Positions 1-64,000 of a DNA stretch of 64,000 bases are shown here, piece by piece. The translations under genes and the position numbers were made by a program. The stretch lies in contig JAJYDJ010000004.1 of the NCBI GenBank assembly GCA_021777565.1, forward strand, positions 34,077 to 98,076, in the 5' to 3' direction. The DNA comes from a bacterium. Its GTDB lineage: Bacteria > Patescibacteriota > Microgenomatia > Levybacterales > UBA12049. The stretch's first letter is position 1; every line of letters starts with the position of its first letter. The notes below the pieces were generated by a model. The model saw nothing but the letters and a program-made list of their open reading frames with translations, did not search any database and was not told where the DNA came from.

Positions 1-7
1 TTGGAGA

Positions 8-1537
8 CTAAATTTCAATTGGCTCTGGAGTGTGTTCACCTGGAGCGAAATCTCGTTTGGACTCTTTAACTAAGAGTGCTGCCAGTGCTCCAATGATCAT
101 AAATAGAACAGCACTTTTAAACACAGCGCTATAGGAGAGTACATTTGCCTTGAGAATCATTAATTGCACAATGGTGCTAAGCTCAGTCGGATTACTTGTA
201 TTCACCGTTGAGTGATTTTGTATCTGTATCAAATTAGAAGTGACACTGTTAGATAAAATAGTTGCAAAGATAGCAGTACCAAACGCTCCTGCGATGTTAC
301 GAGCAAGGGCAAGTACCGATGATGCCACACCGACCTCATGGACTGGTACGGTCCCGGTAGCTGCTTGTGTGAGTGGCCCAAGTCCAAGTCCCAGTCCTAC
401 TGCCATGAGAAAAAGTCTCCAAATAACATCCCAGGCAGTCCATTTGATATCGATGCCAGCAAATAAGTACATCGCAAATGCGGCAAATAACATACTACTC
501 GAAACTAAAATACGCGGGGGAATTTTATTGGCAAGTCTGGCGCCAATTTGCGCTGACATACCGATACCAAGTGCCATCGGGATAAATAGATATCCCGTCT
601 TTGTCACGTTATATCCAAGATACGTCTGCACAAAAAGTGGGATAAGAAAAATACCACCAATCATTCCCATGAATGATAAAAATGATGTGATAAGTGATGC
701 CGTGAAGACAGGATTTTTGAAAAATTTCAAATCGACAACTGGTTCTTGTTGGTGTTTTTCAACCAGTATAAATGCCAACAAACTGATAGCAGTAATGGCA
801 TAACTTATGATACTTTGCATGCTGTCCCATCCCCATGACTGCCCTTGATCAAGTACCAGAACAAGCGTTCCAAGACTGATACCCAACAGCAGTGATCCCC
901 AGATATCAAAATTTTTCAGACCCTTAATCTCTTTCACTGGCTCAGTGATATATTTCATGGCCATAAAAGTCCCGAGTGCGCCAAGAGGAAGATTGATATA
1001 AAAGACAGAACGCCAGGAGAAATTATCGATAAGTGGTCCACCAAGAAGTGGGCCAAACACTGCTGCCATGGCAAACACCGCAGACCACATACCCATCGCT
1101 TGTGCACGGCGTTGTTTATCCTCAAAGGTATGGGCAATGATAGAAAGTGCGATCGGGTAATCAATGGAGACGGTTATTGCCTGCAACACACGGAAAAACA
1201 CCATGGAGGGGAGGTTAAATGAAAGTCCTGCCAGCATTGAGGTGAGCGTAAAGCCGACAATGCCAAAAATATAGAGTGATTTACGGCCAATCAAATCACC
1301 GAGTTTTCCAAACACCGGGACAAAAATAGCATTAGCAATGATGTATGCGGTTGAGATCCAACTGGCCTGGCTCACCGTAATGCCGAATTCTTCAATGATT
1401 TTAGGGAGTGCAAGACCCACAATAGTACCGTCAAGGCGACCTAAAAATGAGGCGATCATAAGGGTCACCAAAATCATCCATTCATGACTTTGAAAACCTT
1501 TTGAAGGAGCAGGCACTGGTGTATTCTTTTTTGGCAT
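8..1537 (-). CDS. MFS drug:H+ antiporter, DHA2 (EmrB/QacA) family, ~14 TMS
   Basis: 509 aa. N-terminal MFS signature region GRLDGTIVGLALP...GKLGDLIGRK and many hydrophobic helices. Last gene of the MarR / HlyD-like / HlyD-like / MFS operon on the minus strand. Confidence 0.85.
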   Translation of the reverse strand: MPKKNTPVPAPSKGFQSHEWMILVTLMIASFLGRLDGTIVGLALPKIIEEFGITVSQASWISTAYIIANAIFVPVFGKLGDLIGRKSLYIFGIVGFTLTSMLAGLSFNLPSMVFFRVLQAITVSIDYPIALSIIAHTFEDKQRRAQAMGMWSAVFAMAAVFGPLLGGPLIDNFSWRSVFYINLPLGALGTFMAMKYITEPVKEIKGLKNFDIWGSLLLGISLGTLVLVLDQGQSWGWDSMQSIISYAITAISLLAFILVEKHQQEPVVDLKFFKNPVFTASLITSFLSFMGMIGGIFLIPLFVQTYLGYNVTKTGYLFIPMALGIGMSAQIGARLANKIPPRILVSSSMLFAAFAMYLFAGIDIKWTAWDVIWRLFLMAVGLGLGLGPLTQAATGTVPVHEVGVASSVLALARNIAGAFGTAIFATILSNSVTSNLIQIQNHSTVNTSNPTELSTIVQLMILKANVLSYSAVFKSAVLFMIIGALAALLVKESKRDFAPGEHTPEPIEI

Positions 1538-1542
1538 GGCAG

Positions 1543-2184
1543 TTACTGAACCGTTTGGGTATATACGGTCATCTTTGCAGACATGCCCTGCTTGATCTGT
1601 GGATAGGCAGATTCATTGTAACGAGCATAAATGACAAACTGTTGAGTTGGTCTCTCACTTGAGATAGAGAACGTAAGTTGAGTTTGTTTGGCAGCAGGAC
1701 TCACTTCATCAACATAGCCCCAGAATGTTTGTCCAGGGAGTGCATCGATAGTAAATGAAACAACTTGCCCTGGCTTAATATCCTGTAACCCTTTATTCTC
1801 ATCCAGTGTCCCAGCGATACGCATATCATGTGTTCTCACAATCTGTGCAACAGGAGTTTGGGTACTGATCTGACTACCCAGCTGATTGTTTACCATACTG
1901 ATAGTGCCAGTCGTATCTGCATAGACCATTTGTCCTCCAACAAGTGCAATTGGATCACCACGCTGCACGGATTCTCCTTCATAGACCAGGACATCCGTGA
2001 GTTTTCCATTGTTTGCAGGAGTCACACTGGTTACTGGTGCTTGCACCAGTGAATCATCAATAAAAACTCTGCCAGTACGCATCTGGTAGAAGAAATATCC
2101 TGCTAACACGATCAGTGTTGTGACAACAGGGATCATGAGATTGAGCACTTTTGGTTGTTTTATTTTTTGTATAAGTGATTTCAT
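1543..2184 (-). CDS. HlyD-family membrane fusion protein (EmrA-like), short form
   Basis: 213 aa. N-terminal TM anchor followed by a beta-rich segment (VYEGESVQRGDPIALV, a biotinyl/lipoyl-like hairpin typical of MFPs). Sits directly upstream of the MFS gene. Confidence 0.55.
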   Translation of the reverse strand: MKSLIQKIKQPKVLNLMIPVVTTLIVLAGYFFYQMRTGRVFIDDSLVQAPVTSVTPANNGKLTDVLVYEGESVQRGDPIALVGGQMVYADTTGTISMVNNQLGSQISTQTPVAQIVRTHDMRIAGTLDENKGLQDIKPGQVVSFTIDALPGQTFWGYVDEVSPAAKQTQLTFSISSERPTQQFVIYARYNESAYPQIKQGMSAKMTVYTQTVQ

Positions 2185-3272
2185 AAGATACTATAATGAC
2201 CAGCTGCAACTGATCCAGGATTTACAATAATTTGATCCCCTGGCTGAAGACCTGAAAGTACTTCAGTACTGGTGTTATAGGTATTGCCAAGAGTAACAGT
2301 GCGCAGTACTGGTTGGTTATGTGAGAGTACCCAGAGAGACTGATGATTAAGAATCGTCCATGTCGGAACCAAAACCGCGTGTGTATTGACACTACTGGTG
2401 ATTGTTGCGGTACCATTTTTGCCGAGATTAAGTGCACCCGTGACATCATCAAGCGTAATATCAACTTGATACACATCTTGACCTGAGGCAAGCGTTACTT
2501 TCTGTGGGTAGATGTGGGAAATAATCCCACTGTGTGTTGCACTATCACCAGCAATTCGCACAATAGCTTGTGCACCTAGGTCAATTTTGTCGCTATCAGT
2601 TGCGAGAACATTTGCTCGAAACACGAGCTGTGTTGGGTCGGCAACTGAAAAGCTTGTTGCAGTAGTGATATTTTGCCCTACTGTGGTTACATCGGCATGC
2701 GTCAAGATACCTGAAATCGGCGAGGTCAGTGATGCCAGTTGCAGCGCATAATTTGATAGATCAACATTGGCGACCGTTGTGTCCAGAAGTGCCTGGTTTT
2801 CATCAGTAATGCGCTTAATAATGTCATACATTTGTGGATCAATAGTACTGCCACTTACGCCTTGCTGTGTCAAAAGTGTTTTCTGTTGTGTCTGAGCGAT
2901 ATTGGTCTGGGTATTTGATTGGAGCTGATCAAAACTATCACGAGTGGATCGATAACTATCTAGGGCTATGGTGAGTTGTCTTTGGAGTGCATAGGTATCA
3001 AGTTGTGCGATAGTCTGGCCCTGATAGACACTATCTCCTTCTTGTAGATTCATGACAGCAAGTCTTCCACCAGTCTGGAAATGAAGCGTAACTTCTTGTG
3101 TTGAATGGATAGTACCATCGGCAGTAATGGTATTTGAGACACTCCCAGATGTTATTGGCAGCGTTTGGTAGTGTGTCACTTGTTTGGTATGCCAGGCAAA
3201 AAATCCTGCAACACCGGCAGTGATAAGAACTGCACACATAAGACTAATAATGATTCGTTGTTTATTTTTCAT
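2181..3272 (-). CDS. efflux periplasmic adaptor (HlyD/RND-MFP family)
   Basis: 363 aa. N-terminal TM anchor, a Q/L-rich coiled-coil segment, lipoyl-like motif LQEGDSVYQGQTIAQLD. Its 4-bp overlap with the downstream MFP gene suggests translational coupling. Confidence 0.6.
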   Translation of the reverse strand: MKNKQRIIISLMCAVLITAGVAGFFAWHTKQVTHYQTLPITSGSVSNTITADGTIHSTQEVTLHFQTGGRLAVMNLQEGDSVYQGQTIAQLDTYALQRQLTIALDSYRSTRDSFDQLQSNTQTNIAQTQQKTLLTQQGVSGSTIDPQMYDIIKRITDENQALLDTTVANVDLSNYALQLASLTSPISGILTHADVTTVGQNITTATSFSVADPTQLVFRANVLATDSDKIDLGAQAIVRIAGDSATHSGIISHIYPQKVTLASGQDVYQVDITLDDVTGALNLGKNGTATITSSVNTHAVLVPTWTILNHQSLWVLSHNQPVLRTVTLGNTYNTSTEVLSGLQPGDQIIVNPGSVAAGHYSIL

Positions 3273-3708
3273 AGGACTGATTCATCACCGTAATAAGTTT
3301 TTGCAAAATGCCAGAGACTGCTTTTTTTTCATCGTCTGAAAGATGTGAGAGGATGGATGCATAGTGACGGATACGCTCGTTCATGGCATCTTTGAGCAAC
3401 GATTCACCCTTTGTGGTTAGTGAAATGCGAACCATACGGCGATCATGTGCATCACTTTCACGCGTAACCAAATCTTGTTTGATAAGCCTATTTACTTGAC
3501 TGGTGACTGAGGGAAGTTCAATATGAAACTCTTTGGCAAGAGATGTCATAGGAGAGTGGGGATTGTGCTTAAGAAAAACGAGGGTTCGGATTTGGGCAAC
3601 CGTAAGTTCCCCAAAGGTGCTATGAACAGCCATACCTTCTTTCACGCAATGTGAAAATGCGACCATGAGCTCGACCAACGATTCAGTAGTGACTGATTTA
3701 GTTACCAT
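3262..3708 (-). CDS. MarR-family transcriptional regulator
   Basis: 148 aa. Winged-HTH region TVAQIRTLVFL...LAKEFHIELPSVTSQVNRLIKQDLVTRESDAHDRRMVRISLTTKG is a classic MarR pattern. First gene of the efflux operon. Confidence 0.8.
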   Translation of the reverse strand: MVTKSVTTESLVELMVAFSHCVKEGMAVHSTFGELTVAQIRTLVFLKHNPHSPMTSLAKEFHIELPSVTSQVNRLIKQDLVTRESDAHDRRMVRISLTTKGESLLKDAMNERIRHYASILSHLSDDEKKAVSGILQKLITVMNQSYEK

Positions 3709-3768
3709 AGCTAATACTTAGGGATTCTAACAAATTAGTGTGGGTTTGTCAACTGTTAAGAGGATTGC

Positions 3769-5286
3769 TTAGACAAAGCCAGGGAAGAAGTCTTTTTTAA
3801 TGTGGCTACTTGGGACATGCAGCATGTGCAAGAGCTCTTCATAGTAGGTGACCATACCATGAGGCCCTGAAAGGTAATACCACCTATCCAGATAGTCTGG
3901 GACATATTTCTTGATCATTTCACCACTGATACGCCCCTTTTCTCCCTTCCATGAGGTAGGAATGCTTGCTTCATCAGTCAGTGTGTATACCGTGCGTAGT
4001 CCATAGGCCTTTTGTGCCTCATCAAAAACATCAGTATAGGCAATCTCTTCTTCTGTTTTATTGGCATAGAAAAGCACAATATCACGTTTCTGATTGGCAT
4101 CAGTAAGATACTTGATCATAGCTCGATATGGGGTAATGCCAATACCACCTGCCAAAAAGACAAGTTTTTTCTTTGGATCATCTGGAAGCACAAAATCTCC
4201 ACCCAATGATCCAACGAGTACTGGTGTGGTGGCGGTGATGGACTTCAGGGCTTTTTTGAAACTACTTCCATCAGGATAAAATCTTACTCCTAGATGCATC
4301 TGCGATTCGGTAGGAGAAGATGCTATGGTAAAGTAGCGTCTGTTCCCTCGACTATCAGTATGATCATGGGGGATAGTCCACTCTAAATATTGCCCTGGGG
4401 TAAACGATATTTTTTGAGGCAATGAGAATATGTAATCTACCGTGTCTTCTCCATAGGCAATGCTTTTTTGCATGAATAACTTCAATCGAATTTTAGGACT
4501 GACCACAAATGCAAAGATGTTACCAATGCACAAGGCAATTTCAGGGGTCATGACCAGTGGACCAAGCGCAATATTTGGTGAAAACAGAAGGCCAACGATT
4601 GCCCCGTAGATAGCTTGTAGTCTTTTCGTTGGTGGCGTAGTCAATGGTTCAGTAAGCATGACAAACCCCAGGAAAAGCAGAGAAGAATGTAAGGTGAGTG
4701 CGGTGAGTGTGGTGAGAATGGATGACTGGTGCATGAGAGAGAAAAAGAAGGTGACTGCCAGTGCACTCAATAAAAACGTAAATACCAGATCTTCACGCTG
4801 AATTTTTCTTACCAGCAGTAGTCCTCCTACCAACACAAATGGCATGAGATAGGTTGTCCCAACCCACCAACTTGCTGATTGTCCAAAAAAGAGTGACGTG
4901 ACAACGACCGCAATGGCAGCAGGGTTAAAGATATGTTTATTCTTATACGTGAGTAGGAATTTACTGGCGATGGCAAGTCCAGTAGCTGCGACCAGGAATG
5001 GATAGCCAACATAGTGTTCACTTGGTGTGATGATAAGTGTCAAAATGAGTGTAGTGATAAGAAACGATTCTGTGTTGGTTGGAACAGCAAGAAAGTAACC
5101 AATTGCCCGGTTTGTAATATATCCGGTGGCAACAATAAGTGCGGTTGAGACAATAAGTGCCATGGGGGAGAATCCAACAAGCTGAAAAAATGAGAGAAAT
5201 AGGGCCACACAGAGAAGCATGATCAAATAATAGACGGTGAGTCGATACATGGTGATCTGATTGAGAAGATTATCTATAAATTTCAT
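3769..5286 (-). CDS. membrane oxidoreductase: polytopic N-terminal domain (RnfD/NqrB-like, HIFNPAA motif) fused to an FAD/NAD(P)-binding ferredoxin-reductase-type domain
   Basis: 505 aa. About 8 predicted TM helices in the first 260 aa. The C-terminal part has RRYFTIASSP (an RxY[ST] FAD motif) and LAGGIGITPYRAM (a GGxGxxP NAD(P) motif). Confidence 0.55.
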   Translation of the reverse strand: MKFIDNLLNQITMYRLTVYYLIMLLCVALFLSFFQLVGFSPMALIVSTALIVATGYITNRAIGYFLAVPTNTESFLITTLILTLIITPSEHYVGYPFLVAATGLAIASKFLLTYKNKHIFNPAAIAVVVTSLFFGQSASWWVGTTYLMPFVLVGGLLLVRKIQREDLVFTFLLSALAVTFFFSLMHQSSILTTLTALTLHSSLLFLGFVMLTEPLTTPPTKRLQAIYGAIVGLLFSPNIALGPLVMTPEIALCIGNIFAFVVSPKIRLKLFMQKSIAYGEDTVDYIFSLPQKISFTPGQYLEWTIPHDHTDSRGNRRYFTIASSPTESQMHLGVRFYPDGSSFKKALKSITATTPVLVGSLGGDFVLPDDPKKKLVFLAGGIGITPYRAMIKYLTDANQKRDIVLFYANKTEEEIAYTDVFDEAQKAYGLRTVYTLTDEASIPTSWKGEKGRISGEMIKKYVPDYLDRWYYLSGPHGMVTYYEELLHMLHVPSSHIKKDFFPGFV

Positions 5287-6038
5287 ACTGTTTCCTCCAA
5301 AACATATTTCTTAAATCCATCGGAATAGGTTGCTACCCCATCACTATCTATCATATACCCTTCAAGCCCTTCTTTGTCCTGAATAAATTCTATTCCTTTT
5401 CTCCCCATAGCAAACGCTGGTGTGGCAAACCGGTCCGCCTCAAAAACATTTTGCGCCAAGACCGTAAGACTGACGATTTCTGTAATCGTGTCGTCTGGGT
5501 GATAGGGGTTATAGATATGTTGCCCCCTGATATAGGTGCCTGATGTGGCAATTCCCATATCGGTCAGAAGAAGTACCTTAATAATCTCATCTTGTTTAAA
5601 CGGATTTTTGATGCCAATATGCCAGTCCTCATTTTTCTCATTATGTCCAGAAAGAGCTATATCTCCTCCTGCATCGACGCTGTGATTTGGTAGTCCCATC
5701 TCTTTTAGTTTGTCACTGGCGCGTTGTATCGCCCATCCTTTGACTACCCCTGATGGGTCAAAGACGTTATTGTGCCAAGGGTTAAAAAATCCAAATGTTT
5801 CTTCCTGTGTTTTTCTGCACCAGTGAATAACTTCTTGCATCTCAGGTGAGTAGGATGACGGGACGATATCGTGACGATTTATCTTACTTACTTCACTCGT
5901 CTCTTTATACGGACTAAATTGTTCATCTATGTGCTGAAAGTAATCAAAGATTGTTGTTAAATCGTCCGTTGTTGCATGGACATCAGAAAGAGTGATCGTG
6001 ATGGGCATCCCCATGATAAGTTGTGTATCTTGCACCAT
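5283..6038 (-). CDS. apbE: FAD:protein FMN transferase (ApbE family)
   Basis: ApbE-like sequence (MGMPITITLSD..., GFFNPWHNNVFDPSGVVKGWA, AGGDIALSGH). The ORF-track start at 6149 overlaps the upstream gene, so I moved the start to the internal Met at 6038. Confidence 0.7.
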   Translation of the reverse strand: MVQDTQLIMGMPITITLSDVHATTDDLTTIFDYFQHIDEQFSPYKETSEVSKINRHDIVPSSYSPEMQEVIHWCRKTQEETFGFFNPWHNNVFDPSGVVKGWAIQRASDKLKEMGLPNHSVDAGGDIALSGHNEKNEDWHIGIKNPFKQDEIIKVLLLTDMGIATSGTYIRGQHIYNPYHPDDTITEIVSLTVLAQNVFEADRFATPAFAMGRKGIEFIQDKEGLEGYMIDSDGVATYSDGFKKYVLEETV

Positions 6039-6045
6039 GTAGAAA

Positions 6046-6510
6046 TTATGATTTTGCCTGTTGGAGTGCTTGCTGGAGTGACTGCTGGAATGCACCTGTT
6101 GTATTCGTTGCACCAGAAATGCTGTCAACAGCGGCACTCTGTTTGGCAATGACTTCCTGAGTAAGTACCGGCATAACCTGACTACTTACTTCATCAGTAT
6201 GTCCACCACCAGTTGGATATTGGAGCCATTTCACATCCGTGATCTTGCCACCACTGATGACAACCTGTACTTGGACATTGCCATAAAAGGCATCGGTTAC
6301 CGGACCTGTGTAGGTGCCATCTTTATATCCTGATGCTGATCCAGTAGTTGGCGTAACGGTGGATGATGGCTGTCCTTGACCACCAGATGTACTCGTTGGG
6401 ATAGCGGTTGGAAGGACAAGTGGTCCATTCTCTTCCTGTTGATGTTTTTGGAAGATGGCATACACTCCGATGAGTCCAATGACGCCGATTGCTAACAGAA
6501 ATTTTTTCAT
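6046..6510 (-). CDS. secreted or membrane-anchored FMN-binding domain protein (flavinylation target)
   Basis: 154 aa. N-terminal hydrophobic anchor. FMN_bind-like region with DSISGAT, which matches the Dxx(s/t)gA(T/S) flavinylation motif used by ApbE. Confidence 0.65.
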   Translation of the reverse strand: MKKFLLAIGVIGLIGVYAIFQKHQQEENGPLVLPTAIPTSTSGGQGQPSSTVTPTTGSASGYKDGTYTGPVTDAFYGNVQVQVVISGGKITDVKWLQYPTGGGHTDEVSSQVMPVLTQEVIAKQSAAVDSISGATNTTGAFQQSLQQALQQAKS

Positions 6511-6634
6511 ATTGTGATATAGATAACTATATTGGTCTAGGCTTAACTTCTACTGAAAAAAAGTAGGTTATTTCTAGTAAAAATATGTGTACGTACTGAG
6601 TATGTCATGAGTAATCTGTCAGATCAAGTGTCTC

Positions 6635-9157
6635 TTACAGACTGTATTTTTTCAGGAAGAGTTTTTTCATAATTTCCACCAAGACTAGGTAGGTACCGAC
6701 CAACAAAATTAAGATCATGAAGTAGAATGGTGGTGGCGTGACAAATCCAAGACTTTCTTTCAGTGGTGAGAATGGAATCATGAGTGACAATCCAACGATG
6801 CCAAGACACGTCCCTGCAAGCCATTTCCCAGGGCGGCTTAAGAAGAATGGCGTACGAGACGTACGAATGACAAAAACAACTAAAATTTCAGTCGCCATGG
6901 ATTCAATAAACCATCCTGTTTGGAAAAGGGCAGGATGTGCCTTAAAGATAAATAACATGACACCAAAGGTTAGGAAGTCATAGAGTGAACTGATAGGGCC
7001 AAAGAAAATCATATAGTTCCTGATAAATCCAATATTCCAATGTCTAGGCCTCTGCATGGACTCAGGGTCGACATTGTCCGTTGGGATGGTGAGTTGTGAC
7101 AGATCGTAGAGTCCGTTGGTGAGTAAAATTTGTACTGGCGTCATTGGTAAAAATGGTAAGAAAAAGGAGGCGCCAGCAGCGGAGAACATATTGCCAAAGT
7201 TTGAGCTTGTCCCCATGAGAATATATTTAATAGTGTTACTGAAGGTGCGTCGTCCCTCCATAATGCCTTCAGCGATGACATCAAGACTTTTGTGCAGAAG
7301 AACCACGGTGGCAGCGTCTTTGGCGACATCTACTGCGGTATTGACAGAAATTCCTACATCTGCAGCCCTGAGGGAAGGAATATCATTAATACCATCTCCC
7401 AGATATCCGACATCATGTCCTTCTTTTTGTAGTGTCTGGACGATCTTAAGCTTCATCTCTGGAGTAACACGGGCAAAGACGTTGTGTGCTAAGACTATTT
7501 TTTTAAACTCTTCATCACTGAGTTTTTCAAGCTCTGTACTGACTGATAATCCGGTAATTTTCATACCGACTTCGCTACACACTTTCTGAGTAACTATCTC
7601 GTTATCTCCGGTGATAATTTTGACATCAACACCAAGGGTATGGAGTTTGGCAATAGCCTCTTTTGCAGTAAGCTTTGGCACGTCCAAAAAGGTCAGGTAC
7701 CCTAAGAAATCCAATCCCTTTGCATCATCCCAATCATAGGTTTTTTTCTTGGCTACTTTTTTACAGGCAAGGACGATCACGCGAAGTCCATCAGCATTGA
7801 GTGCATGAAACTTTTTCTGCAGTGCCGCCTTATTGATACGATGATCGCAGAGTGGAAGGATAGAATCAGGAGCACCTTTGACGATCAGATCCGGTTTGTC
7901 TGTGTTAAGCACACAAAACATCATGCGTTTATCAAAATCAAATGGTTCATCATGTAACTTCTCAACGGGGTGTTCCAGATGAATGTTATGTTTCATGCTA
8001 TAGCGCCAGATTGCAGCATCCACGACATCACCAATAATATGTCGGTGCACGATCGCATCATTGCACTGCATGGCCGCACGCAAAACAATATCATTTGTTT
8101 TGCCCTTGATATCAAAATAATCAACCACATCAAGATGTCCCTCGGTGAGTGTTCCGGTCTTGTCGGTACAAAGAATATCCATATTGCCAAGATTTTCAAT
8201 AGCGATAAGTTGTTTGGCAACGACTTTTTTCTTGGCAAGTTTACCCGCGCCATGAGAGAGACTGACCGTTACAATAACAGGAAGAAGTTCTGGGGTAAGT
8301 CCTACCGCGATAGCAAGTGAGAAAAGAAGTGAGTCAAGAAGTGGGTGACCAAGGATTGCATTTACAACAAATATAACTATGGTAAGAATAAAAATAACTT
8401 TTACCAAAAGCTGGCCAAACCCTGTTAATCCTTTTTCAAAATCGGTTTGTGGTTTTACATACAGTGTGCTTTTGGCAATCTTACCAAATTCAGTGTCTTT
8501 GCCAATACGTACAACTACTCCCTTACCAAATCCATTTTCTACAATAGTTCCCATGAAGGCCATGGTCTGCGTTGGGGCTTTCTCGGAATACTCCAATGCT
8601 TTCATGACAGCCTCAGACTCACCAGTGAGTGCTGATTCATTGATAAGAAGGTGAGCGCTATCAACGAGTCTCAGATCTGCAGGGATGATAGTTCCTTGTT
8701 GCACGAGGACGATATCACCAATAGTAAGTTCGCTGACGGGGATTTCGACTCTCTCATCATTTCGAAGTACGAGTGCAGTAAGTGAAATTTTCTTAAGAAG
8801 TTTATCAATAGCCCTTTCTGCCCCAAACTCGTTCCAAAATCCTAATCCTACACTAAGTAAAATCATGGCAAAGATGTAGTAGGCACTGACGTGTTGACCC
8901 AAAAAGTAAGAAATGAGGGTTGCAAGAGACAGAATAAGAATAAGAGGGTTACCAGTAATTTGCCTCAGAAAGATCGTCACAAGTGTTGTGTGTCTTTTTT
9001 GAATAGTATTTGGCCCGTACTGAGTTTGTCTGACATGTACCTCTTCTGGAGTCAGTCCAGTGAGGCGTGAGCTGACCTTTGCGAGTACGTCTTCATACGT
9101 GTCTGATGCGAACACGTCTTGAGATAAGGCTTTGGATGCCATAGATGCTTTTAGCAT
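6635..9157 (-). CDS. cation-transporting P-type ATPase (MgtA / Ca2+-ATPase-like)
   Basis: 840 aa. Motifs DKTGTLT (phosphorylation site), TGES, TGDN and GDGINDIPSLRAADVGISV. About 10 TM segments. Confidence 0.9.
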   Translation of the reverse strand: MLKASMASKALSQDVFASDTYEDVLAKVSSRLTGLTPEEVHVRQTQYGPNTIQKRHTTLVTIFLRQITGNPLILILSLATLISYFLGQHVSAYYIFAMILLSVGLGFWNEFGAERAIDKLLKKISLTALVLRNDERVEIPVSELTIGDIVLVQQGTIIPADLRLVDSAHLLINESALTGESEAVMKALEYSEKAPTQTMAFMGTIVENGFGKGVVVRIGKDTEFGKIAKSTLYVKPQTDFEKGLTGFGQLLVKVIFILTIVIFVVNAILGHPLLDSLLFSLAIAVGLTPELLPVIVTVSLSHGAGKLAKKKVVAKQLIAIENLGNMDILCTDKTGTLTEGHLDVVDYFDIKGKTNDIVLRAAMQCNDAIVHRHIIGDVVDAAIWRYSMKHNIHLEHPVEKLHDEPFDFDKRMMFCVLNTDKPDLIVKGAPDSILPLCDHRINKAALQKKFHALNADGLRVIVLACKKVAKKKTYDWDDAKGLDFLGYLTFLDVPKLTAKEAIAKLHTLGVDVKIITGDNEIVTQKVCSEVGMKITGLSVSTELEKLSDEEFKKIVLAHNVFARVTPEMKLKIVQTLQKEGHDVGYLGDGINDIPSLRAADVGISVNTAVDVAKDAATVVLLHKSLDVIAEGIMEGRRTFSNTIKYILMGTSSNFGNMFSAAGASFFLPFLPMTPVQILLTNGLYDLSQLTIPTDNVDPESMQRPRHWNIGFIRNYMIFFGPISSLYDFLTFGVMLFIFKAHPALFQTGWFIESMATEILVVFVIRTSRTPFFLSRPGKWLAGTCLGIVGLSLMIPFSPLKESLGFVTPPPFYFMILILLVGTYLVLVEIMKKLFLKKYSL

Positions 9158-9209
9158 ACCCCGCGGGCACGTTCTTTTGCAATGACAATAAATACGCTAC
9201 AATAGCTCT

Positions 9210-10511
9210 ATGCATCACGAAGTACTCTCAAATGGCGTTCATGTTTTTCTCTATCCACTGCACGAGATAAAGTCAGTGCACATGCATGTATTTGCCAAGG
9301 GAGGCAGTCTCATGGAAAATCCAGAGAAAAATGGTCTGGCACACTTCATGGAACACATGCTTTTGCAGGGGACACCTCATTTTAAGAACGCTCATGAGAT
9401 TTCCCACTATATTGAGACGCTTGCAGGATCATTCAATGCCTATACCAATGATCGTGAGATCTCTTTTCACGTGAGTCTTCCCTATACCTACACAAAAGAA
9501 GCCATAGATCTGGCCTATGATATCTGGTTCTCCTCAACATTCCCAGAAGATGCTTTCGTGAAAGAAAAACGAGCGGTGTTATCTGAGGCAGCACAGAGGC
9601 TGGATGGGTTAGGCTATAAGCTTGGCAAATTTGGTAAAGATATGCGTTTTAAAGAAGGCACCAAACTCCGCCAGTTTACCATCGGTCTTCCAGAAGTGAT
9701 TCAAAAAATTCAACTGGAGGATACCGTAAATTACTGGAAACAGTTTTTCACCACAGATAATACCTATGTGTTGGTTATCGGCAATATGGATATAGAAGAG
9801 GTCAAAAAGCAAATTCAGGCTACCTTTGGGTCCGTTGAAAAAACAAGCGCGCCTACACTTTTCACAAGTATATCTGGTTCTGACTTTGCCCCAAGTGGCG
9901 TGTATATCAATCACGACGAGAAGTTACAAAGTAATTATGTAGACATCTCTATCCCATCCTTGCCTCTTGAGACAGAAAGAAGAAAATTAATGACTGCTGG
10001 CCTTGCGACGACTATCTTTGGAGGATTGACCTCAAGCAGACTCCAGAAAGTCCTGCGCTGGGAGAAAGGTTTGGTATACGGTGCATCAATAGACTCCTAT
10101 GCGATCCCACACCTGGGCGAGACGTCCTGCTCGACTGAAATGCGCAGTGAACAGTACTACGAAGCCATGGAGTTAATGACAGATCTTCTGGTCGAGTTCA
10201 TGCACAAAGGACCAACTGATGATGAGATGGCACATGCCAAACAATACATTCACGACAGGCGCCTGATGGTTTTTGATGAACCCTCCCGCATCGTCGGCTG
10301 GTTCAAACATGAATTCCTGTGGCGAGATAAGATCATGATGCCAGAGGAGACACTCGAGATTCTCAAAACCATTACCAAAGAAGAAGTAAATGCGGTTCTT
10401 TCAGAACTTAACGTGAGTGGTGCACAGATCATCCAACAAGGGCCACAGGCTGATGATGCCAAACTTCGTGGTTTTCTTGAGACACAGCTCACAAAAATTC
10501 AAGCAAAATAG
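9210..10511 (+). CDS. M16-family zinc peptidase (pitrilysin/insulinase-like)
   Basis: 433 aa. Inverted zinc motif HFMEH (HxxEH) near the N-terminus, followed by ...E. Two-domain M16 architecture. Confidence 0.8.
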   Translation: MHHEVLSNGVHVFLYPLHEIKSVHMHVFAKGGSLMENPEKNGLAHFMEHMLLQGTPHFKNAHEISHYIETLAGSFNAYTNDREISFHVSLPYTYTKEAIDLAYDIWFSSTFPEDAFVKEKRAVLSEAAQRLDGLGYKLGKFGKDMRFKEGTKLRQFTIGLPEVIQKIQLEDTVNYWKQFFTTDNTYVLVIGNMDIEEVKKQIQATFGSVEKTSAPTLFTSISGSDFAPSGVYINHDEKLQSNYVDISIPSLPLETERRKLMTAGLATTIFGGLTSSRLQKVLRWEKGLVYGASIDSYAIPHLGETSCSTEMRSEQYYEAMELMTDLLVEFMHKGPTDDEMAHAKQYIHDRRLMVFDEPSRIVGWFKHEFLWRDKIMMPEETLEILKTITKEEVNAVLSELNVSGAQIIQQGPQADDAKLRGFLETQLTKIQAK

Positions 10512-10551
10512 GTTGTCTTGAAGCCATAATCGTGCTATACTCCCAGATGTT

Positions 10552-10600
10552 GATGAGGATCCACTTCCCCCCACTTCCTTGCCGGATCCTCCTCAATTTT
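10552..10600 (+). terminator. candidate intrinsic terminator downstream of the M16 peptidase gene
   Basis: Inverted repeat GAGGATCC...GGATCCTC with a ~21-nt loop that holds a CACTTCC x2 direct repeat, followed by AATTTTTTT. Confidence 0.4.
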
Positions 10601-10855
10601 TTTCAACGCACATTTACACATCGTACCCTTCATCTGTATGAAGAGATCACTCTTCAGGCACATGAATGTAATGGAATACCCCTGCACAAGCGCAGAGACT
10701 ATTTCTGGCATTTACTTTGAGGTATGGTGTGTAAATAAGGCGTATGACTTCCCCTAGAGCCTACTTCGTAGTAAAATACATATATCCTTTATTCCTGTCG
10801 GATCGCCCGCCTGGGATCGATGACAGTATGAGGGAGGTTTGATATATCTCAATAA

Positions 10856-10926
10856 TGCCGGATCGTCTAATGGTAGGACAACGGACTCTGAATCCGTTTA
10901 TCTTGGTTCGAATCCAGGTCCGGCAG
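10856..10926 (+). tRNA. tRNA-Gln (anticodon CTG)
   Basis: Folded by hand. Acceptor TGCCGGA/TCCGGCA (7 bp), D-stem GTCT/GGAC with loop AATGGTA, anticodon stem ACGGA/TCCGT with loop CTCTGAA (U33, CTG, A37), variable TTAT, T-stem CTTGG/CCAGG with loop TTCGAAT, discriminator G. CCA is not encoded. Confidence 0.8.
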
Positions 10927-12642
10927 CAAGCTTGAAATAGCCTCATCAGAACCACACTTTTGGGTTACTAAATCAATGGAATCGCCAGGTTCGATTGTCT
11001 CCAGAACTTTAATATAGTTTTTCTTCATATTAGATAACACAATCCACGGTTCGTATTGATGTATCGATAAAATCTTATCAGTCAGTGTTAGGTTCGATCC
11101 GAGGGCGTGGAGTATAGCTCGCTTCTGTTCAGTTGTTCCTTTTTTAAACCAAATGTGCGCGTAGGTAGCAAAATTAAATGTCTGCTCACATAGTTCTAAC
11201 CACTCATCAGCGCGTTTATCTGTCTGAGCAACATTGGTGCGCACTTGCTTCTGCTCTTCTAGAAGGTTTGTCTTTTTATGCGTATATTCTTCATCAGTAA
11301 TGAAGCCTTTCAGTCGCATACTCAAGAGCTCATCAAGTTGCTTTTGTACGTCAGTATCTACAGATTGCAAGTTTTTCTTAATCGTAGTTCTTTCATGTAC
11401 TTCGTTCTTATGCAACTCCTGTAACCACTTAATTGCCCACTTACTAAATCCCTCAGGAATAGCAAACTGATCAATCAAGGCATTTACTTGTTCTTCAAAT
11501 TGAGTGACCACAAGGGAAGTTTGTTTGCATTTCTCTCCATCAGCTAACATTTTCTTTGTACAATGAAGCCACGTGTAGTGAAGAATGGTAGGATTTCTCA
11601 TTTCAGCAATCTTTTTTCCACACTGAATGCACTCATCTCTGTCCTGTGCTTTATGGAATTTCGTTTTACATATAGGGCAGATAATCTGCCATTTCTCTTC
11701 CATGGTAATATCACCACCACATTTGCCACACGTCATTTCTCCTGTGTATGCCCATTGTTTAGGTGTCAACCGTCTGTTTGCTTTCTTCCCAAGAAGGACC
11801 TGGATGGTGTCAAATTCTTCCTTTTTCATGAGAGGTTGGAAGTTGGCTGCAAACTCGCCTTCAGCTCGTACGATATGACCATAGTACTTTGGATCAGATA
11901 GTAACTTGTACCATGTACTCTTTGCCAGTGGGTTTCCACCCATTCTTTTTGTTTTTCTTGTGCGATATCCCCACTCATTGTTTAAAATATTTAGTGCTTC
12001 TATTGGTGTATGTGTCTTATTCAGAATAAGGGTAACTGCGTTATGTAGGAGTTGAAAACGATCCTTATCAACTCCCTGTATGTATTCATCGCGGTCATTC
12101 TTTATGTGGACATACCCTTGCGAGAGAGAACCACTCGGAATATACCCTGCTTTGAGTTTTGTTCTATTGCCACGCTTAACAACCTCACTTTTGTCATCAC
12201 TGTCTCTGGTTGCTCTAGTAAATTCATTCATCAAATATTCCTTATCTCGTGGAGAATTTTCAAAAACACCATGGGGAGTAACGACAATCTTTAGCTTTCC
12301 ATCAGACATGAGTTGCGTAAATCTGCCACCATCGGCGTAATTTCTCGCAATACGATTTGGGTGCCAAACCATAACGGCATCGACCTGTCCTTGTTCAATA
12401 AGGTCAATAAGTGCTTGAAATTGTGATCGTCCCATTTTGAAAGCTGATTGTTTTTCTTCAAAAACATGAATCATTGCAAGGGGAAGTTGAAATTTATTCA
12501 CAATATCACTTATTAAATCTTCTTTTTGTCCTTCAATGGAGCGAAGTTGTTTATCTTCATTGTCCTCGGTGGATTTACGAAGATACATACCAAATCTGTA
12601 TGTCTTTAGTTTTTGTTGGAGTGTGTAATCAAAAAATGCCAT
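10867..12642 (-). CDS. large serine recombinase (integrase) of the integrated element
   Basis: 591 aa. N-terminal resolvase-type catalytic domain with YLRKSTEDNE (catalytic Ser), a long recombinase domain and a Cys-rich zinc ribbon (CGKCGG...CPICK...CIQCGK). The last ~20 codons overlap the tRNA-Gln gene in antisense. Confidence 0.85.
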   Translation of the reverse strand: MAFFDYTLQQKLKTYRFGMYLRKSTEDNEDKQLRSIEGQKEDLISDIVNKFQLPLAMIHVFEEKQSAFKMGRSQFQALIDLIEQGQVDAVMVWHPNRIARNYADGGRFTQLMSDGKLKIVVTPHGVFENSPRDKEYLMNEFTRATRDSDDKSEVVKRGNRTKLKAGYIPSGSLSQGYVHIKNDRDEYIQGVDKDRFQLLHNAVTLILNKTHTPIEALNILNNEWGYRTRKTKRMGGNPLAKSTWYKLLSDPKYYGHIVRAEGEFAANFQPLMKKEEFDTIQVLLGKKANRRLTPKQWAYTGEMTCGKCGGDITMEEKWQIICPICKTKFHKAQDRDECIQCGKKIAEMRNPTILHYTWLHCTKKMLADGEKCKQTSLVVTQFEEQVNALIDQFAIPEGFSKWAIKWLQELHKNEVHERTTIKKNLQSVDTDVQKQLDELLSMRLKGFITDEEYTHKKTNLLEEQKQVRTNVAQTDKRADEWLELCEQTFNFATYAHIWFKKGTTEQKRAILHALGSNLTLTDKILSIHQYEPWIVLSNMKKNYIKVLETIEPGDSIDLVTQKCGSDEAISSLLPDLDSNQDKRIQSPLSYH

Positions 12643-12659
12643 AGGTAATAAAAAATAGC

Positions 12660-14096
12660 TTACGGATAATAGCCGCTTTCTCTGGCTGTTTTCTCCACTA
12701 TCGTATCATACATCTCATTGCATTTCTCTTCGTCGGGAACCATGTCTTGATGAAACAGAAATGACGAAAATTCCTCAAGTTCTCCCGTGGAAAACAACTC
12801 TTTGAATAACTCGTGAAGCGCATGCATAGCCGTATTGTGATGTATCAACACCTCTTTGGCTTCCTTCTGTGCATGAGCTATGGTCTTCTCTCCTAAAATT
12901 TCCATGTCATCAAAAAAGTCATGTTCAATGCGGGAGATGACGTGCGAATACGTTTGTATGAGTTGGTACACCACCATCATGTTGGCTAAGAGGTGTTGTA
13001 TTGTTGTTAGTGTTTCCTTATTTTTGAATGTGTAGGTTGTTGCTCTGTCATTTATCTTATGCGGCTTCAAGAGTGTCATACTTTCCAGAAGATCTGAGAT
13101 ATGGGAAAGTTCTATATCATATAATGATTCTTCTCCAGAATCTCGTATATAAAAGCTATCAACCGAGGCAGCATAGCGACGAAATTCTCCATGCGAATCA
13201 TATTCACCAATCTCATATGTTCCAATATCATCAACGTACCGTTGCAGCCACGTATCTGAAAACAGATGCATGTTGTTATAGATACTTTTGATCAGAATAC
13301 CTTCTTTGTCATCTTCTTGTCCTTTTTGTAAAACTCCCTGGGCTGTAAGGCTTTGTATGCGATCACATTGCTCTTTGTATACTTGCTCGTAGGCTCTCTG
13401 TACTTCTGGTGTTACCATTTGTGAAAAATGGACTGTCTTCTCAATATATTCACTTATTTCATCATCAGTAATCTCTTCAGACTTATTTTTCGTTTCTTTC
13501 GCAAGGGTAAATCGTATCCAGTCCGCATGTTGCGTAACATACTCCTCAAGAAGCTCATCCTGTGTTTTATGCATGTTTTCCAGTGCATCCTCAAGAGATT
13601 CTGTATATGGATAGTCTTGTTTGTTTATTACGCCTTGTTTTAGGAGGGTATAGTATGTCTCAGATATGGCAATCCTCTCAATTTCAATAGTTTCATTGAG
13701 CCTTCTTTGTTTTTCTTCATCTAGCTTTTGCTGATACATATCAGGAGAGATAAATATGGGGAATATTCTTTGCGTTTTGTGAATGTTTCTCGCCAGATGA
13801 TCTACAAGCATCATATAGTGGAGTTTATCCAGCAGTGCACTTTGTCGCTCGAGCTCAATCATACTAGTGCCTAAATCCACTTGGACAAATGATACTCGCT
13901 TATACAGCGTAGTATAGAAATTATATGCTCGTGCTTGTGCTATTGATAATGCATTGATAAGTGTTTTTCGCTCATTCTCATAGCTTTTACTAGCTTCATC
14001 CTCTTTGAGGATATATCCAATAACAAGCTGTGCCGTTTCTTTGGCTGTTAATGCTTGTCCGAGTTGGTTTAGCTTTTTTAAGTCAAAATGAGTCAT
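12660..14096 (-). CDS. hypothetical protein (island; helical, E/K-rich)
   Basis: 478-aa ORF immediately downstream of the recombinase on the same strand. I recognise no motif. Confidence 0.45.
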   Translation of the reverse strand: MTHFDLKKLNQLGQALTAKETAQLVIGYILKEDEASKSYENERKTLINALSIAQARAYNFYTTLYKRVSFVQVDLGTSMIELERQSALLDKLHYMMLVDHLARNIHKTQRIFPIFISPDMYQQKLDEEKQRRLNETIEIERIAISETYYTLLKQGVINKQDYPYTESLEDALENMHKTQDELLEEYVTQHADWIRFTLAKETKNKSEEITDDEISEYIEKTVHFSQMVTPEVQRAYEQVYKEQCDRIQSLTAQGVLQKGQEDDKEGILIKSIYNNMHLFSDTWLQRYVDDIGTYEIGEYDSHGEFRRYAASVDSFYIRDSGEESLYDIELSHISDLLESMTLLKPHKINDRATTYTFKNKETLTTIQHLLANMMVVYQLIQTYSHVISRIEHDFFDDMEILGEKTIAHAQKEAKEVLIHHNTAMHALHELFKELFSTGELEEFSSFLFHQDMVPDEEKCNEMYDTIVEKTARESGYYP

Positions 14097-14099
14097 AGA

Positions 14100-14480
14100 T
14101 TATCTTTTGGTTTTCCTTTCAAGAATAAGTCGATCAACCACTTCCATCTTTTCCTCCAGTTCTGCCACTTCAAATGCCTTAAGTGCAATGCCAAGCAAAT
14201 AACCTAGTGTCGTAGCAATTTTGGGTGGCAGTATGCCACTTCTCACTTCATTCATAACTTGAACAGTTGCCGTGGTTACATCACTAGCTTTGTGTATGGT
14301 AAGAGGTGACAAATCAAGATTGAGTTTTTGATACCCCTCAGATGCGCCACCTTTCTGTACAGCAATTTCTTTTACTTCCTTCATTGCTGGCTCATGGTTG
14401 ATACAGAAAAAGGAGTTATCTACAGCATAACTACCACACTGTTTGCCATTTGTTTTCATATAGTGACACTGTTTATTCAT
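14100..14480 (-). CDS. hypothetical protein with N-terminal Cys/His cluster (zinc-finger-like)
   Basis: 126 aa. N-terminus has CHYMKTNGKQCGSY...FFCINH. Overlaps the flanking genes by 4 bp, which suggests an operon. Confidence 0.4.
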   Translation of the reverse strand: MNKQCHYMKTNGKQCGSYAVDNSFFCINHEPAMKEVKEIAVQKGGASEGYQKLNLDLSPLTIHKASDVTTATVQVMNEVRSGILPPKIATTLGYLLGIALKAFEVAELEEKMEVVDRLILERKTKR

Positions 14481-15922
14481 ATAGTCTTAGGTGAGCTACT
14501 TACGGGGAGGGGGATATCCTCCTCATTATCAAATAGCTTCTGTATAGACGGTTCTGACACTTCTGACGGATTTTCTTCACACATAACTTCGCAAGTATCC
14601 TTTTCGTCCGTAGACTCATTATCTGCTTCAGGATATGTTTTTTCACTGTCAGAACTGTCAGATGTGCCAAGAAGACCATAACTCATGGCAAGTTTTGTCA
14701 GAAGCTCTTCATCATAGAGAATTCCCCGTTGCCCTTGTGTCCCTCGCTTTTTAAGAAATCCAAGCCCTTTAAGTATTCTTCCGATGGTTTCGTGAGTAAG
14801 CGTAAACCGTGTGTCACGTGTGGCATTGATCTTGTTTGCCACCAGATCTGTTGGCAAGAATGCATCACATACATCGTATTTGAGTGCAATCAGTGCTTCT
14901 AAGACATGTGCTTCTATACTATCAATGGCATCTTCTTTTTTCTGGGTATCAATAAGGGCAATGAGGCGCAAAAATGTTTCTTTTTTCTCGGGGAAGAAGG
15001 TGAGTACCAATTGATAAAGTGGAGACATAATATCACCAAATCTGCCTTGTGCTGGCTTTTCTGCAGCCACAAGAGGAGTAGCAATATGGGCAATACGAAA
15101 CGCTGTGAGCCTATCTTTGAGTGGTTGTGCATATTCTGGGAGCACTTTGTTGCTAAATGACTTGTTTGATGGCTTCATGTCTACAGCAATGCTTCGTGAT
15201 TCCAAAATGTCATCTACTGGTCTATTGGTTGCAATAATGGTTGGCCCAAACAGGTGATAGACCTTGGTATCCTTAAAGGCTCCTTTTTCAGGCCAAAGTG
15301 TGCGAGAAGACACTGATCCTTTTTCAAACCGAGCAAGAAACAAATCATCACAATTTGCTCGCTCTACTTTTTTAGGGAAGTCTTTAATATCAAAACCAAG
15401 AGATGCTTTATGGTCATTACCCCAACGGATAATATCTGCTTCACGAATACATTCTGTGTATACACCGCGTCTGGCAACATAAAGAGCCCCCTTCATGGTT
15501 CTGCTTTTCCCTCGCTCTTTTACTGCATAAAAATACAAGATAGGTGAAAAATGCAATTTGTCCAGTATATACGTATGAAAGTCCCATAGGACAAGCAGAT
15601 GATAATACAATTCGTGAGGGAGATCAGAAATATGTTTGTGATAGGCAAGCAAGTCCTCGTAGAGCCTTATGTCTTCTGTACATTCCTGTTCTGCATGATG
15701 ACTCAATGCTTGAGATAACCCTTCTTTGTCTGCAAAGGTATAAGGACATGCCTCAAGAGGTGGTGGGGCACAAATCATATCATCCAGTTCAATCTGATCA
15801 GTCAGTTTATTGTCTGTCATCAGGTAACGAAGCTTCCCCTGATCATTGATCACATCAATAACTCCTGGGATATCCAGTGCGTATATGATTTTCTTTGGTT
15901 TTTCTGTGTTAGCTTTTTCCAT
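14477..15922 (-). CDS. hypothetical protein (island; possible replication/primase-associated, acidic C-terminal tail)
   Basis: 481 aa. Only a degenerate P-loop-like KERGKSRT. I cannot assign a family. Confidence 0.35.
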   Translation of the reverse strand: MEKANTEKPKKIIYALDIPGVIDVINDQGKLRYLMTDNKLTDQIELDDMICAPPPLEACPYTFADKEGLSQALSHHAEQECTEDIRLYEDLLAYHKHISDLPHELYYHLLVLWDFHTYILDKLHFSPILYFYAVKERGKSRTMKGALYVARRGVYTECIREADIIRWGNDHKASLGFDIKDFPKKVERANCDDLFLARFEKGSVSSRTLWPEKGAFKDTKVYHLFGPTIIATNRPVDDILESRSIAVDMKPSNKSFSNKVLPEYAQPLKDRLTAFRIAHIATPLVAAEKPAQGRFGDIMSPLYQLVLTFFPEKKETFLRLIALIDTQKKEDAIDSIEAHVLEALIALKYDVCDAFLPTDLVANKINATRDTRFTLTHETIGRILKGLGFLKKRGTQGQRGILYDEELLTKLAMSYGLLGTSDSSDSEKTYPEADNESTDEKDTCEVMCEENPSEVSEPSIQKLFDNEEDIPLPVSSSPKTI

Positions 15923-16100
15923 ATGCTTTTATGTACTCGTCAAAGGCGAGTGATTTATATTGATAAATCAGGTACTTTATTTGTTGTTTTTCTACATTTT
16001 TCTCTTTGATATATGCAATATGTGCATCAACTGCCTCATCCAAAAGCACATCAAGAACAGCAAGGAATGTTTGGACATTGTGAGTAAATGACAAATTCAT
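15909..16100 (-). CDS. small hypothetical protein (island)
   Basis: 63-aa ORF overlapping its neighbours, within the minus-strand island operon. Confidence 0.3.
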   Translation of the reverse strand: MNLSFTHNVQTFLAVLDVLLDEAVDAHIAYIKEKNVEKQQIKYLIYQYKSLAFDEYIKAYGKS

Positions 16101-16336
16101 ATTGATTCCTTCCCCTTTTTTGTGATCTTTATGCGTTGTTTCTCATTGATCCAAGCTTTTTGGATAGGACGGTAGATGGCATGAAATAGTCCCAGGAGCT
16201 TTTCTCCCTGCGTAAGAGCCTCTTCATAGGAGATGGCCTTGCCATACTGCTTTTGATACAGCACTTGGTACTCAAGAATAGCTTCACGAGGGAGTGTAAC
16301 GTTATTCACTATATATTCTCCTCTCTGCAAAAACAC
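16097..16336 (-). CDS. small hypothetical protein (island)
   Basis: 79-aa ORF with a 4-bp overlap with the downstream ORF. Confidence 0.3.
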   Translation of the reverse strand: MFLQRGEYIVNNVTLPREAILEYQVLYQKQYGKAISYEEALTQGEKLLGLFHAIYRPIQKAWINEKQRIKITKKGKESI

Positions 16337-16577
16337 GTGCTTTGAGTTCTTTCAAAATATAGAAATATTTTTTAGGAGAAACGGTCAGGGTATCTGCCCA
16401 GAAAGCTTGTATGAGGATATCCAAGTCTCCATTGCCATTTCGTTTAAATACAAAAAGTAAACGATTAGACTCTGTGGGATCCAGATGATCAAGCGAAAAT
16501 CCATAGCAGATGAGTGTTGCTGCCAACGATATTTCACTGGTTTTTAGATAGTATTTTTCTTCTTTATTCATACTCAT
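16302..16577 (-). CDS. small hypothetical protein (island)
   Basis: 91-aa ORF and first gene after the repeat-containing intergenic region. A possible Xis-like or regulator role is pure inference. Confidence 0.3.
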   Translation of the reverse strand: MSMNKEEKYYLKTSEISLAATLICYGFSLDHLDPTESNRLLFVFKRNGNGDLDILIQAFWADTLTVSPKKYFYILKELKARVFAERRIYSE

Positions 16578-16637
16578 ATGGTGGCTCGCAGTCGCCTTTG
16601 AGCATGATCAGTATGAATTATGTCTAAATGGAGGTAA

Positions 16638-16684
16638 ACGGAAAAAAAGCGGGAAAATTGTGGAAAAATTCTCGGGAAATTGTA
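16638..16684. repeat. iteron-like phased A-tract direct repeats (~11-bp period)
   Basis: ACGGAAAAAAAGC / GGGAAAATTGT / GGAAAAATTCT / CGGGAAATTGT are tandem imperfect ~11-bp units, one helical turn apart. They lie upstream of the 16302..16577 operon. Confidence 0.45.
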
Positions 16685-16686
16685 CC

Positions 16687-18015
16687 TTATTTCTGAGGTA
16701 AAGCAACTAATTTATATCCAATGTTTGGTATATTAAAGAACATTATGTTAATTTCATCATTAGTCATCTTCGCATTTCTGAGAATTGGTTTTAAGTCATC
16801 CATAATATATTGAGTTGCTCTGTTAGAATCTTCTGACTGGAACGAATTAGATGGAATTTTTGCTTTTACGTCATCATATGTAGTAACGGCTTCTTTATTT
16901 ATTAAGAGTAATCTAAGTAATTTTATTCCTCTGGTACTCGGCCGAATATTTATCTGTGGGTTATCTCTAAATTTGAGTGTCGCTTTTGTTATATTGAGTT
17001 CGAGGCATCCAAAGGAATATATCTCTTCAGAAGGTATAGGCGATTGAGATACATCGCTAGATTTTTTGTTTTGGCTTTCTTGTACTTGGAGGGGTTTCTT
17101 CTCCACAGTATTAGGATTTATATTCCTAGTGTGTGATTTCATTGCCTTTTGAGTATTAAAGCCATCTACATAAACAAAGGCTCTAGGTGGAAGAGTGATG
17201 GTAACCTCGCAATGTCGGGGGGGATAGTATTCTTGAAGGTCACCACCAAAAATTATACTTTTTTGACTTTTGGATGTAACAGTTGGTTTAGAAGCGAAAT
17301 CAATTTTTACATTGTTTATAGTGAAATATCTTTCTCTTTCTAAAAGACGCAAAACATGCATAAACTTATATTTTATATCTGGTCTGTTCTTATCTGGCCG
17401 TAGTAACGAAATTCCTGCAGGATCATCTGTTGGGTTTTGCTTCTCATAAGAGCCTAGTATGGCTTCTGAAATTGTTAAGATACCACTACCATCATCAAAG
17501 TCAGCTTTTTTATCTTCATCCAAAATCTCTTTTATACATTGAAGCACTGTCTTTTTTTGTAACTCCTCGCTATATACATTACCTACTCCCTCAATCTCAT
17601 CATGAAGTGATTCAGCAAATGAGAGTAGTTGCTTATAGCTTACATCCGCTTTATATACCCCCGATTTAATCACTTTAAAGTTTTTGATAACTTTTTCTTT
17701 CTGTAGTGTATCGATGGCATCAAGAGTATCAAATCCTACTCGCCACTGGTCATTGTCTGCAAGTTCTGATGGAGAGAGAAGATCTATACTAAAAAAATCT
17801 GATTTTGGCTCCTTTAACTTCTTTCCAACCTCTGTGAGGTCGGTGACTATTTGCATCAATTCTTCAGAAATACGCTCAGCCTTTTCAAGACCAGTATTTC
17901 TGCCCAGGGGATTGAGTGACAAATCTACAGGAACAGCAAGTTGACCTTCTTGGTCAGAAAGAATCTCTTCTGTAGATTTTTTACCTAAGAATTTATTCAA
18001 TATTTTAATACTCAT
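16687..18015 (-). CDS. hypothetical DNA-binding protein with C-terminal OmpR/PhoB-type winged-helix domain
   Basis: 442 aa. The C-terminal ~80 aa (IKLLRLLLINKEAVTTYDDVKAKIP...IPNIGYKLV) fit the Trans_reg_C pattern: ...LLxxL...V...L....W......V...rLR.kL...GYrL. Confidence 0.4.
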   Translation of the reverse strand: MSIKILNKFLGKKSTEEILSDQEGQLAVPVDLSLNPLGRNTGLEKAERISEELMQIVTDLTEVGKKLKEPKSDFFSIDLLSPSELADNDQWRVGFDTLDAIDTLQKEKVIKNFKVIKSGVYKADVSYKQLLSFAESLHDEIEGVGNVYSEELQKKTVLQCIKEILDEDKKADFDDGSGILTISEAILGSYEKQNPTDDPAGISLLRPDKNRPDIKYKFMHVLRLLERERYFTINNVKIDFASKPTVTSKSQKSIIFGGDLQEYYPPRHCEVTITLPPRAFVYVDGFNTQKAMKSHTRNINPNTVEKKPLQVQESQNKKSSDVSQSPIPSEEIYSFGCLELNITKATLKFRDNPQINIRPSTRGIKLLRLLLINKEAVTTYDDVKAKIPSNSFQSEDSNRATQYIMDDLKPILRNAKMTNDEINIMFFNIPNIGYKLVALPQK

Positions 18016-18122
18016 GAATCTGGCTTGATGATATCAGATCAAAAGTTATGTTACAAATATGGTTACTATCTACAAAGAATGATGAGAATATTAAAACTAT
18101 TATTAGTTTATATAGGAATTTA

Positions 18123-19097
18123 TTAAGGGTGCAATTTCCCAGGATTTCTTGGAAACAAAATCGAATCTTCAACTGAATTAAGTTTAAGTAATTTACATAT
18201 AAAACGATCAATCCCCAAACAAAATCCTGCGTGATCTGGTGCACCAAGTCTAAATATGTCTAAAAAATCATCATAATCATGAACATTAAGTTTTTTTTCT
18301 ATAATTCTTCGAGTTAAAATATCTATATTTGTTTCCCGTTGTGCTCCTGATGCAATTTCCCAACCATCGAAAATAAGATCAAATGTTGCCGTATATTTAT
18401 CGTCTTTTTTCAATTTAGTATAGAATTTTTTTACAACAGATGGATATTGAGTAACAAAGAAGATGTTTACACCTTGTGAACTCATAATCTCACCCAATTT
18501 CTTTTCCCTTTCATAGCCTGGATCTTCACCCCATGTTATGTCAATATTGTGTTCTTGTAAAATTCTTATGGCTTCATCATATGTTAAACGTAATAGAGGG
18601 TAAGTGATATTTAAGGGTTTTATTATCTTATGATATTTTTCTACTGTTGCTGTTAACACATAATTTATAATATCTTCGAGAATAACCATTATTTCATTTT
18701 CATCTTGAATATATGCTATTTCTACATCTAATCCCCAAGATTCCACAGAATGACGAGGAGTAACAATCTCATTGTCTCTCCAAAACTGTGCAAGACTATA
18801 AATTTTAGAAAAACCCGCTGCCATTAGCATCTGTTTATGTAATTGTACTGATTGAATTAGATATGAATCCTGACCATAGTAATTTAATTTAAATAGTTCT
18901 TTAGTAGGATCTTTTACTGGATCTGTTGGGACAGAAACTATACTAGGCAAGTGAACTTCTAGAAAGTCTCTCTGATATAAAAATTGTCGTACTTTTTGGA
19001 AAACATATGATCTTATCTCAAAGGTTGTCCTTTGCTTAGGCAAAGACAAATATCGAAGTCTTTCAATAGTTGTTGAATTATAAGTTTTATTTGTCAT
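18123..19097 (-). CDS. standalone class IIb aaRS catalytic-core paralog, AspRS lineage, no anticodon-binding domain
   Basis: 324 aa. Motif 1 FLEVHLPSIV, AspRS-type QSVQLHKQMLMAAGF...FWRDNE, motif 3 GAPDHAGFCLGIDRF. Lacks the N-terminal OB fold. Clearly paralogous to the C-terminal half of the 23597..25597 product (KKFYTK...FDLIFDGWEIASGAQRETN vs KKFYTK...FDVIICGWEFVSGAVRETN). Confidence 0.7.
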   Translation of the reverse strand: MTNKTYNSTTIERLRYLSLPKQRTTFEIRSYVFQKVRQFLYQRDFLEVHLPSIVSVPTDPVKDPTKELFKLNYYGQDSYLIQSVQLHKQMLMAAGFSKIYSLAQFWRDNEIVTPRHSVESWGLDVEIAYIQDENEIMVILEDIINYVLTATVEKYHKIIKPLNITYPLLRLTYDEAIRILQEHNIDITWGEDPGYEREKKLGEIMSSQGVNIFFVTQYPSVVKKFYTKLKKDDKYTATFDLIFDGWEIASGAQRETNIDILTRRIIEKKLNVHDYDDFLDIFRLGAPDHAGFCLGIDRFICKLLKLNSVEDSILFPRNPGKLHP

Positions 19098-19147
19098 ATT
19101 GAATGAGGTCTTGTTCGGTAACTATTGGTTTATATGTTATATGCACT

Positions 19148-19190
19148 ATACCATAGTTATGGTAATATACCATTTGTACTTTTGTAGTAC
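19148..19190. promoter_or_regulatory. overlapping palindromes in a divergent promoter region (candidate operator)
   Basis: ACCATAGTTATGGT, ATGGTAATATACCAT and GTACTTTTGTAGTAC inverted repeats. They lie between the divergently transcribed 18123..19097 (-) and 19229..20263 (+) genes. Confidence 0.35.
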
Positions 19191-19228
19191 AAATGCTGAC
19201 GATAAATAATCCAGTAATATCATAAGTC

Positions 19229-20263
19229 ATGGAGACACATGTACCCAAAAAGAAAAACGAGATGTATATCTTTGTTATCGTTCCCGCCCTTAATGAAGAA
19301 ACGGAATTGCCAAAATTCTTCGATTCATTACGAGAACAAAAAACAGATTTTTCTTTCTCAGTTGTTATTATAGATAATAATAGTACAGATAATACTGCTG
19401 CTGTTGCTCGTTCTTACAGCGCTACTGTTATTTCCTGTAAAGAACAAGGTATCGGTCCTGCACGGGCTACAGGAGTGAATTATGTACTTGAAAAGTTTCA
19501 AGAAGATTGTGCTAACTTGCTCATTGTTCAACTCGATGCTGATGAAGTTCTTGATCCAGGATATATACAAGCAGTAGGGGAAGCATTTATTGCAAATCCA
19601 CATCTCATGGTATCTGTCGGCCCAACTATTTATACATTTATGTCAGATACCGAGAAAAAAATTATCTCTACAGGGAAAGAATTTCGCAATACATTCCAAA
19701 TCGAAGAAATGAAAGATCTTTTTTCTAGGCATAGCAGAGATATCGCAGATTATATTATCACACCAAGGTGTAGACATCTTATTGGTGGCAATACTGCATA
19801 TCGTGCAAGTGTCTTTTCTCTTCCTCATGTTGGATATTCGCAAGGAAACGGATGGGAATCGGTAGTTATCTCTGTCCGCCTTCACCAAGTGATTAGTGAC
19901 GACGGATTTGGCTTTGTTCCAGAACAAAAAGTTTATACGTCCGCACGCGCATACAGCGATGAGGAAGGGATTATAACAAAAGAAAAGATTGAACATATTA
20001 AAAAGCTCGGATACATTCCTCCATTTAAGCTTCACCAAGCGATTTCCCCTGCTGAAACAGCAAAGAATCTTATTCATGAGATTGAAAAGGAATTATACCA
20101 ACTTGCAGAAGATGAATATGTCTCAGAAATTATTTACTACACAGAAGGGACTCATCCTCCTGATGAGGTTACGGAAAAGCGTCTATTGCCTGCTCTTCAT
20201 GCAGCGACAAAGCAAGAAATTTCAAATAAATTTGTGGTTATTGGAAAGAGAAAATTCTCCTAA
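19229..20263 (+). CDS. family 2 glycosyltransferase (GT-A fold) with C-terminal extension
   Basis: 344 aa. N-terminal IFVIVPALNEE...SVVIIDNNSTDNTAAVA and DAD (a DxD motif). Confidence 0.7.
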   Translation: METHVPKKKNEMYIFVIVPALNEETELPKFFDSLREQKTDFSFSVVIIDNNSTDNTAAVARSYSATVISCKEQGIGPARATGVNYVLEKFQEDCANLLIVQLDADEVLDPGYIQAVGEAFIANPHLMVSVGPTIYTFMSDTEKKIISTGKEFRNTFQIEEMKDLFSRHSRDIADYIITPRCRHLIGGNTAYRASVFSLPHVGYSQGNGWESVVISVRLHQVISDDGFGFVPEQKVYTSARAYSDEEGIITKEKIEHIKKLGYIPPFKLHQAISPAETAKNLIHEIEKELYQLAEDEYVSEIIYYTEGTHPPDEVTEKRLLPALHAATKQEISNKFVVIGKRKFS

Positions 20264-21105
20264 AGAGATAAACCTTCGTACTGAGCAAACTCTTCTTCAG
20301 CAAGCTTTCTTGCTTCCTTAGGATCAGATAGAGAAGTGGAGGTAAAATATTCTGTCAAAATGGTGAGGCATCTCCCCTTGTTAAAAAACGGTGTTTCAAT
20401 TAAACGTGAAATATCTGAAATATCATGAGTCCTTATTGTTTCTCCTTTCTTTCTGTACGTTGGTACTAGTCGTATTTTAGCAGCAGCAATTTCTTCAGGA
20501 ATTGGTACTTCAAGAGTAATTTTCTCTCCATTTGCATTGTGTATATATCCTTGAGTAATTTCCATAGTAAATACTTTTCCATTTTTCCCAATAAGCTCTA
20601 CTTTATTTTTATATCTCTGTGGATTTGGGCTTCTATATACATGAATGTTTAATTGCCTTGGTAAGTCTGGAAAATCAGGATCGTTTGCACGGAGCCAGAA
20701 CCAATGAGGAGATGTGGGAAGACTGTACCAGCTGAAAGATGTTTGTGCATTGAGATAGGTCAATATTTTTTCTAAAACTTCATTCTCTTCCTCGTACATT
20801 GGAATAACTAAAGCAATGTCTATATCATGATGAAATCGTGTTATTTTATGTGAAATAAGTGAGTCTACTGCATAGCCAAATTCAAGAAGTGTTCTTAGTG
20901 AAAACTTTGGGCAAAAACTTTTTAGAATCAAAGAAATTTTTATATCTTCATCTATTCTCAGGTTTTCTTTATAAATTTTTGAATTCAAGTTCATAGCGCA
21001 CTTGATATAGTTTAATATATTGATATTCAAAAACAAAGTATATAATATATGAAATATGTCTAGCCAAGAAGCTCCACAAAATAATACAGTCCCAAGCGCA
21101 GACAC
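20260..21105 (-). CDS. hypothetical protein, possible nucleotidyltransferase fold
   Basis: 281 aa. GYAVDSLISHKITRFHHDIDIAL loosely fits the hG[GS]x9-13DhDh pattern of minimal NTases. The true start may be the internal Met at ~20994, since the annotated N-terminus overlaps ORF 21056..21334. Confidence 0.35.
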   Translation of the reverse strand: MSALGTVLFCGASWLDIFHILYTLFLNINILNYIKCAMNLNSKIYKENLRIDEDIKISLILKSFCPKFSLRTLLEFGYAVDSLISHKITRFHHDIDIALVIPMYEEENEVLEKILTYLNAQTSFSWYSLPTSPHWFWLRANDPDFPDLPRQLNIHVYRSPNPQRYKNKVELIGKNGKVFTMEITQGYIHNANGEKITLEVPIPEEIAAAKIRLVPTYRKKGETIRTHDISDISRLIETPFFNKGRCLTILTEYFTSTSLSDPKEARKLAEEEFAQYEGLSL

Positions 21106-21334
21106 CCCTTCTTATGCAAGGCCTTTAGAAGGTGATGATCAATGGGTTATTGGGAGTTCTCATAGAAGATATAGCGAACTTTCTGATAATGAACGAGAGG
21201 CGTTAGCAAATCATACCCCAACATATTCTCCCCCCGCTGACGGAGAGGTTGTTTTAGGTAGTTCTCATACTGGAGTTCAACATGTAGATAGTACTTCTAC
21301 TAATAGTGCTGATAATACTAATACATCTAATTAG
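21056..21334 (+). CDS. small S/T/N-rich ORF with an internal duplicated motif (DDQWVIGSSH / DGEVVLGSSH)
   Basis: 92-aa low-complexity ORF. A TATAAT-like box lies just upstream. No signal peptide. Coding status is uncertain. Confidence 0.2.
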   Translation: MSSQEAPQNNTVPSADTPSYARPLEGDDQWVIGSSHRRYSELSDNEREALANHTPTYSPPADGEVVLGSSHTGVQHVDSTSTNSADNTNTSN

Positions 21335-21451
21335 TCGATTTACTATATTTTACTACTTTTTCTTTTACTGTTAGATTATTGTTTATATTATATAATTTTT
21401 TCTGAATACAAGCTAATTGCATTATGTAAGGAAAAAGCCTAGAATATCTTT

Positions 21452-22846
21452 ATGCTTGAGAGAGTATATATTAGTGATTTAAAGAATTATATTGGTCAAG
21501 ATGTTATTGTTGATGGTTGGGTTGATGTAAGGCGTGACCATGGTAAACTCATCTTCATAGATCTACGTGATAAATCAGAAAAAGTACAAATAGTATTTCT
21601 ACCTACTCACCAGGAAGCGCATGAAACTGCAAAGTCTATCCGTTCAGAATGGGTACTGAGAATAAAAGGAAAAGTGAATGCAAGATCGGAGAAACTTGTA
21701 AATAACAATGAATTTAATGGCACATTAGAAATTGAAGCATTGAGTGTTGAAGTATTGAATAAATCAGAAGCGCTTCCCATAGATATAAGCACAGATGGTC
21801 TTGAAATCAACGAAGAGAATCGACTTCGGTATAGATACCTTGACCTAAGAAGAAAACGTATGCAAAGAAATCTTCGCATACGCCATAAGATCATAAAGAA
21901 AATGAGAGATTATCTTGATGAACGTGATTTTATTGAAGTAGAGACTCCAATTTTGACAAAATCGACTCCCGAAGGTGCAAGGGACTATATTGTCCCTTCG
22001 AGACAATCTAAAGGAAAATTCTACGCACTACCACAATCACCACAACAATATAAACAACTATTGATGGTTGCTGGGATTGAAAAGTATTTTCAGATTGCGC
22101 GATGTTTTAGAGATGAAGATACCAGGTCAGATAGACAGCCAGAGTTCACACAAATGGATCTTGAAATGAGTTTCGTAACACAAGAAGAATTAATCAACTT
22201 GAATGAAGAGATGTTGATTCATATTGTGCAAACGCTTATACCAGAAAAAAAGATCCAACAAATTCCATTTCCTCGCATTACATATAAAGAGGCTATGGAG
22301 AAATATCATACGGATAGACCAGATATTAGAGAAAATAAAGATGATCCGAACCTTCTTGCGTTTTGCTGGGTTGTTGATTTTCCATTCTTCGAAAAAGCCG
22401 ATAATGGCAGTTGGACATTTACGCATAATCCTTTTTCTGCCCCTAAACCAGAATATATGAATGATTTGCTTATGAAAACAAATGTAGAGAATATTATAAC
22501 AACTCAGTATGATATTGTTTTGAATGGGTACGAAATCGGTGGTGGAAGTATTAGGAATCACAACCCAGAGGCATTAAAAGCTGTGTTTGAAATAATGGGA
22601 TACCCAGAAGATCAAATCTCAAAGAATTTTGGCCACATGTTGCAAGCGTTGTCATACGGTGCTCCACCACATGGAGGAATTGCTTGGGGATTAGATCGTT
22701 TCGTTACCCTCCTCTTAGGAGAAGACTCTATTAGAGAGGTTATTCCTTTTGCTAAAACAGGTGAAGGAAAAGATCTTATGATGAGTTCTCCCTCGGAAGT
22801 CTCTACTGCCCAGCTACAGGAGTTGAATATAAAAACTTTAAAATAA
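21452..22846 (+). CDS. aspS: aspartyl-tRNA synthetase, archaeal/eukaryal type (no GAD insertion), island copy
   Basis: 464 aa. N-terminal OB anticodon-binding domain (VIVDGWVDVRRDHGKLIFIDLRD), motif 1 FIEVETPILTKSTPEGARDYIVP, QSPQQYKQLLMVAG, motif 2 FRDEDTRSDRQPEFTQMD, motif 3 GAPPHGGIAWGLDRF. Confidence 0.85.
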   Translation: MLERVYISDLKNYIGQDVIVDGWVDVRRDHGKLIFIDLRDKSEKVQIVFLPTHQEAHETAKSIRSEWVLRIKGKVNARSEKLVNNNEFNGTLEIEALSVEVLNKSEALPIDISTDGLEINEENRLRYRYLDLRRKRMQRNLRIRHKIIKKMRDYLDERDFIEVETPILTKSTPEGARDYIVPSRQSKGKFYALPQSPQQYKQLLMVAGIEKYFQIARCFRDEDTRSDRQPEFTQMDLEMSFVTQEELINLNEEMLIHIVQTLIPEKKIQQIPFPRITYKEAMEKYHTDRPDIRENKDDPNLLAFCWVVDFPFFEKADNGSWTFTHNPFSAPKPEYMNDLLMKTNVENIITTQYDIVLNGYEIGGGSIRNHNPEALKAVFEIMGYPEDQISKNFGHMLQALSYGAPPHGGIAWGLDRFVTLLLGEDSIREVIPFAKTGEGKDLMMSSPSEVSTAQLQELNIKTLK

Positions 22847-22848
22847 AT

Positions 22849-23595
22849 ATGAAGACTGTACTTATTACTGGTGCGAGCAGTGGAATTGGAAAAGCATGTA
22901 GCGAAAAGTTTGCTTCTTCAGGATACCAGGTAGTAATGTGTGCGCGAAGAATAGATAAGTTACAAAGTATATGTCAGGAGTTCCCCGATAAACAGACCTG
23001 CATCTATCAAGTAGATGTTTGTAATAAAGAAAACGTTGAGTCTATGTTTGAAGATCTTAAGAAGAAAAAGATCACAATAGACATTGTTGTTAATTCTGCT
23101 GGATTAGCATTAGGATTAGATGATATACGGGATGCAAATACTTCAGACTGGGATAGTATGATTGATACGAATATCAAGGGTCTGTTATATACTACGCAAG
23201 AATTCTTGAAGCAAACGAACAAAGGACATGTGGTTAACGTAGGATCAATTGCTGGTATTTATGCGTACGCTAAAGGGACAGTATATGCTGCAACAAAATC
23301 GGCTGTGAAATTTATTAGCGATGGGTTACGTAAAGAATTGGTCAGCAATGACATTAAGATTACTAATATACAACCAGGTTTAGTAGAAACAAACTTTAGT
23401 AATGTGCGCTTCAATGGTGATAAGAAGCGAGCAAAAGATGTTTACAAAGGTATCCAGGCACTCACTGGAGATGATATTGCAAACATAGTATTTTATGTTG
23501 TGAATACACCAGAACATGTTCAAATTACTGAACTGACTGTTATGCCCCTACATCAAGCTTCTGTAGATACAGTATATCGTTCTCAAGATCAATAA
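22849..23595 (+). CDS. SDR-family NAD(P)-dependent oxidoreductase (YdfG / serine-dehydrogenase-like)
   Basis: 248 aa. TGASSGIGKA (TGxxxGIG), NSAG, catalytic YAATKSAV (YxxxK). It starts 3 nt after the AspRS stop and ends 2 nt before the next gene. Confidence 0.85.
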   Translation: MKTVLITGASSGIGKACSEKFASSGYQVVMCARRIDKLQSICQEFPDKQTCIYQVDVCNKENVESMFEDLKKKKITIDIVVNSAGLALGLDDIRDANTSDWDSMIDTNIKGLLYTTQEFLKQTNKGHVVNVGSIAGIYAYAKGTVYAATKSAVKFISDGLRKELVSNDIKITNIQPGLVETNFSNVRFNGDKKRAKDVYKGIQALTGDDIANIVFYVVNTPEHVQITELTVMPLHQASVDTVYRSQDQ

Positions 23596-23596
23596 T

Positions 23597-25597
23597 ATGT
23601 TGATTAAAGTTACATGCGCATCAATAAACCTTCAAAAGCTTAATGAAGATGCAATGGAGATGCTCTCAAATGCATCTTTAGCGAATGATGCAAGTACCAT
23701 AGCGAAAATAAAGGATGAACTTGGCTTTCCTGTCGAGCAACTTGCAGTTATTGAGAAGTGCAATGCTGTAATGATTGTTATTGCATATTATGGTGAATAT
23801 TTGGAGAACTACATTCATAGTAGACTATTGGACACATGGGATAAATTATCTCATGGCGGTGTTATAAACTCAGTGAGGCATATAAAGTTTTTTGACAATA
23901 GGGATGCAATCCACTACTTAGGAGAATGTGTGCTTGGATTGCACAGTGTAACTCTAGGAGATTCTCAGGTACTTGCTCAGGTAACCAGCGCTTTACAAGT
24001 GGCAGCACAAATTCAACCCAGTAATCCTACATTTTCATTTATGGCAAACTGGTTTAAAGATTTATCGAGTGAAGTAAAGTTACGTACATCACTTTTTGAT
24101 GGAAATATTTCGCTCGAAAGGATAGCAACTGATTTTATCGCTGAGCATATACAAAAGGACGGAAAAGTCACTATTGTTGGGTACGGTAGGTCAGGCAAGC
24201 TTGTCTCAAAAATTCTATCGGAGGAATTACACTACAATATACAAATTGCTAATCGGACACCGAACATACTTAAACACCTATCACCTAAGAGCGGCGTTAT
24301 TCCCGTTAGTTTCCAAGATTACAATAAAATTCTTGATGTAGATTGTGTAGTTATTGCGCTTTCTTCAAATGGAGAAACACAAAAATACTGTTCAGAGATG
24401 CTTTTAATTTGCGATGAATTAAAAAAGAAACCAAAACTATTTATTGATCTCGCAACTCCTCCATTAATGAGTAAAAATACTGTTCCTTATCTTATCAATA
24501 TCGAAGACTTATCTACAGTTGCACATAAAAATCTTGATAAACGCATTTCTGAAGTTGCGAAGGCAAGAGATATTGTTAATAAGTCAAGTAACACGTTTAT
24601 CGAAACGCTTAATAAAGAGATAAGTGCATTATTGCTTGATGAACAGAGAGAAAAAGTAAATTGCAAAATAGATCCTGTCAAGCTTGAATTGTTTAAATTT
24701 AGAAATGATGTGTATAAGTTCATCAGAGATTATCTTGATAAACTAGATTTTGTTGAGGTGAATACACCTTGTATTGTAGGTGTATCGACGGACCCACCAA
24801 AGGTTGATAAAGGAGGAACTCTTGATGTCTCTTGGCCTGGTGGGAATAATGCATTCCTCCGTCAATCAAACCAGCTCTATAAGCAGATGATTGTTGCTTC
24901 GGGTTTACCAAAAATTTATGAAATTGGACCATTCTGGCGCGCAGAGACAACTCCGTCTTATCGTCATTTACAAGAATCAATCGGCCTTGATGTAGAATAC
25001 AGCAATCCTAAAAATTTGGAAGAAGTTTATAGGCTTGCTTATGAAATAATTCTTGAAGTAAAAAATCACATTTTCAAACATCATGATATTAAGCGAAAAA
25101 ATCTACTCCTTCCTCGCTTTGATTCATTACCTATCTTCACGTATGAGGAGGCTGTAAAACTGTTGAATTCAAAGGGATACGCATTGGCGTTTGGAGAGGA
25201 TATTGGATTAATGGGTGAGGCGAAATTAGGACAGATTGTTCGACGAGAATACAATAGTGATGCACTTATTATCAAAGATTACCCTGACACAATCAAGAAG
25301 TTTTATACCAAGAAAAGCAAAGGTGGGCTAACTGAAACTTTTGATGTTATTATCTGTGGATGGGAATTTGTGAGTGGGGCAGTAAGAGAAACTAATAGAG
25401 ATCTTATTGAAAAATCAATGAAGTTATCGGGGATCAATATTCGCAACTACAATTTCTATCTTTCTATCGTAGATGGTGCAGTCCCGCACGGAGGATTCTG
25501 TCTTGGATTGGATCGACTTGTGGCAAAACTCCTTGACCATGAGATGATTACTGATGCCGTAGTCTTCCCACGATCATTTAAGACACTTATTCCGTAA
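23597..25597 (+). CDS. fusion protein: N-terminal glutamyl-tRNA reductase (HemA)-like catalytic + NADPH-binding domains, C-terminal AspRS-lineage class II catalytic core
   Basis: 666 aa. N-terminal blocks line up with GluTR: EKCNAVMIV (cf. TCNRxE, the catalytic Cys), HYLGECVLGLHSVTLGDSQVLAQV (cf. HLxRVASGLDSxVLGExQILGQV), VTIVGYGRSGKLV...IQIANRT (cf. VLVIGAGEMG...IANRT), LFIDLATPP (cf. LVDIAVPRD). The C-terminal ~300 aa has aaRS motif 1 FVEVNTPCIV, QSNQLYKQMIVASGL, FWRAETT and motif 3 GAVPHGGFCLGLDRL. No OB anticodon-binding domain. Confidence 0.7.
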   Translation: MLIKVTCASINLQKLNEDAMEMLSNASLANDASTIAKIKDELGFPVEQLAVIEKCNAVMIVIAYYGEYLENYIHSRLLDTWDKLSHGGVINSVRHIKFFDNRDAIHYLGECVLGLHSVTLGDSQVLAQVTSALQVAAQIQPSNPTFSFMANWFKDLSSEVKLRTSLFDGNISLERIATDFIAEHIQKDGKVTIVGYGRSGKLVSKILSEELHYNIQIANRTPNILKHLSPKSGVIPVSFQDYNKILDVDCVVIALSSNGETQKYCSEMLLICDELKKKPKLFIDLATPPLMSKNTVPYLINIEDLSTVAHKNLDKRISEVAKARDIVNKSSNTFIETLNKEISALLLDEQREKVNCKIDPVKLELFKFRNDVYKFIRDYLDKLDFVEVNTPCIVGVSTDPPKVDKGGTLDVSWPGGNNAFLRQSNQLYKQMIVASGLPKIYEIGPFWRAETTPSYRHLQESIGLDVEYSNPKNLEEVYRLAYEIILEVKNHIFKHHDIKRKNLLLPRFDSLPIFTYEEAVKLLNSKGYALAFGEDIGLMGEAKLGQIVRREYNSDALIIKDYPDTIKKFYTKKSKGGLTETFDVIICGWEFVSGAVRETNRDLIEKSMKLSGINIRNYNFYLSIVDGAVPHGGFCLGLDRLVAKLLDHEMITDAVVFPRSFKTLIP

Positions 25598-25606
25598 TCA
25601 TATACT

Positions 25607-26596
25607 ATGCAACAAATAATTATTGATGCACATACTCATGCTGCGGGTGTCGACTTTTACAATCTTTTTATCCCCCGCAAGCCACTTGTACAAAGTACCA
25701 GAGACTTAATTTTAAAGATGGACTTATATGGCATAGACTACTCAATAGTTATGCCTATGCCATTTGCAATGTATTATGATCCTAGGAAAGTTAGTCAGGG
25801 AGAGTGGGCTCTCAGTGGTCTAGAAGAATTTCCTTATCAAGTATTGAATACCACATTACTTTATGAGTCTCAGGAATATTCCGATCGGCTATTTCCCTTT
25901 ATGGCAATAGATCCTCGTACAAAAGTCGAGGAGCAAATACAATTTCTTACACAACAAGTCGAGAGAAAAAAGATCTATGGTCTTAAGTTACATACATTAG
26001 CAACTAATTCTTCTGCAACTGTGTTGAGTGATAGTTTATTTGCTAAATTCATGAAAAAATATAACTTACCGATTATTATACATGCGGGAAGAGATACAAC
26101 AACATCGCCTATTCATGTCTTGAACTTTGCAAAACAAAACCCAGAAATTCGAGTATGTATCGCACATCTTGCAGGTTTTGACAATTCTGTACTTAAGCAG
26201 TCACTTGAGATTAAAAATGTTTTCTTTGATACTTCACCTTTTTTATCTCATTGTAAATTTGCTGTAGATGATATATCGTCCTATGTCTCATCGGATCGAT
26301 TTAATACGAACTATGATGATCCTGTAAATGCACTTCTAGAACTTTCTACCTATCTTAAATCGAAACTTCTATGGGGATCAGATGAGCCATGGACAAGTGT
26401 AAGCAATCCAAAAGGGGCAGCATTATCTTCATTTTCATATAAAGATGAATGTAGTATTCTAAATCAACTAAACTCTATGAACCATGAAAACACAGTGAAT
26501 GAAATTGCATATACTAATTCACTTAGATTTCTTTATGGTGATGCTTCCCTTAGGCTTACTAAAAAAGCTAATAAGCATCATAAGAATGATCACTGA
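25607..26596 (+). CDS. metal-dependent TIM-barrel hydrolase (amidohydrolase-2-like)
   Basis: 329 aa. N-terminal IIIDAHTHAAGVD (HxH metal ligands), later His/Asp residues (IIIHAGRD, IAHLAG, WGSDEPW). Confidence 0.55.
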   Translation: MQQIIIDAHTHAAGVDFYNLFIPRKPLVQSTRDLILKMDLYGIDYSIVMPMPFAMYYDPRKVSQGEWALSGLEEFPYQVLNTTLLYESQEYSDRLFPFMAIDPRTKVEEQIQFLTQQVERKKIYGLKLHTLATNSSATVLSDSLFAKFMKKYNLPIIIHAGRDTTTSPIHVLNFAKQNPEIRVCIAHLAGFDNSVLKQSLEIKNVFFDTSPFLSHCKFAVDDISSYVSSDRFNTNYDDPVNALLELSTYLKSKLLWGSDEPWTSVSNPKGAALSSFSYKDECSILNQLNSMNHENTVNEIAYTNSLRFLYGDASLRLTKKANKHHKNDH

Positions 26597-26681
26597 ATCT
26601 CCCTCAAACTTTGCTGCACTCAATTCTGGGGCATCTGTACTAAAAAGATTCTTTCTGTCATAGAAATGGTATACTCACTGT

Positions 26682-27218
26682 ATGCAAACACTTCAGAGAT
26701 ATCGGATACAGATCACTGGTCCTTCAGGAAGTGGGAAGTCATATTTTGCTAAACAGCTAGAAAAAATGGGGTATCCTGCTATTGATGCAGATAATGTTAA
26801 CAAATTGGGGATGTGGGTAAACAGTCAAGGCGAAATAGTAGAATACAATCACGATGGTGACCTACAGTGGTTGCAAGAACATAAGTGGGTGTGGGATATA
26901 AAATTTCTTCTTGAATATCTACATACAAAACAAAAAGTTATTTTATTTGGCGGTGCATCAAATGAACATGAAACAGCAAATGAGTTTGATTATGTCTTCT
27001 ATTTAAAACTGCTAAAGGATGAAATTTTACAAAACCTCTTGAGAGAAGAAAGAACAAATCCATATGGTAAGACTGATATACAGCAAATATATGCTTCTTC
27101 AAAAATTGATCTATTTTATCAGAACATTCCTCACGAATGGACTCGACTTGTGTCGCGTAATCCAAAAGATTTGATTTCTGAGATAGAAGAGTATTTACAA
27201 GCAAAAATTTTATTATGA
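26682..27218 (+). CDS. P-loop NTPase, small-molecule/nucleoside kinase-like
   Basis: 178 aa. Walker A ITGPSGSGKSYFAKQL at the N-terminus. Size and layout resemble small kinases. Confidence 0.5.
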   Translation: MQTLQRYRIQITGPSGSGKSYFAKQLEKMGYPAIDADNVNKLGMWVNSQGEIVEYNHDGDLQWLQEHKWVWDIKFLLEYLHTKQKVILFGGASNEHETANEFDYVFYLKLLKDEILQNLLREERTNPYGKTDIQQIYASSKIDLFYQNIPHEWTRLVSRNPKDLISEIEEYLQAKILL

Positions 27219-27247
27219 TCTTGTAAGGATCAGTTGTTTATTTTTAT

Positions 27248-27724
27248 ATGGATACAACATCAAACAAACCATATCGTCTTGGTGTAAACGCAATCGTTAT
27301 TGACCAGGATAATAACTTTCTTTTGGTGCAAAAGAATGGGTATAAGGATAATGAGTGGAACTTCTTAGGTGGTGGCCGAGAGGAAGGAGAGACATTGGAG
27401 CAGAACTTGTTTAGAGAGTTGAATGAAGAAATTGCTATAGAGGAATCAGATTTCGAAATGGTTGGCGTAAGCTCGCATAAAATTGAATATGATTTTCCAG
27501 CAGATACTGTTTTAAAAATTCATGGTGGAAAATATCGTGGGCAATCGTATGACCAGGTTATTCTCAGGTTTATTGGAGACAAGGCCAAGCTTGTTTTCTC
27601 TACAGGAGAATTTAGGACCCATAAATGGGTCAAGGCAGATGAATTAGAGAAGTGCTTGATCTTTCCAAACCAGTACAGCAATCACAAGAAGGCAATTGAT
27701 GAACTTATGCCAGGAATCTTGTAA
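27248..27724 (+). CDS. NUDIX hydrolase
   Basis: 158 aa. Nudix box GGGREEGETLEQNLFRELNEEIAIEE (GX5EX7REUXEEXGU). Confidence 0.75.
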   Translation: MDTTSNKPYRLGVNAIVIDQDNNFLLVQKNGYKDNEWNFLGGGREEGETLEQNLFRELNEEIAIEESDFEMVGVSSHKIEYDFPADTVLKIHGGKYRGQSYDQVILRFIGDKAKLVFSTGEFRTHKWVKADELEKCLIFPNQYSNHKKAIDELMPGIL

Positions 27725-27762
27725 AGATTTACTCATGAGTGGTATAGTCATAAATGAAATAA

Positions 27763-28491
27763 ATGAATGATCAAAGTTCAAGAATAGACAAACCGTACTG
27801 GATCAAAACATTACAGCAAGAACTAGTAGAGTTTAGCAGAATAAGAACTATTCTTCTCCACAAAAACCCTACTTACCCATTTTTATATCCTGCTATTGAG
27901 AATGCTGAATATGCAATGGCAAACATTCTTGCATATCTCGAAGGAGTGAATCCTCATCTTGTTCAGTTTGCAGATGATTACTTTGGTAACAGGAATATAT
28001 CTATGCACAGAGAATTTCTCCGTGAGCTTCACACCAATATAGAAGATGGACTCAGTCAAATTGTAGAGCAAAAGCAATTTCCTTTGCTTATTACCAAAGA
28101 GGAACAGGCAAAGAGTATTGTCGAAAGTATTAAGCAAAAGCTTGGAGATACCACAATAATTAGAACAGAGCTGAAGAAGATTCTTAGGCTTGGTGGAATG
28201 TTTCCCACATTTAATGATTATCTCAATACTGTTATAGAAAATATTCCGCTTCCAGAAACATATAGGCATGAATGCAGAATGTATTTTGATGCGTTCAGTA
28301 TCGTAAGAAACAAAATGTCTCATTCCGACATGACACTTTCAGAATCAGAAAAGGAAAAGCTCATTACTGCAAAGTTTGGGAAGATCATCGCTCCAGATGG
28401 AAAAGGCATGCAAATGACTTTTGAAGGGTACAAGCTACTTATTGGTGATGCTATACGCTTTTTTGACCAATTGAATTCACATATGATCTAG
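27763..28491 (+). CDS. hypothetical protein
   Basis: 242-aa ORF with no recognised motif. Last + strand gene before the recombinase remnant. Confidence 0.4.
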   Translation: MNDQSSRIDKPYWIKTLQQELVEFSRIRTILLHKNPTYPFLYPAIENAEYAMANILAYLEGVNPHLVQFADDYFGNRNISMHREFLRELHTNIEDGLSQIVEQKQFPLLITKEEQAKSIVESIKQKLGDTTIIRTELKKILRLGGMFPTFNDYLNTVIENIPLPETYRHECRMYFDAFSIVRNKMSHSDMTLSESEKEKLITAKFGKIIAPDGKGMQMTFEGYKLLIGDAIRFFDQLNSHMI

Positions 28492-28542
28492 ATAATCTTA
28501 CAATATTGAGCTTTTAATGCTCTGAAAATAAATACATATAAG

Positions 28543-29034
28543 TTAGCTTGCGAAAACGAAATTAGAAGGCATACAGTATGTAGGGACATGGAAATGTTTA
28601 TCGTTCGAGCCACAAAAAGTTCGAATACTGTCTATGTCCGGCAGCATTCGTGGACTTTGTTCGTACAAAGACTCCAATTGGACTGTCCTATCAATCCCAT
28701 CCACAGGTTCTAACTTATCGTTAATTGCATTTGCCTCTTGGGCAGCGTCTTTTAGTGCTAAAAGTACTTCATCAAGGCGAATTGTTAAAATTTTGTCTTT
28801 TAAAATGAGGTTCGAACCAAGTTTTGCCAGAATATATCGCTTGTCTTCTACCTCTCCCTCGTTAAATCTCTTTAGAGCATCTCTTGCAAAGTCAAATGTC
28901 TCATCGGCTTTAGCCAGCCATTTATTTACTCGTTCTCCTGTGTCATTAAGTAACTCCTCAAGTCTTTGCAAAGGTAAAGATTCCTGTTCCTTCTTTAGAG
29001 GAACAAGCAGAAATCGTAAAAGAAATTGATGCAA
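28543..29034 (-). pseudogene. C-terminal remnant of a second large serine recombinase gene
   Basis: The 163-aa ORF aligns with the C-terminus of the intact recombinase (10867..12642): RVNKWLAKADETFDFA...KRYILAKLGSNLILKDKILTI vs RADEWLELCEQTFNFA...KRAILHALGSNLTLTDKILSI. The catalytic and recombinase domains are absent. Confidence 0.6.
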
Positions 29035-29129
29035 GAATCAAAAAGGCAGAACAACTTCAAAAAGTGGCCATAGAGGGGATAGAGCAAGCAAACAGACAAG
29101 TCGAGTCTATACTCTTAGCTACTAACTGA
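28950..29129 (+). pseudogene. fragment resembling the conserved C-terminal region of a type I R-M specificity subunit (HsdS)
   Basis: 59-codon stop-to-stop ORF, KVKIPVPSLEEQAEIVKEIDARIKKAEQLQK..., which resembles the HsdS repeat motif (i)PlPpLeEQk.Iv..ld. No start codon and no target-recognition domain. Confidence 0.3.
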
Positions 29130-29233
29130 ATATTCTTAAATTCTTAAAAGAAATGAGACCAATTTTCTTGCAGATGATATTCATCATAATGTTAGGATCG
29201 ATCGATTTAAACGGCTTTATAGAGGCTCATAGC

Positions 29234-29647
29234 CTATTCCTGTTGTTGGGCTAGATACTGATCTATCAACTCAATATCTCTTTTATCTTTCTCTCTATTC
29301 AGTTTTTCTTTGTAGTAACGTACTTCCTCTATTCGCACAAATGGGATACCTTCTCTTATTTCTGCTTCTTTAATCATCGTTGGTATATCCTTTCTTGTTA
29401 CTGCAAACCACCAGTTAGATATTTTTACTCCACTAAATCGTATGAATCCTTCTTCATTTGGCGTATATTCCTGAATGAGCTTTCCCCAGAGTTTATTTGT
29501 AACGATAAGGTCGATATTAGGTACTTCACGCAGGCCATACAACCCAAGAAGAGCACTGCCAAACACAGCGTACTCGCTGATTGGGAAGCTTTGTTCTTTA
29601 ACAGAAGCAATCAGGGTTTGAATGGACATAAAACTGATTATAAGCAA
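29234..29647 (-). CDS. hypothetical protein (possible minimal nucleotidyltransferase-like)
   Basis: 137 aa. FGSALLGLYGLREVPNIDLIV partially fits a GS...D NTase motif. Weak. Confidence 0.3.
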   Translation of the reverse strand: MLIISFMSIQTLIASVKEQSFPISEYAVFGSALLGLYGLREVPNIDLIVTNKLWGKLIQEYTPNEEGFIRFSGVKISNWWFAVTRKDIPTMIKEAEIREGIPFVRIEEVRYYKEKLNREKDKRDIELIDQYLAQQQE

Positions 29648-29688
29648 CTCTCTCTAGAGTTTCTACTAAGAGTTGCTATAATACACTC

Positions 29689-30909
29689 GTGACGAGAGTA
29701 CAACTTACCAATAAGACATACATATCAACAGCGACAGATGACGTTAAATTATTCTACCCAAGATCTCAAATGCAATCAGGTGAGCTCATATCAGGTTTTC
29801 AAGTAAATCGAAAACTAATTGATGGTCTCACAAAAGCTGAAGTTGTGTTTTTTTCAATGTTTTGGAAGCCAATCGGCGATTCTTTTCTATTTTTGTCTGT
29901 CTTAACCGCTTGTCTGGAATATTTGCAACTTACTCGACTAAATAATATGCCCAAAATTATCATTGATGACACGTTTTCTAACCTCATAAGACATCTGAAC
30001 ATACTCACAGAATATGAATTTATTTCACATGCAGTTGATTGGTTTAAGCAAAGCGTGCGCGAGAATAAAAATGTTGTTTTAATAACTGACGATGATCCAT
30101 TTACAATGGGAGAAAGTCCTGCAGTATTTAACACAGAAGAATATGTTTATCCGAAGTTTCACGAGAAACTAGTTGATGGCGATATTATCGATTATCCCTC
30201 ACGGCCAGCGAGATATTTTCTAACCTTTGAGAGAGAGGTAGGTATTAGATTAAAATCTGATCCTAATCTATCGCTTCCTGACTTTATCATGAATGATGAT
30301 ATTACTCTCACACAAAAATGTATAAATGATTTTGGGATTGATCTTGATACTCCTGGCCTTACATTCCTGGGAGTTATTAACCAAACCAGCATGGTGGAAA
30401 AAAAATTTGGAGGTCTAAGGTATCTTGAGGTAATAGATAAGCTATATGAGCTTAATAAAAATATTGCTGTTCTTTTCCTAGCTAACACAAAAGAAGAGTC
30501 GCCAAGTGAATGGCTAGCAGTTCTTGAAAAGATTAAAAAAAGTCCATATAAGGTCTATTTGATCGACTCTCGGGATTTTGAATTGCTTGCCTACATGTTC
30601 GCTCGATGCAAGTTGGTGTTGGGGAATGATACAGGCTTTTCTCATTTAGCCGCAATGTGTAAAAGATCCTTGTTAGCACCAAATGTGCCTTGCGTGATCA
30701 CTTACTCCAGACATGATTATGGGAAATGGAGTACAGGAAAAGAAAATGTCTATCCTGTCGTCACAGAGTTAAGTCAATACCTCAAGGATAGTAACTCCTC
30801 AATTAGTCGAGACAAAATTGATGTTACCAACTGGGGTTTAAAAGAGTGGGCATATTCTATATCTGAAGACGCTGTTTTTAACAGAATCAAAAAAATATGG
30901 GAAAAGTAG
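29689..30909 (+). CDS. GT9-family glycosyltransferase (heptosyltransferase-like)
   Basis: 406 aa. C-terminal LVLGNDTGFSHLAAMC resembles the GNDSGPMHLAAA signature of ADP-heptose:LPS heptosyltransferases. Confidence 0.6.
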   Translation: MTRVQLTNKTYISTATDDVKLFYPRSQMQSGELISGFQVNRKLIDGLTKAEVVFFSMFWKPIGDSFLFLSVLTACLEYLQLTRLNNMPKIIIDDTFSNLIRHLNILTEYEFISHAVDWFKQSVRENKNVVLITDDDPFTMGESPAVFNTEEYVYPKFHEKLVDGDIIDYPSRPARYFLTFEREVGIRLKSDPNLSLPDFIMNDDITLTQKCINDFGIDLDTPGLTFLGVINQTSMVEKKFGGLRYLEVIDKLYELNKNIAVLFLANTKEESPSEWLAVLEKIKKSPYKVYLIDSRDFELLAYMFARCKLVLGNDTGFSHLAAMCKRSLLAPNVPCVITYSRHDYGKWSTGKENVYPVVTELSQYLKDSNSSISRDKIDVTNWGLKEWAYSISEDAVFNRIKKIWEK

Positions 30910-31841
30910 ATTTAACTATTCTTGTACCTGCTTGGAATGAAGAAAGAAATATAACAAGCTTTCTTAGTGATATTGCAGATCAATTAAATTATAGTTCATT
31001 TAAAACAGATGTCATCATCCTTGCTAATGGATGTGTCGACAATACTATCCCACTGGCAAAGTCTCATATACAAAAACAGTCCTTACCAAATGTTTCATGG
31101 CTAATACAAGTGTTTGATGATCCATTTAAGAATAAAGTTCTTAATGCAGGCATCGAGTTGGCAAAATCCGATATTATACTCAACCTTGATGCCGATTCTC
31201 GTTTAGAAAAAAATTGTATTTCTCGCCTTTATAGCTTTTTACTAGATAATCCAAAGGTTAATTTAGTTGGAGGGCTGGATATACCTATTTACGACAAGCT
31301 CAATAAGGAAACACTACTTTATCAATTTCAGAGAACTCAACAGATCTGGAGAGAAGAAAGAGGTCGTGTTATGGCAATCGGTGCTGTTATGATGTATCGT
31401 AAATCGTCATTTAACGGGTTCCCCTTGGATGCAATCTCTGAAGACACCTGGCTCTCTTTATACATTGCTTCTAAGTTTGGCTGGGAATCTGTAAAAGTAC
31501 TCATGGATGCCAATATTCACATCTTCGCTCCGACAAGTTGGAGTGATTACTTAAAACAACAAACTCGTTGGGACACAGGATATGTCCAACTTATGAAAAA
31601 CCACCCAGAGCTTCAATCAACGTATGATAATCGTAGAAGCTTGTTTAAAAGAAGAAGTAATGAAGAGATATTCGAGAGTGTATACAACAGGCTTGATGAA
31701 GAAAAGATAGCTCGATCGCGCTTAGTTGAGCTTCGTGATATAATCAATATCATTATTGAAGAAAATAGTGATATTGAGTACGACTCAATACTGAGAAATG
31801 TAGGGACATGGGACCCTATTATTTCCACAAAGGGAGCATAA
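30897..31841 (+). CDS. family 2 glycosyltransferase
   Basis: 314 aa. LTILVPAWNEERNI, ILANGCVDNT, DADSRL (DxD). Overlaps the upstream GT9 gene by 13 nt. Confidence 0.7.
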   Translation: MGKVDLTILVPAWNEERNITSFLSDIADQLNYSSFKTDVIILANGCVDNTIPLAKSHIQKQSLPNVSWLIQVFDDPFKNKVLNAGIELAKSDIILNLDADSRLEKNCISRLYSFLLDNPKVNLVGGLDIPIYDKLNKETLLYQFQRTQQIWREERGRVMAIGAVMMYRKSSFNGFPLDAISEDTWLSLYIASKFGWESVKVLMDANIHIFAPTSWSDYLKQQTRWDTGYVQLMKNHPELQSTYDNRRSLFKRRSNEEIFESVYNRLDEEKIARSRLVELRDIINIIIEENSDIEYDSILRNVGTWDPIISTKGA

Positions 31842-31842
31842 T

Positions 31843-32499
31843 ATGAAAACTTATACGAGAGATGAAATTTATGAGCTTCACAAAAAATATACTCAAGGCG
31901 CTCATCCTGAGCGTTTTCTAGATAGTGTCTGGACACATTCTCAAATTGTTGCTGAAATTGCAGATCGTATTTGTGACTTTCTCAAAAAGACGTATGAGGT
32001 CACTCCTAATCGCGAGTTAGTTCAGACTGGGGCACTTCTTCATGACATTGGAGTATATAAATGTCATGATGACGAGTTAAACCCCGTCCAGGAGCCTGGA
32101 TATATTTCCCATGGTATAGAAGGCTATAAAATACTCAAAAAAGAAAGTTATCCAGAGTACTTGGCTCGCTTCCCGTTGTCACATACAGGAACAGGTATTA
32201 CAACAGAAGATATTGAAAGAGAAAACTTCAACTTAGAACTTAAAAATTATATTCCTGTCACTCTTGAAGAAGAGATTGTTTGCTATGCTGACAAGTTTCA
32301 TACAAAGTATCCAGCTTTTGACACGTTTGATAAAGCAAAGTCTAGACTTGAGAAATTTGACCCAAGTAAAGGGATACTTATGAATCGATTTAAAAAGAAG
32401 TTTGGTATTCCTGATGTAAGCGATCTAGAGGCCAAATACAAAGATTGGCAAGAAGAGTTAGATCACTACCTCACCTCCCTGTCCGAAGCTAAAAAATGA
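31843..32499 (+). CDS. HD-domain metal-dependent phosphohydrolase
   Basis: 218 aa. H...GALLHDIGVYKCHDD (the HD motif) plus downstream His/Asp residues. Confidence 0.65.
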   Translation: MKTYTRDEIYELHKKYTQGAHPERFLDSVWTHSQIVAEIADRICDFLKKTYEVTPNRELVQTGALLHDIGVYKCHDDELNPVQEPGYISHGIEGYKILKKESYPEYLARFPLSHTGTGITTEDIERENFNLELKNYIPVTLEEEIVCYADKFHTKYPAFDTFDKAKSRLEKFDPSKGILMNRFKKKFGIPDVSDLEAKYKDWQEELDHYLTSLSEAKK

Positions 32500-33602
32500 T
32501 CTCTAAAGAATTAGTTGTCATAGAACGATATGTCCCTAGAAATCCTGTCCATGAACCAAATAGAGATGGTTTTCGTGCAGACAGTTTATTAGTAATCGAC
32601 AATGCCGATTTAGGTCCAATTGGTGTAGTAAGAAAAAAGACGCATTACGTTAACAGTCCAGCAGATGTGATGATAATGCCCTTAGAGGGAGCAATCTCAC
32701 AAATTACTGAACTATCCGAAGCAGAAGCAGCCTCATTCTTGTTAACTTGTGCGAGAGTAGTTGATGCAATGAGAGAAATTTCGCCTGATGGCTCTCCAGT
32801 TATTGCAATAAATCAGCAACCTGATTGTATAATGCTTCCTACTAAATTTGCTCCAGATGGCACTGAGCTTAAAGTACAGACAATAGATGCAATACATGCA
32901 CATGTATTTTTAGAAGATGGGCGAGGACTACCGCGTGGGACAATTTCTTCAATGGATAAAGTTGCATCAACTGACTTCTTTGATCCACTCGGACATGCAG
33001 TAAGTCAATTATTTATTAGTGAGGTTAATAGACAGTTGGATGAAGCTGGGCTTGCTACTCAATCAACATACAACACAGATCACTTCCCACTTGGTATCAA
33101 TGTACCTTTCGACGGAGATATTGTTGCAGTACTTACAGATCCTCGTATTGCACGATTTATACAAGCTACGCAGAGGAGTTACGTACAGACATATAGAATG
33201 ATTGAGCAGATTTGGCAAAATTACTCAGGTGAAGCAAGGCGAGATCAGATTACACAATTTTTCTCAGGGTTATCTGGAGAAAACATACAAGTAAGAGAAT
33301 TTGTAGAAAGAGTGATTCTTTCTCTTAGAGAAGATGTATCTGGTGTTGAAAGACACCATAGATTAGTACAAGGCCCTGCTCTGACCTGGGTTATTTATGA
33401 AAGAGATGGAAGGTGTTATATTCACTTAACTCCTCGCTTTTTTTCTCGCGGAAACGCAATGGAAGATTTAGGGGTTTGGGTAGAACCAGTAGAGGAAGTT
33501 ACACCAGATCTATCTGAAGCAAATGACTTCTATAGGTTACTTATGGTAAAATTGGGATCAACCCTTCTTGTTTCTGAAGGTGCATCCTTATATGAAAATT
33601 AA
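32496..33602 (+). CDS. hypothetical protein with HIT-superfamily-like N-terminal region
   Basis: 368 aa. LLVIDNADLGPIGVVRKKTHYVNSPADVMIMPLEG...IDAIHAHVF resembles the HIT fold, but the third His of the HxHxHxx nucleotide-binding motif is replaced by Phe. Tentative. Confidence 0.3.
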   Translation: MISKELVVIERYVPRNPVHEPNRDGFRADSLLVIDNADLGPIGVVRKKTHYVNSPADVMIMPLEGAISQITELSEAEAASFLLTCARVVDAMREISPDGSPVIAINQQPDCIMLPTKFAPDGTELKVQTIDAIHAHVFLEDGRGLPRGTISSMDKVASTDFFDPLGHAVSQLFISEVNRQLDEAGLATQSTYNTDHFPLGINVPFDGDIVAVLTDPRIARFIQATQRSYVQTYRMIEQIWQNYSGEARRDQITQFFSGLSGENIQVREFVERVILSLREDVSGVERHHRLVQGPALTWVIYERDGRCYIHLTPRFFSRGNAMEDLGVWVEPVEEVTPDLSEANDFYRLLMVKLGSTLLVSEGASLYEN

Positions 33603-35274
33603 AAAAGCAAATAAAGTGCCTTTCATAACCTCACTTGAGGACGATTTCCTATCAGGAAAGAATAAAAAACAGAAAAAGTTATTCAATGAGGTAATTGATG
33701 CTGGATTTGATTTTTATTCAGGCAAACAACGTGATCAAAAATTTCTTGTCTATAGAACTCCAGACGAGCTTAAAGAAGTCTTTGCAGAAGCAATGCCAGA
33801 AGATAGTACTGACCTACCGTCAATCATCAACTATCTCAGACTAATCGGACACTATTCAATTTCCCAATCAGATTTGAGCTACTTAGCGTTTCCTGACTCT
33901 GGGAACTCTATAGCTGCACTACTTGGAGACATCTATGGTAAATTTTTGAATCAAAACCTGATTGCATTTGATCGAAGTGCACCAGCAGCAACCATTATAG
34001 AAATTCAGCTTATTGAATGGTTACGAGCGTTAATCGGGTATGAAAGTAAAGAGTTAAAGCAAATTGAAAACCTAGCAGAAGTATCAGGTATGTGCACGAC
34101 AGGCGGGCATATGTCAAATCACGTAGCCACTCTCTCTGCACTTAATTGCAAATACCCTCAAATAAAAAAAGATGGGCTTTCAAGTCTAGATCATTCCCCG
34201 AAAATAGTTTTAGCTGGCAAGATAGGTCACTACTCATATGGAGCTGCTATGCACCATTTAGGACTTGGGAACGCAAATATTATTAACACTGATTCTAACG
34301 ATGACTTCACGACTAACATAGATGCACTTGAGAATGTGTTAGAACAGCACAAGGACAAAAATGATATTTTTATGGTTGTAGCAGTAGCGGGAAACTGTAG
34401 AACAACGGGAATAGATAACATTGCCTCAATTGCGAAAATATGCAAGAAATATGGAATATGGCTCCATGTTGATGCATGTCATGGAGGCAGTTTATTATTC
34501 TCTGATAAATTAAAAAAACGCTATCTCATGGGTATCGAAGAGGCAGATTCTGTCGCACTAGATCCCCATAAAGGGCTTTTTGTGGCATACCCTTGCAGCT
34601 TTGTTCTCTTTAAGAAGAGAGATACGCTTGTAACATTCACTCGATATGAAAAAGAGGCAAGAAATGGTGAATCATGGGATTTAGGTTACATAACACCTTT
34701 CTTAGGATCAAGAGGATTTGAGTCCCTCAAGCTTATGTTACTCATAAAGCACTTAGGCAAAAAAAGGCTGAGCGAGATAACTGAAAAAAGGCAGGGAGAT
34801 GCCTTATATGTAGAGTCACTCATAGCAAAGTCAGGATATTTTGTTTTGTTTAATGATATGACATTTTATCGAATGGCTTTTGTTTATTATCCAAACAAAA
34901 TTAGAAAGCAAGTCTCAAAGTTCACTCTCTCAGATGAGACTAATCAAAAAATTATCAATTGTATTGATCATTATACACATACAATCAACAGTGAGTTATA
35001 TAAGGAAGGTGATATTTGTCTTGATGAGTTTAAATTACATGACATAGGGAACCAGACAGCAACTAATGCTAAGGAGACACGATTTTATGTAATGAGTATT
35101 ACGACAGGTAACCCACTACTTACCAATGAGAACTTAAAGAGATCCTTAAGCTTTCTCTTTAAAAAGGCAAAGCGTTACGAGTCTGCTATGGGAAAAGACA
35201 TAGTATCTATAATAAAAAGTGACACATATGCCCCGAAGGTAACAAAAACATATGGACCAGCAGGATGGAATTAA
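33568..35274 (+). CDS. PLP-dependent group II amino-acid decarboxylase
   Basis: 568 aa. The Lys-containing S-x-H-K site is in DSVALDPHKGLFVAYPCSFV, with an upstream GGHMSNHVAT-type region. The start may be the Met at 33592. Confidence 0.7.
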   Translation: MFLKVHPYMKIKKANKVPFITSLEDDFLSGKNKKQKKLFNEVIDAGFDFYSGKQRDQKFLVYRTPDELKEVFAEAMPEDSTDLPSIINYLRLIGHYSISQSDLSYLAFPDSGNSIAALLGDIYGKFLNQNLIAFDRSAPAATIIEIQLIEWLRALIGYESKELKQIENLAEVSGMCTTGGHMSNHVATLSALNCKYPQIKKDGLSSLDHSPKIVLAGKIGHYSYGAAMHHLGLGNANIINTDSNDDFTTNIDALENVLEQHKDKNDIFMVVAVAGNCRTTGIDNIASIAKICKKYGIWLHVDACHGGSLLFSDKLKKRYLMGIEEADSVALDPHKGLFVAYPCSFVLFKKRDTLVTFTRYEKEARNGESWDLGYITPFLGSRGFESLKLMLLIKHLGKKRLSEITEKRQGDALYVESLIAKSGYFVLFNDMTFYRMAFVYYPNKIRKQVSKFTLSDETNQKIINCIDHYTHTINSELYKEGDICLDEFKLHDIGNQTATNAKETRFYVMSITTGNPLLTNENLKRSLSFLFKKAKRYESAMGKDIVSIIKSDTYAPKVTKTYGPAGWN

Positions 35275-36622
35275 AATAAGAACTATATTAGAGTCAAATA
35301 GATTCTTATCGCCAACATACTCAAAGTGGTATGCGAATATTTTTGTGGATTTGTTTCACAGTAGTAGTCTCAGCCCTAGTGACTGTTTAAACCAGCTCGA
35401 AGCTGGTTATCATCCTCATAGAGTTTTATATAAATTTTTAGGTGGAAGCACATTTACGCAAGATAAACTTAACTATCATCCGATTGATTACAGTAAACAT
35501 ATTTCATTCTGCACGAAAGATGAACAAATGCATTGTAATGACCATGATCTAATTGACTACCTTAATTCTCAATATATTGGTAATTTTTCTGGATTTATCG
35601 AAAGCCTTTCTCCAATAACTACGGGAAGAATGTACTTAGATACTGGCACTGCACCGAAGCTACTGTTTCTCCCAAATAACAGAACATTTGTAGTTATTTG
35701 TATAAAGTCACAAAAGGAATATCTTGCAAATTACTATGTACTGAGTAGGCTGTTTAATGAAAGTAACTGTTGTAATGATCTTACTATTAAGACTATTGAT
35801 TCAATTGGTGTAGTGCGCAGCAACGGATTACAGTACTTCGTATCAGAATTTAAAGGTTTAGATTATGAAGCACTGATACTTGAATATGATAAAACAGAGA
35901 AAAAAGATACCTTATTAAGGGTATCACGAGAGCTAGAAGAACTATTTCTGGAAAACAATCTTTTTATTAGAAATCTTGCTCCTAGAAATATTTTATTTAA
36001 TGGCAATCATACGAGCTATCTTATTGATTTTGACAATGTCTATAACATCGAGGACAAGCACGATGTAAAACTCGCATCTAAGGAATTAAACAGAGACATA
36101 TGGTATGGGGATGTACTCTCTCGAAGAGATATAAAAACAATATTCAAAAAAAGAATCTTTTCATTTCCAGATGAGGCACAATTAACAGACATCTTTGAAA
36201 CGACTTTCTTTGAACGAGACAAAGTTAGATCAAGGGACTTAAAATACCTTTACTCTTTAGTAAGAGCCTTCGAGCAGTATGATCATTATTTAGACATAGA
36301 TATCTATGGTCACCAATTGGGTAGGTATATCTCAGATTATTGGGATTTATCAAGTGAAGTTAAACTGTATAAGTTTATTGCCCAAAATAAAACAAAGATT
36401 AAATACCTTAGAGCAATTCTTTATTTATTGTCTAGGCTCGATCAGGAGTTACTTCTAAGAAAAAAATACCACTTAGATAAAGATCTGGAATTGTTATCTG
36501 AACTAGCATTTCATAAAATTGCAGAAAATAGAGCTAACCCAGGTGTGAAGGCTCTTAAAGTTACACTTGATCCAGATTTAAGTTTCACAGAAAGGTACTT
36601 GGCGGTAAGGAGTGCAATATGA
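35252..36622 (+). CDS. hypothetical protein with protein-kinase-like / APH-like catalytic loop
   Basis: 456 aa. IRNLAPRNILFNGNHTSYLIDFDNV resembles an H/xRDxxxxN catalytic loop plus a DFD (DFG-like) motif. Confidence 0.35.
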   Translation: MDQQDGIKIRTILESNRFLSPTYSKWYANIFVDLFHSSSLSPSDCLNQLEAGYHPHRVLYKFLGGSTFTQDKLNYHPIDYSKHISFCTKDEQMHCNDHDLIDYLNSQYIGNFSGFIESLSPITTGRMYLDTGTAPKLLFLPNNRTFVVICIKSQKEYLANYYVLSRLFNESNCCNDLTIKTIDSIGVVRSNGLQYFVSEFKGLDYEALILEYDKTEKKDTLLRVSRELEELFLENNLFIRNLAPRNILFNGNHTSYLIDFDNVYNIEDKHDVKLASKELNRDIWYGDVLSRRDIKTIFKKRIFSFPDEAQLTDIFETTFFERDKVRSRDLKYLYSLVRAFEQYDHYLDIDIYGHQLGRYISDYWDLSSEVKLYKFIAQNKTKIKYLRAILYLLSRLDQELLLRKKYHLDKDLELLSELAFHKIAENRANPGVKALKVTLDPDLSFTERYLAVRSAI

Positions 36623-37161
36623 AGAAAAAAATATCATGGAAAGAACTAACAACAAGAAATGGCTATCCAGCTGACGAAGTAATATCTGCACTCCAAAAAG
36701 AGATCCGTCGCAATAATCAGGATAAAGCAGTTTACTGGGCATATGAGTTATGCATCTCTGGGAAAGTATTTGAGACAAAGTTCTGGGAAAGAATAATAAC
36801 TATCTCAGTGGAAGACATTGGTTTCGGTAACCCTTTGGCCGTTGTAATAGTCAATTCTCTTAAGAACTCATATTACTCTGAATTTGAGCACCAAGACGAC
36901 TCGTTAATTCAGGCTCTATTTGCTGCAGCATATTTAGCCTCATGCACGAAAGACAGATACATTGATGAATATAAAAACTATCTAAAAGAGAGTAAAATCA
37001 AGTTAGAGGTTCCTGATTATGCACTAGATAAGCACACAAAGAGGGGAAAGACATTGGGGAGAGATGACAAACACTTCTGGACCGTCGCAGCTAAACTTTC
37101 TCCTGAGTTAGCAAAAAGGAACAAGAAGTATTTAAAACTTGTCTTAAAATCACTCAAATAA
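36619..37161 (+). CDS. hypothetical protein
   Basis: 180-aa ORF with a 4-bp overlap with the upstream gene. No motif recognised. Confidence 0.35.
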   Translation: MKKKISWKELTTRNGYPADEVISALQKEIRRNNQDKAVYWAYELCISGKVFETKFWERIITISVEDIGFGNPLAVVIVNSLKNSYYSEFEHQDDSLIQALFAAAYLASCTKDRYIDEYKNYLKESKIKLEVPDYALDKHTKRGKTLGRDDKHFWTVAAKLSPELAKRNKKYLKLVLKSLK

Positions 37162-37162
37162 A

Positions 37163-38350
37163 ATGGCAGAGGCAGAACCACTTCGAATTGGTATTGATGT
37201 CAGTAGAGCTAGTCGTGAAAATCATGGCATTCCCATTTATACACGTAGCGTCTTGGCTGAGCTTGGCAAGTTAGATACGACTGACCAGTTTGTCTTATTA
37301 AGTTATCCAGATAGTCCAGTTGCTCATGGATTTGGCCTTCAAGATCCTGAGTTAGCGGCAATTCCATATTCTGGGAGATATATCCCTTGGGTGAGAGTAT
37401 TTCAGGAACAAGTGCTTTATCCAGCAGCACAACAAAGGCTCAATTTAGATGTCATGTGGCACCCTCAAAATCATGGCCAGTTTTGGACTCCAGTTGGTTA
37501 CGTTTGTACCCTACATGATGTTTTGCCATACTCCAGACCAGATCTTGCGCAGGACTTAGACACAAGAAGAGAGCAAGCTCTTTACTGGAGTCGAGTACAA
37601 AGTGCTGCTCACGCAGACATGATAATCACAGTCTCAGAATTTAGTAGAAAAGAAATCATTAGGCTACTTGGCGTTGATCCATCGCGCGTTGTTGCAGTAC
37701 AGAATGGTATAGACCACACAACATTTAGAGTTCTACGGTCAGAGGTAGATAGAGCAAGACTACAAACACAATATGGTTTACCAGAAAGATATGTTCTTAC
37801 AGTTGGTAGTTATGGACCACATAAGGACCTAGCAACAATGATAAGGGCATTCAAAACCAGCGACCTCATGCGACTTGGATATAACCTCGTTATGGTAGGG
37901 CCTAAGGATGAAATTGTATACACGTCTGACCATGAAGGATTGGAAGAGATGGTGAGGGACGAAGGGCTAGAAGGAAGAGTCTTAATGCTTCCACCAGTGC
38001 CAGTTACAGATTTAGTAGGGATGTATAACGGTGCCAGTATGTTTTGCATTACATCTCAATTTGAGGGGTTTGGGCTTACGCCTCTCGAAGCAATGGCTTG
38101 CGGGGTACCTGTTATTTCATCTGACTCAAGCTCGTTGCCTGAAGTTTGTGGGAACGCGGCGCTATATGCTCATGTCGGAGACTATCTAGGGTTTGCCGAG
38201 CGGATGAACTTATTAGCAACGGATATTGAATTAGCTCGCAGAATGACTAGCTTAGGCCTTATGCAAGCTGCCAAATACGATTGGGCAACTACCGCTCAGA
38301 AAACACTTGATATATTACAACGGGTCGGAAGAACGAACAGAAGGTCTTAG
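37163..38350 (+). CDS. GT4 (group 1) glycosyltransferase
   Basis: 395 aa. C-terminal [28 protein letters not shown] is the classic GT4 motif. Noticeably higher GC than its neighbours. Confidence 0.8.
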
Positions 38351-38442
38351 CAATGGAGGAGAAATAATTGTAAGCTCTAGTGAATCGCATAATTTACACT
38401 TTGCGATATTAAGTAGGTTCTAATGTGATCCATTACCCGCAG

Positions 38443-38480
38443 CCCATAAAAGACCTGGCTTATGCCAGTTTTTTTATGGG
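38443..38480 (+). terminator. rho-independent terminator after the GT4 gene
   Basis: CCCATAAAAGACCTGGC-TTAT-GCCAGTTTTTTTATGGG. The inner stem is CTGGC/GCCAG with a TTAT loop, followed by a T7 run. Confidence 0.5.
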
Positions 38481-38505
38481 TTGGCGTGTGACATGAGTTC
38501 ATGCT

Positions 38506-38856
38506 TTAGCTAGAATCCGACACTTCGAAGAAGTTAGTGCCCTTGTGGTACACGTCCGGCAGCACGTTTGTACGCATGTCTGGCTTAAGAAGCACAACAT
38601 ATGGCTTTTTGAAGCTAAAAGTAAGCATTTTGTCTTTCAAAAATTTATAGCGCCATCCGTGCCAAAAGTCGCTGTCAACAAAAATAAGAAGCGAGCCGTT
38701 TACTATGCAGTCAGGCTTACCGTAGAGCTTGGGGTGCTTCTCATAGTTTATTTTATAGCTGTCTAATAAACCCAAAAACTTTTGCTCTAGCTGCGTATTA
38801 GTACTTCTAATACTAGACATGTTATATGTGCGTTGAGCTTTAGTGAGGTTGTCCAT
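38506..38856 (-). CDS. vsr: very-short-patch repair endonuclease (Vsr)
   Basis: 116 aa. TKAQRTYNMSSIRSTNTQLE...GKPDCIV...FVDSDFWHGW matches the Vsr N-terminal and catalytic motifs (RSxNMSxIRsKNT...PD...FxHGCFWH). Confidence 0.7.
   Translation of the reverse strand: MDNLTKAQRTYNMSSIRSTNTQLEQKFLGLLDSYKINYEKHPKLYGKPDCIVNGSLLIFVDSDFWHGWRYKFLKDKMLTFSFKKPYVVLLKPDMRTNVLPDVYHKGTNFFEVSDSS
38545..38564. repeat. att-core-like copy of the tRNA-Gln 3' end (GTCCGGCAGCA)
   Basis: GTGGTACACGTCCGGCAGCA. The 11-nt core is identical to tRNA-Gln 10918..10928 and 17/20 identical to the 41404..41423 copy. Lies inside the Vsr 3' coding end. Confidence 0.5.
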
Positions 38857-38881
38857 ACAGTTTTCTGCATAGCAAAATCTA

Positions 38882-39901
38882 TTAAAATTCCATGTAATAT
38901 TTGTCGCCGTCCATTTTGTAAAAATTGATGCTGTTTCTGCCGTATGCGTCTAATGTATCTTGAGTAACAGGAGTAAGAGGTAACAAAGCACCGCTCTTTT
39001 GCAGTTTGCCTTTTATCCATTGGCCTAATATAGATAAATTACCCCTTGAGCGGATATTTTTGAAATAGTCTCCACTTGTTTTCATTGGAATAATAAACCC
39101 ATCATCTGTGTAGGCAGTAAAGTCGCCCTTGGGGTAAAGAGGGTTAGAGGTAATGTCTCTATTTGCAATCAACTCTACTTCATACCATGGCCTCGCGAGC
39201 ACCTTTCCTGTTGTCCTGCTCCACCTGCCTTTACCAAAATATACATTAAGATTTGATTTTTCTTTATCAGCAACTCTTGTAAGAGGGTAGTCTAACTCTG
39301 GCAGCAAAGACTTATCTACAGTAGCGGGGTCATATTTGGGTAAGTCATCAAGCGTCTTGAGAGAAATCTTATTACTGTAGTCAGAAGTACCAGGTACAAC
39401 AATATCGGCTTTAACTATAGAAACAGCATTATCCGGCTGGAAAAGATAGTCAAGAAAGTTATCTAAGCCATTTACTGTTTCGTCATCACCTATTGAAGCC
39501 GTACATTCAATGTTTTCTGTTAAACCGCTGCGGGAGAAATTTGATGAGCCCAAGTAGTACTTCTTTTGCTGTGCATTTTCAAAGAGGTATACTTTCCCGT
39601 GATATTTGCCATTATAACTAACATAAACTCCGCTGCCATTGCCTAAACTTTCAAGGCTGTTACTCAAACTGGTTAAACGGGTTAGTTTATTTGCCGTCAG
39701 ACCCTCATAAAAAGCCATACCAACAAGAAGTCTTGCTTTCCCGCCTTTTTCTGCTATTCTCTCAAAGTCACCATAAAATTTATTGATTATATCCAGAGAA
39801 ACGTAGCCAGATGCTATCGTAACGCTTTCAGCATCTCTAAATTCATTTTCAACTTTTTGCAGAAAATTTCCGCCTGAGCCATCTGTATTAGTCCACAACA
39901 T
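38882..39901 (-). CDS. PLD-family (Nuc/BfiI-like) restriction endonuclease candidate
   Basis: 339 aa. YHGKVYLFENAQQKKYYLGSSNFS fits the HxK(x)4[DE](x)6-9GSxN phospholipase-D nuclease motif. Sits between a C5-MTase and Vsr. Confidence 0.45.
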   Translation of the reverse strand: MLWTNTDGSGGNFLQKVENEFRDAESVTIASGYVSLDIINKFYGDFERIAEKGGKARLLVGMAFYEGLTANKLTRLTSLSNSLESLGNGSGVYVSYNGKYHGKVYLFENAQQKKYYLGSSNFSRSGLTENIECTASIGDDETVNGLDNFLDYLFQPDNAVSIVKADIVVPGTSDYSNKISLKTLDDLPKYDPATVDKSLLPELDYPLTRVADKEKSNLNVYFGKGRWSRTTGKVLARPWYEVELIANRDITSNPLYPKGDFTAYTDDGFIIPMKTSGDYFKNIRSRGNLSILGQWIKGKLQKSGALLPLTPVTQDTLDAYGRNSINFYKMDGDKYYMEF

Positions 39902-39907
39902 ATTTAG

Positions 39908-41017
39908 TTAGCCAACTAGTGGCAGTTGATTATAATTTTTACTTTCAACTTGAATATATTTCAAGGCATCGCCTGAGAGTTGTCTAAGTTGTTTTTCTTC
40001 TGTCTTAGTATAATTACCTGCAAATACTTTCATAAGCTCTTTTGCTACTGCTCTAACACCTGCTGGGGGGACTGAATTGCCTATTTGCTTTCTAACCTCA
40101 GTTATTGTGCCTTCAAAAATAAAGTCATCTGGGTAGCCAAAAAGCCTTGCACGCTCTCTATTGGTCAAAGGCCTTGGCTCACTATAGTGATAACCCCAAG
40201 TGCCTCCCCCTCCGCCTGCAATAATAGTTGTAGATGGTTTATTCCTATTAAGCCTGCGGTAAACATGGCTAATCATACCTTTAACATAGTATGGGCTGTC
40301 TTTGGGAATATCTGTAAAATTTCCTCCCTCTGGAATTAGGCTTATTATTTTTGCAGTCCTTTCTTTAATATTTATTAGCTCATTGTTATAAAGTGCTTTT
40401 TCAACGCCTTTTAGAGCTTCACCGGTAGTCACATAATTAGTTGCATTATGAGTCGGCTCAGGCTTCACAAATTCAAAGGGAATATCGTTTCTAATACCTA
40501 TTATGAGTACTCTTTCTCTTAATTGAGGCACGCCATATTCTGCAAAGTTAAATAAATTTACATAAATTCTATAACCAGCCCCATCAATATGAGAGAAATC
40601 TTTTACTATTTGCTTTATAGCCATTCCTTTATTTGCCGTTAGTATTCCCTTGACATTTTCTGCTACAAATACTTTTGGTAATTTAGTTTCAACTGCTCTG
40701 ACGAAGTGTTTATATAAGTTACCTCTATCTGTTTCAATACCGCCTCTTTTCCATATCATTGAAAAGTCCTGGCATGGAAACCCGCCGGTAATTATGTCGC
40801 AGTTGGGGACTTTGTTAAAATCAACATCATTTATGTCGCCCTCAAATATGTGGTCTCCAAAATTTCTTTTATAAGTTTCGCAAGCAGCATGGAAGTTGTC
40901 ATTTGCCCAAACTACCTCAAAACCCTCTTTCGCAAAGCCTAAGTCAAGACCGCCACAACCGGAAAATAAAGATAATATTTTGGGTTTATTCGTTTTGCGA
41001 GCTTTACCATTTTGCAT
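39908..41017 (-). CDS. DNA (cytosine-5)-methyltransferase
   Basis: 369 aa. Motif I LSLFSGCGGLDLGF, motif IV GGFPCQDFS, motif VI ENVKG, C-terminal motifs QIGNSVPP. Confidence 0.85.
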   Translation of the reverse strand: MQNGKARKTNKPKILSLFSGCGGLDLGFAKEGFEVVWANDNFHAACETYKRNFGDHIFEGDINDVDFNKVPNCDIITGGFPCQDFSMIWKRGGIETDRGNLYKHFVRAVETKLPKVFVAENVKGILTANKGMAIKQIVKDFSHIDGAGYRIYVNLFNFAEYGVPQLRERVLIIGIRNDIPFEFVKPEPTHNATNYVTTGEALKGVEKALYNNELINIKERTAKIISLIPEGGNFTDIPKDSPYYVKGMISHVYRRLNRNKPSTTIIAGGGGGTWGYHYSEPRPLTNRERARLFGYPDDFIFEGTITEVRKQIGNSVPPAGVRAVAKELMKVFAGNYTKTEEKQLRQLSGDALKYIQVESKNYNQLPLVG

Positions 41018-41101
41018 ACTTTAATCAGTATACTTAATTTATTTTCAATGCGCCATATATCAATCTGTATCATTCACTACTAAAATTACCTACTGCCTTT
41101 A

Positions 41102-41380
41102 GAATATACTCATAACTAGAGCGGTGGCATCGTTGAAGACGGTACGTGAGGTATTGCACAAGCGACAGTAAAATTCATTTGCAGATGGGTTACGGTAAAG
41201 TGTACCTGCTCTTAGTTTACAGGACGGACAGACAAACCACACTCTTTTGCCACCATAGTTACATTTGGTTGTTGTAAGTCTGATTTGTTGATACCCAAGC
41301 TCAAAGAAATTCCCGCATGTGAGGGCATTTTTTTTGAGACTGTTGTAGAGATGTATTCGTGCGTAAGCAAAGATCCGCCG
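41102..41380 (-). pseudogene. start-less ORF fragment encoding a 4-Cys zinc ribbon (possible transposase/integrase-associated relic)
   Basis: Hand translation of the minus strand gives ...KCNYGGKRVWFVCPSCKLRAGTLYRNPSANEFYCRLCNTSR... There is no ATG start in 93 codons. It is not in the ORF track. Confidence 0.2.
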
Positions 41381-41403
41381 CTACGAAGTAGCTAGTACTT
41401 TTA

Positions 41404-41423
41404 GTGTACAGGTCCGGCAGCAA
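41404..41423. repeat. second att-core-like copy of the tRNA-Gln 3' end
   Basis: CAGGTCCGGCAGCAA (41409..41423) is identical to tRNA-Gln 10915..10929 (15/15). The copy at 38545 shares a GTGTACA-GTCCGGCAGCA context. Confidence 0.5.
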
Positions 41424-41515
41424 ATACTCATTTTTAGCCATTCATTTCCTTCTTGTTTTTGTTTGGCATAGACATATAGTTTCAAGAACTATTCTGAACG
41501 CATAGTTTGTTATAA

Positions 41516-42430
41516 TTGTTTTTAGGCTTAAGATACATGATGAAAAGATACCTATTCCAATTAAATAACACATATAATAACGAAAAACCTTTCTACGAGA
41601 TAGATTCACTACCTAACTCAGACGTAGTTAAAGTTTATATATTCGGAGGCAGAAGTGACTTTGCACCAAATGGAATGGGTAGTATCTATATCTATTTAGA
41701 ATTGCGTGATGAACTTACCCCAAGAAATGTCTTTTATAACCTTCAGAGAATACTTAACCTGATTTATTTAGAAACTGGAAGTTCAACGTACTACAGAGAA
41801 ATTCCATTAAATGGGTTAAGTAATTTTGATGAAATTTATACTACTTTTGGTGCTTCTAAATATTTTGACGGCGCTACAAGTTACCATGGGATTACTCCAG
41901 AACCGAATCATATTTTAAGAGTTCAGCAACTAATAACACTGATTAACAAGGTAAATGAAAATGAGTTTATGAAATTTGATAATTCTTTAAATACATACGT
42001 GTGGGCTTTAGAATTAAGAGAGCTTCCTAATCCTCATCTGAAATTTACTTTATATATGACTCTTCTTCTTTCGTCTATTGAGCAACTGTCTAGTAGTCCT
42101 AGCAACTGTGACTTTCATGATCCTTGTCCTAAATGCCAAAGAGAGCTTTCCCATCATGTAAAAGGGCAGGGACAAAGGCAAGCTTTAGAAAACCTGATTA
42201 GGCACTTATTGACAGGAGCTGGTGTGGAAGATGGGGTTAAGCGAGTGAGTCTATTATATGGAAAGCTTCGGTCATCCTTTCTACATTCAGGGAATTTATA
42301 TGGAGGAGAAAAAGATGGAGGATTTTTAGAGGGGGTAGAGAACGACACTGAATTGTTAGAAGATGAGCTAAATATAATACTTCTTGTTAGAAAGTTATTA
42401 GAGCAGTTCCTAGTTAAAGGCTCTCAATAG
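41516..42430 (+). CDS. hypothetical protein
   Basis: 304-aa ORF in a low-GC stretch. No motif recognised. Confidence 0.35.
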   Translation: MFLGLRYMMKRYLFQLNNTYNNEKPFYEIDSLPNSDVVKVYIFGGRSDFAPNGMGSIYIYLELRDELTPRNVFYNLQRILNLIYLETGSSTYYREIPLNGLSNFDEIYTTFGASKYFDGATSYHGITPEPNHILRVQQLITLINKVNENEFMKFDNSLNTYVWALELRELPNPHLKFTLYMTLLLSSIEQLSSSPSNCDFHDPCPKCQRELSHHVKGQGQRQALENLIRHLLTGAGVEDGVKRVSLLYGKLRSSFLHSGNLYGGEKDGGFLEGVENDTELLEDELNIILLVRKLLEQFLVKGSQ

Positions 42431-42733
42431 TTGGAATACAAACATAAAAGTATGACCTCACGAAAAGAACACTCAGTAGTAACTTTTACCGTCTATATAC
42501 TTCGTACATCATCTAACACAATCTACATTGGTCAGACGAATAATCTAGACAAACGTTTAAAGGAGCACAAAAGTAAAACGACGAGGTCGGCGAAGTACAT
42601 GAAGTATTTTGACTCTTTTGAACTGGTGTATACAGAAGTCTACGGGACCAGAACCGAAGCACTGCAGAGAGAGTGGCAGCTGAAACAACTGACGAGAAAG
42701 CAAAAGGACGCTCTGATAAATAAGCATTATTAG
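42431..42733 (+). CDS. GIY-YIG nuclease-domain protein (UPF0213/YhbQ-like)
   Basis: 100 aa. VYILRTSSNTIYIGQTNNLDKRLKEH is the GIY...YIG motif plus the conserved R and E. Confidence 0.65.
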   Translation: MEYKHKSMTSRKEHSVVTFTVYILRTSSNTIYIGQTNNLDKRLKEHKSKTTRSAKYMKYFDSFELVYTEVYGTRTEALQREWQLKQLTRKQKDALINKHY

Positions 42734-42774
42734 AACTCTGTGAGAGTAGATACCCTCAAGTGAGGTATTAACCT

Positions 42775-43647
42775 TCACGTCTTTATAAAAAGAAGGACTA
42801 GTCCAGCAGTAACACCAACCACACCGATAAACTTTCTCTTTGTCAATTCATCTTTAAAGAAGAATGAAGAGAGAAGAGTGATCAGCGTAATGGATGCAGC
42901 ACTAGCTGCATTAATATATCCAGGATTAGGTGAGCTTGTATAGCCAAGCTGCGTATACAGATTGTAGAGGAGTGACATGCTGCCGATTATGAGAAGAATA
43001 AATGCTTTTGAGATACCAAGTGTTATTTTTCTCTTGTTTATGATTGCTTCACTGACTAAACAAATAGTTACAAAAAGAAACAAGTAAAAAAGATAGACAT
43101 ACACAGGTACTCCAACATGAATAATATAAACAGACACCAGAGTCAGAAATGAAAAACAAAAAAATGCGCCAATTGCCATGATCGCCCATTTATTATTTTT
43201 ATTTGACGGTTTTTTCGTTGACTGAGGAGAAATGGTAATAAGAGCAGAAAATACTAAAATAAGGCATATTGCTACTGTGCTCGTAAATGTGAGAGATGAA
43301 TGAAAGAAAAATACTGCAAAAAGAGTTGTGAAGACTACATAAGATTTTGTAATGGTAAGGCTGTATCCAGGGTTTGATGCCTGAAGAATACTTGTTTGGG
43401 ATAGGATGTTACCAATATAACTGAGAAACACAGCAGCAAGAAATATAATTGCAAGGTTAGGCCATGAAATCGCAATTGACCCATGGGCATTATATATTAA
43501 CCAGGTGTAACCAATGAGTGGGATAGCAAACATTGCCAGAAGATACTCAGTAACAGAAATATTATGCACTTGCCCTTTTCGTATGAACAGGTACATGACA
43601 ACTGATGCCAAAAAAAGTGCAATACTATCAAATACCCAAATTGGCAT
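42775..43647 (-). CDS. EamA/DMT-family membrane transporter
   Basis: 290 aa. About 10 hydrophobic helices arranged as two 5-TM repeats. Very AT-rich. Confidence 0.55.
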   Translation of the reverse strand: MPIWVFDSIALFLASVVMYLFIRKGQVHNISVTEYLLAMFAIPLIGYTWLIYNAHGSIAISWPNLAIIFLAAVFLSYIGNILSQTSILQASNPGYSLTITKSYVVFTTLFAVFFFHSSLTFTSTVAICLILVFSALITISPQSTKKPSNKNNKWAIMAIGAFFCFSFLTLVSVYIIHVGVPVYVYLFYLFLFVTICLVSEAIINKRKITLGISKAFILLIIGSMSLLYNLYTQLGYTSSPNPGYINAASAASITLITLLSSFFFKDELTKRKFIGVVGVTAGLVLLFIKT

Positions 43648-43703
43648 AGAAAAATTATAGCAGAACTATTTTAAAAATATTCTTGACGAGGGGAAACATT
43701 TCT

Positions 43704-43997
43704 TTATCCTTTTGTAGGGTTGAACTTGCCAGACACTTTGATAATCTTGTCACCTTCTGCAAAACTCTCCCAGGTTTTCTTACTCAAGGATACGGTCTTC
43801 TCTTGACCATCATCGGTTTTTACTACCAGATGATAGGTAGTGTACGTGTTGTCATCAGCTCCATCGTGATCTCGAGAATATTTTCTTGCAACCACACCAG
43901 TATATGCTTGCTTCTTGGTGTTCACGATCACGAACCAGACAATAACGCCACACAGGACCAACGTACCAGCAATAGTTAAAAATGAGACCATAGTCAC
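43704..43997 (-). CDS. small membrane-anchored hypothetical protein
   Basis: 97 aa. N-terminal TM helix followed by a charged soluble domain. I prefer this over the overlapping + strand ORF 43683..43979. Confidence 0.35.
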   Translation of the reverse strand: MTMVSFLTIAGTLVLCGVIVWFVIVNTKKQAYTGVVARKYSRDHDGADDNTYTTYHLVVKTDDGQEKTVSLSKKTWESFAEGDKIIKVSGKFNPTKG

Positions 43998-44051
43998 ATT
44001 TTATACAATGACAGGCATGATCGCAAGAGATAAATCTGATATACTGTACTT

Positions 44052-44435
44052 ATGGACACCAATAAGCTAACGATTGTCATTAACAAACCACTTACTGAGG
44101 TGTTTGCTGCCTGTGTCACTCCACCCATGGCCAAACTTTGGGTGCCAAATATCATCAACGAAACTACCAGTGAATGGCCAGTAAAGCCGGGGACTATCTA
44201 TACTGAATATAAAAATGATAATACTTCCTTTAATATCATCGTGACTGAGTACGAAGAGAATGCCTATATTGAATGGCAGACAGAAGATGGCAATTACCAC
44301 GTGCGTTATACCTTTACCCCCATTGACCAGAGCACGACTCAACTAGAATACGTCGAGACAGGGGATGTTAGCGAACCATTTACTCAAGAAATTTTAGAAA
44401 AACTCAAAGAAGTGATCGAAAATACTCCTCGTTAA
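44052..44435 (+). CDS. SRPBCC (START/AHSA1/polyketide-cyclase-like) family protein
   Basis: 127 aa. Beta-rich pattern beginning LTIVINKPLTEVFAACVTP...W. Confidence 0.45.
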   Translation: MDTNKLTIVINKPLTEVFAACVTPPMAKLWVPNIINETTSEWPVKPGTIYTEYKNDNTSFNIIVTEYEENAYIEWQTEDGNYHVRYTFTPIDQSTTQLEYVETGDVSEPFTQEILEKLKEVIENTPR

Positions 44436-44497
44436 CCCCAACCTCTGACTGCCTCGGTTTGACATACATCACACAAAGGTAAATACTAAAAATAGGG

Positions 44498-44719
44498 ATG
44501 GAGGTGAGGTATATGTTATCTAAAGAAATGTTTTTTCAAATCGTAGGCGTCATTTTCACACTGGTAGGGTTATTACATCTTATTCGTTTGCTTACCGGGT
44601 TTCAGGTATTGTTTGGTACCTGGGAATTTCCTCTTTGGCTCAGTATCGTTGGAGTAATTCTCCCTTGGTATCTAGCCTATAACGCATTTAGCTTGGCAAA
44701 AAAGAAATCAAAAAAGTGA
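44498..44719 (+). CDS. small membrane protein
   Basis: 73 aa with two predicted TM helices. Confidence 0.3.
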   Translation: MEVRYMLSKEMFFQIVGVIFTLVGLLHLIRLLTGFQVLFGTWEFPLWLSIVGVILPWYLAYNAFSLAKKKSKK

Positions 44720-44731
44720 GGGGGTGATAGT

Positions 44732-44980
44732 ATGAAATATTCAACGAAAAGATTTGCACTCGCGGGTGGGATCGTGTGGGGGTTATGTTTGTTTGCGACT
44801 ACATTAGTTAGTGTCTATACAAATGGCTTTGCAAAAGCATTTCTTGATGGGGTAGGAAGCATTTACCCAGGGTACTCGATTTCAGTGGTTGGAAGTGTAG
44901 TCGGCCTTATATACGGTTTTTTTGACGTGTTCATTGGGGTATATCTCTTTACTTGGGTGTATAAAGCACTAGGCAAGTAA
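44732..44980 (+). CDS. small membrane protein
   Basis: 82 aa with two or three TM helices. Confidence 0.3.
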   Translation: MKYSTKRFALAGGIVWGLCLFATTLVSVYTNGFAKAFLDGVGSIYPGYSISVVGSVVGLIYGFFDVFIGVYLFTWVYKALGK

Positions 44981-45003
44981 CAAATTACTGATATACTCAA
45001 AAC

Positions 45004-45534
45004 ATGAATAAAACTGCTGTCGTGTACTTTCCACCATGTGAAGAGACGCAGATTCAGGAATTTCGGACACGCTACGATACAAGTTGGCAGGTCATCCCGC
45101 CACATATTACTATTGTGTCGCCATTGTCAGAGATCAGTGATGATCAGCTTATTTCACTCGTTGAAGAAGTAGCTCTCAAAACGCAGGTATTTCCGATCCG
45201 AATAAATAAACTTATCAAGAGTTTTGATGATTATCTGCTTTTACGAGTAACCGATGGCGAAGAAAAGATTAATGCACTGCATGACACGATGTATGCAGAT
45301 GCGCTCGCACCATATCTCCCTACAGAATATCCGTTTGAGCCACACATTACGCTTGGGTATTTTAGAGATGAACAAGACGTCTTTGATCAAGAGAAATTTG
45401 ACAGTGCGTTTGCAGAAGCTGAGGCTATGCAGTTCGATCTACAGTGCATGTTTGATGCGCTCACCGTTATCAAAGGGGATGGCATAAGCCCGAGTAAAAT
45501 GCTCAAAACTATTCCGCTCTTACGTCCTTCATAA
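45004..45534 (+). CDS. 2H phosphoesterase superfamily protein (LigT / 2'-5' RNA ligase-like)
   Basis: 176 aa. Two H-x-T-x motifs (PPHITIVSP and EPHITLGYF) at the expected spacing. Confidence 0.65.
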   Translation: MNKTAVVYFPPCEETQIQEFRTRYDTSWQVIPPHITIVSPLSEISDDQLISLVEEVALKTQVFPIRINKLIKSFDDYLLLRVTDGEEKINALHDTMYADALAPYLPTEYPFEPHITLGYFRDEQDVFDQEKFDSAFAEAEAMQFDLQCMFDALTVIKGDGISPSKMLKTIPLLRPS

Positions 45535-46051
45535 GTTCCAGAAGTTTTTCACAAGTTGCTAGATTTCGTATCGTGATCTCCTGATACCATTTTGTGCCAG
45601 AACCTTTACTAAAGCCACTGTCAGTCAGGCCATCTGCACGTGTCGCCATATACAAGACCCCTTTGCCCTCAGTCAGGGTATCGGTAGCAGTGAGTTTCAT
45701 CTCTTTTGCTATCTCTTCAGGAAGTGATGGGGGACGTACGAATGAAATGTAGCACCTTAGGTCCTCTGAGTGCCAAAGGGATGGCATGTCACTGATGACC
45801 TGTTCTAGCTCATCTCTGCTCACGAGTACGATCTTGCCATGATAGGAAAATGCACTGGCAAGCATCTGTTCGATCTTCTCAGTGAGTTGTGCCTGATCGG
45901 TCTCGGGTGAAGTAAAGATCACATTGCCACTTTGGATATAGGTCTGAACATGCTGATAGCCCTCCTCTTCAAAAAGCTTTTTCAGATCAGCCATCTTGAT
46001 GACATTTTTACCCCCAACATTGATCCCGCGAAGAAGCGCCAGATACGTCAT
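45509..46051 (-). CDS. DUF1697-family protein
   Basis: 180 aa. N-terminal MTYLALLRGINVGGKNVIKMADLKKLFEEEGY is typical of DUF1697. Confidence 0.5.
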   Translation of the reverse strand: MTYLALLRGINVGGKNVIKMADLKKLFEEEGYQHVQTYIQSGNVIFTSPETDQAQLTEKIEQMLASAFSYHGKIVLVSRDELEQVISDMPSLWHSEDLRCYISFVRPPSLPEEIAKEMKLTATDTLTEGKGVLYMATRADGLTDSGFSKGSGTKWYQEITIRNLATCEKLLELMKDVRAE

Positions 46052-46617
46052 AGATATTCTTCCTTTATCAGCGGCTTGTAGTCTTGTAAGAGCTTATGCA
46101 GCTTTGGGTCGATAACAAACATACAGTAGTCAGGACGTTTGCCACTCTCGTAGAAATTTCTCTGATAGTCCTCAGCCGGATAAAAGGTCGTAAAAGGCAC
46201 GATCTCAGTCACAATCGGGTCAGGATAGACATGATCTGCCTCAAGCTTGGCTTTTGACTCCTGCGCCGTCTTTTGCTGCTCAGGAGAATGGTAAAAAATA
46301 GCACTTCGATACTCAGGCCCCACATCGTTGCCTTGTCTATTGAGTGTCGTTGGATTATGGGTATGCCAAAAGACTTCAAGTAAGACGCTGTAGGGAATAA
46401 CTGTTGGATCAAATTCAATTTGCAGCGACTCCGCATGCCCAGTCTCACCGGTACAGACTTGTTCATAGGTCGGATTAGCAACCGTGCCGCCTGCATAGCC
46501 TGACATCACTGAAATGACTCCACGAAGTCGTTTAAATACTGCCTCAGTGCACCAGAAACAGCCATTGGCAAAGGTTGCAATCTCAGTCATATCATCAGTA
46601 TACTGCTTTCCAGCCAC
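46048..46617 (-). CDS. msrA: peptide methionine sulfoxide reductase MsrA
   Basis: 189 aa. GCFWCTEAVF active-site motif. Confidence 0.9.
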   Translation of the reverse strand: MAGKQYTDDMTEIATFANGCFWCTEAVFKRLRGVISVMSGYAGGTVANPTYEQVCTGETGHAESLQIEFDPTVIPYSVLLEVFWHTHNPTTLNRQGNDVGPEYRSAIFYHSPEQQKTAQESKAKLEADHVYPDPIVTEIVPFTTFYPAEDYQRNFYESGKRPDYCMFVIDPKLHKLLQDYKPLIKEEYL

Positions 46618-47263
46618 TCCTTGTAATGATCAAGTGATCCAGAAGTGTGATCCCTAATATCTCTGCTGCTTTTTCAACTCTTTTGGTAAAGAGAATGTCT
46701 TCGCGTGATGGGTCTAACTCGCCTGACGGATGGTTGTGTACGAGAATAATACTGGCAACCGGCATATCCCGGATCACATGAAAAATCTCAACAGGCAAGA
46801 CGCGTACGGTATTGAGATTGCCAACGGCGATCGTTTCACGATTGAGTATTTCCCCTCGTGCATTAAGATAAAAACAGACAAGGGTTTCTTTTTGATCTGA
46901 GAGAATGTCTTGTGATTGTAGGTAGATATGATCACCCGAGTGTGCAACCGATCTTTTGGGCTCTTTATATCTGATGATCAATTCAAAGAGTGAGAGAATT
47001 TGTGCTGTTTTGGCAGGGCCAAATGAAAGCTTTTCAATCACCTGCTTGTCAGGGATTTTCCCTGAAAGATAGATTTTCTCTAAAACTGTTGCCAGCTGAG
47101 TAACACTTTTGCTTTTACTTCCTGTGATAAACAGCGTCACCAAGAGCTCTTTAAGACTGAGTGAGGTAGGGCCACGGGCGAGAAGCTTTTCTCGAGGTCG
47201 AAGCGGCGTAGGAATTGAGTTGATCTTCCTTCTCACCTTTTTAGTATAGCGCGTTATGGACAC
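46595..47263 (-). CDS. radC: RadC-family JAB/MPN domain protein
   Basis: 222 aa. HNHPSGELDPSREDILFTKRV JAMM motif. N-terminal HhH region. Confidence 0.85.
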   Translation of the reverse strand: MSITRYTKKVRRKINSIPTPLRPREKLLARGPTSLSLKELLVTLFITGSKSKSVTQLATVLEKIYLSGKIPDKQVIEKLSFGPAKTAQILSLFELIIRYKEPKRSVAHSGDHIYLQSQDILSDQKETLVCFYLNARGEILNRETIAVGNLNTVRVLPVEIFHVIRDMPVASIILVHNHPSGELDPSREDILFTKRVEKAAEILGITLLDHLIITRSGWKAVY

Positions 47264-47619
47264 ACTTGTGCCTTAATAAGGCCCTGAATAGTCATCTCAT
47301 CAATGTCTTCTATACCAAGAATGGTATCCTCAGGAAGCACCATGTCATGGTACAGATCAGGGGTATCGGTTACCAAAATACATCTGGTCTTTTGAAGCGT
47401 CTGCTGTCTTTTTCTCAGCCTCAACAGCGCGGCGATATCTATCTCTCTGGCATCAGTCGTATAGATAACCATGCTAAGAAAAGAATTAATACTCAGGAAA
47501 AGAAGTGCGGTGGTGGCATCAGAGGCAGGAATAATTTCGCATTTTGGGGTAGAGAGCACTTCGTGATATAATTGGCGTACCTTGTCACAGTGAGAGAAGA
47601 ATAGTATATGGTCTAACAT
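47254..47619 (-). CDS. standalone CheY-like receiver-domain protein (atypical)
   Basis: 121 aa. Receiver-like alternation of beta strands and helices, with a conserved Thr and Lys (VTDTPD...K). The acidic pocket is degenerate. Confidence 0.3.
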   Translation of the reverse strand: MLDHILFFSHCDKVRQLYHEVLSTPKCEIIPASDATTALLFLSINSFLSMVIYTTDAREIDIAALLRLRKRQQTLQKTRCILVTDTPDLYHDMVLPEDTILGIEDIDEMTIQGLIKAQVCP

Positions 47620-47676
47620 AGATATACTTTATTCTATTCACAAAAGAGAGGTGTTGTCAAGATATTTTTTAGGAAT

Positions 47677-47958
47677 ATGTTAAACATTGGTGAAAAAATC
47701 AAACAAGCACGAAAGACAAAGCGGTTTACTCAGGATGAGTTGGCTCGTGCAATAGGAGTGAGCGACAAATCAGTTTCTGCGTATGAGTCAAGTCGTATCA
47801 ATCCACCACTGCCTGTGCTTGAAAAAATTGCTGAGAGTACCAACCATTCGATGAGCTATTTTCTTGAAGATACACTTGAGGCAGATATTATGGCAAAGCT
47901 CAAAGAAATTGAAGTACAGTTTAGTGAGATCAAAGAACTCCTGAAAAGACGTAAGTAA
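47677..47958 (+). CDS. XRE-family HTH transcriptional regulator
   Basis: 93 aa. KQARKTKRFTQDELARAIGVSDKSVSAYES is a Cro/C1-type HTH. Confidence 0.75.
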   Translation: MLNIGEKIKQARKTKRFTQDELARAIGVSDKSVSAYESSRINPPLPVLEKIAESTNHSMSYFLEDTLEADIMAKLKEIEVQFSEIKELLKRRK

Positions 47959-48663
47959 CTATCTCCAGTCAATTTCTGTCATCCCATGCTTCTTGAGATA
48001 CGTATTACACTGGCTAAAATGATGATGCCCAAAAAATAGATTGGCAGAGTAAGGTGAGGGATGCCCACTTTCCAGAACCAAATTATTTTCTCTATCAATC
48101 ACTGCTCCTTTGGCCTGTGCATATTTTCCCCAGAGCATGTACACCACATGCTGTCTATCTGTATTAAGTGCATGAATCATGGCATCAGTAAACTGTTCCC
48201 ATCCGATATTGGCATGCGAGGCAGGTTTATGCGCAAGCACCGTGAGTACACTGTTAAGCATCAAGACGCCTTGGCTTGCCCAACGAGTCAAATCACCTGA
48301 AGTAAGTGTCTGGATATCTAGGTCACTCTCAATCTCTTTGTAGATATTTTTAAGAGATGGGGGAAGAAGCACGCCATCATTGACTGAAAATGATAAACCA
48401 TTGGCCTGACGTTCTCCATGATAGGGATCTTGGCCAACGATAACGACCTTTACCTTATCAAATGGGCACAAATCCAATGCTTTAAAAATAGATGCTGCTG
48501 GTGGAAATACCGTAGTACTCTGATAATCTTTTCTCACTTTTTCAGTCAAGGTTTTCCAGTATGGAAGATCAAACTGGTCTTCCAGTTCTTTTTTCCAGGA
48601 TGGGTCGAGTCTAACCTCTGCCATAGGTTCATTATACACGCTATTCGTATCTAAGTGCGTCAA
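47959..48663 (-). CDS. ung: uracil-DNA glycosylase, family 1
   Basis: 234 aa. VVIVGQDPYHG (the GQDPYH motif) and HPSPYSANLFFG (the HPSPLS motif). Confidence 0.9.
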   Translation of the reverse strand: MTHLDTNSVYNEPMAEVRLDPSWKKELEDQFDLPYWKTLTEKVRKDYQSTTVFPPAASIFKALDLCPFDKVKVVIVGQDPYHGERQANGLSFSVNDGVLLPPSLKNIYKEIESDLDIQTLTSGDLTRWASQGVLMLNSVLTVLAHKPASHANIGWEQFTDAMIHALNTDRQHVVYMLWGKYAQAKGAVIDRENNLVLESGHPSPYSANLFFGHHHFSQCNTYLKKHGMTEIDWR

Positions 48664-49855
48664 TAGGTGACAGGAGTGACGCGCGACGAGCAGGATAGAG
48701 GCCGAAAATAACGCCGACCAGCATAGATACTCCTACCGCAATAAGAACAGAAGGGATACTAACCACAAATGGTATTTTTACAAATATTGAAATCAAGAAT
48801 GCAAGCCCTACTCCAAGCAGTATCCCGATAAGTCCACCAATACTCGTCATCACAATAGCCTCAATAAGAAACTGCAGGAGAATATCCTTATCCTTTGCGC
48901 CAATTGATTTTAAGAGTCCAATTTCTCGAGTCCTTTCAGTTACTGATACCAGCATAATATTCATGACGCCTACCCCACCCACGACCAGTGATATCGCAGA
49001 TATCGTCGTAATCAGCAGTGTTAACAGTTGGGTGATGGTCTGTACGGTCGTAATAGCATCGGTTGCACTGGTTATGATGAAATCATTTTCATCTGTGCTT
49101 TTGAGATTATGCCGTTCACGAAGAAGTTGCGTCACATATTCAATGTTGTCATTAATAAGATCAGGATTTTTGACACTCACGTCAAATTCATTGATCTCGA
49201 CATTGCCCTCTATCTCATGCAGCGCCACATTTAAGGGTATAAAAAGGGCACTATCCATAAATCCACCAACCATTGCGCTGGCCGATCTGGCTACACCGAC
49301 GATGCGAAACGTTTTATTATCTATCTTAATTTTTTCACCAACCGGATTGGCGCATTTGCCAAAGAATACTTCTGATGCTTTTTCACCAAGGACAACCACT
49401 CGTTCACTATCTTGATCATCAGACTGCGTGAAGAAATCGCCGTGAACCATGGTGGGTTTGAGCATGTCTACAATATCAGCAGTTGATCCATAGGTTAGAT
49501 AGGTTTTCGTTACGTCGTTTGCTGACGCTTCGGCAGTGACAAGAGCAAAAACCGCAACACTTTTGAGATTGGTGAACGAGGTATCATTACGAATGGCATC
49601 TGCATCCTCAAGCGTGAGTGATTTAGACCCACCAGCAAAACTTGAGAGGGCACTACTTCCAGGATTTATTTGAAAGTAGTTGGTGCCAAATGCAGACAAT
49701 TCATTAGTCACAAATGCAACCGATCCTTGCCCAAGTGACACAATGAGAATGACAGACGTAATACCAATGACAATGCCAAGCATCGTCAAAAGAGTACGCA
49801 TCAAATTGGTACGAAGTGCTGTAATTGCATTAAGAACAATTTCTTCAAATTCCAT
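48641..49855 (-). CDS. ABC transporter permease, MacB/FtsX family
   Basis: 404 aa. N-terminal TM segment, a large periplasmic MacB-PCD-like domain and three C-terminal FtsX TM helices. Confidence 0.8.
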   Translation of the reverse strand: MEFEEIVLNAITALRTNLMRTLLTMLGIVIGITSVILIVSLGQGSVAFVTNELSAFGTNYFQINPGSSALSSFAGGSKSLTLEDADAIRNDTSFTNLKSVAVFALVTAEASANDVTKTYLTYGSTADIVDMLKPTMVHGDFFTQSDDQDSERVVVLGEKASEVFFGKCANPVGEKIKIDNKTFRIVGVARSASAMVGGFMDSALFIPLNVALHEIEGNVEINEFDVSVKNPDLINDNIEYVTQLLRERHNLKSTDENDFIITSATDAITTVQTITQLLTLLITTISAISLVVGGVGVMNIMLVSVTERTREIGLLKSIGAKDKDILLQFLIEAIVMTSIGGLIGILLGVGLAFLISIFVKIPFVVSIPSVLIAVGVSMLVGVIFGLYPARRASLLSPIDALRYE

Positions 49856-50551
49856 TTATTTCCCTTTCCCTTTATCACTGACAATCTTTCCATCAACAAT
49901 ACGTATCTGCCTGTGAGCCATATTGGCAATGTCTTCATCATGCGTAATAACAACGATTGTGTGACCTTCTTCATGCAGACTATGCAGTAACATCATGATT
50001 TCTTTTGAAGTCGTGCTGTCTAAATTCCCTGTTGGTTCGTCTGCCAAAATAAGAGCAGGCTCCATAATCAGTGCCCGAGCAATCGCTACTCGCTGGATTT
50101 GCCCACCGGATATTTTATTGGACAAGCTTTGTACTTTATCCGTGAGCTTTACTAGTTCAAGTGCTTTCATGACACGCTTTTCACGTTCATTCTTAGGAAT
50201 ACGCGCATACAGCATCGGACGCTCTACATTTTTGAACACACTCGTACGGGGAAGCAGATTAAATGTCTGGAAAACAAATCCTATTTCTTTATTTCGAATC
50301 TCTGCTAGCTCATCTGAAGAAAACGAACTAATATCCTTGCCTCTAAAAAGATATTGACCAGTGGTCGGAGTATCCAGTGCTCCCAGAATATGCATGGTAG
50401 TTGATTTGCCACTGCCTGATGGCCCCATGATCGCGACAAAGTCTCCTTGCTGGACAGTGAGGCTTATCCCATTGAGCGCCTGATAGGATGTCCCATCATC
50501 CAAGGGATAACTTTTGGTGACATTGATAAGCTGGATGACTGGTGTTGTCAT
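49856..50551 (-). CDS. ABC transporter ATP-binding protein (MacB/LolD-type)
   Basis: 231 aa. Walker A GPSGSGKST, signature LSGGQIQRVAIARAL, Walker B ILADEPTGNLD. Confidence 0.9.
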   Translation of the reverse strand: MTTPVIQLINVTKSYPLDDGTSYQALNGISLTVQQGDFVAIMGPSGSGKSTTMHILGALDTPTTGQYLFRGKDISSFSSDELAEIRNKEIGFVFQTFNLLPRTSVFKNVERPMLYARIPKNEREKRVMKALELVKLTDKVQSLSNKISGGQIQRVAIARALIMEPALILADEPTGNLDSTTSKEIMMLLHSLHEEGHTIVVITHDEDIANMAHRQIRIVDGKIVSDKGKGK

Positions 50552-51771
50552 ATACCAAGTAAACTGGGGCGTTGTATCAGTTCATTGGTTAAAGAGACAA
50601 TAATTTCTTGATTCTCTTTTAGTCCTGAAAGTATTTGAGTGCGGCTTTGTCCTTTGACGCCAACTTCTACCGGCACATAGATCATCTGCTTTTGTGCATT
50701 TAATACCCGCACTGACTTCTTACCTTGATAGAGAACAATGGCCGCGTTGGGAACTGTCAGGACATCGGTTAGTTTTTTCGTCGTGATCTGGGCATCCATA
50801 CTCATGCCGGATCGTAAATTGACATCGGCTACCGTAATGCCTACATATACTGTGTACTTCACAACACCCTGCACTGATCTCCCCATAGTATCAACTCTTT
50901 CAACAACACCCGAGTATGTTTTATCTTTATATGCATCAGGCAGAATAACTACTTCTTGTCCTGGTTGAATTTTTGCAATATCACTCTGTCCGAAATCAAC
51001 CACTCCGATAATTTTCGGATTGGTTACCAGGGTGAGAGCGGGACGGGGGATACTGGTGGGAGAATATGCCTGCACCTTACTCCCTTGTGCTATGGATAGG
51101 TTGCTGACCGTACCATAGGTGGTAGCCTTTACTGTCGCATTTTGGGTAGCCTGATAGGCAAGCCAGGCAGTGTTCATTTTTGCCTGTGCAGCACTCGTGA
51201 GCACTTCATGATTTTTATAACTCTTTTCAGAGGCGAGCCAGTTGTCCTGTGTTGATTGAAAAGCTGCAGATTCCAATCTTTCTTTTTGTTTTGGCGTGTC
51301 ATTACTATTCTCATAGTCAGAGCTCGTAGCCATATCCATAAATGCTTTCCAGGCAACATACATAGCCGAGCGAAGCGTATTGGCCGTGGCATCTGCTTGA
51401 TTGTATTCAGATTGGGCAGCCAGATAGGCTGTGTACGCTGCTTGTTGCTCCTGTTCCGTTGCTGTACTTTTCACGATGAAAAGTGTCTGACCAGCCGAGA
51501 CTGAGGCACCATTTTCAACCATTACTGACTGCACGACACCAGTTGTTGGTGAATAAATATCTGTCTGGCTATCAGCAAGCAGGGTGCCAGATTCGGTAAC
51601 AACTTCTGTCAGTGGTGTCTTTTCAACCTTGCCCATGACATAGCCACTTTGTTTTGGCAGAAGATAATTGAGAGCGATCACAAGTATGATCACGGCAAGG
51701 AAAGCAATGCCAATTTTCTTCTTCCACGAAGTATGCAGATACCACACAAACGGACCGAGTAGACGGTGCAT
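50548..51771 (-). CDS. efflux periplasmic adaptor (HlyD/MacA family)
   Basis: 407 aa. N-terminal TM anchor, coiled coil, lipoyl and beta-barrel regions. First gene of the adaptor-ABC-permease operon. Confidence 0.7.
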   Translation of the reverse strand: MHRLLGPFVWYLHTSWKKKIGIAFLAVIILVIALNYLLPKQSGYVMGKVEKTPLTEVVTESGTLLADSQTDIYSPTTGVVQSVMVENGASVSAGQTLFIVKSTATEQEQQAAYTAYLAAQSEYNQADATANTLRSAMYVAWKAFMDMATSSDYENSNDTPKQKERLESAAFQSTQDNWLASEKSYKNHEVLTSAAQAKMNTAWLAYQATQNATVKATTYGTVSNLSIAQGSKVQAYSPTSIPRPALTLVTNPKIIGVVDFGQSDIAKIQPGQEVVILPDAYKDKTYSGVVERVDTMGRSVQGVVKYTVYVGITVADVNLRSGMSMDAQITTKKLTDVLTVPNAAIVLYQGKKSVRVLNAQKQMIYVPVEVGVKGQSRTQILSGLKENQEIIVSLTNELIQRPSLLGI

Positions 51772-51821
51772 ACATTCAGCGTATGAGTATAGGCAGAAGA
51801 AGTCAGTGATCTATGTTACAA

Positions 51822-52220
51822 CTATTTATCCAGCGGTAGAGGAAGTTCCTGCCCTTCTGGGATGAACTTGATTGATAGCGAATTGACGCAATGCCTCGTA
51901 TCAGTCGCAGTAAAATGTTCACCTGTGAACACATGTCCTAAATGAGCACCACAGTGGGCACACTCAATCTCTTCCCATTCACCAAACATCCACATGTTCA
52001 TGGGTACTCGTTTGACTGCCCCTGGAAAGTTTTGATCAAATGATGGCCAGCCACACCCAGCATCAAATTTAGCTTTTGACGAGAAAAGAGGCGTATTACA
52101 TCTGCGACAAATAAAAGTCCCAGGAACATAAAAATTATCATATTCACCAATAAAGGGACGCTCAGTTCCTTTATCCTCGATAACGTGTTTTTCCTCTTCT
52201 GTCAGCATATTGTATGCCAT
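51822..52220 (-). CDS. msrB: peptide methionine sulfoxide reductase MsrB
   Basis: CxxC...CxxC zinc site plus the RxCxxCxxHLGHVF motif (ECAHCGAHLGHVF). The start was trimmed to the internal Met (MAYNMLTEEE) to remove the overlap with greA. Confidence 0.85.
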   Translation of the reverse strand: MAYNMLTEEEKHVIEDKGTERPFIGEYDNFYVPGTFICRRCNTPLFSSKAKFDAGCGWPSFDQNFPGAVKRVPMNMWMFGEWEEIECAHCGAHLGHVFTGEHFTATDTRHCVNSLSIKFIPEGQELPLPLDK

Positions 52221-52251
52221 ATCCTCAGTATAGCATGGTATACTACACAAG

Positions 52252-52725
52252 ATGAAACGACCGGTCGAGAAAAAAGCAGAAATTCTTTTTACCAAAGAGG
52301 GCTTAGAAGAAGTTCAGGCAGAGCTCAAAAGTCTGCAGCAGCTTCGCCCCAGCGTGGTAGTCGAGCTGTCACGTGGACGAGAGATGGGAGACTTGAGTGA
52401 AAATGGTCTGTATCGTGGTGCCAAAATGAAACTTGGACAAGTAGATGGCCGTATCAGGCATCTGACCAGGCTACTCAAAGCAGCAAAGGTTATAGAATCA
52501 AAACAATCAGAAATCATTCAATTTGGATCAGTCGTAACCATAATTACGAATGATAAAGAGTATACGTATCAAATTGTTGGTGGCTATGAATCCAACCCCG
52601 CCAAAGGGACTATCTCACATCATTCACCTCTGGGACAGGCACTGATGGGTAAGAAAAAGGGTGACTCGGCCGTCGTCACTACCCCAACAGGCGAGATTCA
52701 CTACACGATTCACACGATCAAATAA
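52252..52725 (+). CDS. greA: transcription elongation factor GreA
   Basis: 157 aa. N-terminal coiled coil and a C-terminal FKBP-like domain (GxISxxSPLGxALxGKKxGD). Confidence 0.85.
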   Translation: MKRPVEKKAEILFTKEGLEEVQAELKSLQQLRPSVVVELSRGREMGDLSENGLYRGAKMKLGQVDGRIRHLTRLLKAAKVIESKQSEIIQFGSVVTIITNDKEYTYQIVGGYESNPAKGTISHHSPLGQALMGKKKGDSAVVTTPTGEIHYTIHTIK

Positions 52726-53526
52726 TTATTTCTTGGAGATAAGAGAGAGTACGAAGAAAACCAGTGCCAGTACCACGATGGCTCCACCTGCTGGCAGATC
52801 AAAATAATAGGAAACGATAATTCCAGCGATCACCGAAAAAAGTGAAAAACACTCAGCATAGACAATCGTTCTTAAAAACCCCTCTTTAAATTGCAGTGCC
52901 GTCACCACCGGGATCACAATGAGTGCTGAGATGAGCAAAATGCCAACAATAGGGATCGCCAGTGCGACCGTCAGTGCTGCAAGTGCAATAACAAGTGTAT
53001 TAATAAATCTGGTCGGGATGCCGCCAACCTGTGCTGCTTCTTCATCAAAAGTGATATAGGTAAGTTCTTTATAAATCAGTAATACCACCGCAAAGACAAT
53101 GACCCCAATACCCAAAATTGCATACACATCACTTTGTTTGACTGTGACAATACTGCCAAAGAGATAATTAAACAAATCGACACTAAATCCATGCGCCAAA
53201 CTGATAAGGATAATGGCGACCGCAAGACTTCCTGAGAGGAAAATAGACAGCGCCGACTCGCCATACACTCTTTTGGAAAGCCTGAGCCTCTCGATCACTA
53301 CTGAGGAACAGACTGCTGCCCCGATAGCAGTGAAAAGGGGATTGACGCCAAAAAGTAACCCGATGGCTACCCCGGCAAGTGAAATGTGAGAAAGCGTATC
53401 GGCAATAAGTGAATAGCGCCTCAGAACGAGAAACATGCCAATTAGAGGGGAAATAAGCGCGATAATCGTCCCAACTTCAAGCGCTCTGACCATAAACGCG
53501 TACTGCAGAAAATCAAACATGGACAT
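52726..53526 (-). CDS. metal (Zn/Mn) ABC transporter permease, ABC-3 family
   Basis: About 8 TM helices with a ZnuB/MntB-like pattern. The start was adjusted to the internal Met to avoid overlap with the upstream ATPase gene. Confidence 0.8.
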   Translation of the reverse strand: MSMFDFLQYAFMVRALEVGTIIALISPLIGMFLVLRRYSLIADTLSHISLAGVAIGLLFGVNPLFTAIGAAVCSSVVIERLRLSKRVYGESALSIFLSGSLAVAIILISLAHGFSVDLFNYLFGSIVTVKQSDVYAILGIGVIVFAVVLLIYKELTYITFDEEAAQVGGIPTRFINTLVIALAALTVALAIPIVGILLISALIVIPVVTALQFKEGFLRTIVYAECFSLFSVIAGIIVSYYFDLPAGGAIVVLALVFFVLSLISKK

Positions 53527-54265
53527 CCTCCTTTCCAGAAAGCCGTGCAAAGTACTCAGTATGAACAAAATTCTTTGGAACACCATGATACACGAGCGTC
53601 TTATTGATATAGGCAATCTCTGTTGCCTCATGATCAACAACGTCCAGTTCATGAGTAACTAAAATAAGTGTCAAATTCATGGTGGTATTTAACTTTTGCA
53701 AGAGTGCATAGAACTGTTTTTGTGTCTTTACGTCAACCCCAACCGTTGGCTCATCAAGAATAATCACTTCAGGTTCACCAGCCAAACATCTGGCGATAAA
53801 AACTCGTTGTTTTTGACCACCTGAGAGATCACCAATGCGACGATCCCTATACTCCCACATCCCAACTTCTTTCAATGCATTCTCGACGGCTTCATGATCT
53901 TTCTTGCCAGGGAGTTGTAAGAGACCAAGACGAGGGAATCTTCCCATCAACACGACTTCTTGTACGGTCATAGGGAAATTTACATCAATATGAGTTGCTA
54001 GCTGGCTGACATACCCAATTTTCTTCCACCCTTTAAACTTTTTAATATCCTGGCCAAAAAGTGAGACACTCCCAGATCGTGGTGTCTCGAGTCCCAAAAG
54101 CACCCGAAGTAAGGTAGACTTACCACCACCGTTGGGCCCAACAATGGCGAGATAGTCTCCTCGGTGCACTGGAATCGTGACATGCTCAAGTACCATCTCA
54201 TCGCCATAGGCAAATGAAACGTCGCTCAGCTGGATAATCGTGTGGCTGTGATCGGTTACTGACAT
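53513..54265 (-). CDS. metal ABC transporter ATP-binding protein (ZnuC-like)
   Basis: 250 aa. Walker A GPNGGGKSTLL, signature LSGGQKQRVFIARCL, Walker B ILDEPT. Confidence 0.85.
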   Translation of the reverse strand: MSVTDHSHTIIQLSDVSFAYGDEMVLEHVTIPVHRGDYLAIVGPNGGGKSTLLRVLLGLETPRSGSVSLFGQDIKKFKGWKKIGYVSQLATHIDVNFPMTVQEVVLMGRFPRLGLLQLPGKKDHEAVENALKEVGMWEYRDRRIGDLSGGQKQRVFIARCLAGEPEVIILDEPTVGVDVKTQKQFYALLQKLNTTMNLTLILVTHELDVVDHEATEIAYINKTLVYHGVPKNFVHTEYFARLSGKEDVHV

Positions 54266-55173
54266 ATGAGTGCCTTTCTTAAGTTTACTAAATTTTGCTC
54301 CTGAATCGTGAAGTAGTTCGCACCACTGACTTGTTTTTCTTGAGGGATACCCTCCAGTGGATCAAGCACCAATGTCTGTGCCCCAGTCTCTGCGGCAATG
54401 GTATCTGATAATTTGGGTGATACTAAGGACTCAAAAAAGATATAGGGGATATGTTGAGATTTTACCAGCTGCGCAATCTCTGCTATTTTTTGGGTAGATG
54501 GTTCTTCATCTGGTGAAATCCCACTTATAGCAATTTGGGTGAGGTTATACTGTGTGGCAAGATATCCAAAAGCTGCGTGGGAAGTAACAAAACTTTTGAG
54601 TGTGCAGGAAGTAAAGGCTGCTTTGTATGCACGGTCCAGGGCATCAAGCTCTGTCTCAAGCGTCTTAAGATTTCTCAGGTAATCACCCTGATGTGCTGGG
54701 TCTATAGCAACAAGGTGTTTTTCTATAGCTTCTGCTTCTTTTTTGGCAAGCAGTGGATCAAGCCAGATATGTGGATCAATGATCTTTTGACCATTCTCTT
54801 GTAAGTTTTGATTAAACAATCCATCCCCAGCAACTAGGACTTGGGTAGAAGTTCCTTTTAGCTGATCCTTGATCTTATCTCCCCATGGTTCAACATTACC
54901 ACCATTTAGAATTAACAGCCTACTTTTGGAAATAGTAATGATATCCTGCGTGGTTGGTTCATAATCATGAGGCTCAGCACCTGCTGGTGTGATCGTTGTG
55001 ACAAAGACATGATCGCCTCCGATACTGGAGGCAAAATAGGCGAGTGGGTAAAAGGATGCGGTTATGGTAATCTTTGAAGTTTGCTCTGAGGAGGTAAAAA
55101 GACGCAGCTTAAGTATAATTGCTAGGATCAACACGGTCGTTACCACAAAAAAAAGTAGAAGAAATCTCCTCAT
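54256..55173 (-). CDS. metal ABC transporter substrate-binding protein (TroA/ZnuA family)
   Basis: 305 aa. N-terminal signal/anchor, His/Asp/Glu metal-ligand regions (EPHDYEP, HIWLDP). Confidence 0.8.
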   Translation of the reverse strand: MRRFLLLFFVVTTVLILAIILKLRLFTSSEQTSKITITASFYPLAYFASSIGGDHVFVTTITPAGAEPHDYEPTTQDIITISKSRLLILNGGNVEPWGDKIKDQLKGTSTQVLVAGDGLFNQNLQENGQKIIDPHIWLDPLLAKKEAEAIEKHLVAIDPAHQGDYLRNLKTLETELDALDRAYKAAFTSCTLKSFVTSHAAFGYLATQYNLTQIAISGISPDEEPSTQKIAEIAQLVKSQHIPYIFFESLVSPKLSDTIAAETGAQTLVLDPLEGIPQEKQVSGANYFTIQEQNLVNLRKALICQ

Positions 55174-55249
55174 ATTCTTAGTATATGCAACAGAGTTGCA
55201 TTCGTCAAGGCTTTCGCCTTATATTCTGCTATACTAATTCTACACAAAT

Positions 55250-55741
55250 ATGGCTGACGCTACCTTTACATGGATCCCAACGCGAGAAGTACCAACAGAT
55301 TACCAAGTTACACAATCATCTGGTATTATTTTTGACACAAATGGCAATTTGCTTATTGGATCAATGCACAGCAACAATGAATGGAATCTTTTTGGTGGGT
55401 CACCAGAAGAAGGTGAGTCTGCCCTAGATGCACTTCTTAGAGAATGTATTGAAGAGGGAGATGTGAAAATTAAAAATATCCATCTACTAGGAGTCTTTCA
55501 TGTTCATTTCCTTCAGAACCCTAATCCCAAAGAAGGAGAGGATTTCTACCAGGCACGATACATTGCAGATATTGATGAGCTTTTACCACAGACTCCAGAT
55601 CCAGATGAAAAAGAAATCACGATTTGGCAAAGAATACTCGTACCTGCAGAGACAATCACAAATTATATTGATTGGGGAGAAAACGGAAAACGTATGTTTC
55701 AGGAAGCAATTAAACTTCACAGTTCACTTAGCCAAAAGTGA
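55250..55741 (+). CDS. NUDIX hydrolase
   Basis: 163 aa. Nudix box GGSPEEGESALDALLRECIEEGDV. Confidence 0.75.
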   Translation: MADATFTWIPTREVPTDYQVTQSSGIIFDTNGNLLIGSMHSNNEWNLFGGSPEEGESALDALLRECIEEGDVKIKNIHLLGVFHVHFLQNPNPKEGEDFYQARYIADIDELLPQTPDPDEKEITIWQRILVPAETITNYIDWGENGKRMFQEAIKLHSSLSQK

Positions 55742-57458
55742 AGGCAAAGAGTTGCACTCCTGAGGTTGGGAACTCGAGTCTGAGGGTGTGTACTCCTGGG
55801 GTATTTTTCAAGTTAACCAGATCATACAGTCTGTCTTGATCAACTGTCACCATGCCATTTATTACGTCTGCACCAGAAACAGACGGGTCGATTGTCTTTC
55901 CATCCAAAAGCACTTTGACTTGTTGAGAGGTACCAGGAGTGCTGGGCTTCATGACCAGATACACATGAGTCGCATAAAACTGGTAATTAAGTGCACCACC
56001 AGCCTCTGCACTGGCATGATCATCAAAAACATCCCATTTCCCTTCAAAAGTAAATGAGTTCAGTTGAGGGCTGGAGGCTGGGAATGTTTTAGAGACAGTG
56101 CCAGTATTACCATCAGGATATTCATACTGCATACGGGCAGAACCTAAATAGGTTTCAGGAGAGAGCTGTGTCTGAGGAGTCGTATCAGCGACATTGGTTG
56201 TTGGCATGCTTATGGTCTTACCAGCTGCCTGTAGTAAGGTTCTAATTGCTTGTTCCATGGTGTCATAGGACCCTTCACCAAATTCTGTTCGTCTGATAGT
56301 GCCATTAGCATCAATAAGATATTCTGCCGGCCAATATTGATTGTTAAATGCATTCCAGGTTCCGTAGTTATTATCTTGTGCCACGGGGTAGTGAATACCA
56401 AATTGTTTGATTGCCTGAGCGACATTATTGGTGTCATGTTCAAATGCAAATTCCGGTGTATGCACCCCAATCACGACAAATCCTTGATCCTTGTACGTGT
56501 CGTACCATTTCGTCACGTGGGGGAGAGTACGAATGCAGTTAATACAGGTGTACGTCCAGAAATCGACCAGAACGACTTTCCCTTTCAACCTAGCGATCGT
56601 CAATGGTGTTGGGGTATTAAGCCAGTTGGTAATTCCCGTAATTTCGGGGGAAGGCATATTGGCATTAAAGACACCTGAGGTGTCAAGGAGTGTCTGTTGA
56701 GAGAGATTGCCACGAAGGCTATTGAGTTGTTTGGTCAGTGCATCATTTTGCTCAAACTGGTTGAGCGATGTTTGTACTCCTGGGAATGCGTTAAGAAGTT
56801 GTGCCTCAAGATACGTATCAGTATTGGTATAGATCGCTGCCGCAGTCAGAAGCATCAGGATGCCGAAAAATTGCTGGAGTTGGGTCGTATAGGCAGAGAA
56901 AAAACGTGTTTTCTGCACAACGATACGCCCACCATAGGCAAAGATAAGAAGTGGTATCCCCATGCCAAGGACATACATAGCAGTAATTAAAACAACCTCA
57001 CCCGTCACTTTTCCCGTCGCAGCAAGGGTTGCTACTGCCGCCAAGATTGGCCCTGCACACGGTGTCCACACAGCACCTAAAACCAGTCCGGAAAGAAATC
57101 CACCAATAAATCCTGAATCGCCGGTTGGATGAGGAGCGATACTACTGAGTCTACTCACCCACGCTTCCATGCGAGAAGATAACGCCGGAAAGACAAGTGT
57201 CATGCCAAGAAGTCCAATGACAATAACCGCAACAATGCGTAAGACATTGGGATCAAACATAAATACGTGTACTAGTGTTGAAAGACTAAGCGTCAGTACG
57301 CCAAAAGAGAGCAGTACGCCTAGCGTGACTCCCAGGGGTTTGTGATTGCCTTTCCCAAGAGCAGAAGTTGAGAACAGAATTGGTAAAATTGGCCAGATAC
57401 AGGGAGTCAGTGGAGTAACAAGTCCTGCCAAAAATGAGAATCCCAAAAGAAGTAACAT
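55728..57458 (-). CDS. DipZ-like protein: CcdA/DsbD transmembrane domain + TlpA-like thioredoxin domain + C-terminal beta domain
   Basis: 576 aa. N-terminal 6-8 TM region with a conserved Cys (TPLTPC), a periplasmic thioredoxin fold with FWTYTCINCIRTLP (CxxC), then a ~180-aa C-terminal domain. Confidence 0.7.
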   Translation of the reverse strand: MLLLLGFSFLAGLVTPLTPCIWPILPILFSTSALGKGNHKPLGVTLGVLLSFGVLTLSLSTLVHVFMFDPNVLRIVAVIVIGLLGMTLVFPALSSRMEAWVSRLSSIAPHPTGDSGFIGGFLSGLVLGAVWTPCAGPILAAVATLAATGKVTGEVVLITAMYVLGMGIPLLIFAYGGRIVVQKTRFFSAYTTQLQQFFGILMLLTAAAIYTNTDTYLEAQLLNAFPGVQTSLNQFEQNDALTKQLNSLRGNLSQQTLLDTSGVFNANMPSPEITGITNWLNTPTPLTIARLKGKVVLVDFWTYTCINCIRTLPHVTKWYDTYKDQGFVVIGVHTPEFAFEHDTNNVAQAIKQFGIHYPVAQDNNYGTWNAFNNQYWPAEYLIDANGTIRRTEFGEGSYDTMEQAIRTLLQAAGKTISMPTTNVADTTPQTQLSPETYLGSARMQYEYPDGNTGTVSKTFPASSPQLNSFTFEGKWDVFDDHASAEAGGALNYQFYATHVYLVMKPSTPGTSQQVKVLLDGKTIDPSVSGADVINGMVTVDQDRLYDLVNLKNTPGVHTLRLEFPTSGVQLFAFTFG

Positions 57459-57496
57459 ACTTTAGGTATACATGCTCAGGAGACTTGTGACAAGTG

Positions 57497-57874
57497 TCAC
57501 AGATAAATGCCCCAGAGACGAAATACGTACGGGGTGAAAATAATGATGCCAACCACCACTGATCCAGCTGCGACGACCAACACCATACCGGCGGCAACGT
57601 CCTTGGCAATTTTTGCTTCTTCTCGATGCTCTTTGGTGATAAGATCAACCATCTCTTCAATTGCGCTATTGATCATCTCAGCCGCAACGACCAACAAAAT
57701 CATTACACCCAAAATTCCCATTTCAAAATGCGACACACCCAACAGGACACTGGCAATAGCTACGATAAGTGCGACGAGGAAGTGAACACGAAGGTTTTGA
57801 TTTTCTCTCAAAGAATACACTACCCCATCCCAGGCGTATCGAAATGATTGAATAAGTTTGCGATGGTGAATCAT
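57497..57874 (-). CDS. dgkA: diacylglycerol/undecaprenol kinase DgkA family
   Basis: AEMINSAIEEMVDLI is the DgkA signature. Three TM helices. The start was trimmed to the internal Met so it does not overlap the upstream gene. Confidence 0.75.
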   Translation of the reverse strand: MIHHRKLIQSFRYAWDGVVYSLRENQNLRVHFLVALIVAIASVLLGVSHFEMGILGVMILLVVAAEMINSAIEEMVDLITKEHREEAKIAKDVAAGMVLVVAAGSVVVGIIIFTPYVFRLWGIYL

Positions 57875-58461
57875 AGTAACGCTTTCCCAAGTACAAATGT
57901 CCCTATGGTTATTATACACCCTAGAAAAACACCACTGATATATTCAACTGGCGTATGTTTTTTCAGTGAGATGCGTGACCAGGCCATAAGGATAGGTAAA
58001 GGGAGTGTCGCCAACAACCCGAAATACCCATAAAAGATAGTCATGGTGACCATATAGGCGGCGACGACTCCACCATGGACACTCGCCTTCACTCGAGTAT
58101 TCACGAGATCAAATAACCCAATCCCAACGATAATGCCAAGTGCCACAATGGATAATGGATAAAAAATTCCACGTAAAATAAAGGCAGCCAGAAAATAAAG
58201 TGATGAGAAAACAATCATGATGCCGTAAAACACCGGTCTTTTTTCTCTTTTGGAAACATCAAAATCATGCAACACCTCATCAGGTCGTACGACCAAAAAG
58301 GTAAATCCGGTCATGATAATAAAAGCCACAGAAAAGATCATCCAGCGTGTTGCTGAGAAAAAATCACCAGTCTGGTGGTAAATCAGAAGAAAAGGGAAGA
58401 GGACTGCAAAAACGATGGGATGAAAAATGGTTGAGATGAGATGGGCAGTTTCTTTCTTCAT
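57871..58461 (-). CDS. PAP2-superfamily membrane phosphatase (tentative)
   Basis: 196 aa. Six TM helices. KASVHGG (PSGH-like) and SRISLKKHTPVE (SRx5Hx3[DE]) motifs. Confidence 0.45.
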   Translation of the reverse strand: MKKETAHLISTIFHPIVFAVLFPFLLIYHQTGDFFSATRWMIFSVAFIIMTGFTFLVVRPDEVLHDFDVSKREKRPVFYGIMIVFSSLYFLAAFILRGIFYPLSIVALGIIVGIGLFDLVNTRVKASVHGGVVAAYMVTMTIFYGYFGLLATLPLPILMAWSRISLKKHTPVEYISGVFLGCIITIGTFVLGKALL

Positions 58462-59900
58462 TGCGTGATACTGTGTAACCTCTCCAGTGCGTCTTCTTTT
58501 TTCAACAGTGCCAACACCTCAGGCAGTGGCAGCCCTTGCTCTCGCCCTGTCATGAGTTTATAGACAACTGCACCTTTGATCTTTTGCTCTGAGATCAGCT
58601 CCCTAATAGCAGAGAGGATAGACTCTTTTGACCAGTCAGACAGTGCTTCAAACTTGTCAGACAATGCCTTGGCGAGTCCTTTTTCAGCTTCAGTGAAGGT
58701 AGCCTCGGCTGGGGTCACCAGATCCTTAAAATCTTTCAATGTCTTCATTCTGGTCTGTGCCAGGGCAATAATTTCAAAAAGAATGGCTTCATACTCCTTG
58801 AAGAATTTTTGCATGTCGGCATCATTTACGTAAAATGCCTGCAACTTCTCAAGCAGCTGCTCACCCGTGAGCATTCGGATGTACTCACCATTCATCCAGG
58901 TAAGCTTATCCAAGTCAAAACGTACACCATTTGATTTGATGTCAAATTTTAATGGATCAAGTTTGAGCGCGTGAGCAAAATCCATAACAGGGAAAATCTC
59001 AATTCCCTGTGGATGATTCCAGACAATATTTGCAAGATAATTCACCACTGCCTCTGGCAAAAATCCATTTTCTTTGTAGAACATGACTGATGTATGAGCA
59101 TGGCGTTTAGACAGTTTTCCTTTCCCATCACTATTAAGAAGAATAGGAATGTGCGCATATACTGGCATATCCCATCCGAAATATTTATACAAAAGGACAT
59201 GTTTCGGGGCTGAAGGAAGCCATTCGGTACCTCGCACTGCATGGGTAATTTGCATTTCATGATCATCAACAACCACAGCCAAATGATAGGTTGGGTACCC
59301 ATCAGATTTCAAAAGTACTTGATCATCAAGTTCGTCACTTTGAAATGTCACAGCACCCACAATTGGGTCATGAACCACGACCGCTTCATGATCTGGCATC
59401 TTCATACGGATAGTGTATGAGAGACCGTCAGCAAGATTTTTTTTAACTTCATCATCCGAAAGGGCACGACAGAGACGATCATAGCGAGGAGCTTGGTGAT
59501 TTTTCTCCTGTTCTTGTCGCATAGTCTCAAGTCTCTCTTTGGTACAAAAACAGCGATAAGCATGCCCCCCATCAATTAACTGTTGTGCATATTTTTGATA
59601 GAGTGGTAATCTTTCTGATTGGCGATACGGTGCGACTGGTCCACCCTCTCGTGGCCCTTCATCTGGCATCATGCCAACCCAGGCAAGCGTGTCATAAATG
59701 ACATTTTCTGCTCCCTCAACAAAACGTGTTCTGTCAGTGTCTTCAATACGAAGAAGAAATTTCCCACCGTGGGCTCGAGACAAAACAGTATCAAACAAAG
59801 CCTGATACACCAGACCCAAATGAGGGAATCCAGTTGGAGATGGAGCAACGCGTGTTCTAACCATATATTGATTATAGTCTATTTGTGTGCGTATACTCAA
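58458..59900 (-). CDS. gltX: glutamyl-tRNA synthetase
   Basis: 480 aa. Class I aaRS with the HIGH region in VAPSPTGFPHLG and KLSKR (KMSKS). Confidence 0.9.
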   Translation of the reverse strand: MSIRTQIDYNQYMVRTRVAPSPTGFPHLGLVYQALFDTVLSRAHGGKFLLRIEDTDRTRFVEGAENVIYDTLAWVGMMPDEGPREGGPVAPYRQSERLPLYQKYAQQLIDGGHAYRCFCTKERLETMRQEQEKNHQAPRYDRLCRALSDDEVKKNLADGLSYTIRMKMPDHEAVVVHDPIVGAVTFQSDELDDQVLLKSDGYPTYHLAVVVDDHEMQITHAVRGTEWLPSAPKHVLLYKYFGWDMPVYAHIPILLNSDGKGKLSKRHAHTSVMFYKENGFLPEAVVNYLANIVWNHPQGIEIFPVMDFAHALKLDPLKFDIKSNGVRFDLDKLTWMNGEYIRMLTGEQLLEKLQAFYVNDADMQKFFKEYEAILFEIIALAQTRMKTLKDFKDLVTPAEATFTEAEKGLAKALSDKFEALSDWSKESILSAIRELISEQKIKGAVVYKLMTGREQGLPLPEVLALLKKEDALERLHSITQ

Positions 59901-59903
59901 TAT

Positions 59904-60977
59904 ATGACTACTCTCAGTCGAGTCGCGGCATTTACGCGAAAAGGCATCTTTATCGGAGGAGGGATTTTTGGTGGATTACTTGTCATCGCGCTTCTGATCA
60001 TGATCGGTACCGCTATCAAAAATAAATTCTTCCCAACCCCTCCAGCACCACCAACCGTTGCGTATGGGCAATTGCCACCAATCCCATTCCCAAGTAGTGC
60101 ACCAACACAAAACGTTTCTTTTTATATTGATACTATTTCAGGATTTCTCCCATCATTCACTGATAGACAAGTGGTATATAAGATTAATCAGCCCCAGACC
60201 AATTTGCTTTCGTATCAAAAGGCAAAGGATTTGGCCAGCGCGCTTGGTTTTACTGATACGCCCACCCAGAAGTCTGATACCGTCTTTTCCTTCGCAAGTA
60301 CCAATCCGTTTCCTGCCACATTCACGGTAGCTATTGATTCTTTCAATTTCACCCTTGACTCGACCTATCTCACAACAGTAAATACTGCCTCTCTTGCCGC
60401 AATTCCTGTGGGGCAGGCACCAACCGTAGCCCAAACATTTTTTGACACGGCAAATGCGCTGGGGGACAGTGTGGACCTGACCAAGACCCAGACAACCAAT
60501 CGGATGTATGACCCAACTGGCACTCTTATTCCGGCAGACAAGCCCGATGACACTCAGGTAGCCATTGTCGATTTTGTGCATCCTGACATGAATAATCTGC
60601 CAGCAGTGTATGCGCATCCACCACGTACCAATCTCACCGCAGTCGTCGTCAGTGTGAATGGGAAGCCAACGGTTATCCAGGCCAATAAATTTACCTATGA
60701 TTTGGTCAGTGACGCAACGGCCACGTATCCATTGAAATCTGCTCAACAAGCTTTTGATGAATTGCAAAAAGGCAAAGCGTACATCGCGCAGTATGATGGT
60801 AAAAGTACTTCAGTCCCGATCAAGAATGTAAAACTTGCCTATTATTTCCCTGATACCAGTTATGGGTACGTCGTGCCAGTTGTTGTTTTTTCCAGTGATA
60901 CGTTTGTGGCATATGTGAATGCCGTTGCAGATAATTGGGTTAGTTCAAGTAGTGCTTCTCTAAGTAGTCCACAATAG
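59904..60977 (+). CDS. membrane-anchored extracytoplasmic hypothetical protein
   Basis: The start was set to the internal Met (MTTLSRVAAF...) because the ORF-track N-terminus overlaps gltX. A TM anchor (IFIGGGIFGGLLVIALLIMIG) is followed by a Pro-rich linker and a ~300-aa domain. Confidence 0.45.
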   Translation: MTTLSRVAAFTRKGIFIGGGIFGGLLVIALLIMIGTAIKNKFFPTPPAPPTVAYGQLPPIPFPSSAPTQNVSFYIDTISGFLPSFTDRQVVYKINQPQTNLLSYQKAKDLASALGFTDTPTQKSDTVFSFASTNPFPATFTVAIDSFNFTLDSTYLTTVNTASLAAIPVGQAPTVAQTFFDTANALGDSVDLTKTQTTNRMYDPTGTLIPADKPDDTQVAIVDFVHPDMNNLPAVYAHPPRTNLTAVVVSVNGKPTVIQANKFTYDLVSDATATYPLKSAQQAFDELQKGKAYIAQYDGKSTSVPIKNVKLAYYFPDTSYGYVVPVVVFSSDTFVAYVNAVADNWVSSSSASLSSPQ

Positions 60978-61818
60978 TTTTGGTGTCCGCAAATCGATCA
61001 TCACTTTTCATTACCGTAATAATAATGGTATGACCTCTCAAGGGCAGTGAGGTAACAAGTACTTCTTTGGCGCCCTCCGTTGTTCCTGTCTTGAGGCCAT
61101 TGATCCCTTTATAGCCAAGCAGCAGATTGGTATTAACAAGTTTTACCATGCCAATTCCATCAACAGGAATCGTGGCAGATTGGATACTCGCGATATGGGC
61201 AATTGCTTTATTCTCAACAAAAACTGAGGCAATATGGGTTAATTCTTGTGCCGTGGTATAGCCGCTATCATCTTCCAGTCCTGCTGGGTCAGCAAAGGTT
61301 GTACGTTCCAGATGCAGCTCTCGTGCTTTATCATTCATGGCCTGAATAAAGGCAGGCTTGCCTCCGGGGTAATTATCAGCAACAGCCTGTGCGACATCAT
61401 TGGCAGAGGGCAGCAGCATGGCATAGAGCGCATGTTCAAAAGTTAATCTGTCACCTGGTTTGAGCCCAATCATGACCCCTTCAGTCCCGGCATGACTTGC
61501 CACGATCGTATCCGTGAATTTGAAATACGAACTGGCGACAAGAATACTCATGAGTTTGGTTGTGGAGGCGGCAGAGAATCGATACTGTGCATTTTTTGCT
61601 CCCAGAATTCTTCCATTGGTCGTATCCAGAACATAGATTGCTTGTCCTGAGAGAGTATCAAGAGGGAGAGCAAGTGAGGGGGTTGGGGAAGGGGACATGA
61701 CTGAAACTTTTTTGGTTATTTTGGACGGCGCATGGGCAATCGAGGTAAAGACGAGTGCACACGTGACACCGCCAAGAAGGACTAATCCACTGACACGAAC
61801 AATTGCCGAGATAGTCAT
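60940..61818 (-). CDS. D-alanyl-D-alanine carboxypeptidase (S11, PBP5/6-like)
   Basis: 292 aa. N-terminal anchor, SxxK active site in AASTTKLMS, SxN (SAND) and KTG (KTGTT) motifs. Confidence 0.8.
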   Translation of the reverse strand: MTISAIVRVSGLVLLGGVTCALVFTSIAHAPSKITKKVSVMSPSPTPSLALPLDTLSGQAIYVLDTTNGRILGAKNAQYRFSAASTTKLMSILVASSYFKFTDTIVASHAGTEGVMIGLKPGDRLTFEHALYAMLLPSANDVAQAVADNYPGGKPAFIQAMNDKARELHLERTTFADPAGLEDDSGYTTAQELTHIASVFVENKAIAHIASIQSATIPVDGIGMVKLVNTNLLLGYKGINGLKTGTTEGAKEVLVTSLPLRGHTIIITVMKSDDRFADTKTIVDYLEKHYLN

Positions 61819-61822
61819 GAAG

Positions 61823-63187
61823 TTATTGTTTCACTTCGTTGAGACGAATATCAATGCGTTCCATATCGCGAGGGAACATAGAAGCCTCACGAATATTTTT
61901 CAATTGGAGTATCTGCATGGTGATGCGCTCGGCCCCAAATGCAAATCCGCCTTCTGGTGGCACACCATAGGAAAATGCTTCCAAAAACATTGAGATTTTT
62001 GCAGGGTCCATCTTCCACTCCTTCACCTGCTCGAGCAGTTGATCATAGTCATTCACTCTTCTGCCACCTGATAACCATTCAATTCCACGACAGAGAAGAT
62101 CCATGCCTTCGTTGTATTCGGGATCTTCAGGATTTGGATAGACATAGAATGGCTTTTTCTTGGTTGGATAGCCATAGACAAAAACAAAATCTGATCCTGT
62201 CTCTTCTTTGACGATGGCACACAGTTCTCGTTCATCCTCAGGATTAAGATCTTTTTCGTCTCTGACATCTCGTCCAGAGTGATCAAAAATCTTTTGCTGT
62301 GCTTCACGAAGACTCATGGTTGGGGTCTCATCTAACATGACCGGAAGAGTAGTCTGAAACAATTCTAGCTCTTTGGCGCACTTTTCACCAACTTGCTTGA
62401 GAATATATCTGACCGTTGCGGCTGCCATATCACGCACTTCTGTCCATGACTCAATAAAACCCATTTCAGCATCCAGTGAGACAACTTCGGTCAAGTGACG
62501 AGTCGTCACACTTGGCTCAGCGCGAAAGATTTTGTTTACAGAAAAGACTCTCTCAAACGCACTCATCACAATCTGCTTATACAGCTGTGGACTCTGCGTC
62601 AAGTATGCTTTGTGGTCAAAATATTCGATCTGAAATACTTCAGAACCACCTTCTGCGACTGCTGGAGTAATGCATGGAGCCTGAAATTCAAAGAACTCTT
62701 GAGATTTTAAGAATTCTCTAAACGCATCGATAACCACTGCCTGCACTTTGAAAATAGCTTGGACTCGTGGATGTCTGAGGGTGAGACCACGATGATCAAG
62801 CATGGTTGGAAGTTCAAGATTAAGCTCACTATCTCCCATGTCAAAAGGCAGGGGAGCCGCTTTGGCAAGAATAGTAATGCCATGTGCCTCTAGTTCTACC
62901 GTGCCGGTAACAAGTTTAGGATTGATAAGTTTTTCTGGGCGAGCATTTACTTTCCCTGAGATCTCAACCACGTATTCACTTTTGACTTCACTGGCTACGT
63001 TGTACGCTTCTTCTGAGACTTGGGGAAGTACCACGACCTGCATCACTCCAGAGCGATCACGAACATCAAGAAAAATAATTTTCCCATGGTCACGACGAAC
63101 GTGCACCCATCCTTTGATAGTAACTTCTTCGCCAACTTTTTCAACAGTTTGTGCGATCAATGTACGCATGATGATATTGTACCGCAA
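61823..63187 (-). CDS. aspS: aspartyl-tRNA synthetase, archaeal/eukaryal type, core-genome copy
   Basis: 454 aa. OB domain VTIKGWVHVRRDHGKIIFLDVRD, QSPQLYKQIVMSAF, motif 2 FRAEPSVTTRHLTEVVSLD, motif 3 GVPPEGGFAFGAERI. Confidence 0.85.
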   Translation of the reverse strand: MRYNIIMRTLIAQTVEKVGEEVTIKGWVHVRRDHGKIIFLDVRDRSGVMQVVVLPQVSEEAYNVASEVKSEYVVEISGKVNARPEKLINPKLVTGTVELEAHGITILAKAAPLPFDMGDSELNLELPTMLDHRGLTLRHPRVQAIFKVQAVVIDAFREFLKSQEFFEFQAPCITPAVAEGGSEVFQIEYFDHKAYLTQSPQLYKQIVMSAFERVFSVNKIFRAEPSVTTRHLTEVVSLDAEMGFIESWTEVRDMAAATVRYILKQVGEKCAKELELFQTTLPVMLDETPTMSLREAQQKIFDHSGRDVRDEKDLNPEDERELCAIVKEETGSDFVFVYGYPTKKKPFYVYPNPEDPEYNEGMDLLCRGIEWLSGGRRVNDYDQLLEQVKEWKMDPAKISMFLEAFSYGVPPEGGFAFGAERITMQILQLKNIREASMFPRDMERIDIRLNEVKQ

Positions 63188-63201
63188 GGGGAGCCTGATT
63201 G

Positions 63202-64000
63202 CTATATCTGAATGTCTTTAAGAAGAAGCTGAAGATTTTTTCGTCCATTCCATACATTTTCTTGCACACTATACACGATTTGGCATGCATCACCACTATG
63301 AAGTGTTTTACATTTCTCCGCCATGCCAAATCCAACACTATCAATAGTACTGCCATCTTTTCTCAATGTTATTTTGATATGTGTTTTATCTTTCCCAATG
63401 GTGCGTAGATCATCAACAATAACATCACTCACAAAAAGTGGTTCAGGATTAGCAAGACCAAATGGGGCAAGCGTCTGCACATTGTCATACAACGTCTGAG
63501 AGACCAGAGCAAAAGGGAGTGCACAATCAATGATGAGTTCTTTTTCATACGTTACTTGTATCCCTTCTTTTGCAATAAGTGCCTCCATGAGCTTTTTTAC
63601 TTCTTCTACTTTTTCAGGCAACAGAGAAAACCCTGCTGCCATGGGGTGACCACCGGCATTGAGCAAATGTTCTTCCTGTGTTCTGATAAAGGAAATAATG
63701 TCAAACCCATCCACACTTCTAGCGGAAGCCTTGGCTACCAATTCTTTTTTGGTGATAACGATAGCAGGCTTATGAAACGCTTCCACCAGTCGTCCTGCAA
63801 CGAGTCCAATAATGCCTTCCTCGTATTCACCGACATGAATAATGATCTGTTTTTCGCTCCCTGACCGTTTCACTTCCTCTACTGCCTGCATGGCCGCTGC
63901 CTGCATGAGAAGTTGTCTACCACGGTTAGTCTCTCCCAGAAGGTGTGCTAGGTCGCGTGCTTTCCCAGGATTTTTAGTACACAGCAGACGCAGACTATCC
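63202..64000 (-). CDS. RecJ-like DHH/DHHA1 phosphoesterase (partial; N-terminus lies beyond the window)
   Basis: The C-terminal DHHA1 motif GGHPMAAGFSL is visible. The reading frame stays open upstream to the window edge. Confidence 0.6.
   Translation of the reverse strand, partial: DSLRLLCTKNPGKARDLAHLLGETNRGRQLLMQAAAMQAVEEVKRSGSEKQIIIHVGEYEEGIIGLVAGRLVEAFHKPAIVITKKELVAKASARSVDGFDIISFIRTQEEHLLNAGGHPMAAGFSLLPEKVEEVKKLMEALIAKEGIQVTYEKELIIDCALPFALVSQTLYDNVQTLAPFGLANPEPLFVSDVIVDDLRTIGKDKTHIKITLRKDGSTIDSVGFGMAEKCKTLHSGDACQIVYSVQENVWNGRKNLQLLLKDIQI

Follow-up and report, generated by a model that had tools for sequence, protein, structure and literature searches.

To our knowledge, the GluTR relatives known so far all act on aminoacyl-tRNA. 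Asparagine synthetases are known that consist of a truncated AspRS/AsnRS-like core lacking an anticodon domain, and HIT (MccH), S66 (MccF) and GNAT (RimL/MccE) proteins are known immunity enzymes against aspartyl-adenylate mimics. The MccH clade is specialised for aspartamide-adenylate, and most MccH-like genes tested rendered E. coli resistant to McC, with two stand-alone Parcubacteria homologues among those cloned, of which only DG742 is named as inactive (PMC7157772). The use of aspartol-adenylate as an AspRS inhibitor is cited in PMC3367201 (its reference 39). Here we analysed a window, by which we mean the whole stretch of 64,000 nucleotides of DNA from a very small, symbiotic CPR bacterium, in which an AspRS gene is followed by a short-chain dehydrogenase (SDR) and a GluTR-AspRS fusion, whose reductase half is of the type found in the haem pathway. 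The functional unit is best explained as a mobile conserved module consisting of an AspRS, an alcohol dehydrogenase, a bifunctional 'synthetase-reductase' and, usually, a binuclear-type metallohydrolase.

The gene run and its island

Seven plus-strand genes follow one another, the third of which (23597-25597) encodes the fusion and is given below as its two halves:

21452..22846, plus strand: extra AspRS, ordinary Paceibacteria bacterial type (NF001750, 645 bits against a cutoff of 443)
22849..23595, plus strand: NADP(H)-type SDR, predicted aldehyde reductase (adh_short, 162 bits; Pfam, NCBIfam)
23597..24661, plus strand: N-terminal half of the fusion, GluTR-like catalytic domain (Cys55), NADPH domain and long 'spinal' helix (Pfam, alignment)
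24662..25597, plus strand: C-terminal half of the fusion, archaeal-type AspRS catalytic core without anticodon-binding domain (PDB, Foldseek)
25607..26596, plus strand: Amidohydro_2 metal-dependent hydrolase, binuclear type (Pfam; alignment)
26682..27218, plus strand: small P-loop NTPase, AAA_18, kinase-like, window-specific accessory (Pfam, 32.5 bits against 29.4)
27248..27724, plus strand: NUDIX hydrolase, occasional accessory (Pfam)
27763..28491, plus strand: 242-aa protein, end of the same-strand run (no family match)

The gene calls and the tight operon described in the earlier note are correct, with spacers of exactly 2, 1 and 9 nt at the first three junctions (TAA-AT-ATG, TAA-T-ATG and TAA-TCATATACT-ATG) and gaps of 85, 29 and 38 nt downstream. 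This spacing suggests that the genes are co-transcribed and translationally coupled. A promoter/terminator scan found no terminator-like site on the plus strand between 21452 and 28491, and since it finds no more sites than in shuffled sequence, we do not treat the scan as evidence. Further features of the window are as follows:

10856..10927, plus strand: tRNA-Gln (CUG), island integration site (ARAGORN; Rfam, 63 bits; repeat)
10867..12642, minus strand: large serine recombinase with Resolvase and Recombinase domains, tRNA-proximal island end (Pfam)
18123..19097, minus strand: stand-alone 324-aa AspRS-type core of the fusion subfamily (Pfam tRNA-synt_2, 219 bits)
19229..20263, plus strand: GT2 glycosyltransferase (Pfam; tblastn, phmmer)
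20260..21105, minus strand: 281-aa protein, with a homologue that accompanies the fusion in L023/L073 (phmmer, E 6e-36)
28543..29034, minus strand: fragment homologous to the island serine recombinase (clusters with 10867-12642)
41409..41423, plus strand: right copy of a 15-bp repeat, att-like, distal island end (exact match, flanks unrelated)
61823..63187, minus strand: host housekeeping AspRS, archaeal / non-discriminating type, outside the island (NF003483, 478 bits against a cutoff of 353)

That the run lies in a horizontally acquired island is borne out, and its borders can now be sharpened. The island spans about 30.5 kb, has a GC content of 0.33-0.39 against about 0.43 in the flanks, and is edged by a 15-bp repeat of the tRNA-Gln 3' end, next to the serine recombinase. 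This exact direct repeat, CAGGTCCGGCAGCAA, occurs at 10915-10929, where it comprises the final 13 nt of the tRNA-Gln and 2 further nt, and at 41409-41423; we estimate the chance of a 15-mer match to a 150-nt region at about 0.02. The island also carries an R-M pair (38882-41017) and glycosyltransferase genes of the GT9, GT2 and GT4 families, and relatives of its recombinase are found near the module in L056 and L075-L077. The serine-recombinase island would have brought the module into a Saccharimonadia-like genome at tRNA-Gln.

The AspRS within the island is a true extra copy rather than the sole AspRS, as the Saccharimonadia-like host has its own archaeal-type enzyme, which is intact and 80% identical to Saccharimonadales enzymes. 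Both AspRS types were found within one genome in two cases, the window and L066. The island copy belongs among thousands of 460-480-aa CPR proteins and carries an OB anticodon domain; the domain search gave no GAD-domain match and the catalytic domain aligns without interruption, which suggests that the insertion domain is missing. The earlier suggestion of a specialised or divergent resistant copy does not hold: the sequence is ordinary, the motifs TPEGARD, QSPQ, FRDED, GGGSIR and GLDR are all intact, and a comparison of fusion-adjacent AspRS copies found no substitution fixed across them. The island copy does not represent a divergent "resistant" clade, being nearer to stand-alone housekeeping aspS genes of Paceibacteria type (75% identity) than to any fusion-adjacent copy.

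The synthetase-reductase fusion

In the fusion protein of 666 aa, the domain search matched GlutR_N, an NAD(P) domain of Shikimate_DH type and a class II core, and found no anticodon domain. Its earlier description as a GluTR::AspRS-core fusion is upheld, the domain calls and the invariant active sites across 106 members indicating a real, conserved enzyme. Upon alignment to 4n7r and 1gpj, Cys55 falls on the catalytic Cys of GluTR. Among the full-length members, K54-C55-N56, D122, Q124 and R175 are invariant (106/106) and the NADPH-site residues are kept in 101-106 of 106, with GxGxxG and N219-R220 near-invariant (G200 in 101/106, N219 and R220 each in 102/106). The N-terminal half is modelled with an AF2 pLDDT of 87.5; how the two active sites lie with respect to each other is not reliable in the model (pTM 0.58).

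The best structural matches of the core are AspRS (PDB 3nel/1b8a, E 6e-48), and Foldseek agrees. Residues Q423, S424, Q426, K429, R448, D465, E467, D583, R597 and R640 are invariant in the 106 members, including the Asp-clamp residues K429 and R597 together with class II motifs 2/3. The Mg/ATP-phosphate ligands D583 and R640 are accompanied by E590, kept in 104/106 members, an indication that ATP is really used. In 99/106 members another residue takes the place of the adenine-stacking aromatic in motif 2, and the nucleotide may therefore be handled differently than in a normal synthetase.

Given the asparagine synthetases among anticodon-less cores, the core might, as in AsnA, activate the beta-carboxyl of aspartate, with the reductase yielding aspartate-4-semialdehyde and the SDR homoserine, a bypass that, in reduced genomes, would stand in for aspartokinase, ASA dehydrogenase and homoserine dehydrogenase. 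NCBIfam AsnA models match the core at 107 bits, serine and 3-hydroxy-acid dehydrogenases are found in the SDR family, and a PanP / DABA-decarboxylase-like PLP enzyme is encoded in the same island. However, the core scores far better against AspRS (235 bits) and keeps the AspRS-specific Lys of QSxQLYKQ and Arg of SGAxR, which, going by what is established for class IIb structures, hold the beta-carboxylate in place and leave the alpha-carboxyl to be activated. As no genes for the ensuing Thr, Met, Lys or DAP steps are linked to the module, and as the bypass would leave both the AspRS link and the immunity-like genes described below unexplained, we consider it very improbable.

The fusion family is small, undescribed and mostly CPR, with nothing on it in the searchable literature. 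We found 253 homologues, most of them full-length among the matches listed, and the reductase half at E<=1e-30 had only 22 representatives of 1.84 billion. The 324-aa core at 18123-19097, which has neither an anticodon domain nor a reductase partner, resembles the fusion core (37% identity) more than the housekeeping AspRS (29%) and has in common with the former its catalytic motifs and a TDPxK insertion in a loop; similar extra cores are present in L056 and L078.

Partners of the fusion across loci

Co-occurrence was counted over 33 de-duplicated loci (groups), with neighbours taken within 3 kb for AspRS and SDR. A bacterial-type AspRS lies near the fusion in 19-21 of the 33 groups (18 of the 27 flanked by 2 kb or more on each side), far beyond chance, and about one third of loci are without one. 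We observed four gene orders: AspRS-SDR-fusion, AspRS-GNAT-fusion, AspRS then split reductase and core, and fusion-AspRS. It could be argued that AspRS is not coupled at all, the SDR and fusion having inserted behind a housekeeping aspS promoter in a Paceibacteria-like donor, with aspS carried along and the downstream genes as unrelated passengers. Besides the ordinary AspRS sequence and the window-specific kinase and 242-aa gene, this would fit the close relatives of the island copy, which lack the module in 4/4 sampled, and the normal aspS position (Trp/TyrRS ... ScpA-ScpB-S11) of the AspRS in L005, L007, L045, L047 and L062, where it may be the only AspRS. Yet the link persists through the four gene orders, including fusion-then-AspRS in a 33%-identical clade, the AspRS elsewhere rides with the module inside inverted-repeat-bounded cassettes inserted at tRNA-Leu, and it is kept beside the fusion in the two genomes already having another AspRS. 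Furthermore, Amidohydro_2 occurs in 11/33 groups, in several arrangements and only where AspRS is present, rendering an uncoupled AspRS exceedingly unlikely.

The SDR, found near the fusion in 17/33 groups, belongs with YdfG, sulfoacetaldehyde reductase and clavaldehyde dehydrogenase, and its nearest solved relatives (PDB 3asu, 4e-56; 3rku, 6ixj, 2jah) use NADP(H) to interconvert small aldehydes and alcohols. L015 and L074 lack an SDR; there, an iron alcohol dehydrogenase (Fe-ADH) with no homology to it lies directly upstream of, and overlaps, the fusion. Together these observations strongly support the proposal that the SDR takes an aldehyde to an alcohol. The Amidohydro_2 protein has the signature HxH...K...H...H...D (H9, H11, K127, H159, H187, D259), all six residues being invariant between it and five module-linked homologues, and an MBL hydrolase is present in five AspRS-less groups.

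The kinase and NUDIX genes had also been read as suggesting nucleotide or phospho-ester handling. The kinase has no homologue in any other module locus and no PDB match, the 242-aa protein has no homologue in other module loci, and NUDIX occurs in 2/33 groups, recurring next to the module in L049/L079; none of the three is thus a core part. On the other side of the run, a homologue of the GT2 gene lies beside a divergent fusion in L023/L073 (40% identity, E 5e-77; tblastn, phmmer); the adjoining 281-aa protein gave no match in Pfam, NCBIfam or PDB.

The link to aspartyl-adenylate and microcin C logic is strengthened by MccH-type HIT, MccF-like S66 or RimL/MccE-like GNAT genes, tightly linked in 7/33 groups (several 4-86 nt from module genes) and absent from this window. 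The module-linked HIT proteins (3/3) have the MccH-clade motif ExxxxxHxHxK and no HxHxH, the S66 partner is nearer to MccF-type proteins than to true LD-carboxypeptidase, and the GNAT partner has its matches in RimL and MccE. In 389 kb of control loci, a small and taxonomically mixed set, no member of these three families was found. The module might accordingly serve resistance or detoxification against external microcin C-like aspartyl-adenylate mimics, the core acting as toxin-binding pocket, Cys55 cleaving the aspartyl-nucleotide bond as MccF does with serine, the aspartyl being reduced and the extra AspRS adding target dose. The target enzyme and relatives of each of the three known McC immunity enzymes co-occur with the module, which is mobile and patchily distributed; the invariant core residues also bind adenylate, and resistance was conferred by most MccH-like genes in the experiments that included Parcubacteria homologues (PMC7157772). 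Hydrolysis alone would suffice for such a role, whereas the module keeps an NADPH site with hardly any variation, an alcohol dehydrogenase of its own, drawn from two unrelated types, and conserved ATP-phosphate ligands; we therefore regard detoxification as improbable.

A proposed route and its relation to known systems

Of the earlier interpretation as a whole, the operon, the fusion, the extra AspRS and the SDR step are supported, whereas the kinase and NUDIX as core parts and the resistant AspRS are not. Under the route that we favour, the AspRS-type core of the fusion would bind L-aspartate and ATP to form alpha-aspartyl-adenylate, and the aspartyl would pass to a Cys55 thioester, either directly or via the 3' end of tRNA(Asp), in which case the co-encoded AspRS would charge tRNA(Asp) and keep up the supply. 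NADPH would then reduce the thioester to L-aspartate-alpha-semialdehyde (3-amino-4-oxobutanoate), and the SDR, or Fe-ADH in some genomes, would turn this product into an amino alcohol, L-aspartol (3-amino-4-hydroxybutanoate). Judged from sequence, this series from activated aspartate to alcohol is probable, and the involvement of tRNA is plausible, with slightly better than even chances. Aspartol could finally feed aspartyl-adenylate-mimic chemistry, in the simplest version by being adenylylated in the same core to aspartol-adenylate, whose compound type has a known inhibitory action on AspRS; we hold this last step to be doubtful. The co-expressed AspRS would provide extra target, and Amidohydro_2 or MBL, with occasional MccH-/MccF-/MccE-like and NUDIX proteins, would protect the producer or control the compound. 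Taken whole, a synthetase-reductase module making an AspRS-blocking compound is a function that we infer tentatively, as possible rather than probable.

A plain tRNA-dependent route is a somewhat unlikely alternative, in which AspRS would supply Asp-tRNA(Asp), the fusion, as a second known kind of aminoacyl-tRNA reductase, would form aspartate-alpha-semialdehyde, and the SDR would yield an amino alcohol building block, for example for a surface glycoconjugate, rather than an inhibitor, AspRS being linked only as a supplier offsetting the charged-tRNA drain. The use of aminoacyl-tRNA by every known GluTR relative, the conserved catalytic and NADPH residues, the AspRS linkage and the exchange of SDR for Fe-ADH all fit, as do the GT2 and 281-aa genes adjoining the module in the window and L023/L073 and the further glycosyltransferases of the island. 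On the other hand, the glycosyltransferase link is confined to two groups, the module has no dedicated tRNA gene, and the host AspRS could already make Asp-tRNA(Asp). An intact adenylating core beside a complete AspRS is left unexplained, as is the tight MccH-/MccF-/MccE-like linkage.

Compared with microcin C systems, the favoured route to an AspRS-blocking compound differs in its presumed product: MccH is a phosphoramidase and MccF an amidase, and aspartol-AMP has neither bond, which speaks against it. Neither an exporter nor an uptake peptide or MccB-like enzyme accompanies the module with any consistency. Compared with GluTR, the predicted L-aspartate-alpha-semialdehyde is the analogue of the GluTR product, one carbon shorter. 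The Arg of the GluTR TCNR motif is never present in fusion members, in which an invariant Lys instead precedes the Cys, a difference compatible with a shorter acidic side chain.

The operon, its island and the AspRS-type genes

We found that the six open reading frames proposed in the earlier note are present at exactly the positions it gave, all on the + strand, and that a seventh gene continues the same-strand run:

21452-22846, + strand: ORF1, bacterial-type AspRS (NF001750, 645 bits against a cutoff of 443; OB anticodon domain)
22849-23595, + strand: ORF2, SDR
23597-25597, + strand: ORF3, the fusion, 666 aa (GlutR_N, Shikimate_DH-type NAD(P) domain and class II synthetase core)
+ strand: ORF4, Amidohydro_2 protein
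+ strand: ORF5, AAA_18 P-loop protein
+ strand: ORF6, NUDIX protein
27763-28491, + strand: seventh gene of the run, 242 aa

The first three junctions read TAA-AT-ATG, TAA-T-ATG and TAA-TCATATACT-ATG, and the spacers of 2, 1 and 9 nt behind the claim of a tight operon are thus seen directly; the later gaps are 85, 29 and 38 nt. This spacing suggests that the genes are co-transcribed. A scan for consensus promoters and terminators carries no weight, because such sites were no commoner than in shuffled sequence. A defence-system library searched against the window returned only a generic NUDIX match.

The placement of the operon within an acquired island was also borne out. GC content drops from ~0.43 to 0.33-0.39 over ~11-44 kb of the window, and a 15-bp repeat, CAGGTCCGGCAGCAA, which comprises the last 13 nt of a tRNA-Gln gene plus 2 nt, lies at 10915-10929; an exact second copy in the same orientation, between unrelated flanking sequences, lies at 41409-41423. 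A repeat of this kind at a tRNA 3' end is the hallmark of an element that has integrated there. The island bounded by the two copies is ~30.5 kb long and holds every gene of the finding, and it combines the features of a tRNA-targeted integrative island, namely a tRNA gene at its end, a recombinase, flanking direct repeats and deviant composition. An island-free allele of the tRNA-Gln site was searched for and not found. Further features of the island and its surroundings are as follows:

Left edge of the island: tRNA-Gln, adjoining a large serine recombinase
18123-19097: stand-alone core of the fusion subfamily, 324 aa, 37% identical to the fusion core
28543-29034, - strand: 163-aa ORF, partial homologue of the island serine recombinase, between the aaRS operon and a glycosyltransferase run
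38882-41017, - strand: restriction-modification pair (NgoFVII-like endonuclease and C5 cytosine methyltransferase), just inside the right att-like repeat
61823-63187, outside the island: intact housekeeping AspRS of the archaeal/non-discriminating type (NF003483, 478 bits against 353)

The recombinase fragment at 28543-29034 points to an island that may be composite, perhaps made of two elements. A second same-strand run (29689-38350, + strand) encodes GT9, GT2, an HD-domain protein, an unknown protein of 368 aa, a PLP-dependent decarboxylase, an unknown protein of 456 aa, an MgsA_C-like protein and GT4. The best NCBIfam matches of the decarboxylase (33568-35274), to PanP aspartate 1-decarboxylase at 147 and to DABA decarboxylase at 107 bits, fall far short of the respective cutoffs; the run has another aspartate-family-type enzyme amid its glycosyltransferases.

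The window contains four AspRS-related genes: the housekeeping copy, the island AspRS, the fusion and the stand-alone core. The housekeeping enzyme shares 80% identity with its Saccharimonadales counterparts, which makes a Saccharimonadia-like CPR bacterium, equipped with an AspRS of its own, the probable host; this intact copy outside the island excludes the scenario, raised as a possible refutation, in which the island AspRS is the only one of the organism. The stand-alone core shares the loop insertion of the fusion core and has intact motifs; its 442-aa neighbour was considered as a hidden GluTR-like protein and ruled out (hhalign probability 0.2%).

Next, we investigated the island AspRS, which the earlier note had suggested might be a self-resistance copy. 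ORF1 scores above the curated equivalog cutoff, has the OB domain and has intact catalytic motifs. It gives no match to the GAD domain and its catalytic domain aligns in one unbroken stretch, from which we infer that the insertion domain is absent. An AspRS without this domain is, judging from its relatives, the normal AspRS of Paceibacteria-type CPR bacteria: the island enzyme (~464 aa) has thousands of CPR relatives of 457-510 aa, the best matches are 66-75% identical, and the close relatives sampled were stand-alone in 4/4 cases, with neither SDR nor fusion alongside. When 12 fusion-adjacent copies were compared with 118 stand-alone copies, no column was fixed in one set yet absent from the other, and the window AspRS carried the "stand-alone" residue at the top 2 discriminating columns and at 7/12 top columns. 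It retains the full set of canonical motifs and is 75% identical to a stand-alone enzyme (P0122). The idea that the short AspRS forms a specialised partner clade is rejected, since it is the standard CPR form and the close relatives sampled lack the module, and the comparison of 12 with 118 copies gave no sign of a resistance clade either; the claim of a resistant copy therefore did not hold.

The fusion family and its predicted reaction

The fusion belongs to a conserved, undescribed, small and mobile family. We identified 253 homologues, and among the matches listed most are full-length, at 31-64% identity, and come mainly from Patescibacteria MAGs. In an exhaustive search of the reductase half alone against 1.84 billion representatives, only 22 matches were found at E <= 1e-30; about 40 of the 150 matches listed were of fusion length, some were stand-alone proteins of 330-385 aa, and ordinary GluTRs (~420 aa) were frequent, among the matches listed, only from about E 1e-17. 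The stand-alone reductases adjoin a separate core gene (in locus L045 and in L020/L021), hence the reductase and core modules always travel together. A literature search returned nothing relevant on the fusion architecture, on an Asp-tRNA reductase or on the predicted products.

Cys55 of the fusion aligns with the Cys of STCNR in 4n7r, the catalytic cysteine of GluTR. Across 106 full-length members, K54-C55-N56, D122, Q124 and R175 are invariant on the reductase side, and the NADPH motif GxGxxG/NR is nearly so (G200 in 101/106, N219 and R220 in 102/106), within an NADPH-binding domain that is itself present (Shikimate_DH, 43.5 bits; GxGxxG and NRT conserved). On the synthetase side Q423, S424, Q426, K429, R448, D465, E467, D583, R597 and R640 are invariant in the 106 members, and the C-terminal half contains class II motifs 1-3 and the Asp-binding residues, with no tRNA_anti-codon match in the fusion. 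In class IIb synthetases the lysine of QSxQLYKQ and the arginine of SGAxR clamp the aspartate beta-carboxylate; both are kept here, which argues for aspartate as the substrate, with activation at the alpha-carboxyl group. The rival at this point is a route through the beta-carboxyl group, the one that this pair clamps, to ordinary aspartate semialdehyde. Other positions are specific to the family. The Arg of TCNR, which binds the glutamate side chain in GluTR, is A, C, S or G in 106/106 members, and the core has QSNQ in place of QSPQ, a 6-residue insertion (STDPPKVDKGG) in its flipping loop and a substitution of the adenine-stacking aromatic. In an AlphaFold model the domains are confident (pLDDT 87.5) and their mutual placement is unreliable (pTM 0.58), and in Foldseek AspRS structures rank best.

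In the predicted reaction, the synthetase half would activate aspartate, the aspartyl group would pass to Cys55, NADPH would reduce it to aspartate-alpha-semialdehyde, and the alcohol dehydrogenase would convert this to 3-amino-4-hydroxybutanoate (aspartol). This sequence of activation, transfer to Cys55, NADPH reduction and alcohol formation is common to all reasonable readings, and we hold it with moderate confidence. For the passage of the aspartyl group, a route over tRNA(Asp) would be favoured by the AspRS linkage and the GluTR precedent; direct transfer would be favoured by the absent anticodon domain, the intact adenylation site and the existence of AspRS-less loci.

The proposal that the SDR makes an alcohol from an aldehyde gained strong support from two lines of evidence. 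The nearest solved relatives of the SDR are YdfG, YMR226C, sulfoacetaldehyde reductase and clavaldehyde dehydrogenase, all NADP(H) enzymes acting on small aldehyde/alcohol pairs; by sequence the enzyme is an SDR of the broad YdfG group (3asu, 4e-56) and not an orthologue (233 bits to the YdfG model NF007829, below its cutoff of 411). Two divergent groups (L015 and L074) have no SDR; there the gene immediately upstream, which overlaps the fusion, encodes an iron-containing alcohol dehydrogenase. No other observation argues as strongly for release of an aldehyde by the fusion and its subsequent reduction as this exchange of one alcohol dehydrogenase family for an unrelated one at the same operon position. 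Upstream of the divergent fusion in L074 sit two archaeal-type class II synthetase genes with OB domains (2022-4765; 437 and 484 aa; AspRS and/or AsnRS), and that locus has no bacterial-type AspRS.

Gene neighbourhoods, mobility and immunity-type partners

Gene-neighbourhood conservation, a check suggested in the earlier note, was examined in loci pooled from reference genomes, protein look-ups and a metagenome scan and merged at a fusion identity of at least 85% into 33 groups. The following partners occur within 3 kb of the fusion:

Bacterial-type AspRS: 19/33 groups, or 21 with one frameshifted and one edge-truncated copy
SDR: 17/33 groups
Amidohydro_2: 11/33 groups, never without AspRS
MBL-fold hydrolase: 5/33 groups, never with AspRS

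The AspRS was found in 18 of the 27 groups that have at least 2 kb of flank on both sides, and the partners ranked alike when the Pfam domains of 133 neighbouring ORFs were counted in an unbiased census. A rival explanation is that aspS merely hitch-hikes with the module; the AspRS link persists in four gene orders:

AspRS-SDR-fusion
AspRS-GNAT-fusion (L047)
AspRS, then split reductase and core (L045)
Fusion-AspRS with a convergent NUDIX-Amidohydro_2-SDR set (L049, of a 33%-identical clade)

With these frequencies and gene orders, the suggestion of a functional AspRS-reductase-SDR unit was right. The kinase and NUDIX genes had been counted in as well. As a core part the kinase was wrong: the P-loop kinase and the 242-aa gene were seen in the window only, and NUDIX in just one other of the 33 groups. 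A tblastn search with window proteins (E <= 1e-5) had been read to mean that amidohydrolase, kinase and NUDIX are never conserved, which was partly wrong and was corrected because Pfam annotation of more loci revealed the Amidohydro_2 groups and the second NUDIX group. The motif HxH...K...H...H...D, the binuclear-metal signature of the amidohydrolase superfamily, is common to 6/6 aligned Amidohydro_2 partners, including the window copy at only ~20% identity.

Several neighbourhoods differ from that of the window. A small P-loop protein with GPxxxGK[MLT]T (weak AAA_18, E 0.0045) directly adjoins the fusion or a stand-alone fusion-type core in L008/L063 (1555-2115) and L078 (6901-7431); the window P-loop protein was considered as kin of this cluster and has no detectable homology to it. 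In five AspRS-less, MBL-type loci (L009, L010, L011, L013 and L018) the fusion start is preceded, at a distance of ~120 nt, by a conserved AT-rich leader that contains the palindrome TGTTAAGATAATTAACA and may be an operator site. Two loci of this type also have a tRNA-Glu gene (UUC or CUC) in the same orientation as the fusion and ~230 nt upstream (L011, 9673-9745; L013, 9685-9757); as a functional partner we judge it incidental, because it is confined to one lineage (fusions 90% identical) and has its own terminator-like hairpin. In a GC-rich, apparently non-CPR locus (L046, ~2400-10800), a fusion without AspRS stands beside a Condensation-domain protein, a class IV aminotransferase, a GFO_IDH_MocA oxidoreductase and a flavin-monooxygenase-like protein, in what looks like a secondary-metabolite context. 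Directly downstream of the module in L048 (11148-14276) are an AstE_AspA gene, of the aspartoacylase/succinylglutamate desuccinylase family, and a YcaO-nitroreductase fusion. In L075-L077 (~11500-13800), a fusion-AspRS/SDR-Amidohydro_2 module has two further neighbours, an AbiEii-like ATPase (AAA_15/AAA_21) and a serine recombinase relative.

We also observe that the module is mobile. In L004 (6895-12546), the AspRS-SDR-fusion trio is bracketed by ~390-nt inverted repeats, 90-94% identical, with tRNA-Leu 3'-end direct repeats outside them, in this order:

tRNA-Leu, partial tRNA 3' end, ~390-nt repeat arm, small XRE-type HTH gene, AspRS-SDR-fusion
Inverted repeat arm, then tRNA-Leu 3'-end repeat

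Inverted repeats around the trio also occur in L019, L056 (at least 270 nt at 96%), L057 and L020 and not in the window; the repeat arms gave no Rfam match, and in L056 and L075-L077 the module has serine recombinase relatives close by. In L066, a bacterial-type AspRS stands beside the fusion and an archaeal-type AspRS follows directly. From these cassettes, L066 and the window it follows that the AspRS belongs to what moves and that at least two genomes end with two AspRS types. An extra copy of the target synthetase is thus found in the window and L066, whereas the linked AspRS is at the housekeeping position in several other genomes: in L005, L007, L045, L047 and L062 it lies in the usual Trp/TyrRS ... 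ScpA-ScpB-S11 synteny, which also surrounds a module-free aspS in L042, and it may be the sole copy there. Given the inverted-repeat cassettes and the two genomes with both AspRS types, the reading of AspRS as merely a resident housekeeping gene is too simple.

HIT, Peptidase_S66 and Acetyltransf_3 GNAT genes are tightly linked to module genes in 7/33 groups, often 4-86 nt away:

HIT: 24 nt before AspRS (L048), 86 nt after the fusion (L058), and in L074
Peptidase_S66: 15 nt after the fusion (L064), 4 nt from an extra stand-alone core (L056), and in L054
Acetyltransf_3 GNAT: between AspRS and fusion (L047), and two copies in L058

The linked HIT proteins have ExxxxxHxHxK in 3/3 cases and HxHxH in 0/3, and the S66 partner is a far better match to MccF-type proteins than to true LD-carboxypeptidase. 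The GNAT partner matches MccE and a group of RimL acetyltransferase structures (1s7k, 1z9u). None of the three families was found in 389 kb of control loci, a small and taxonomically mixed set, and none in the window. The motif ExxxxxHxHxK defines the MccH clade, specialised for the aspartamide-adenylate warhead of microcin C (McC), and processed McC is acetylated by MccE and cleaved by MccF (PMC7157772). Most MccH-like genes tested gave E. coli McC resistance; two homologues from Parcubacteria were tested, of which only DG742 is named as inactive (PMC7157772). A detoxification module is a rival reading of these neighbourhoods.

The putative end product and its relation to known systems

The reading that covers most observations is that the pathway would serve aspartyl-adenylate-mimic chemistry. 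In its simplest form the same core would adenylylate the alcohol to aspartol-adenylate, a compound that PMC3367201 mentions, by way of its reference 39, as an experimental AspRS inhibitor. The adenylate-mimic reading explains why an AspRS sits in both the operon and the cassettes, why relatives of all three McC immunity enzymes turn up, why a metallohydrolase (Amidohydro_2 or MBL) recurs, and why NUDIX and P-loop genes appear now and then. Several findings weigh seriously against its last step: the AspRS shows no divergence, the bonds cut by MccH and MccF do not occur in aspartol-AMP, no exporter is linked, and the immunity-like genes are only occasional. The aspartyl-adenylate logic put forward earlier is plausibly right, with the McC-immunity-type genes of 7 groups in its favour and the ordinary AspRS against it. 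A rival is a simple metabolic pathway that depends on tRNA and yields a building block, perhaps one for a glycoconjugate, and in its favour the GT2 and 281-aa genes of the window are shared with two further loci, L023/L073.

Combined into one, the adenylate-mimic reading would describe a mobile CPR cassette with a self-contained synthetase-reductase at its centre, the first aminoacyl reductase outside GluTR and the haem pathway. The end product would be a natural aminoalkyl-adenylate (aspartol-AMP-like) inhibitor of AspRS and, as the work of an aaRS-derived enzyme, would open a new class among natural aaRS inhibitors; in this full form we consider the reading unlikely. In such a cassette tRNA(Asp) might be a swinging arm between the two active sites of the fusion, the co-encoded AspRS and the MccH-, MccF- and MccE-like, Amidohydro_2 or MBL enzymes would provide protection, and the inhibitor could act against hosts or competitors or throttle the translation of the cell itself.

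To our knowledge, GluTR is the sole aminoacyl reductase of this type and is known only as the first step of haem/chlorophyll synthesis, and CPR bacteria, judging from their genomes in general, would not be expected to make haem; none of the genes seen near the module belongs to the haem pathway. Here the catalytic machinery of GluTR is joined to an aspartate-activating core and recurs with the AspRS of the cell and an alcohol dehydrogenase. If the predicted chemistry is true, the fusion would represent a new reduction of an amino acid carboxylate in which an aaRS core replaces the NRPS/CAR adenylation domain and possibly tRNA the carrier protein, giving a new aspartate-derived metabolite. If the McC-immunity link is functional, CPR episymbionts would hold a natural AspRS-directed nucleotide inhibitor with a matching resistance set. 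The link to the module may also explain the "stand-alone" MccH genes of Parcubacteria (PMC7157772). Three or four recombinant proteins would suffice to put the hypothesis to a direct test.

Compared with GluTR/HemA (1gpj, 4n7r), the fusion has the nucleophilic Cys at the same place of the N-terminal domain (xCNx), the GLxS..G(D/E)xQ(I/V)..Q motif, the GxGxxG/NRT NADPH domain and the long helix after it, and the predicted chemistry is alike, from acyl-thioester through hydride transfer to an alpha-amino aldehyde. It differs in having a class II synthetase core where GluTR has its C-terminal dimerisation domain, in an invariant Lys before the Cys while all members lack the TCNR Arg, in scoring 91.6 bits to the GluTR family model TIGR01035 (cutoff 209.55), and in its partner, an alcohol dehydrogenase, and predicted aspartyl instead of glutamyl substrate. 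GSA aminomutase is a class-III aminotransferase, and among the linked genes no aminotransferase or haem-pathway family was matched.

Archaeal/eukaryal-type AspRS (T. kodakarensis, 3nel/1b8a) is the best match to the fusion core in sequence and fold; motifs 1-3, the Asp-clamping Lys and Arg and the Mg/ATP ligands are kept, whereas the fusion lacks the OB anticodon-binding domain, is joined to a reductase and scores 235 bits to the model NF003483, below its cutoff of 353. The truncated class IIb paralogues (AsnA-type 1nnh; EpmA/PoxA/GenX) have likewise lost the anticodon domain and give their adenylate to a non-tRNA acceptor, a precedent for tRNA-independent use of the core, but the fusion matches them far more weakly than AspRS, and we know of none that is fused to or paired with a reductase.

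Carboxylic acid reductase (CAR), alpha-aminoadipate reductase (Lys2) and the terminal reductase domains of NRPS proceed from ATP adenylation through a thioester to NADPH-dependent aldehyde release, often followed by an alcohol dehydrogenase. The predicted overall logic of the fusion is the same as a functional analogy, with unrelated parts: those systems use an ANL adenylation domain, a phosphopantetheinyl carrier and an SDR-type R domain, whereas the fusion uses a class II aaRS core and a GluTR-type Cys reductase without a carrier domain, and its carrier arm, if there is any, would by this analogy be tRNA.

With McC-type and other aaRS-inhibitor clusters, the module shares the encoding of the target enzyme, AspRS, and the close linkage, in the same 7 groups, of MccH-type HIT, MccF-like S66 and MccE/RimL-like GNAT relatives. 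Unlike clusters with a resistant copy, its AspRS is not divergent, and it has no linked MccA peptide, MccB adenylyltransferase or MccC exporter; its predicted warhead would come from an aaRS-derived enzyme and reductases instead of from peptide adenylation.

Follow-up and report, generated by a model that had tools for sequence, protein, structure and literature searches.

A recombinase gene remnant at an internal junction of a Patescibacteria tRNA-Gln island that probably consists of integrative elements in tandem

The island located at the tRNA-Gln gene of the window, i.e., of the whole 64,000-nucleotide stretch of DNA analysed here, is very probably a tandem array of integrative elements moved by tRNA-targeting large serine recombinases, and the short minus-strand ORF at 28543..29034 (hereafter, the stub) is then the decayed recombinase of element 2, located at the junction. 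Both units exhibited the same layout: element 1 was characterized by the intact recombinase gene int1 and an attP-type arm (P arm) at 28543-28635, and element 2 by the remnant of a second recombinase gene, int2, and a P arm at 38380-38443. A core sequence in direct orientation was observed at each junction, as four exact copies of an 11-mer and a diverged core (CAGC and P arm) at 38440-38443. In the proposed mechanism, the crossover site of this serine-integrase family would be contained in the 3' end of its own recombinase gene, and the newer element would have joined the older one at the recombination site adjoining tRNA-Gln; from this arrangement, we infer the mobility of the elements as well as the order in which they arrived. 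A previous interpretation made from the letters and ORFs of the window (the sequence-only reading) had described the stub as an old junction inside a composite island, and this interpretation was upheld: the core of site 2 (28636-28646) lies between two units that each have a recombinase, or what is left of one, and a P arm. The suggestions that the 29-38 kb glycosylation block was brought by a separate, earlier element and that recombination sites might persist nearby also agree with the data, as the block has an attP-type arm of its own and relics of the sites were found in the form of the 11-mer copies. Likewise, the junction divides a block of aminoacyl-tRNA synthetase (aaRS)-like genes from a glycosyltransferase (GT)/decarboxylase block, which correspond to the contents of element 1 and element 2, respectively.

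The island, which extends from approximately 10.9 to approximately 45 kb, had a GC content of 30-43% (mostly 34-40%), versus 42-46% for the backbone. It begins at a tRNA-Gln(CTG), the window's single tRNA gene, detected by ARAGORN at 10856..10927 (plus strand), which represents the integration target and forms the B arm of attL. The int1 gene (10867..12642, minus strand; 591 aa) encodes an intact large serine recombinase, with a match to the Pfam Resolvase domain (5.6e-14) and a match to the Pfam Recombinase domain that was under the cutoff (0.0021). Three pairs of invariant cysteines were identified (C305/C308, C322/C325, and C338/C341). The AF2 model (mean pLDDT of 79) exhibited a catalytic domain, a recombinase domain, a zinc ribbon, and coiled-coil helices at residues 397-444 and 450-501, which is the domain order of large serine recombinases (catalytic, recombinase, zinc ribbon, coiled coil). 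We found 212 homologues of int1 at E<1e-10, and its closest relatives, like those of some backbone genes, came from Patescibacteria (CPR) MAGs. The int1 ORF continues through the core into the tRNA gene, where it ends: its last ~20 codons are antisense to tRNA-Gln and read ...SSLLPD followed by LDSNQDKRIQSPLSYH and the stop. The core itself (site 1, 10918..10928, plus strand) is the 11-mer GTCCGGCAGCA, composed of the tRNA's 3' acceptor strand and 3 further nucleotides, and its minus strand reads xLLPD in int1.

The window contains four copies of this 11-mer, each of them on the plus strand (at 10918, 28636, 38554, and 41412), versus an expected 0.32 copies with one mismatch allowed; four copies were obtained in none of 100 shuffles. 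All four copies stand in the frame of a minus-strand ORF that reads xLLPD. The sequences flanking the cores differed in their spacing, since the distance from GCTG to TT[CA]GAAC, which reads TTCGAAC at sites 1 and 2, was 11 nt at site 1, in the tRNA, and 16 nt both at site 2 and at the diverged core ending at 38443 (site 2b). The same two spacings recurred in no fewer than 10 related loci whose targets were the tRNAs for Gln, Asn, Ser, or Met, where a shared anchor (GCTG in the elements at tRNA-Gln) was followed by TTCGAAC after 11-12 nt on the tRNA side versus 16-17 nt in the distal arm. On the tRNA side, TTCGAAC corresponds to the antisense of the T-loop. When attP1 was reconstructed from the int1 side of site 1 and the left side of site 2, a dyad of ~54 bp was obtained that is centred on G|C of CAGCAA and in which each arm has AT[CT][AC]GAAC at outward positions 19-26. 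In the P' arm of the remnant, no mirror motif could be recognised. In Rutherford et al. 2013 (PMC3783163), a zinc-ribbon-domain motif situated 5 bp further outward in attP than in attB is given as a hallmark of large serine integrases. By their sequence, the arms in the window appear to form such an attP/attB pair, with a shared inner sequence and an outer motif placed 5 bp further out in attP.

The stub was present as an ORF of 163 aa with a TTG start. It had been described in the sequence-only reading as a paralog of the C-terminal part of the intact recombinase, lacking the catalytic domain, and as expected there, the similarity proved significant in a pairwise alignment. Using BLASTP, 41 of 105 residues (39%) were identical between stub aa 32-136 and int1 aa 474-578, without gaps (E=7e-19), and the two blocks that had been pointed out, KR.IL..LGSNL.L.DKIL.I and WL...TF.FA, both fell within the alignment; at the DNA level, similarity was limited to short motifs. 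No Pfam domain was detected in the stub, and the catalytic Resolvase domain was absent, in contrast to int1. Moreover, a tblastn search with N-terminal 400-aa queries from ~100 family members revealed no N-terminal recombinase homology beside the stub. When the alignment was mapped on the AF2 model of int1, the recombinase domain and the zinc ribbon were also missing, the zinc ribbon of int1 (aa ~303-378) being located upstream of the part aligned to the stub. The stub retains the latter half of the coiled coil, the disordered end, and, between them, a small subdomain made of a helix, a hairpin, and a helix (residues 504-550 of int1). Judging from these features, the stub is to be regarded as a fragment of a recombinase, not as a recombinase, as it has none of the catalytic, recombinase, and zinc-ribbon features of the family, and it is presumably non-functional. 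Its nearest relative was a metagenomic protein, P0002 (66% identical), and the identities suggest that it groups with P0002-P0006 rather than with int1.

The core of site 2 (28636..28646, plus strand), an exact second copy of the 11-mer, was located inside the stub ORF, 31 codons ahead of its stop. The sequence-only reading had proposed that a degraded copy of the tRNA-Gln 3' end be sought just below 28543; instead, the exact 11-nt tRNA 3' end was found within the ORF. The side of the core that spans 28543-28635 (minus strand) matched, over 34 nt and with a DNA identity of 94%, the distal P arm that a related element has in locus L009. Past these 34 nt, the DNA sequences diverge and the peptide F-x-[VI]-P-x-Y is preserved through synonymous changes, for which reason the stub tail appears to be a translated peptide. 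This 31-codon tail, IDSIRTFCGSNDKHFHVPTYCMPSNFVFAS followed by the stop, was identified as part of the P arm of element 1 from the DNA match to L009, a match to a tail HMM, the P-type spacing, and the attP1 dyad. Since a P-type arm lies to the left of the core, the interval 28543-28635 belongs to element 1 as its P arm; recombinase sequence of element 2 is confined to 28647..~28965 (minus strand), which matches int1 aa ~464-576 (BLASTP E=7e-19). The ORF at 28543..29034 is thus a chimera that spans a P1-core-P2' junction: what remains of the int2 C-terminus is followed by the 11-bp core and then by the arm of element 1 that codes for the tail. The last 31 codons of the ORF are the right-end attachment arm of element 1, not sequence of the second recombinase, and would form the C-terminus of int1 in the excised circle. 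The interpretation given in the sequence-only reading therefore stands with three refinements: the core is inside the ORF and not below it, the ORF is chimeric, and the tRNA-like sequence at the scar is not a decayed copy of the tRNA but half of an attP site, in which a motif resembling the T-loop is present. An alignment of the stub tail (SNDKHFHVPTY) with SNQDKRIQSPLSY, in which the tail was taken for a degraded tRNA-Gln copy with an 18-nt insertion, was excluded by the C-termini of the family and by the distal arms, which identify this sequence as a conserved P-arm tail.

Three classes of C-termini were observed among 120 members of the family: tails that are tRNA antisense (such as ..DSNQDKRIQSPLSYH or ..RDSNPDK..); ORFs ending exactly at the core, most probably through the end of the contig; and a conserved tail unrelated to tRNA, D.[IV]RT[YFW]......F[YH][IV]P, to which the stub tail, IDSIRTFCGSNDKHFHVPTY, belongs. 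In 61 genome loci, most of those with a tRNA gene near the end of the recombinase match had it antisense across this end (Gln, Ser, Asn, Met, or Glu). The third type of tail was encoded several kb upstream of the recombinase gene, on the same strand, at the far end of the element, which was particularly clear in L009 and L011; an HMM search for the motif D.IRT[FYW]...F.[VI]P detected it in ~20 related loci, nearly always on the expected strand and side. This position at the far end is the one expected if the 3' end of the recombinase gene contains attP. In the free circle, the recombinase, the core, and the conserved tail would form a single gene, and integration would shift the tail-coding arm to the far end and fuse the gene to the antisense strand of the tRNA.

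Decayed members were also observed elsewhere in the family. The unrelated contig L008 was found to encode an intact recombinase of 516 aa ending in tRNA-Gln(TTG) and, ~5 kb away in the same orientation, a second remnant lacking the N-terminus, P0004, which has 54% identity with the stub and precedes a decayed tail. The frame of this remnant is open. Its start lies in the second coiled-coil helix, no more than ~12 residues from the corresponding point in the stub, and the decayed gene to which its N-terminus is joined is not the one found at the stub. Moreover, two P arms only 900 bp apart were present in L009. Taken together, the remnant in L008 and the paired arms in L009 indicate that arrays with decayed members recur in the family, even if N-less remnants were seen in only 2 of ~64 loci. 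Single elements of the family were found in other species (in L009, L011, and others). The neighbours of tRNA-Gln in L009, which was the nearest of the genome loci, matched the window at 57.5-63.9 kb, not the surroundings of its tRNA gene, and yielded no boundary.

With these sites as borders, element 1 (~10.93-28.64 kb) is apparently an intact element of 17.7 kb, in which int1 lies next to the tRNA and the far end is formed by an attP-type arm. Besides int1, it comprises ORFs of unknown function, a DUF5659 gene, three class II aaRS-like genes, and genes for a GT2, an SDR, an amidohydrolase, and a NUDIX protein; a PHROGs search on the element 1 genes and the stub was uninformative. Element 2 would extend over 9.8 kb (~28.65-38.44 kb) and contain the stub, a fragment of an hsdS gene, and the glycosylation cargo, and we consider it to be older or decayed. 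Its cargo (29234..38350) begins with a minus-strand ORF at 29234..29647 that matched phrog_12854, a phage-type family with no assigned function, and continues on the plus strand with GT9-like, GT2, HD, PLP decarboxylase, MgsA_C-like, and GT4 genes. Just past the last glycosyltransferase gene, which ends at 38350, we found site 2b, with the P arm of element 2 (38380..38443, minus strand). This arm encodes ..GLRVMDHIRTYLISQ.., was matched by the tail HMM (E=5.6e-4), and has TTAGAAC at 16 nt from GCTG; the CAGC of its core is located at 38440-38443.

On the strand opposite to the stub, a frame of 59 aa at 28950..29129 (plus strand), bounded on its 5' side by a stop at 28947-28949, appears to be the 3' fragment of an hsdS gene, which encodes the specificity subunit of a type I restriction-modification system, with only the C-terminal conserved region left. 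It matched positions 127-164 of the 168 positions of Pfam Methylase_S (PF01420), with E=2.1e-4 and 22.0 bits, a score that is exactly the curated Pfam cutoff (22) for this family. A phmmer search of the PDB returned type I S subunits as its best four matches, the first being 1yf2_A (E=2.5e-4, residues 368-417 of 425), and the resemblance to HsdS that had been put forward as the weaker of two claims was in this way recovered in both searches. Like the C-terminal conserved helix region of known HsdS proteins (PF01420; PDB 1yf2, 2y7c), the fragment has an IP.P.LEEQ motif, followed by ~40 more helical residues up to the stop, as in a real HsdS. It differs from these proteins in that the target-recognition domains, the central conserved region, and the partner hsdM and hsdR genes are lacking: no hsdM, hsdR, methylase, or helicase domain was detected in the flanking ORFs, and no target-recognition domain was left. 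A tblastn search of plasmids with the 59-aa frame gave no match. Overall, the assignment as an hsdS gene fragment is the weaker part of the observation, being based on 59 aa with a borderline score, but it is supported by two independent libraries. HsdS-like C-termini opposite the recombinase strand and at most 10 kb upstream were also observed, with weak scores, in L036, L038, and L050.

Homology to the recombinase (RLEELLND) stops at 28965-28942, the HsdS frame starts at 28950, and IPVPSLEEQ is encoded from 28980. The recombinase and HsdS readings therefore overlap on opposite strands, which places the breakpoint between ~28942 and 28980; this zone (28942..28980), where the two homologies end, joins a 5'-truncated int2 head to head with a 5'-truncated hsdS. 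The simplest reading is that the scar originated from a single deletion, in which the 5' three quarters of int2 would have been lost, together with everything up to the last ~50 codons of the opposed hsdS gene.

The alternative that the HsdS resemblance is a coincidence, so that 28950-29129 would be mere non-coding or antisense sequence and the scar a simple 5' truncation of int2 with no restriction gene involved, is rather unlikely. Beyond the shortness of the frame, the score at the cutoff, and the lack of plasmid matches mentioned above, it could draw on the absence of hsdM, hsdR, or a target-recognition domain nearby; however, two independent libraries gave E ~2e-4, the four best PDB matches were all S subunits aligned at the C-terminal conserved region, IP.P.LEEQ included, and the frame goes on to its stop as expected of HsdS, to which the weak HsdS-like C-termini of the three other loci can be added. 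If the fragment does derive from hsdS, a recombinase-derived sequence beside it might evoke a phase-variable locus in which hsdS genes are shuffled by a recombinase. This explanation is effectively refuted, as its defining parts are absent: the stub has no catalytic domain, we found neither a second hsdS copy nor inverted repeats of hsdS nor hsdM/hsdR, and the recombinase family is of the integrase type that acts on tRNA genes.

As for the stub itself, there is a slim chance that it is a free-standing, expressed small protein, i.e., a selected C-terminal domain of the recombinase acting as a regulator or dominant-negative form of int1. Its 163 codons are open, a gene caller predicted a product of 142 aa (P0001) from a TTG start at 28971, preceded by AGGA at ~8 nt, and the remnant in L008 is also open and begins at nearly the same point. 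Yet no promoter-like site was detected ahead of the stub, scans for promoters, terminators, and repeats around the scar giving nothing over background, and no start is conserved, since the N-terminus is antisense HsdS in the stub and comes from another decayed gene in L008. The other short matches were all fragments at contig ends that stop at the core, N-less remnants are as rare in the family as reported above, identity to int1 is only 39%, and in P0001, which is a cluster representative, the Pro of the LPD codons is replaced by Thr. It is still less probable, to the point of being hardly credible, that the stub arose from an internal partial duplication of the int1 3' end within a single island. 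It does share the strand, the orientation, and the 11-bp core of int1; nevertheless, a copy of int1 is difficult to reconcile with 39% protein identity and no DNA similarity past short motifs, with metagenomic proteins that are closer to the stub (up to 66%), and with a glycosylation block that ends in a P-type arm of its own. The reading of the stub as the decayed recombinase of a second element in the array thus remains the preferred one.

An empty attB site, or a variant or shorter form of the array, was searched for by look-ups of the flanking proteins encoded at 9210..10511 and 45509..46051; none was found in the same species, for which all contigs on record either had the same array or were broken near the tRNA gene, and the protein of 41516..42430 had no record. 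A metagenome scan with the 43-mer of the tRNA 3' end returned four contigs, which came from other organisms, had unrelated downstream flanks, and provided no informative junction for the species. According to PMC3783163, attP is not recombined with attL or attR by serine integrases of the canonical kind, and the assembly of the array is therefore not explained by the canonical route. It could have involved a relaxed choice of sites, as in Ccr/SCC, cointegrates, or homologous recombination.

Integrative elements arranged in tandem have ample precedent (PMC7192596), and the scar in itself is ordinary: a decayed integrase located where two members of such an array meet is a known kind of structure. 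As in the arrays at tRNA genes of the Islander/TIGER type (PMC7192596), elements stand side by side at a tRNA gene, the core is repeated directly, and older members have an integrase that is lost or truncated; those arrays, however, mostly involve tyrosine integrases that restore the tRNA 3' end, whereas here the recombinase is a serine one, the repeat is 11 bp long, and the internal junction is a P-O-P' hybrid. Composite SCCmec/SCC islands (PMC9430635, PMC5964201) are similar in that serine-recombinase elements are stacked at one site (rlmH), with short direct repeats and 'pseudo' elements without recombinase. They differ in the clade of the recombinase, in the phylum, and in the target, which is a protein-coding gene instead of a tRNA gene, and the genes of their Ccr large serine recombinases have no att site running through them. 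With the large serine integrases of phages (A118/LI, Bxb1, and phiC31; PMC3783163), int1 shares the domain order, with a coiled coil in the zinc ribbon, and the 5-bp offset between attP and attB; it departs from them in an extra conserved C-terminal subdomain, in an outer attB motif that is the T-loop of the tRNA, and in an ORF that extends over the crossover.

The reading frame of int1 runs across the crossover, such that the last 16-30 residues differ between the integrated and the excised form. An att site inside the integrase ORF, a tRNA target, and a gene altered by integration are also features of the archaeal integrases of the SSV type (PMC7253208). Those are tyrosine integrases whose gene is split into two inactive parts, whereas in int1, a serine recombinase, only a short tail predicted to be disordered (~16 residues) is swapped: a single ORF continues to encode the catalytic and DNA-binding domains, and a tRNA-encoded tail replaces the one encoded by the P arm. 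In the full-text literature searched, we found no description of tRNA-targeting serine integrases with a T-loop outer motif and an ORF that crosses the att site, an absence that is not proof of novelty. As a tentative idea, which is possible but doubtful, the swap made in this Patescibacteria-wide family between the P-arm peptide (D.IRT[FYW]...F.[VI]P) in the circle and the tRNA-antisense ..DSNQDKRIQSPLSYH in the integrated form might act as a sensor of the integration state that sets directionality or stability with no separate factor. If so, the stub would preserve the sole copy of the excised-form tail of int1 and would mark element 1 as excision-competent.

The island, called island A in the sequence-only reading, was in this way resolved into an apparently intact 17.7-kb element with three aaRS-like genes, a decayed 9.8-kb glycosylation element, and a restriction-modification (R-M) module; because the junctions are placed at the base-pair level, each cargo block can be regarded as a separate acquisition. 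The family to which int1 belongs is large and consists of serine integrases present almost only in metagenome assemblies, which reach many tRNA targets through the universal T-loop outer motif. If this holds, the family would aid the mapping of mobile elements in Patescibacteria genomes and would represent natural integrases with predictable, tRNA-based target sites.

The R-M module (38565-41411), with vsr, an NgoFVII-type REase, and Dcm, was flanked by the two remaining copies of the 11-mer, site 3 at its left edge (38554..38564, plus strand) and site 4 at its right edge (41412..41422, plus strand), the latter being identical to the tRNA end over 15 nt. It contains no integrase and no canonical arms, and was not counted as a unit of the array, the outer end of which may be either site 2b at 38443 or site 4 at 41412. 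The left arms of sites 3 and 4 were ~69% identical to each other over ~52 nt, and both sites had a TTCGAA-like motif 30 nt from the anchor, which corresponds to neither the B nor the P geometry. A blastn-short search with the arms of sites 3 and 4 against all loci gave no match, the P-arm pattern had 0 matches in viral contigs, and a scan of viral contigs with the 17-mer of sites 3 and 4 gave 19 chance matches, with ~25-35% identity past the seed. The tail of P0123 seemed similar to the arms of sites 3 and 4, and proved to be an ordinary P arm.

In the family of the large serine recombinase, the ORF was found to cross the att core, both in the window (10867-10927 and 28543-28635) and in the fetched loci of related recombinases (L009-L069). 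In the same window and loci, the C-terminal end of the integrated recombinase copies is a peptide read antisense to the tRNA, and a conserved alternative tail, D.IRT[FYW]...F.[VI]P, is encoded at the far end of the element (window 28543-28635; loci L009-L069). In the excised circle, this far-end tail would become joined to the recombinase gene. The alternative tail, which falls in a region with pLDDT below 50, is kept at the protein level despite differences in the DNA, these being synonymous changes.

On the tRNA side, in the attB half-site, the universal tRNA T-loop, GTTCGAA, was identified as the outer recognition motif (window 10895-10928; L019, L020, L021, L035, L049, and others). A copy of the form TT[CA]GAAC lies 5 bp further out in the attP arm, the element-type half-site (window 28613-28645 and 38417-38443; L019, L020, L021, L035, L049, and others). 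This arrangement was observed in elements located on tRNA-Gln, Asn, Ser, and Met, and an outer motif based on the T-loop could explain how the recombinase family switches between tRNA targets.

In the C-terminal subdomain of the recombinase, the LGSNL motif is nearly invariant and is encoded by GGTTCGAAC (window 28802-28825 and 11086-11100), which forms a palindrome in the recombinase stub of element 2. The sequence coding for LGSNL, about 170 nt from the core, is the same as the T-loop-type att motif, an identity that may be a coincidence. The stub's 90% cluster is represented by P0001, which has RMLTDIDS in place of RMLPDIDS, a replacement of Pro by Thr within the LPD codons of the 28636-28646 core copy.

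In L009, one of the related loci, an element with a single integrase carries two P-type arms (992-1090 and 1893-1973) at its distal end, at a distance of 900 bp from each other; this stretch is a minimal module lacking an integrase, comparable to the decayed units of the window. The second known remnant, P0004 (L008, 9590-10110), is joined at its N-terminus to a frameshifted gene, so that the fusion partner differs from one remnant to the other. The product of this partner starts with ..YADESG.., ends with ..LIRLADAAAGF.., and presumably resembles DUF3800. The recombinase genes in L010 (11700-11800) and L012 (3240-3330) both end in '..LLYLTV*'; in each, TTGCTG is directly followed by TACCTCACGGTCTAGACCC.., a sequence conserved between the two loci that is neither tRNA nor P arm and may represent another junction type or an inserted element.

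The cargo of element 1 includes three class II aaRS-like (tRNA-synt_2) genes (18123-19097, 21452-22846, and 23597-25597), which are paralogues of the chromosomal gene at 61823-63187; the anticodon-binding domain is absent from one of them, and one carries fused GlutR_N and shikimate-dehydrogenase-like domains. Within element 2, two 1-kb windows (37001-39000), spanning the last gene, GT4 (37163-38350), together with the junction that follows, exhibited 42-43% GC, whereas the rest of the element ranged from 34 to 39%, which hints at a different origin for GT4. The P arm of element 2 is immediately followed by a hairpin resembling a terminator (CTGGC TTAT GCCAG, then a T run; 38452-38478). This hairpin may be the terminator that originally lay downstream of tRNA-Gln, in which case the serine-recombinase array would really end at 38443.

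Exact copies of the 11-mer core at 38554-38564 and 41412-41422 bracket a module of Vsr, an NgoFVII-type endonuclease, and a Dcm methylase. Their left arms (approximately 52 nt) are homologous to each other but match the geometry of neither attB nor attP. At 116 aa, the Vsr ORF is short, and its C-terminus crosses the 38554 core.

Follow-up and report, generated by a model that had tools for sequence, protein, structure and literature searches.

In the Leloir (GalK/GalT) and Kennedy (serine decarboxylase, ethanolamine kinase, and cytidylyltransferase; LicA/LicC) pathways, a group II PLP decarboxylase, a kinase fold, and nucleotidyl transfer serve to yield an NDP-activated alcohol or sugar. The gene cassette described here combines such a decarboxylase and kinase fold with a putative nucleotidyl-transfer step, and its HIT-superfamily protein, p368, has the GalT-type fold, the class to which the Leloir transferase belongs. 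On the other hand, the cassette departs from these pathways in that its kinase-like protein, p456, has neither the catalytic Asp nor the beta3 Lys, the HIT motif reads HxHx(F/Y), neither a cytidylyltransferase-fold nor a LicD-type enzyme is encoded, and sequence families without a Pfam model are involved.

Thymidine hypermodification in phages employs the kinase 5-HMUDK, an aGPT-Pplase/AADT transferase, and a PLP decarboxylase working on DNA (PMC8989533). The cassette resembles this system in the logic of phosphate activation, substitution, and decarboxylation, as well as in mobile-element carriage and combinatorial accessory tailoring genes. Nevertheless, the phage system uses a P-loop kinase in place of a PK-like protein, an HhH glycosylase-like transferase in place of a HIT protein, and a different PLP enzyme, while the cassette has no hydroxymethylase, is absent from IMG/VR, and is chromosomal in Patescibacteria.

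The waa set for the LPS inner core includes GT9 heptosyltransferases, the GT4 enzyme WaaG, and the PK-like WaaP/WaaY, and the cassette likewise encodes these three fold classes together. In contrast to the waa set, the core of the cassette does not consist of glycosyltransferases, its scores are far under the WaaC/WaaF equivalog cutoffs, no Kdo or lipid A gene was seen in the window (i.e., the whole stretch of 64,000 nucleotides analyzed here), and the named hosts are Patescibacteria MAGs.

Maturation of microcin C likewise uses a PLP decarboxylase domain, and AspRS-related genes are present in the island that carries the cassette. MccH, a member of the HIT superfamily like p368, is a small Hint-clade enzyme with the motif HxHxK and E93 (PMC7157772). 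The first-pass annotation drew an analogy between MccH and the HIT protein of the cassette, which we do not retain: p368 is a two-lobed protein of 368 aa in the GalT/Apa2 branch with HxHx(F/Y), MccA and MccB are absent, and the conserved partner is kinase-like rather than an aaRS.

Eight-gene operon carried by a low-GC island

The features of the block and its surroundings are as follows.

29234-29647, minus strand, ORF of 137 aa without a family match
29689-30909, plus strand, GT9-like glycosyltransferase, 406 aa (Pfam PF01075, E 2e-8, match confined to residues 226-329 in the C-terminal half)
30897-31841, plus strand, soluble GT2 glycosyltransferase, 314 aa (Pfam PF00535, E 3e-16)
31843-32499, plus strand, HD(IG) phosphohydrolase, 218 aa, core gene (Pfam HD, E 1.7e-15)
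32496-33602, plus strand, p368, HIT-superfamily protein with two lobes, GalT/Ap4A-phosphorylase branch, 368 aa, signature core gene
33568-35274, plus strand, group II PLP-dependent amino-acid decarboxylase, 568 aa, core gene (PF00282, Pyridoxal_deC, E 3.4e-47); the true start is probably at ~33592
35252-36622, plus strand, p456, atypical protein-kinase-like protein, core gene (AF2 model with pLDDT 88.8, Foldseek)
36619-37161, plus strand, p180, stand-alone MgsA/RarA C-terminal helical domain, 180 aa (PF12002, E 2.2e-6)
37163-38350, plus strand, GT4 retaining-type glycosyltransferase, 395 aa, final operon gene (PF00534, Glycos_transf_1, E 1.5e-27)
38455-38468, no strand assigned, bidirectional terminator-like hairpin between the GT4 (plus) and vsr (minus) genes, from a consensus scan only
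19229-20263, second GT2 gene, outside the block

The eight plus-strand ORFs are best explained as a single cytoplasmic operon, given their tight packing (gene-to-gene spacing of -35 to +1 nt) and the terminator-like hairpin following the GT4 gene. No cassette protein contains a TM-like segment, and no flippase, polymerase, or initiating phosphoglycosyltransferase is encoded in or adjoining the cassette at any locus, which places the chemistry in the cytoplasm; ABC exporter and oligosaccharyltransferase genes were likewise not found there. The first-pass annotation counted nine plus-strand genes and four glycosyltransferases including two GT2, but no plus-strand ORF starts at 29,234, and the block contains three glycosyltransferases with a single GT2. 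The three families that it named (GT9, GT2, and GT4) were all matched in Pfam, as were the HD phosphohydrolase and the group II PLP decarboxylase. The operon is cargo of a mobile low-GC island in what is probably an ultra-small bacterium of the Patescibacteria, and the island begins at a tRNA-Gln gene with an adjoining serine recombinase. The GC content of the GT4 gene is 0.444 versus 0.33-0.39 in the other operon genes.

Conservation and rarity of the cassette

The cassette genes share a neighborhood in at least nine independent loci at 30-65% identity, and this recurrence indicates that the operon is more than a chance arrangement. The set of HD, HIT, decarboxylase, and kinase-like genes is likewise found in at least nine independent loci, and the cassette is limited to Patescibacteria wherever the hosts are named. 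The eight-gene cassette is real, conserved, and extremely rare. The cassette family comprises 18 clusters among 5.8 billion proteins, and no published description of it was found.

The group II PLP decarboxylase, the kinase-like protein, and the GalT/Ap4A-phosphorylase-type HIT protein constitute the invariant core, as this trio occurs in all full-length relative loci. The decarboxylase gene is always directly upstream of the kinase-like gene, or of a HIT-kinase-like fusion. The HD gene is present in all full-length first-tier loci (44-62% identity), and NUDIX takes its place in the second-tier locus L021, the version from which glycosyltransferases are entirely absent. The glycosyltransferase sets are interchangeable among the relatives, being either GT9 plus GT2 or MgsA_C-like plus GT4, and the cassette in the window has both.

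Core proteins

Neither Pfam nor NCBIfam gave a match to p368, a member of a new family without a Pfam model; Pfam HIT matches just 3 of the 18 family members, with E >= 0.054. The first-pass call of a HIT-like protein for the gene at 32,496 holds at the level of the fold, which is that of the two-lobed GalT/Ap4A-phosphorylase branch. The folds closest to p368 all act on nucleotides, and sequence similarity was undetectable in a profile search against PDB (E > 1). The HIT motif of p368, HxHx(F/Y), is missing the third His/Gln, and His136 is invariant. This protein differs from Apa2 (Ap4A phosphorylase), At5g18200 (ADP-glucose phosphorylase), and DUF4931 in the third motif residue and in an additional conserved SRGNA motif, besides having no detectable sequence similarity to them. 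In two genomes (L013/L014), p368 and p456 are one fused protein, which suggests functional coupling of the two. Fusion to a nucleotide pyrophosphokinase of the RelA/SpoT type, with HD_4 adjoining, is seen in relatives of p368, and distant relatives again adjoin a phosphohydrolase (HD_4 or His_Phos_1).

As with p368, Pfam and NCBIfam gave no match to p456, which represents another new family without a Pfam model. The p456 model had 162 matches in PDB at E <= 1e-3 (Foldseek), and all of the 50 listed were protein kinases. 'FxRNLAPRN' and 'IDFD' of p456 align with HRDLKPEN and DFG, respectively. The kinase-like fold proposed in the first-pass annotation is therefore sustained but not the specific assignment to APH, as the motifs align with those of eukaryote-type protein kinases. 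Among 20 members, 17 carry Asn at the position of the catalytic Asp, and no beta3 Lys is conserved; the metal ligands N246 and D259 are retained. Judged from these residues, p456 may be a pseudokinase or may carry out other chemistry.

The decarboxylase is the most conserved of the core genes (53-65% identity across all relatives), and a DPHK lysine motif can be read from its sequence. Its top NCBIfam matches, PanP (7.5e-43) and DABA decarboxylase (6e-31), are both far under cutoff, and the best PDB match was 8zpi (1e-45), followed by CSAD, GADL1, and GAD. The protein is closest to decarboxylases of small polar, acidic, or diamino acids, with DABA decarboxylases among the named relatives. The HD protein matched TIGR00295 (E 2.7e-21, under cutoff) and the HDIG domain (E 1e-10) in NCBIfam.

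Glycosyltransferases and p180

The GT9-like protein had been annotated as heptosyltransferase-like; the family assignment stood through the C-terminal half, whereas the NCBIfam WaaC/WaaF scores were far under cutoff (27.7 vs 185 bits). It matched 1psw in PDB at E 0.022, and its orthologues occur in L004, L009, L013/14, and L019 at 41-50% identity. A GT2 gene always follows the GT9 gene in the relatives; GT2 orthologues share 37-43% identity, with D98 and D100 of the DxD invariant (alignment A5).

The first-pass annotation left the 180-aa MgsA_C-like gene unnamed. Its product, p180, scored 28.1 bits against PF12002 (cutoff 27), has no ATPase domain, and matched 2r9g (E 7e-7) and 3pvs (E 4.6e-3) in PDB and phrog_33349 (E 7e-13) in PHROG. 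Orthologues of p180 (59-69% identity) were found in L006/18, L007, L010, and L011, each of which also has GT4. The GT4 orthologues share 53-60% identity; GT4 further matched PF13439 (E 7e-12) and PF20706 (E 4e-10), and its top NCBIfam matches, MSMEG_0565, MshA, and BshA, were all under cutoff.

Possible functions of the cassette

We tentatively propose that, by a cytoplasmic, Kennedy/Leloir-like route, the cassette may make an activated amine from an amino acid and incorporate it into a sugar conjugate. The substrate of the decarboxylase would be a small polar amino acid of a common kind, or the corresponding phospho-ester, and the product an amine or amino-alcohol; the kinase-like protein would supply or bind the phosphate ester. 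The invariant His136 of the HIT protein could then be a covalent NMP carrier that transfers the nucleotidyl group to the phosphate and gives an NDP-linked amine, a scheme in line with the Leloir pathway (GalK/GalT) and with the Kennedy pathway (SDC-EK-ECT, LicA/LicC). The HD enzyme would remove phosphate or pyrophosphate, either from a product or to pull the reaction. In favor of this route are the operon structure, the conserved synteny of the core genes, the p368-p456 fusion, the metal ligands retained in p456, the closest decarboxylase families, the cytoplasmic setting, the phosphohydrolase that recurs next to distant p368 relatives, and the accessory enzymes of the relatives. Precedents include PduX/CobD (a Thr kinase plus a Thr-phosphate decarboxylase), Cj1436/Cj1435 for the Campylobacter capsule, LicA/LicC, and the plant SDC-EK-ECT pathway. 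Against this route are the Asn that most p456 members have instead of the catalytic Asp, their lack of a conserved beta3 Lys, the HIT motif without the third His/Gln, the glycosyltransferase-free L021, and the absence from the cassette of an enzyme known to use NDP donors for phospho-amine transfer (LicD or CDP-alcohol transferase). Furthermore, if the decarboxylase makes a diamine (DABA decarboxylases being among its nearest named relatives), the hydroxyl for phosphorylation is missing.

The main rival, which we regard as unlikely, is a mobile module for nucleotide or nucleic-acid hypermodification or another nucleotide-centered conflict. The kinase-like protein would activate a hydroxyl of a base or nucleotide, a nucleotidyl/phosphoryl substitution by the HIT protein would install an amino acid, and the decarboxylase would trim it to an amine; the glycosyltransferases would add sugars and HD/NUDIX would police the nucleotide pool, resulting in protection from, or interference with, restriction or phages. 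Besides the parallel to the phage thymidine pathway (PMC8989533), this reading draws on the nucleotide-acting folds closest to p368, the RelA/SpoT fusions with HD_4 adjoining, and the genomic contexts, among which are RM, Abi, and toxin-antitoxin genes and mobile elements. Serine recombinases adjoin the cassette in the window, L007, and L009, a type II RM system shares the island in the window, Abi_C occurs in L014, and HEPN/NTase genes occur in L004. In addition, one second-tier version adjoins genes for a DNA methyltransferase, TerS, and TerL (phrog_38, E 1e-76) and encodes NUDIX and a phage-type carbamoyltransferase. These contexts and the RelA/SpoT-fused relative fit a nucleotide-centered conflict role equally well. 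However, the cassette lacks a dUMP/dCMP hydroxymethylase, aGPT-Pplase/AADT, a P-loop 5-HMUDK, and a recognizable DNA-binding domain. Nothing significant was matched by the PADLOC defense models, where the HD and decarboxylase domains gave no more than marginal cross-hits; PHROG matches were confined to the MgsA_C-like gene, and three scans of IMG/VR, each with its own profile, were without a match. RM adjacency is not kept among the relative loci, and ordinary cellular genes lie near most of those with both flanks readable.

It is improbable that the cassette is an ordinary strain-variable locus for polysaccharide, teichoic acid, or S-layer/pilin glycosylation on an island (serotype-conversion-like), in which the decarboxylase, kinase, and HIT protein merely provide a phospho-amine substituent. 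One operon holds three glycosyltransferase families, its GT9, GT4, and kinase-like set resembles the LPS core (waa) enzymes, surface-modifying cargo is frequent on islands and prophages, and adhesins of other bacteria are glycosylated in the cytoplasm by soluble GT4/GT2/GT9-like enzymes. Nevertheless, export, polymerase, initiating, and oligosaccharyltransferase genes are absent at every locus, it is the non-GT core that is invariant while the glycosyltransferase sets are interchangeable or missing, and NCBIfam gave no equivalog-level match to known EPS, LPS, or teichoic enzymes. As grounds against its own reading, the first-pass annotation named orthology to an established capsule, teichoic-acid, or S-layer glycosylation locus with no link to the aaRS-like genes; the orthologous cassettes of the relatives indeed lack an aaRS link, but they do not belong to such a locus.

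The first-pass annotation itself favored a biosynthetic locus for a glycosylated, possibly phosphorylated or nucleotidylated, amino-acid-derived product; the gene content fits this part, which comes close to the route preferred here. The proposal that extends it, in which the block works with the upstream AspRS-like enzymes on a glycosylated or nucleotidylated metabolite derived from aspartate, perhaps a Trojan-horse inhibitor of AspRS, with an MccH-like HIT role on Asp-AMP or phosphoramidates, draws on the island and strand common to both blocks, the under-cutoff top match of the decarboxylase to PanP (a PLP-dependent aspartate decarboxylase), and the full-length island AspRS, which could be a resistant copy. 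AsnB-like and Mur-ligase-like ATP-dependent amide-forming enzymes also precede the cassette in Amesbacteria, and variable amino-acid-ligating neighbors are therefore possible. We consider the proposal highly doubtful, since no AspRS, GluTR-fusion, SDR, amidohydrolase, or AAA_18 homologue was found within +/-10 kb of the relative loci (tblastn, E < 1e-6 or E < 1e-4), the blocks are ~2 kb apart, with three genes unrelated to them in between, two in the opposite orientation, p368 is GalT/Apa2-type and fused to the kinase-like protein elsewhere, not a Hint/MccH-type phosphoramidase (PMC7157772), and an MccB-like (ThiF) enzyme is absent among the island ORFs scanned.

Under the Kennedy/Leloir-like route that we tentatively prefer, the interchangeable soluble glycosyltransferase sets would work intracellularly to build the acceptor glycoconjugate or to decorate it, and small molecules as well as protein or envelope precursors are conceivable acceptors. 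The relatives encode a carbamoyltransferase, an arginase-family protein, and a PF10237 N-methyltransferase-like protein, accessories that act on amines or hydroxyls and would tailor the amine.

Organization of the operon and its gene families

The cassette comprises eight plus-strand ORFs at 29689-38350 with intergenic spacing of -35 to +1 nt, encoding, in this order, GT9, GT2, HD, p368 (HIT-like), a group II PLP decarboxylase, p456 (kinase-like), an MgsA_C-like protein, and GT4. The first-pass annotation described this gene content largely correctly but erred in the gene count and the strand. It counted nine genes, including four glycosyltransferases, from 29234, where no plus-strand gene starts and a minus-strand ORF of 137 aa without a family match is located; its second GT2 lies outside the block (19229-20263). 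Thus, there are eight genes and three glycosyltransferases. The features of the operon discussed in detail below are as follows.

32496-33602, plus strand: p368, 368 aa, HIT superfamily, predicted GalT/Ap4A-phosphorylase branch
35252-36622, plus strand: p456, protein-kinase fold
38455-38468: terminator-like hairpin 3' of the last operon gene

Six of the products matched Pfam families: GT9 (E 2e-8, restricted to the C-terminal half), GT2 (E 3e-16), HD (E 1.7e-15), the decarboxylase (E 3.4e-47), an MgsA/RarA C-terminal domain on its own (E 2e-6; PDB 2r9g, E 7e-7), and GT4 (E 1.5e-27). The decarboxylase matched PF00282 over the full length (161.4 bits, profile positions 1-373 of 375), and its PLP lysine motif, D332-P-H-K335, is invariant across the alignment of the decarboxylase family. 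None of the NCBIfam equivalog models for substrate subfamilies (PanP, DABA-DC, GAD, TyrDC, and others) came close to its cutoff; for instance, PanP scored 146.7 against a cutoff of 606 and DABA-DC 107.5 against 900. GT9 matched PF01075 with 34.3 bits (cutoff 22) at profile positions 107-206 of 247 only. The LPS heptosyltransferases WaaC/WaaF and the operon protein have the GT9 domain in common, but equivalog-level similarity is absent in the latter (TIGR02193, 27.7 bits against a cutoff of 185; RfaF, 18.8 against 569), and no gene for Kdo, lipid A, or ADP-heptose was seen in the island that holds the cassette. GT4 also exceeded the cutoff of PF20706 ("GT4-conflict"), yet we set this match aside as a weaker overlap of the generic GT4 families; the source paper of PF20706 merely lists glycosyltransferases as effectors of vWA-MoxR systems. 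The GC content of the GT4 gene (37163-38350) is 0.444 versus 0.33-0.39 in the other seven genes, and Arg, Ala, and Gly are more frequent in its product, hinting that GT4, along with the MgsA_C-like gene, is an add-on of different or more recent origin. No TM-like segment was found in any of the cassette proteins, and the operon is cytoplasmic.

Conservation of the cassette in relatives

The contigs of relatives were fetched and all of the island proteins were mapped onto them. The HIT-like protein, the decarboxylase, and the kinase-like protein occurred together in every full-length relative locus, covering at least nine independent lineages, and the kinase-like gene was always located directly downstream of the decarboxylase gene. 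This conserved trio is accompanied by HD in nearly every locus: HD was present in all of the first-tier loci, and NUDIX was found in its place in the second-tier locus L021. The identity to the window proteins was 53-65% for the decarboxylase, 44-62% for HD, 30-42% for p368, and 32-41% for p456.

The soluble glycosyltransferases appeared as two interchangeable sets. GT9 and GT2 always formed an adjacent pair followed by HD (the window, L004, L009, L013/L014, and L019), and the MgsA_C-like gene co-occurred with GT4 (the window, L006/L018, L007, L010, and L011). Both sets were found in the window and L011; in L011, GT2 lies at the edge of the contig.

In L013 and L014, p368 and p456 are physically fused into a single protein of 841 aa (9980-12505) and 846 aa (9965-12505), respectively; the hosts are Patescibacteria bacterium BroJett037 and a Saccharibacteria MAG. 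These fusions are strong evidence that the two proteins act together. The genes after the fused one are, in order, a PF10237 methyltransferase-like gene, GT9, GT2, HD, and an arginase-family gene; a second GT2 and an O-methyltransferase complete the accessory genes of these two loci. Other accessory genes are a carbamoyltransferase (L010 and L021) and DUF4254 (L009 and L019), and ATP-dependent amide-forming enzymes different from those of the window are encoded upstream of the cassette in Amesbacteria. In L021 (167-14896), the decarboxylase, kinase-like, HIT-like, and NUDIX genes occur with those for a 580-aa protein and a phage-type carbamoyltransferase, and this core adjoins the genes for a DNA methyltransferase and the small and large terminase subunits (TerS and TerL). 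p513, encoded beside a second-tier relative, is unrelated to any of the cassette proteins.

A family of 555-586-aa proteins, absent from the window, accompanies the cassette in six lineages.

L006: 7565-9292
L007: 7529-9289
L009: 3556-5223
L010: 5933-7645
L019: about 1450-3040
L021: 6506-8248

This family had no Pfam or PDB match. By eye, its motifs NSGTSANEAV, VxDxTVDP, and SATKHQDGGR resemble those of fold-type-I PLP enzymes, for which hhalign gave no support; neither a PLP enzyme nor a diverged GT9-GT2 fusion was retained as an identity, as hhalign found the family unrelated to the GT9, GT2, and decarboxylase alignments.

The cassette is real and very rare, and belongs exclusively to Patescibacteria wherever the source was named (Candidatus Amesbacteria, Shapirobacteria, Saccharibacteria, and Patescibacteria group bacterium BroJett037). 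The window itself is part of a 953-kb metagenomic contig, and its host is probably also a member of Patescibacteria, judging from this contig and the taxonomy of the relatives. Only 18 clusters of p368 and 14 of p456 were present in 5.77 billion proteins. When 1.84 billion representatives were searched exhaustively with a profile, 73 proteins were recovered at E<=1e-3, 17 of which were of the core family. Literature searches on the cassette, DUF4254, and GluTR-AspRS fusions found nothing relevant.

p368 and p456, two protein families without an existing model

Neither p368 nor p456 had a Pfam, NCBIfam, or significant PDB sequence match, and they constitute two protein families for which there is no existing model. 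The AlphaFold2 model of p368 from the family alignment was confident (pLDDT 89.8) and displayed a duplicated alpha+beta HIT fold in two lobes. The Foldseek agreement with the HIT superfamily was weak, and sub-threshold sequence matches concurred: the profile of p368 reached HIT/Ap4A phosphorylases in PDB at E 1.4-2.3, and Pfam HIT reached only three of the 18 members at E>=0.054. Two motifs, KVQT-x4-H-x-H and SRGNA, do not vary among the family members. The pair H134-x-H136 is invariant in the 18 members and all of the 24 remoter relatives (aligned with eight of the 18), across which the Q(T/S)...HxH element is also kept. The original description of the gene at 32496 as HIT-like is therefore right at the level of fold.

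The third position of the HIT motif is occupied by F, Y, E, or other residues but never H or Q in the aligned members (F138 in p368 itself). Judging from the predicted GalT-type fold with the invariant His pair, p368 is assigned to the GalT/Apa2 branch, which transfers nucleotidyl groups to phosphate acceptors, and not to the small Hint/MccH phosphoramidase type. The MccH clade of microcin C immunity is small and Hint-type, bears HxHxK with a compensating Glu (PMC7157772), and occurs with mccA/mccB; in contrast, p368 is a two-lobed protein of 368 aa with F138 at the third position, and no ThiF/MccB-like gene was present among the island ORFs scanned. The analogy to MccH drawn at first is therefore abandoned.

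Remoter relatives of p368 (L020 862-3842 and protein P0053) carry a C-terminal RelA/SpoT domain of the alarmone synthetase type. In L020, an HD_4 hydrolase gene directly follows, a layout reminiscent of the pairs of toxic small alarmone synthetases and hydrolases. Other remote relatives are paired with a His_Phos_1 phosphatase, and thus the pairing of a HIT protein with a phosphohydrolase recurs. The third-tier relatives of p368 lie on contigs of insufficient length to inform on gene context.

The AlphaFold2 model of p456 from the family alignment (pLDDT 88.8) has a bilobal kinase fold. Foldseek found 162 PDB matches at E<=1e-3, and all of the 50 among the matches listed were protein kinases. 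The motif F-x-R-N-L-A-P-R-N aligns with HRDLKPEN and IDFD with DFG. The metal ligands Asn246 and Asp259 (IDFD/E) are invariant across the 15-member family, whereas the position of the catalytic-loop Asp is occupied by Asn in 17 of 20 members and by Asp in three. In the second-tier protein of L021, the second motif is IDYE and the RD motif is intact. Neither residue of the ATP-anchoring pair (beta3 Lys and alphaC Glu) is conserved in the family; instead, the first strands have a conserved K/R within SP(K/R)L. Altogether, p456 may not be a conventional kinase. The protein had been labelled an APH-like kinase, of which the kinase fold stands but the APH affinity does not: the best alignments were with Ser/Thr and Tyr protein kinases, and no APH/ChoK profile of Pfam or NCBIfam matched at E<=0.01.

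The island and the AspRS block

The cassette resides in a low-GC stretch at about 12-44 kb (GC 0.33-0.40 versus 0.42-0.46 in the flanks). The stretch looks like an integrated island of about 33 kb carrying the cassette, a block of AspRS-like genes upstream of it, and a restriction-modification (RM) system.

10856-10927, plus strand: tRNA-Gln, at the start of the low-GC stretch, overlapping the 3' end of the serine recombinase gene
10867-12642, minus strand: large serine recombinase
12660-18015, minus strand: four ORFs (478, 126, 481, and 442 aa) separating the AspRS block from the recombinase gene
18123-27724: AspRS block, including SDR, amidohydrolase_2, AAA_18 kinase, and NUDIX in addition to the next four entries
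18123-19097, minus strand: AspRS catalytic core without anticodon domain
19229-20263: GT2, outside the cassette
21452-22846: full AspRS
23597-25597: fusion of GluTR_N, a shikimate-DH-type NAD(P) domain, and an AspRS core
38506-38856, minus strand: Vsr, type II RM module convergent with the cassette
38882-39901, minus strand: NgoFVII-type PLD endonuclease, type II RM module
39908-41017, minus strand: C5 cytosine methyltransferase, type II RM module
42431-42733: GIY-YIG gene, after the RM module

Serine recombinases flank the cassette in L007/L008/L016 and L009 as well, and Abi_C, HEPN/NTase, and CopG genes are located near it in other relatives. The Rfam search found tRNA-Gln only, with neither a riboswitch nor a T-box.

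Four proteins were looked up (both AspRS-core proteins, the full AspRS, and the GluTR fusion), and each was the sole member of its 90%-identity cluster. By analogy with Glu-tRNA reductase, the architecture of the GluTR-AspRS fusion suggests the reduction of an activated aspartyl species. The first reading had connected these genes to the cassette, which our results do not support. No homologue of the AspRS core, full AspRS, SDR, GluTR-AspRS fusion, amidohydrolase_2, or AAA_18 kinase was found in the relative loci. Furthermore, the interval between the two blocks (27763-29647) holds three unrelated ORFs, of which two are minus-strand, and co-transcription is thus unlikely. Among these ORFs, p242 (27763-28491) contains RNKMSH, which by eye follows the Rx4H pattern of HEPN RNases, without Pfam, PADLOC, or PDB support. 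p137 (29234-29647, minus strand) has by eye a GS...DxD pattern like minimal nucleotidyltransferases, an identity that we rejected as it had no support from Pfam, PADLOC, or PDB. We regard the AspRS paralogues as a separate system for study; their tempting tie to the cassette is unsupported and, even in this one island, improbable.

Possible functions of the cassette

We tentatively place the cassette in a Kennedy/Leloir-like route. The decarboxylase would yield an amine or amino-alcohol, or decarboxylate its phospho-ester; the kinase-like protein would provide or bind the phosphate ester, which the HIT protein would nucleotidylate via His136; HD would take off phosphate; and the glycosyltransferases would build the acceptor. 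PduX/CobD, Cj1436/Cj1435, LicA/LicC, and SDC-EK-ECT are precedents for such logic. The main weak points of this route are a kinase loop with Asn in place of Asp, an unusual HIT motif, and the lack of any known phospho-amine transferase. The more generic view of the block as a tailoring locus, proposed in the first-pass annotation, is reasonable once separated from its AspRS and MccH components.

The main rival, a module for nucleotide or nucleic-acid hypermodification or for conflict, appears unlikely. The location among mobile elements and near RM and phage genes, together with the RelA/SpoT fusions of p368 relatives, speaks for it, but the cassette is without any DNA-directed component and is missing from viral collections. 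It is slightly more doubtful that the core of decarboxylase, kinase-like protein, GalT-like HIT protein, and HD represents a previously unrecognised hypermodification system of nucleotides or nucleic acids on the mobile elements and phages of Patescibacteria. In such a system, activation of the target would fall to the kinase-fold protein and installation of an amino acid to the HIT enzyme; PLP chemistry would then cut the amino acid back to an amine, which the glycosyltransferases would cap. A hypermodification module of this kind would share its logic, though not its enzyme families, with phage thymidine hypermodification; the phage cluster is defined by P-loop 5-HMUDK, aGPT-Pplase/AADT, and a pyrimidine hydroxymethylase (PMC8989533), none of which was found in the cassette by Pfam or PHROGs. 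If this reading were true, the enzyme families would all differ from those of every known DNA-modification pathway.

A locus for capsule, teichoic acid, or S-layer glycan, the alternative named at the outset, is not borne out: no Pfam family for the export of these glycans is present in the cassette, and no flippase, polymerase, ABC exporter, or initiating phosphoglycosyltransferase was found in the cassette or the relative loci. A known anti-phage defence system was rejected, as the PADLOC models gave nothing meaningful, only marginal cross-matches to HD and the PLP domain of the decarboxylase (E 1e-4 to 3e-3). A phage origin of the island was dismissed, as neither the core proteins nor the four ORFs at 12660-18015 had a PHROG match (the latter had no Pfam match either) and three IMG/VR scans found no viral copy.

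The GalT-like HIT and Asn-substituted kinase-like families are fused in some genomes and thus make a well-defined pair in the search for new enzymes. Should the product be a glycoconjugate decorated with an amine, as the Kennedy/Leloir-like route would have it, the cassette would represent a new way to make NDP-amines; an action on nucleic acids would instead make it a hypermodification system of a new class. With genomes of about 1 Mb, Patescibacteria have very little biosynthetic capacity. As a mobile, conserved, and rare unit of 9 kb in such genomes, the cassette likely matters for how these episymbionts present themselves to their hosts or phages.
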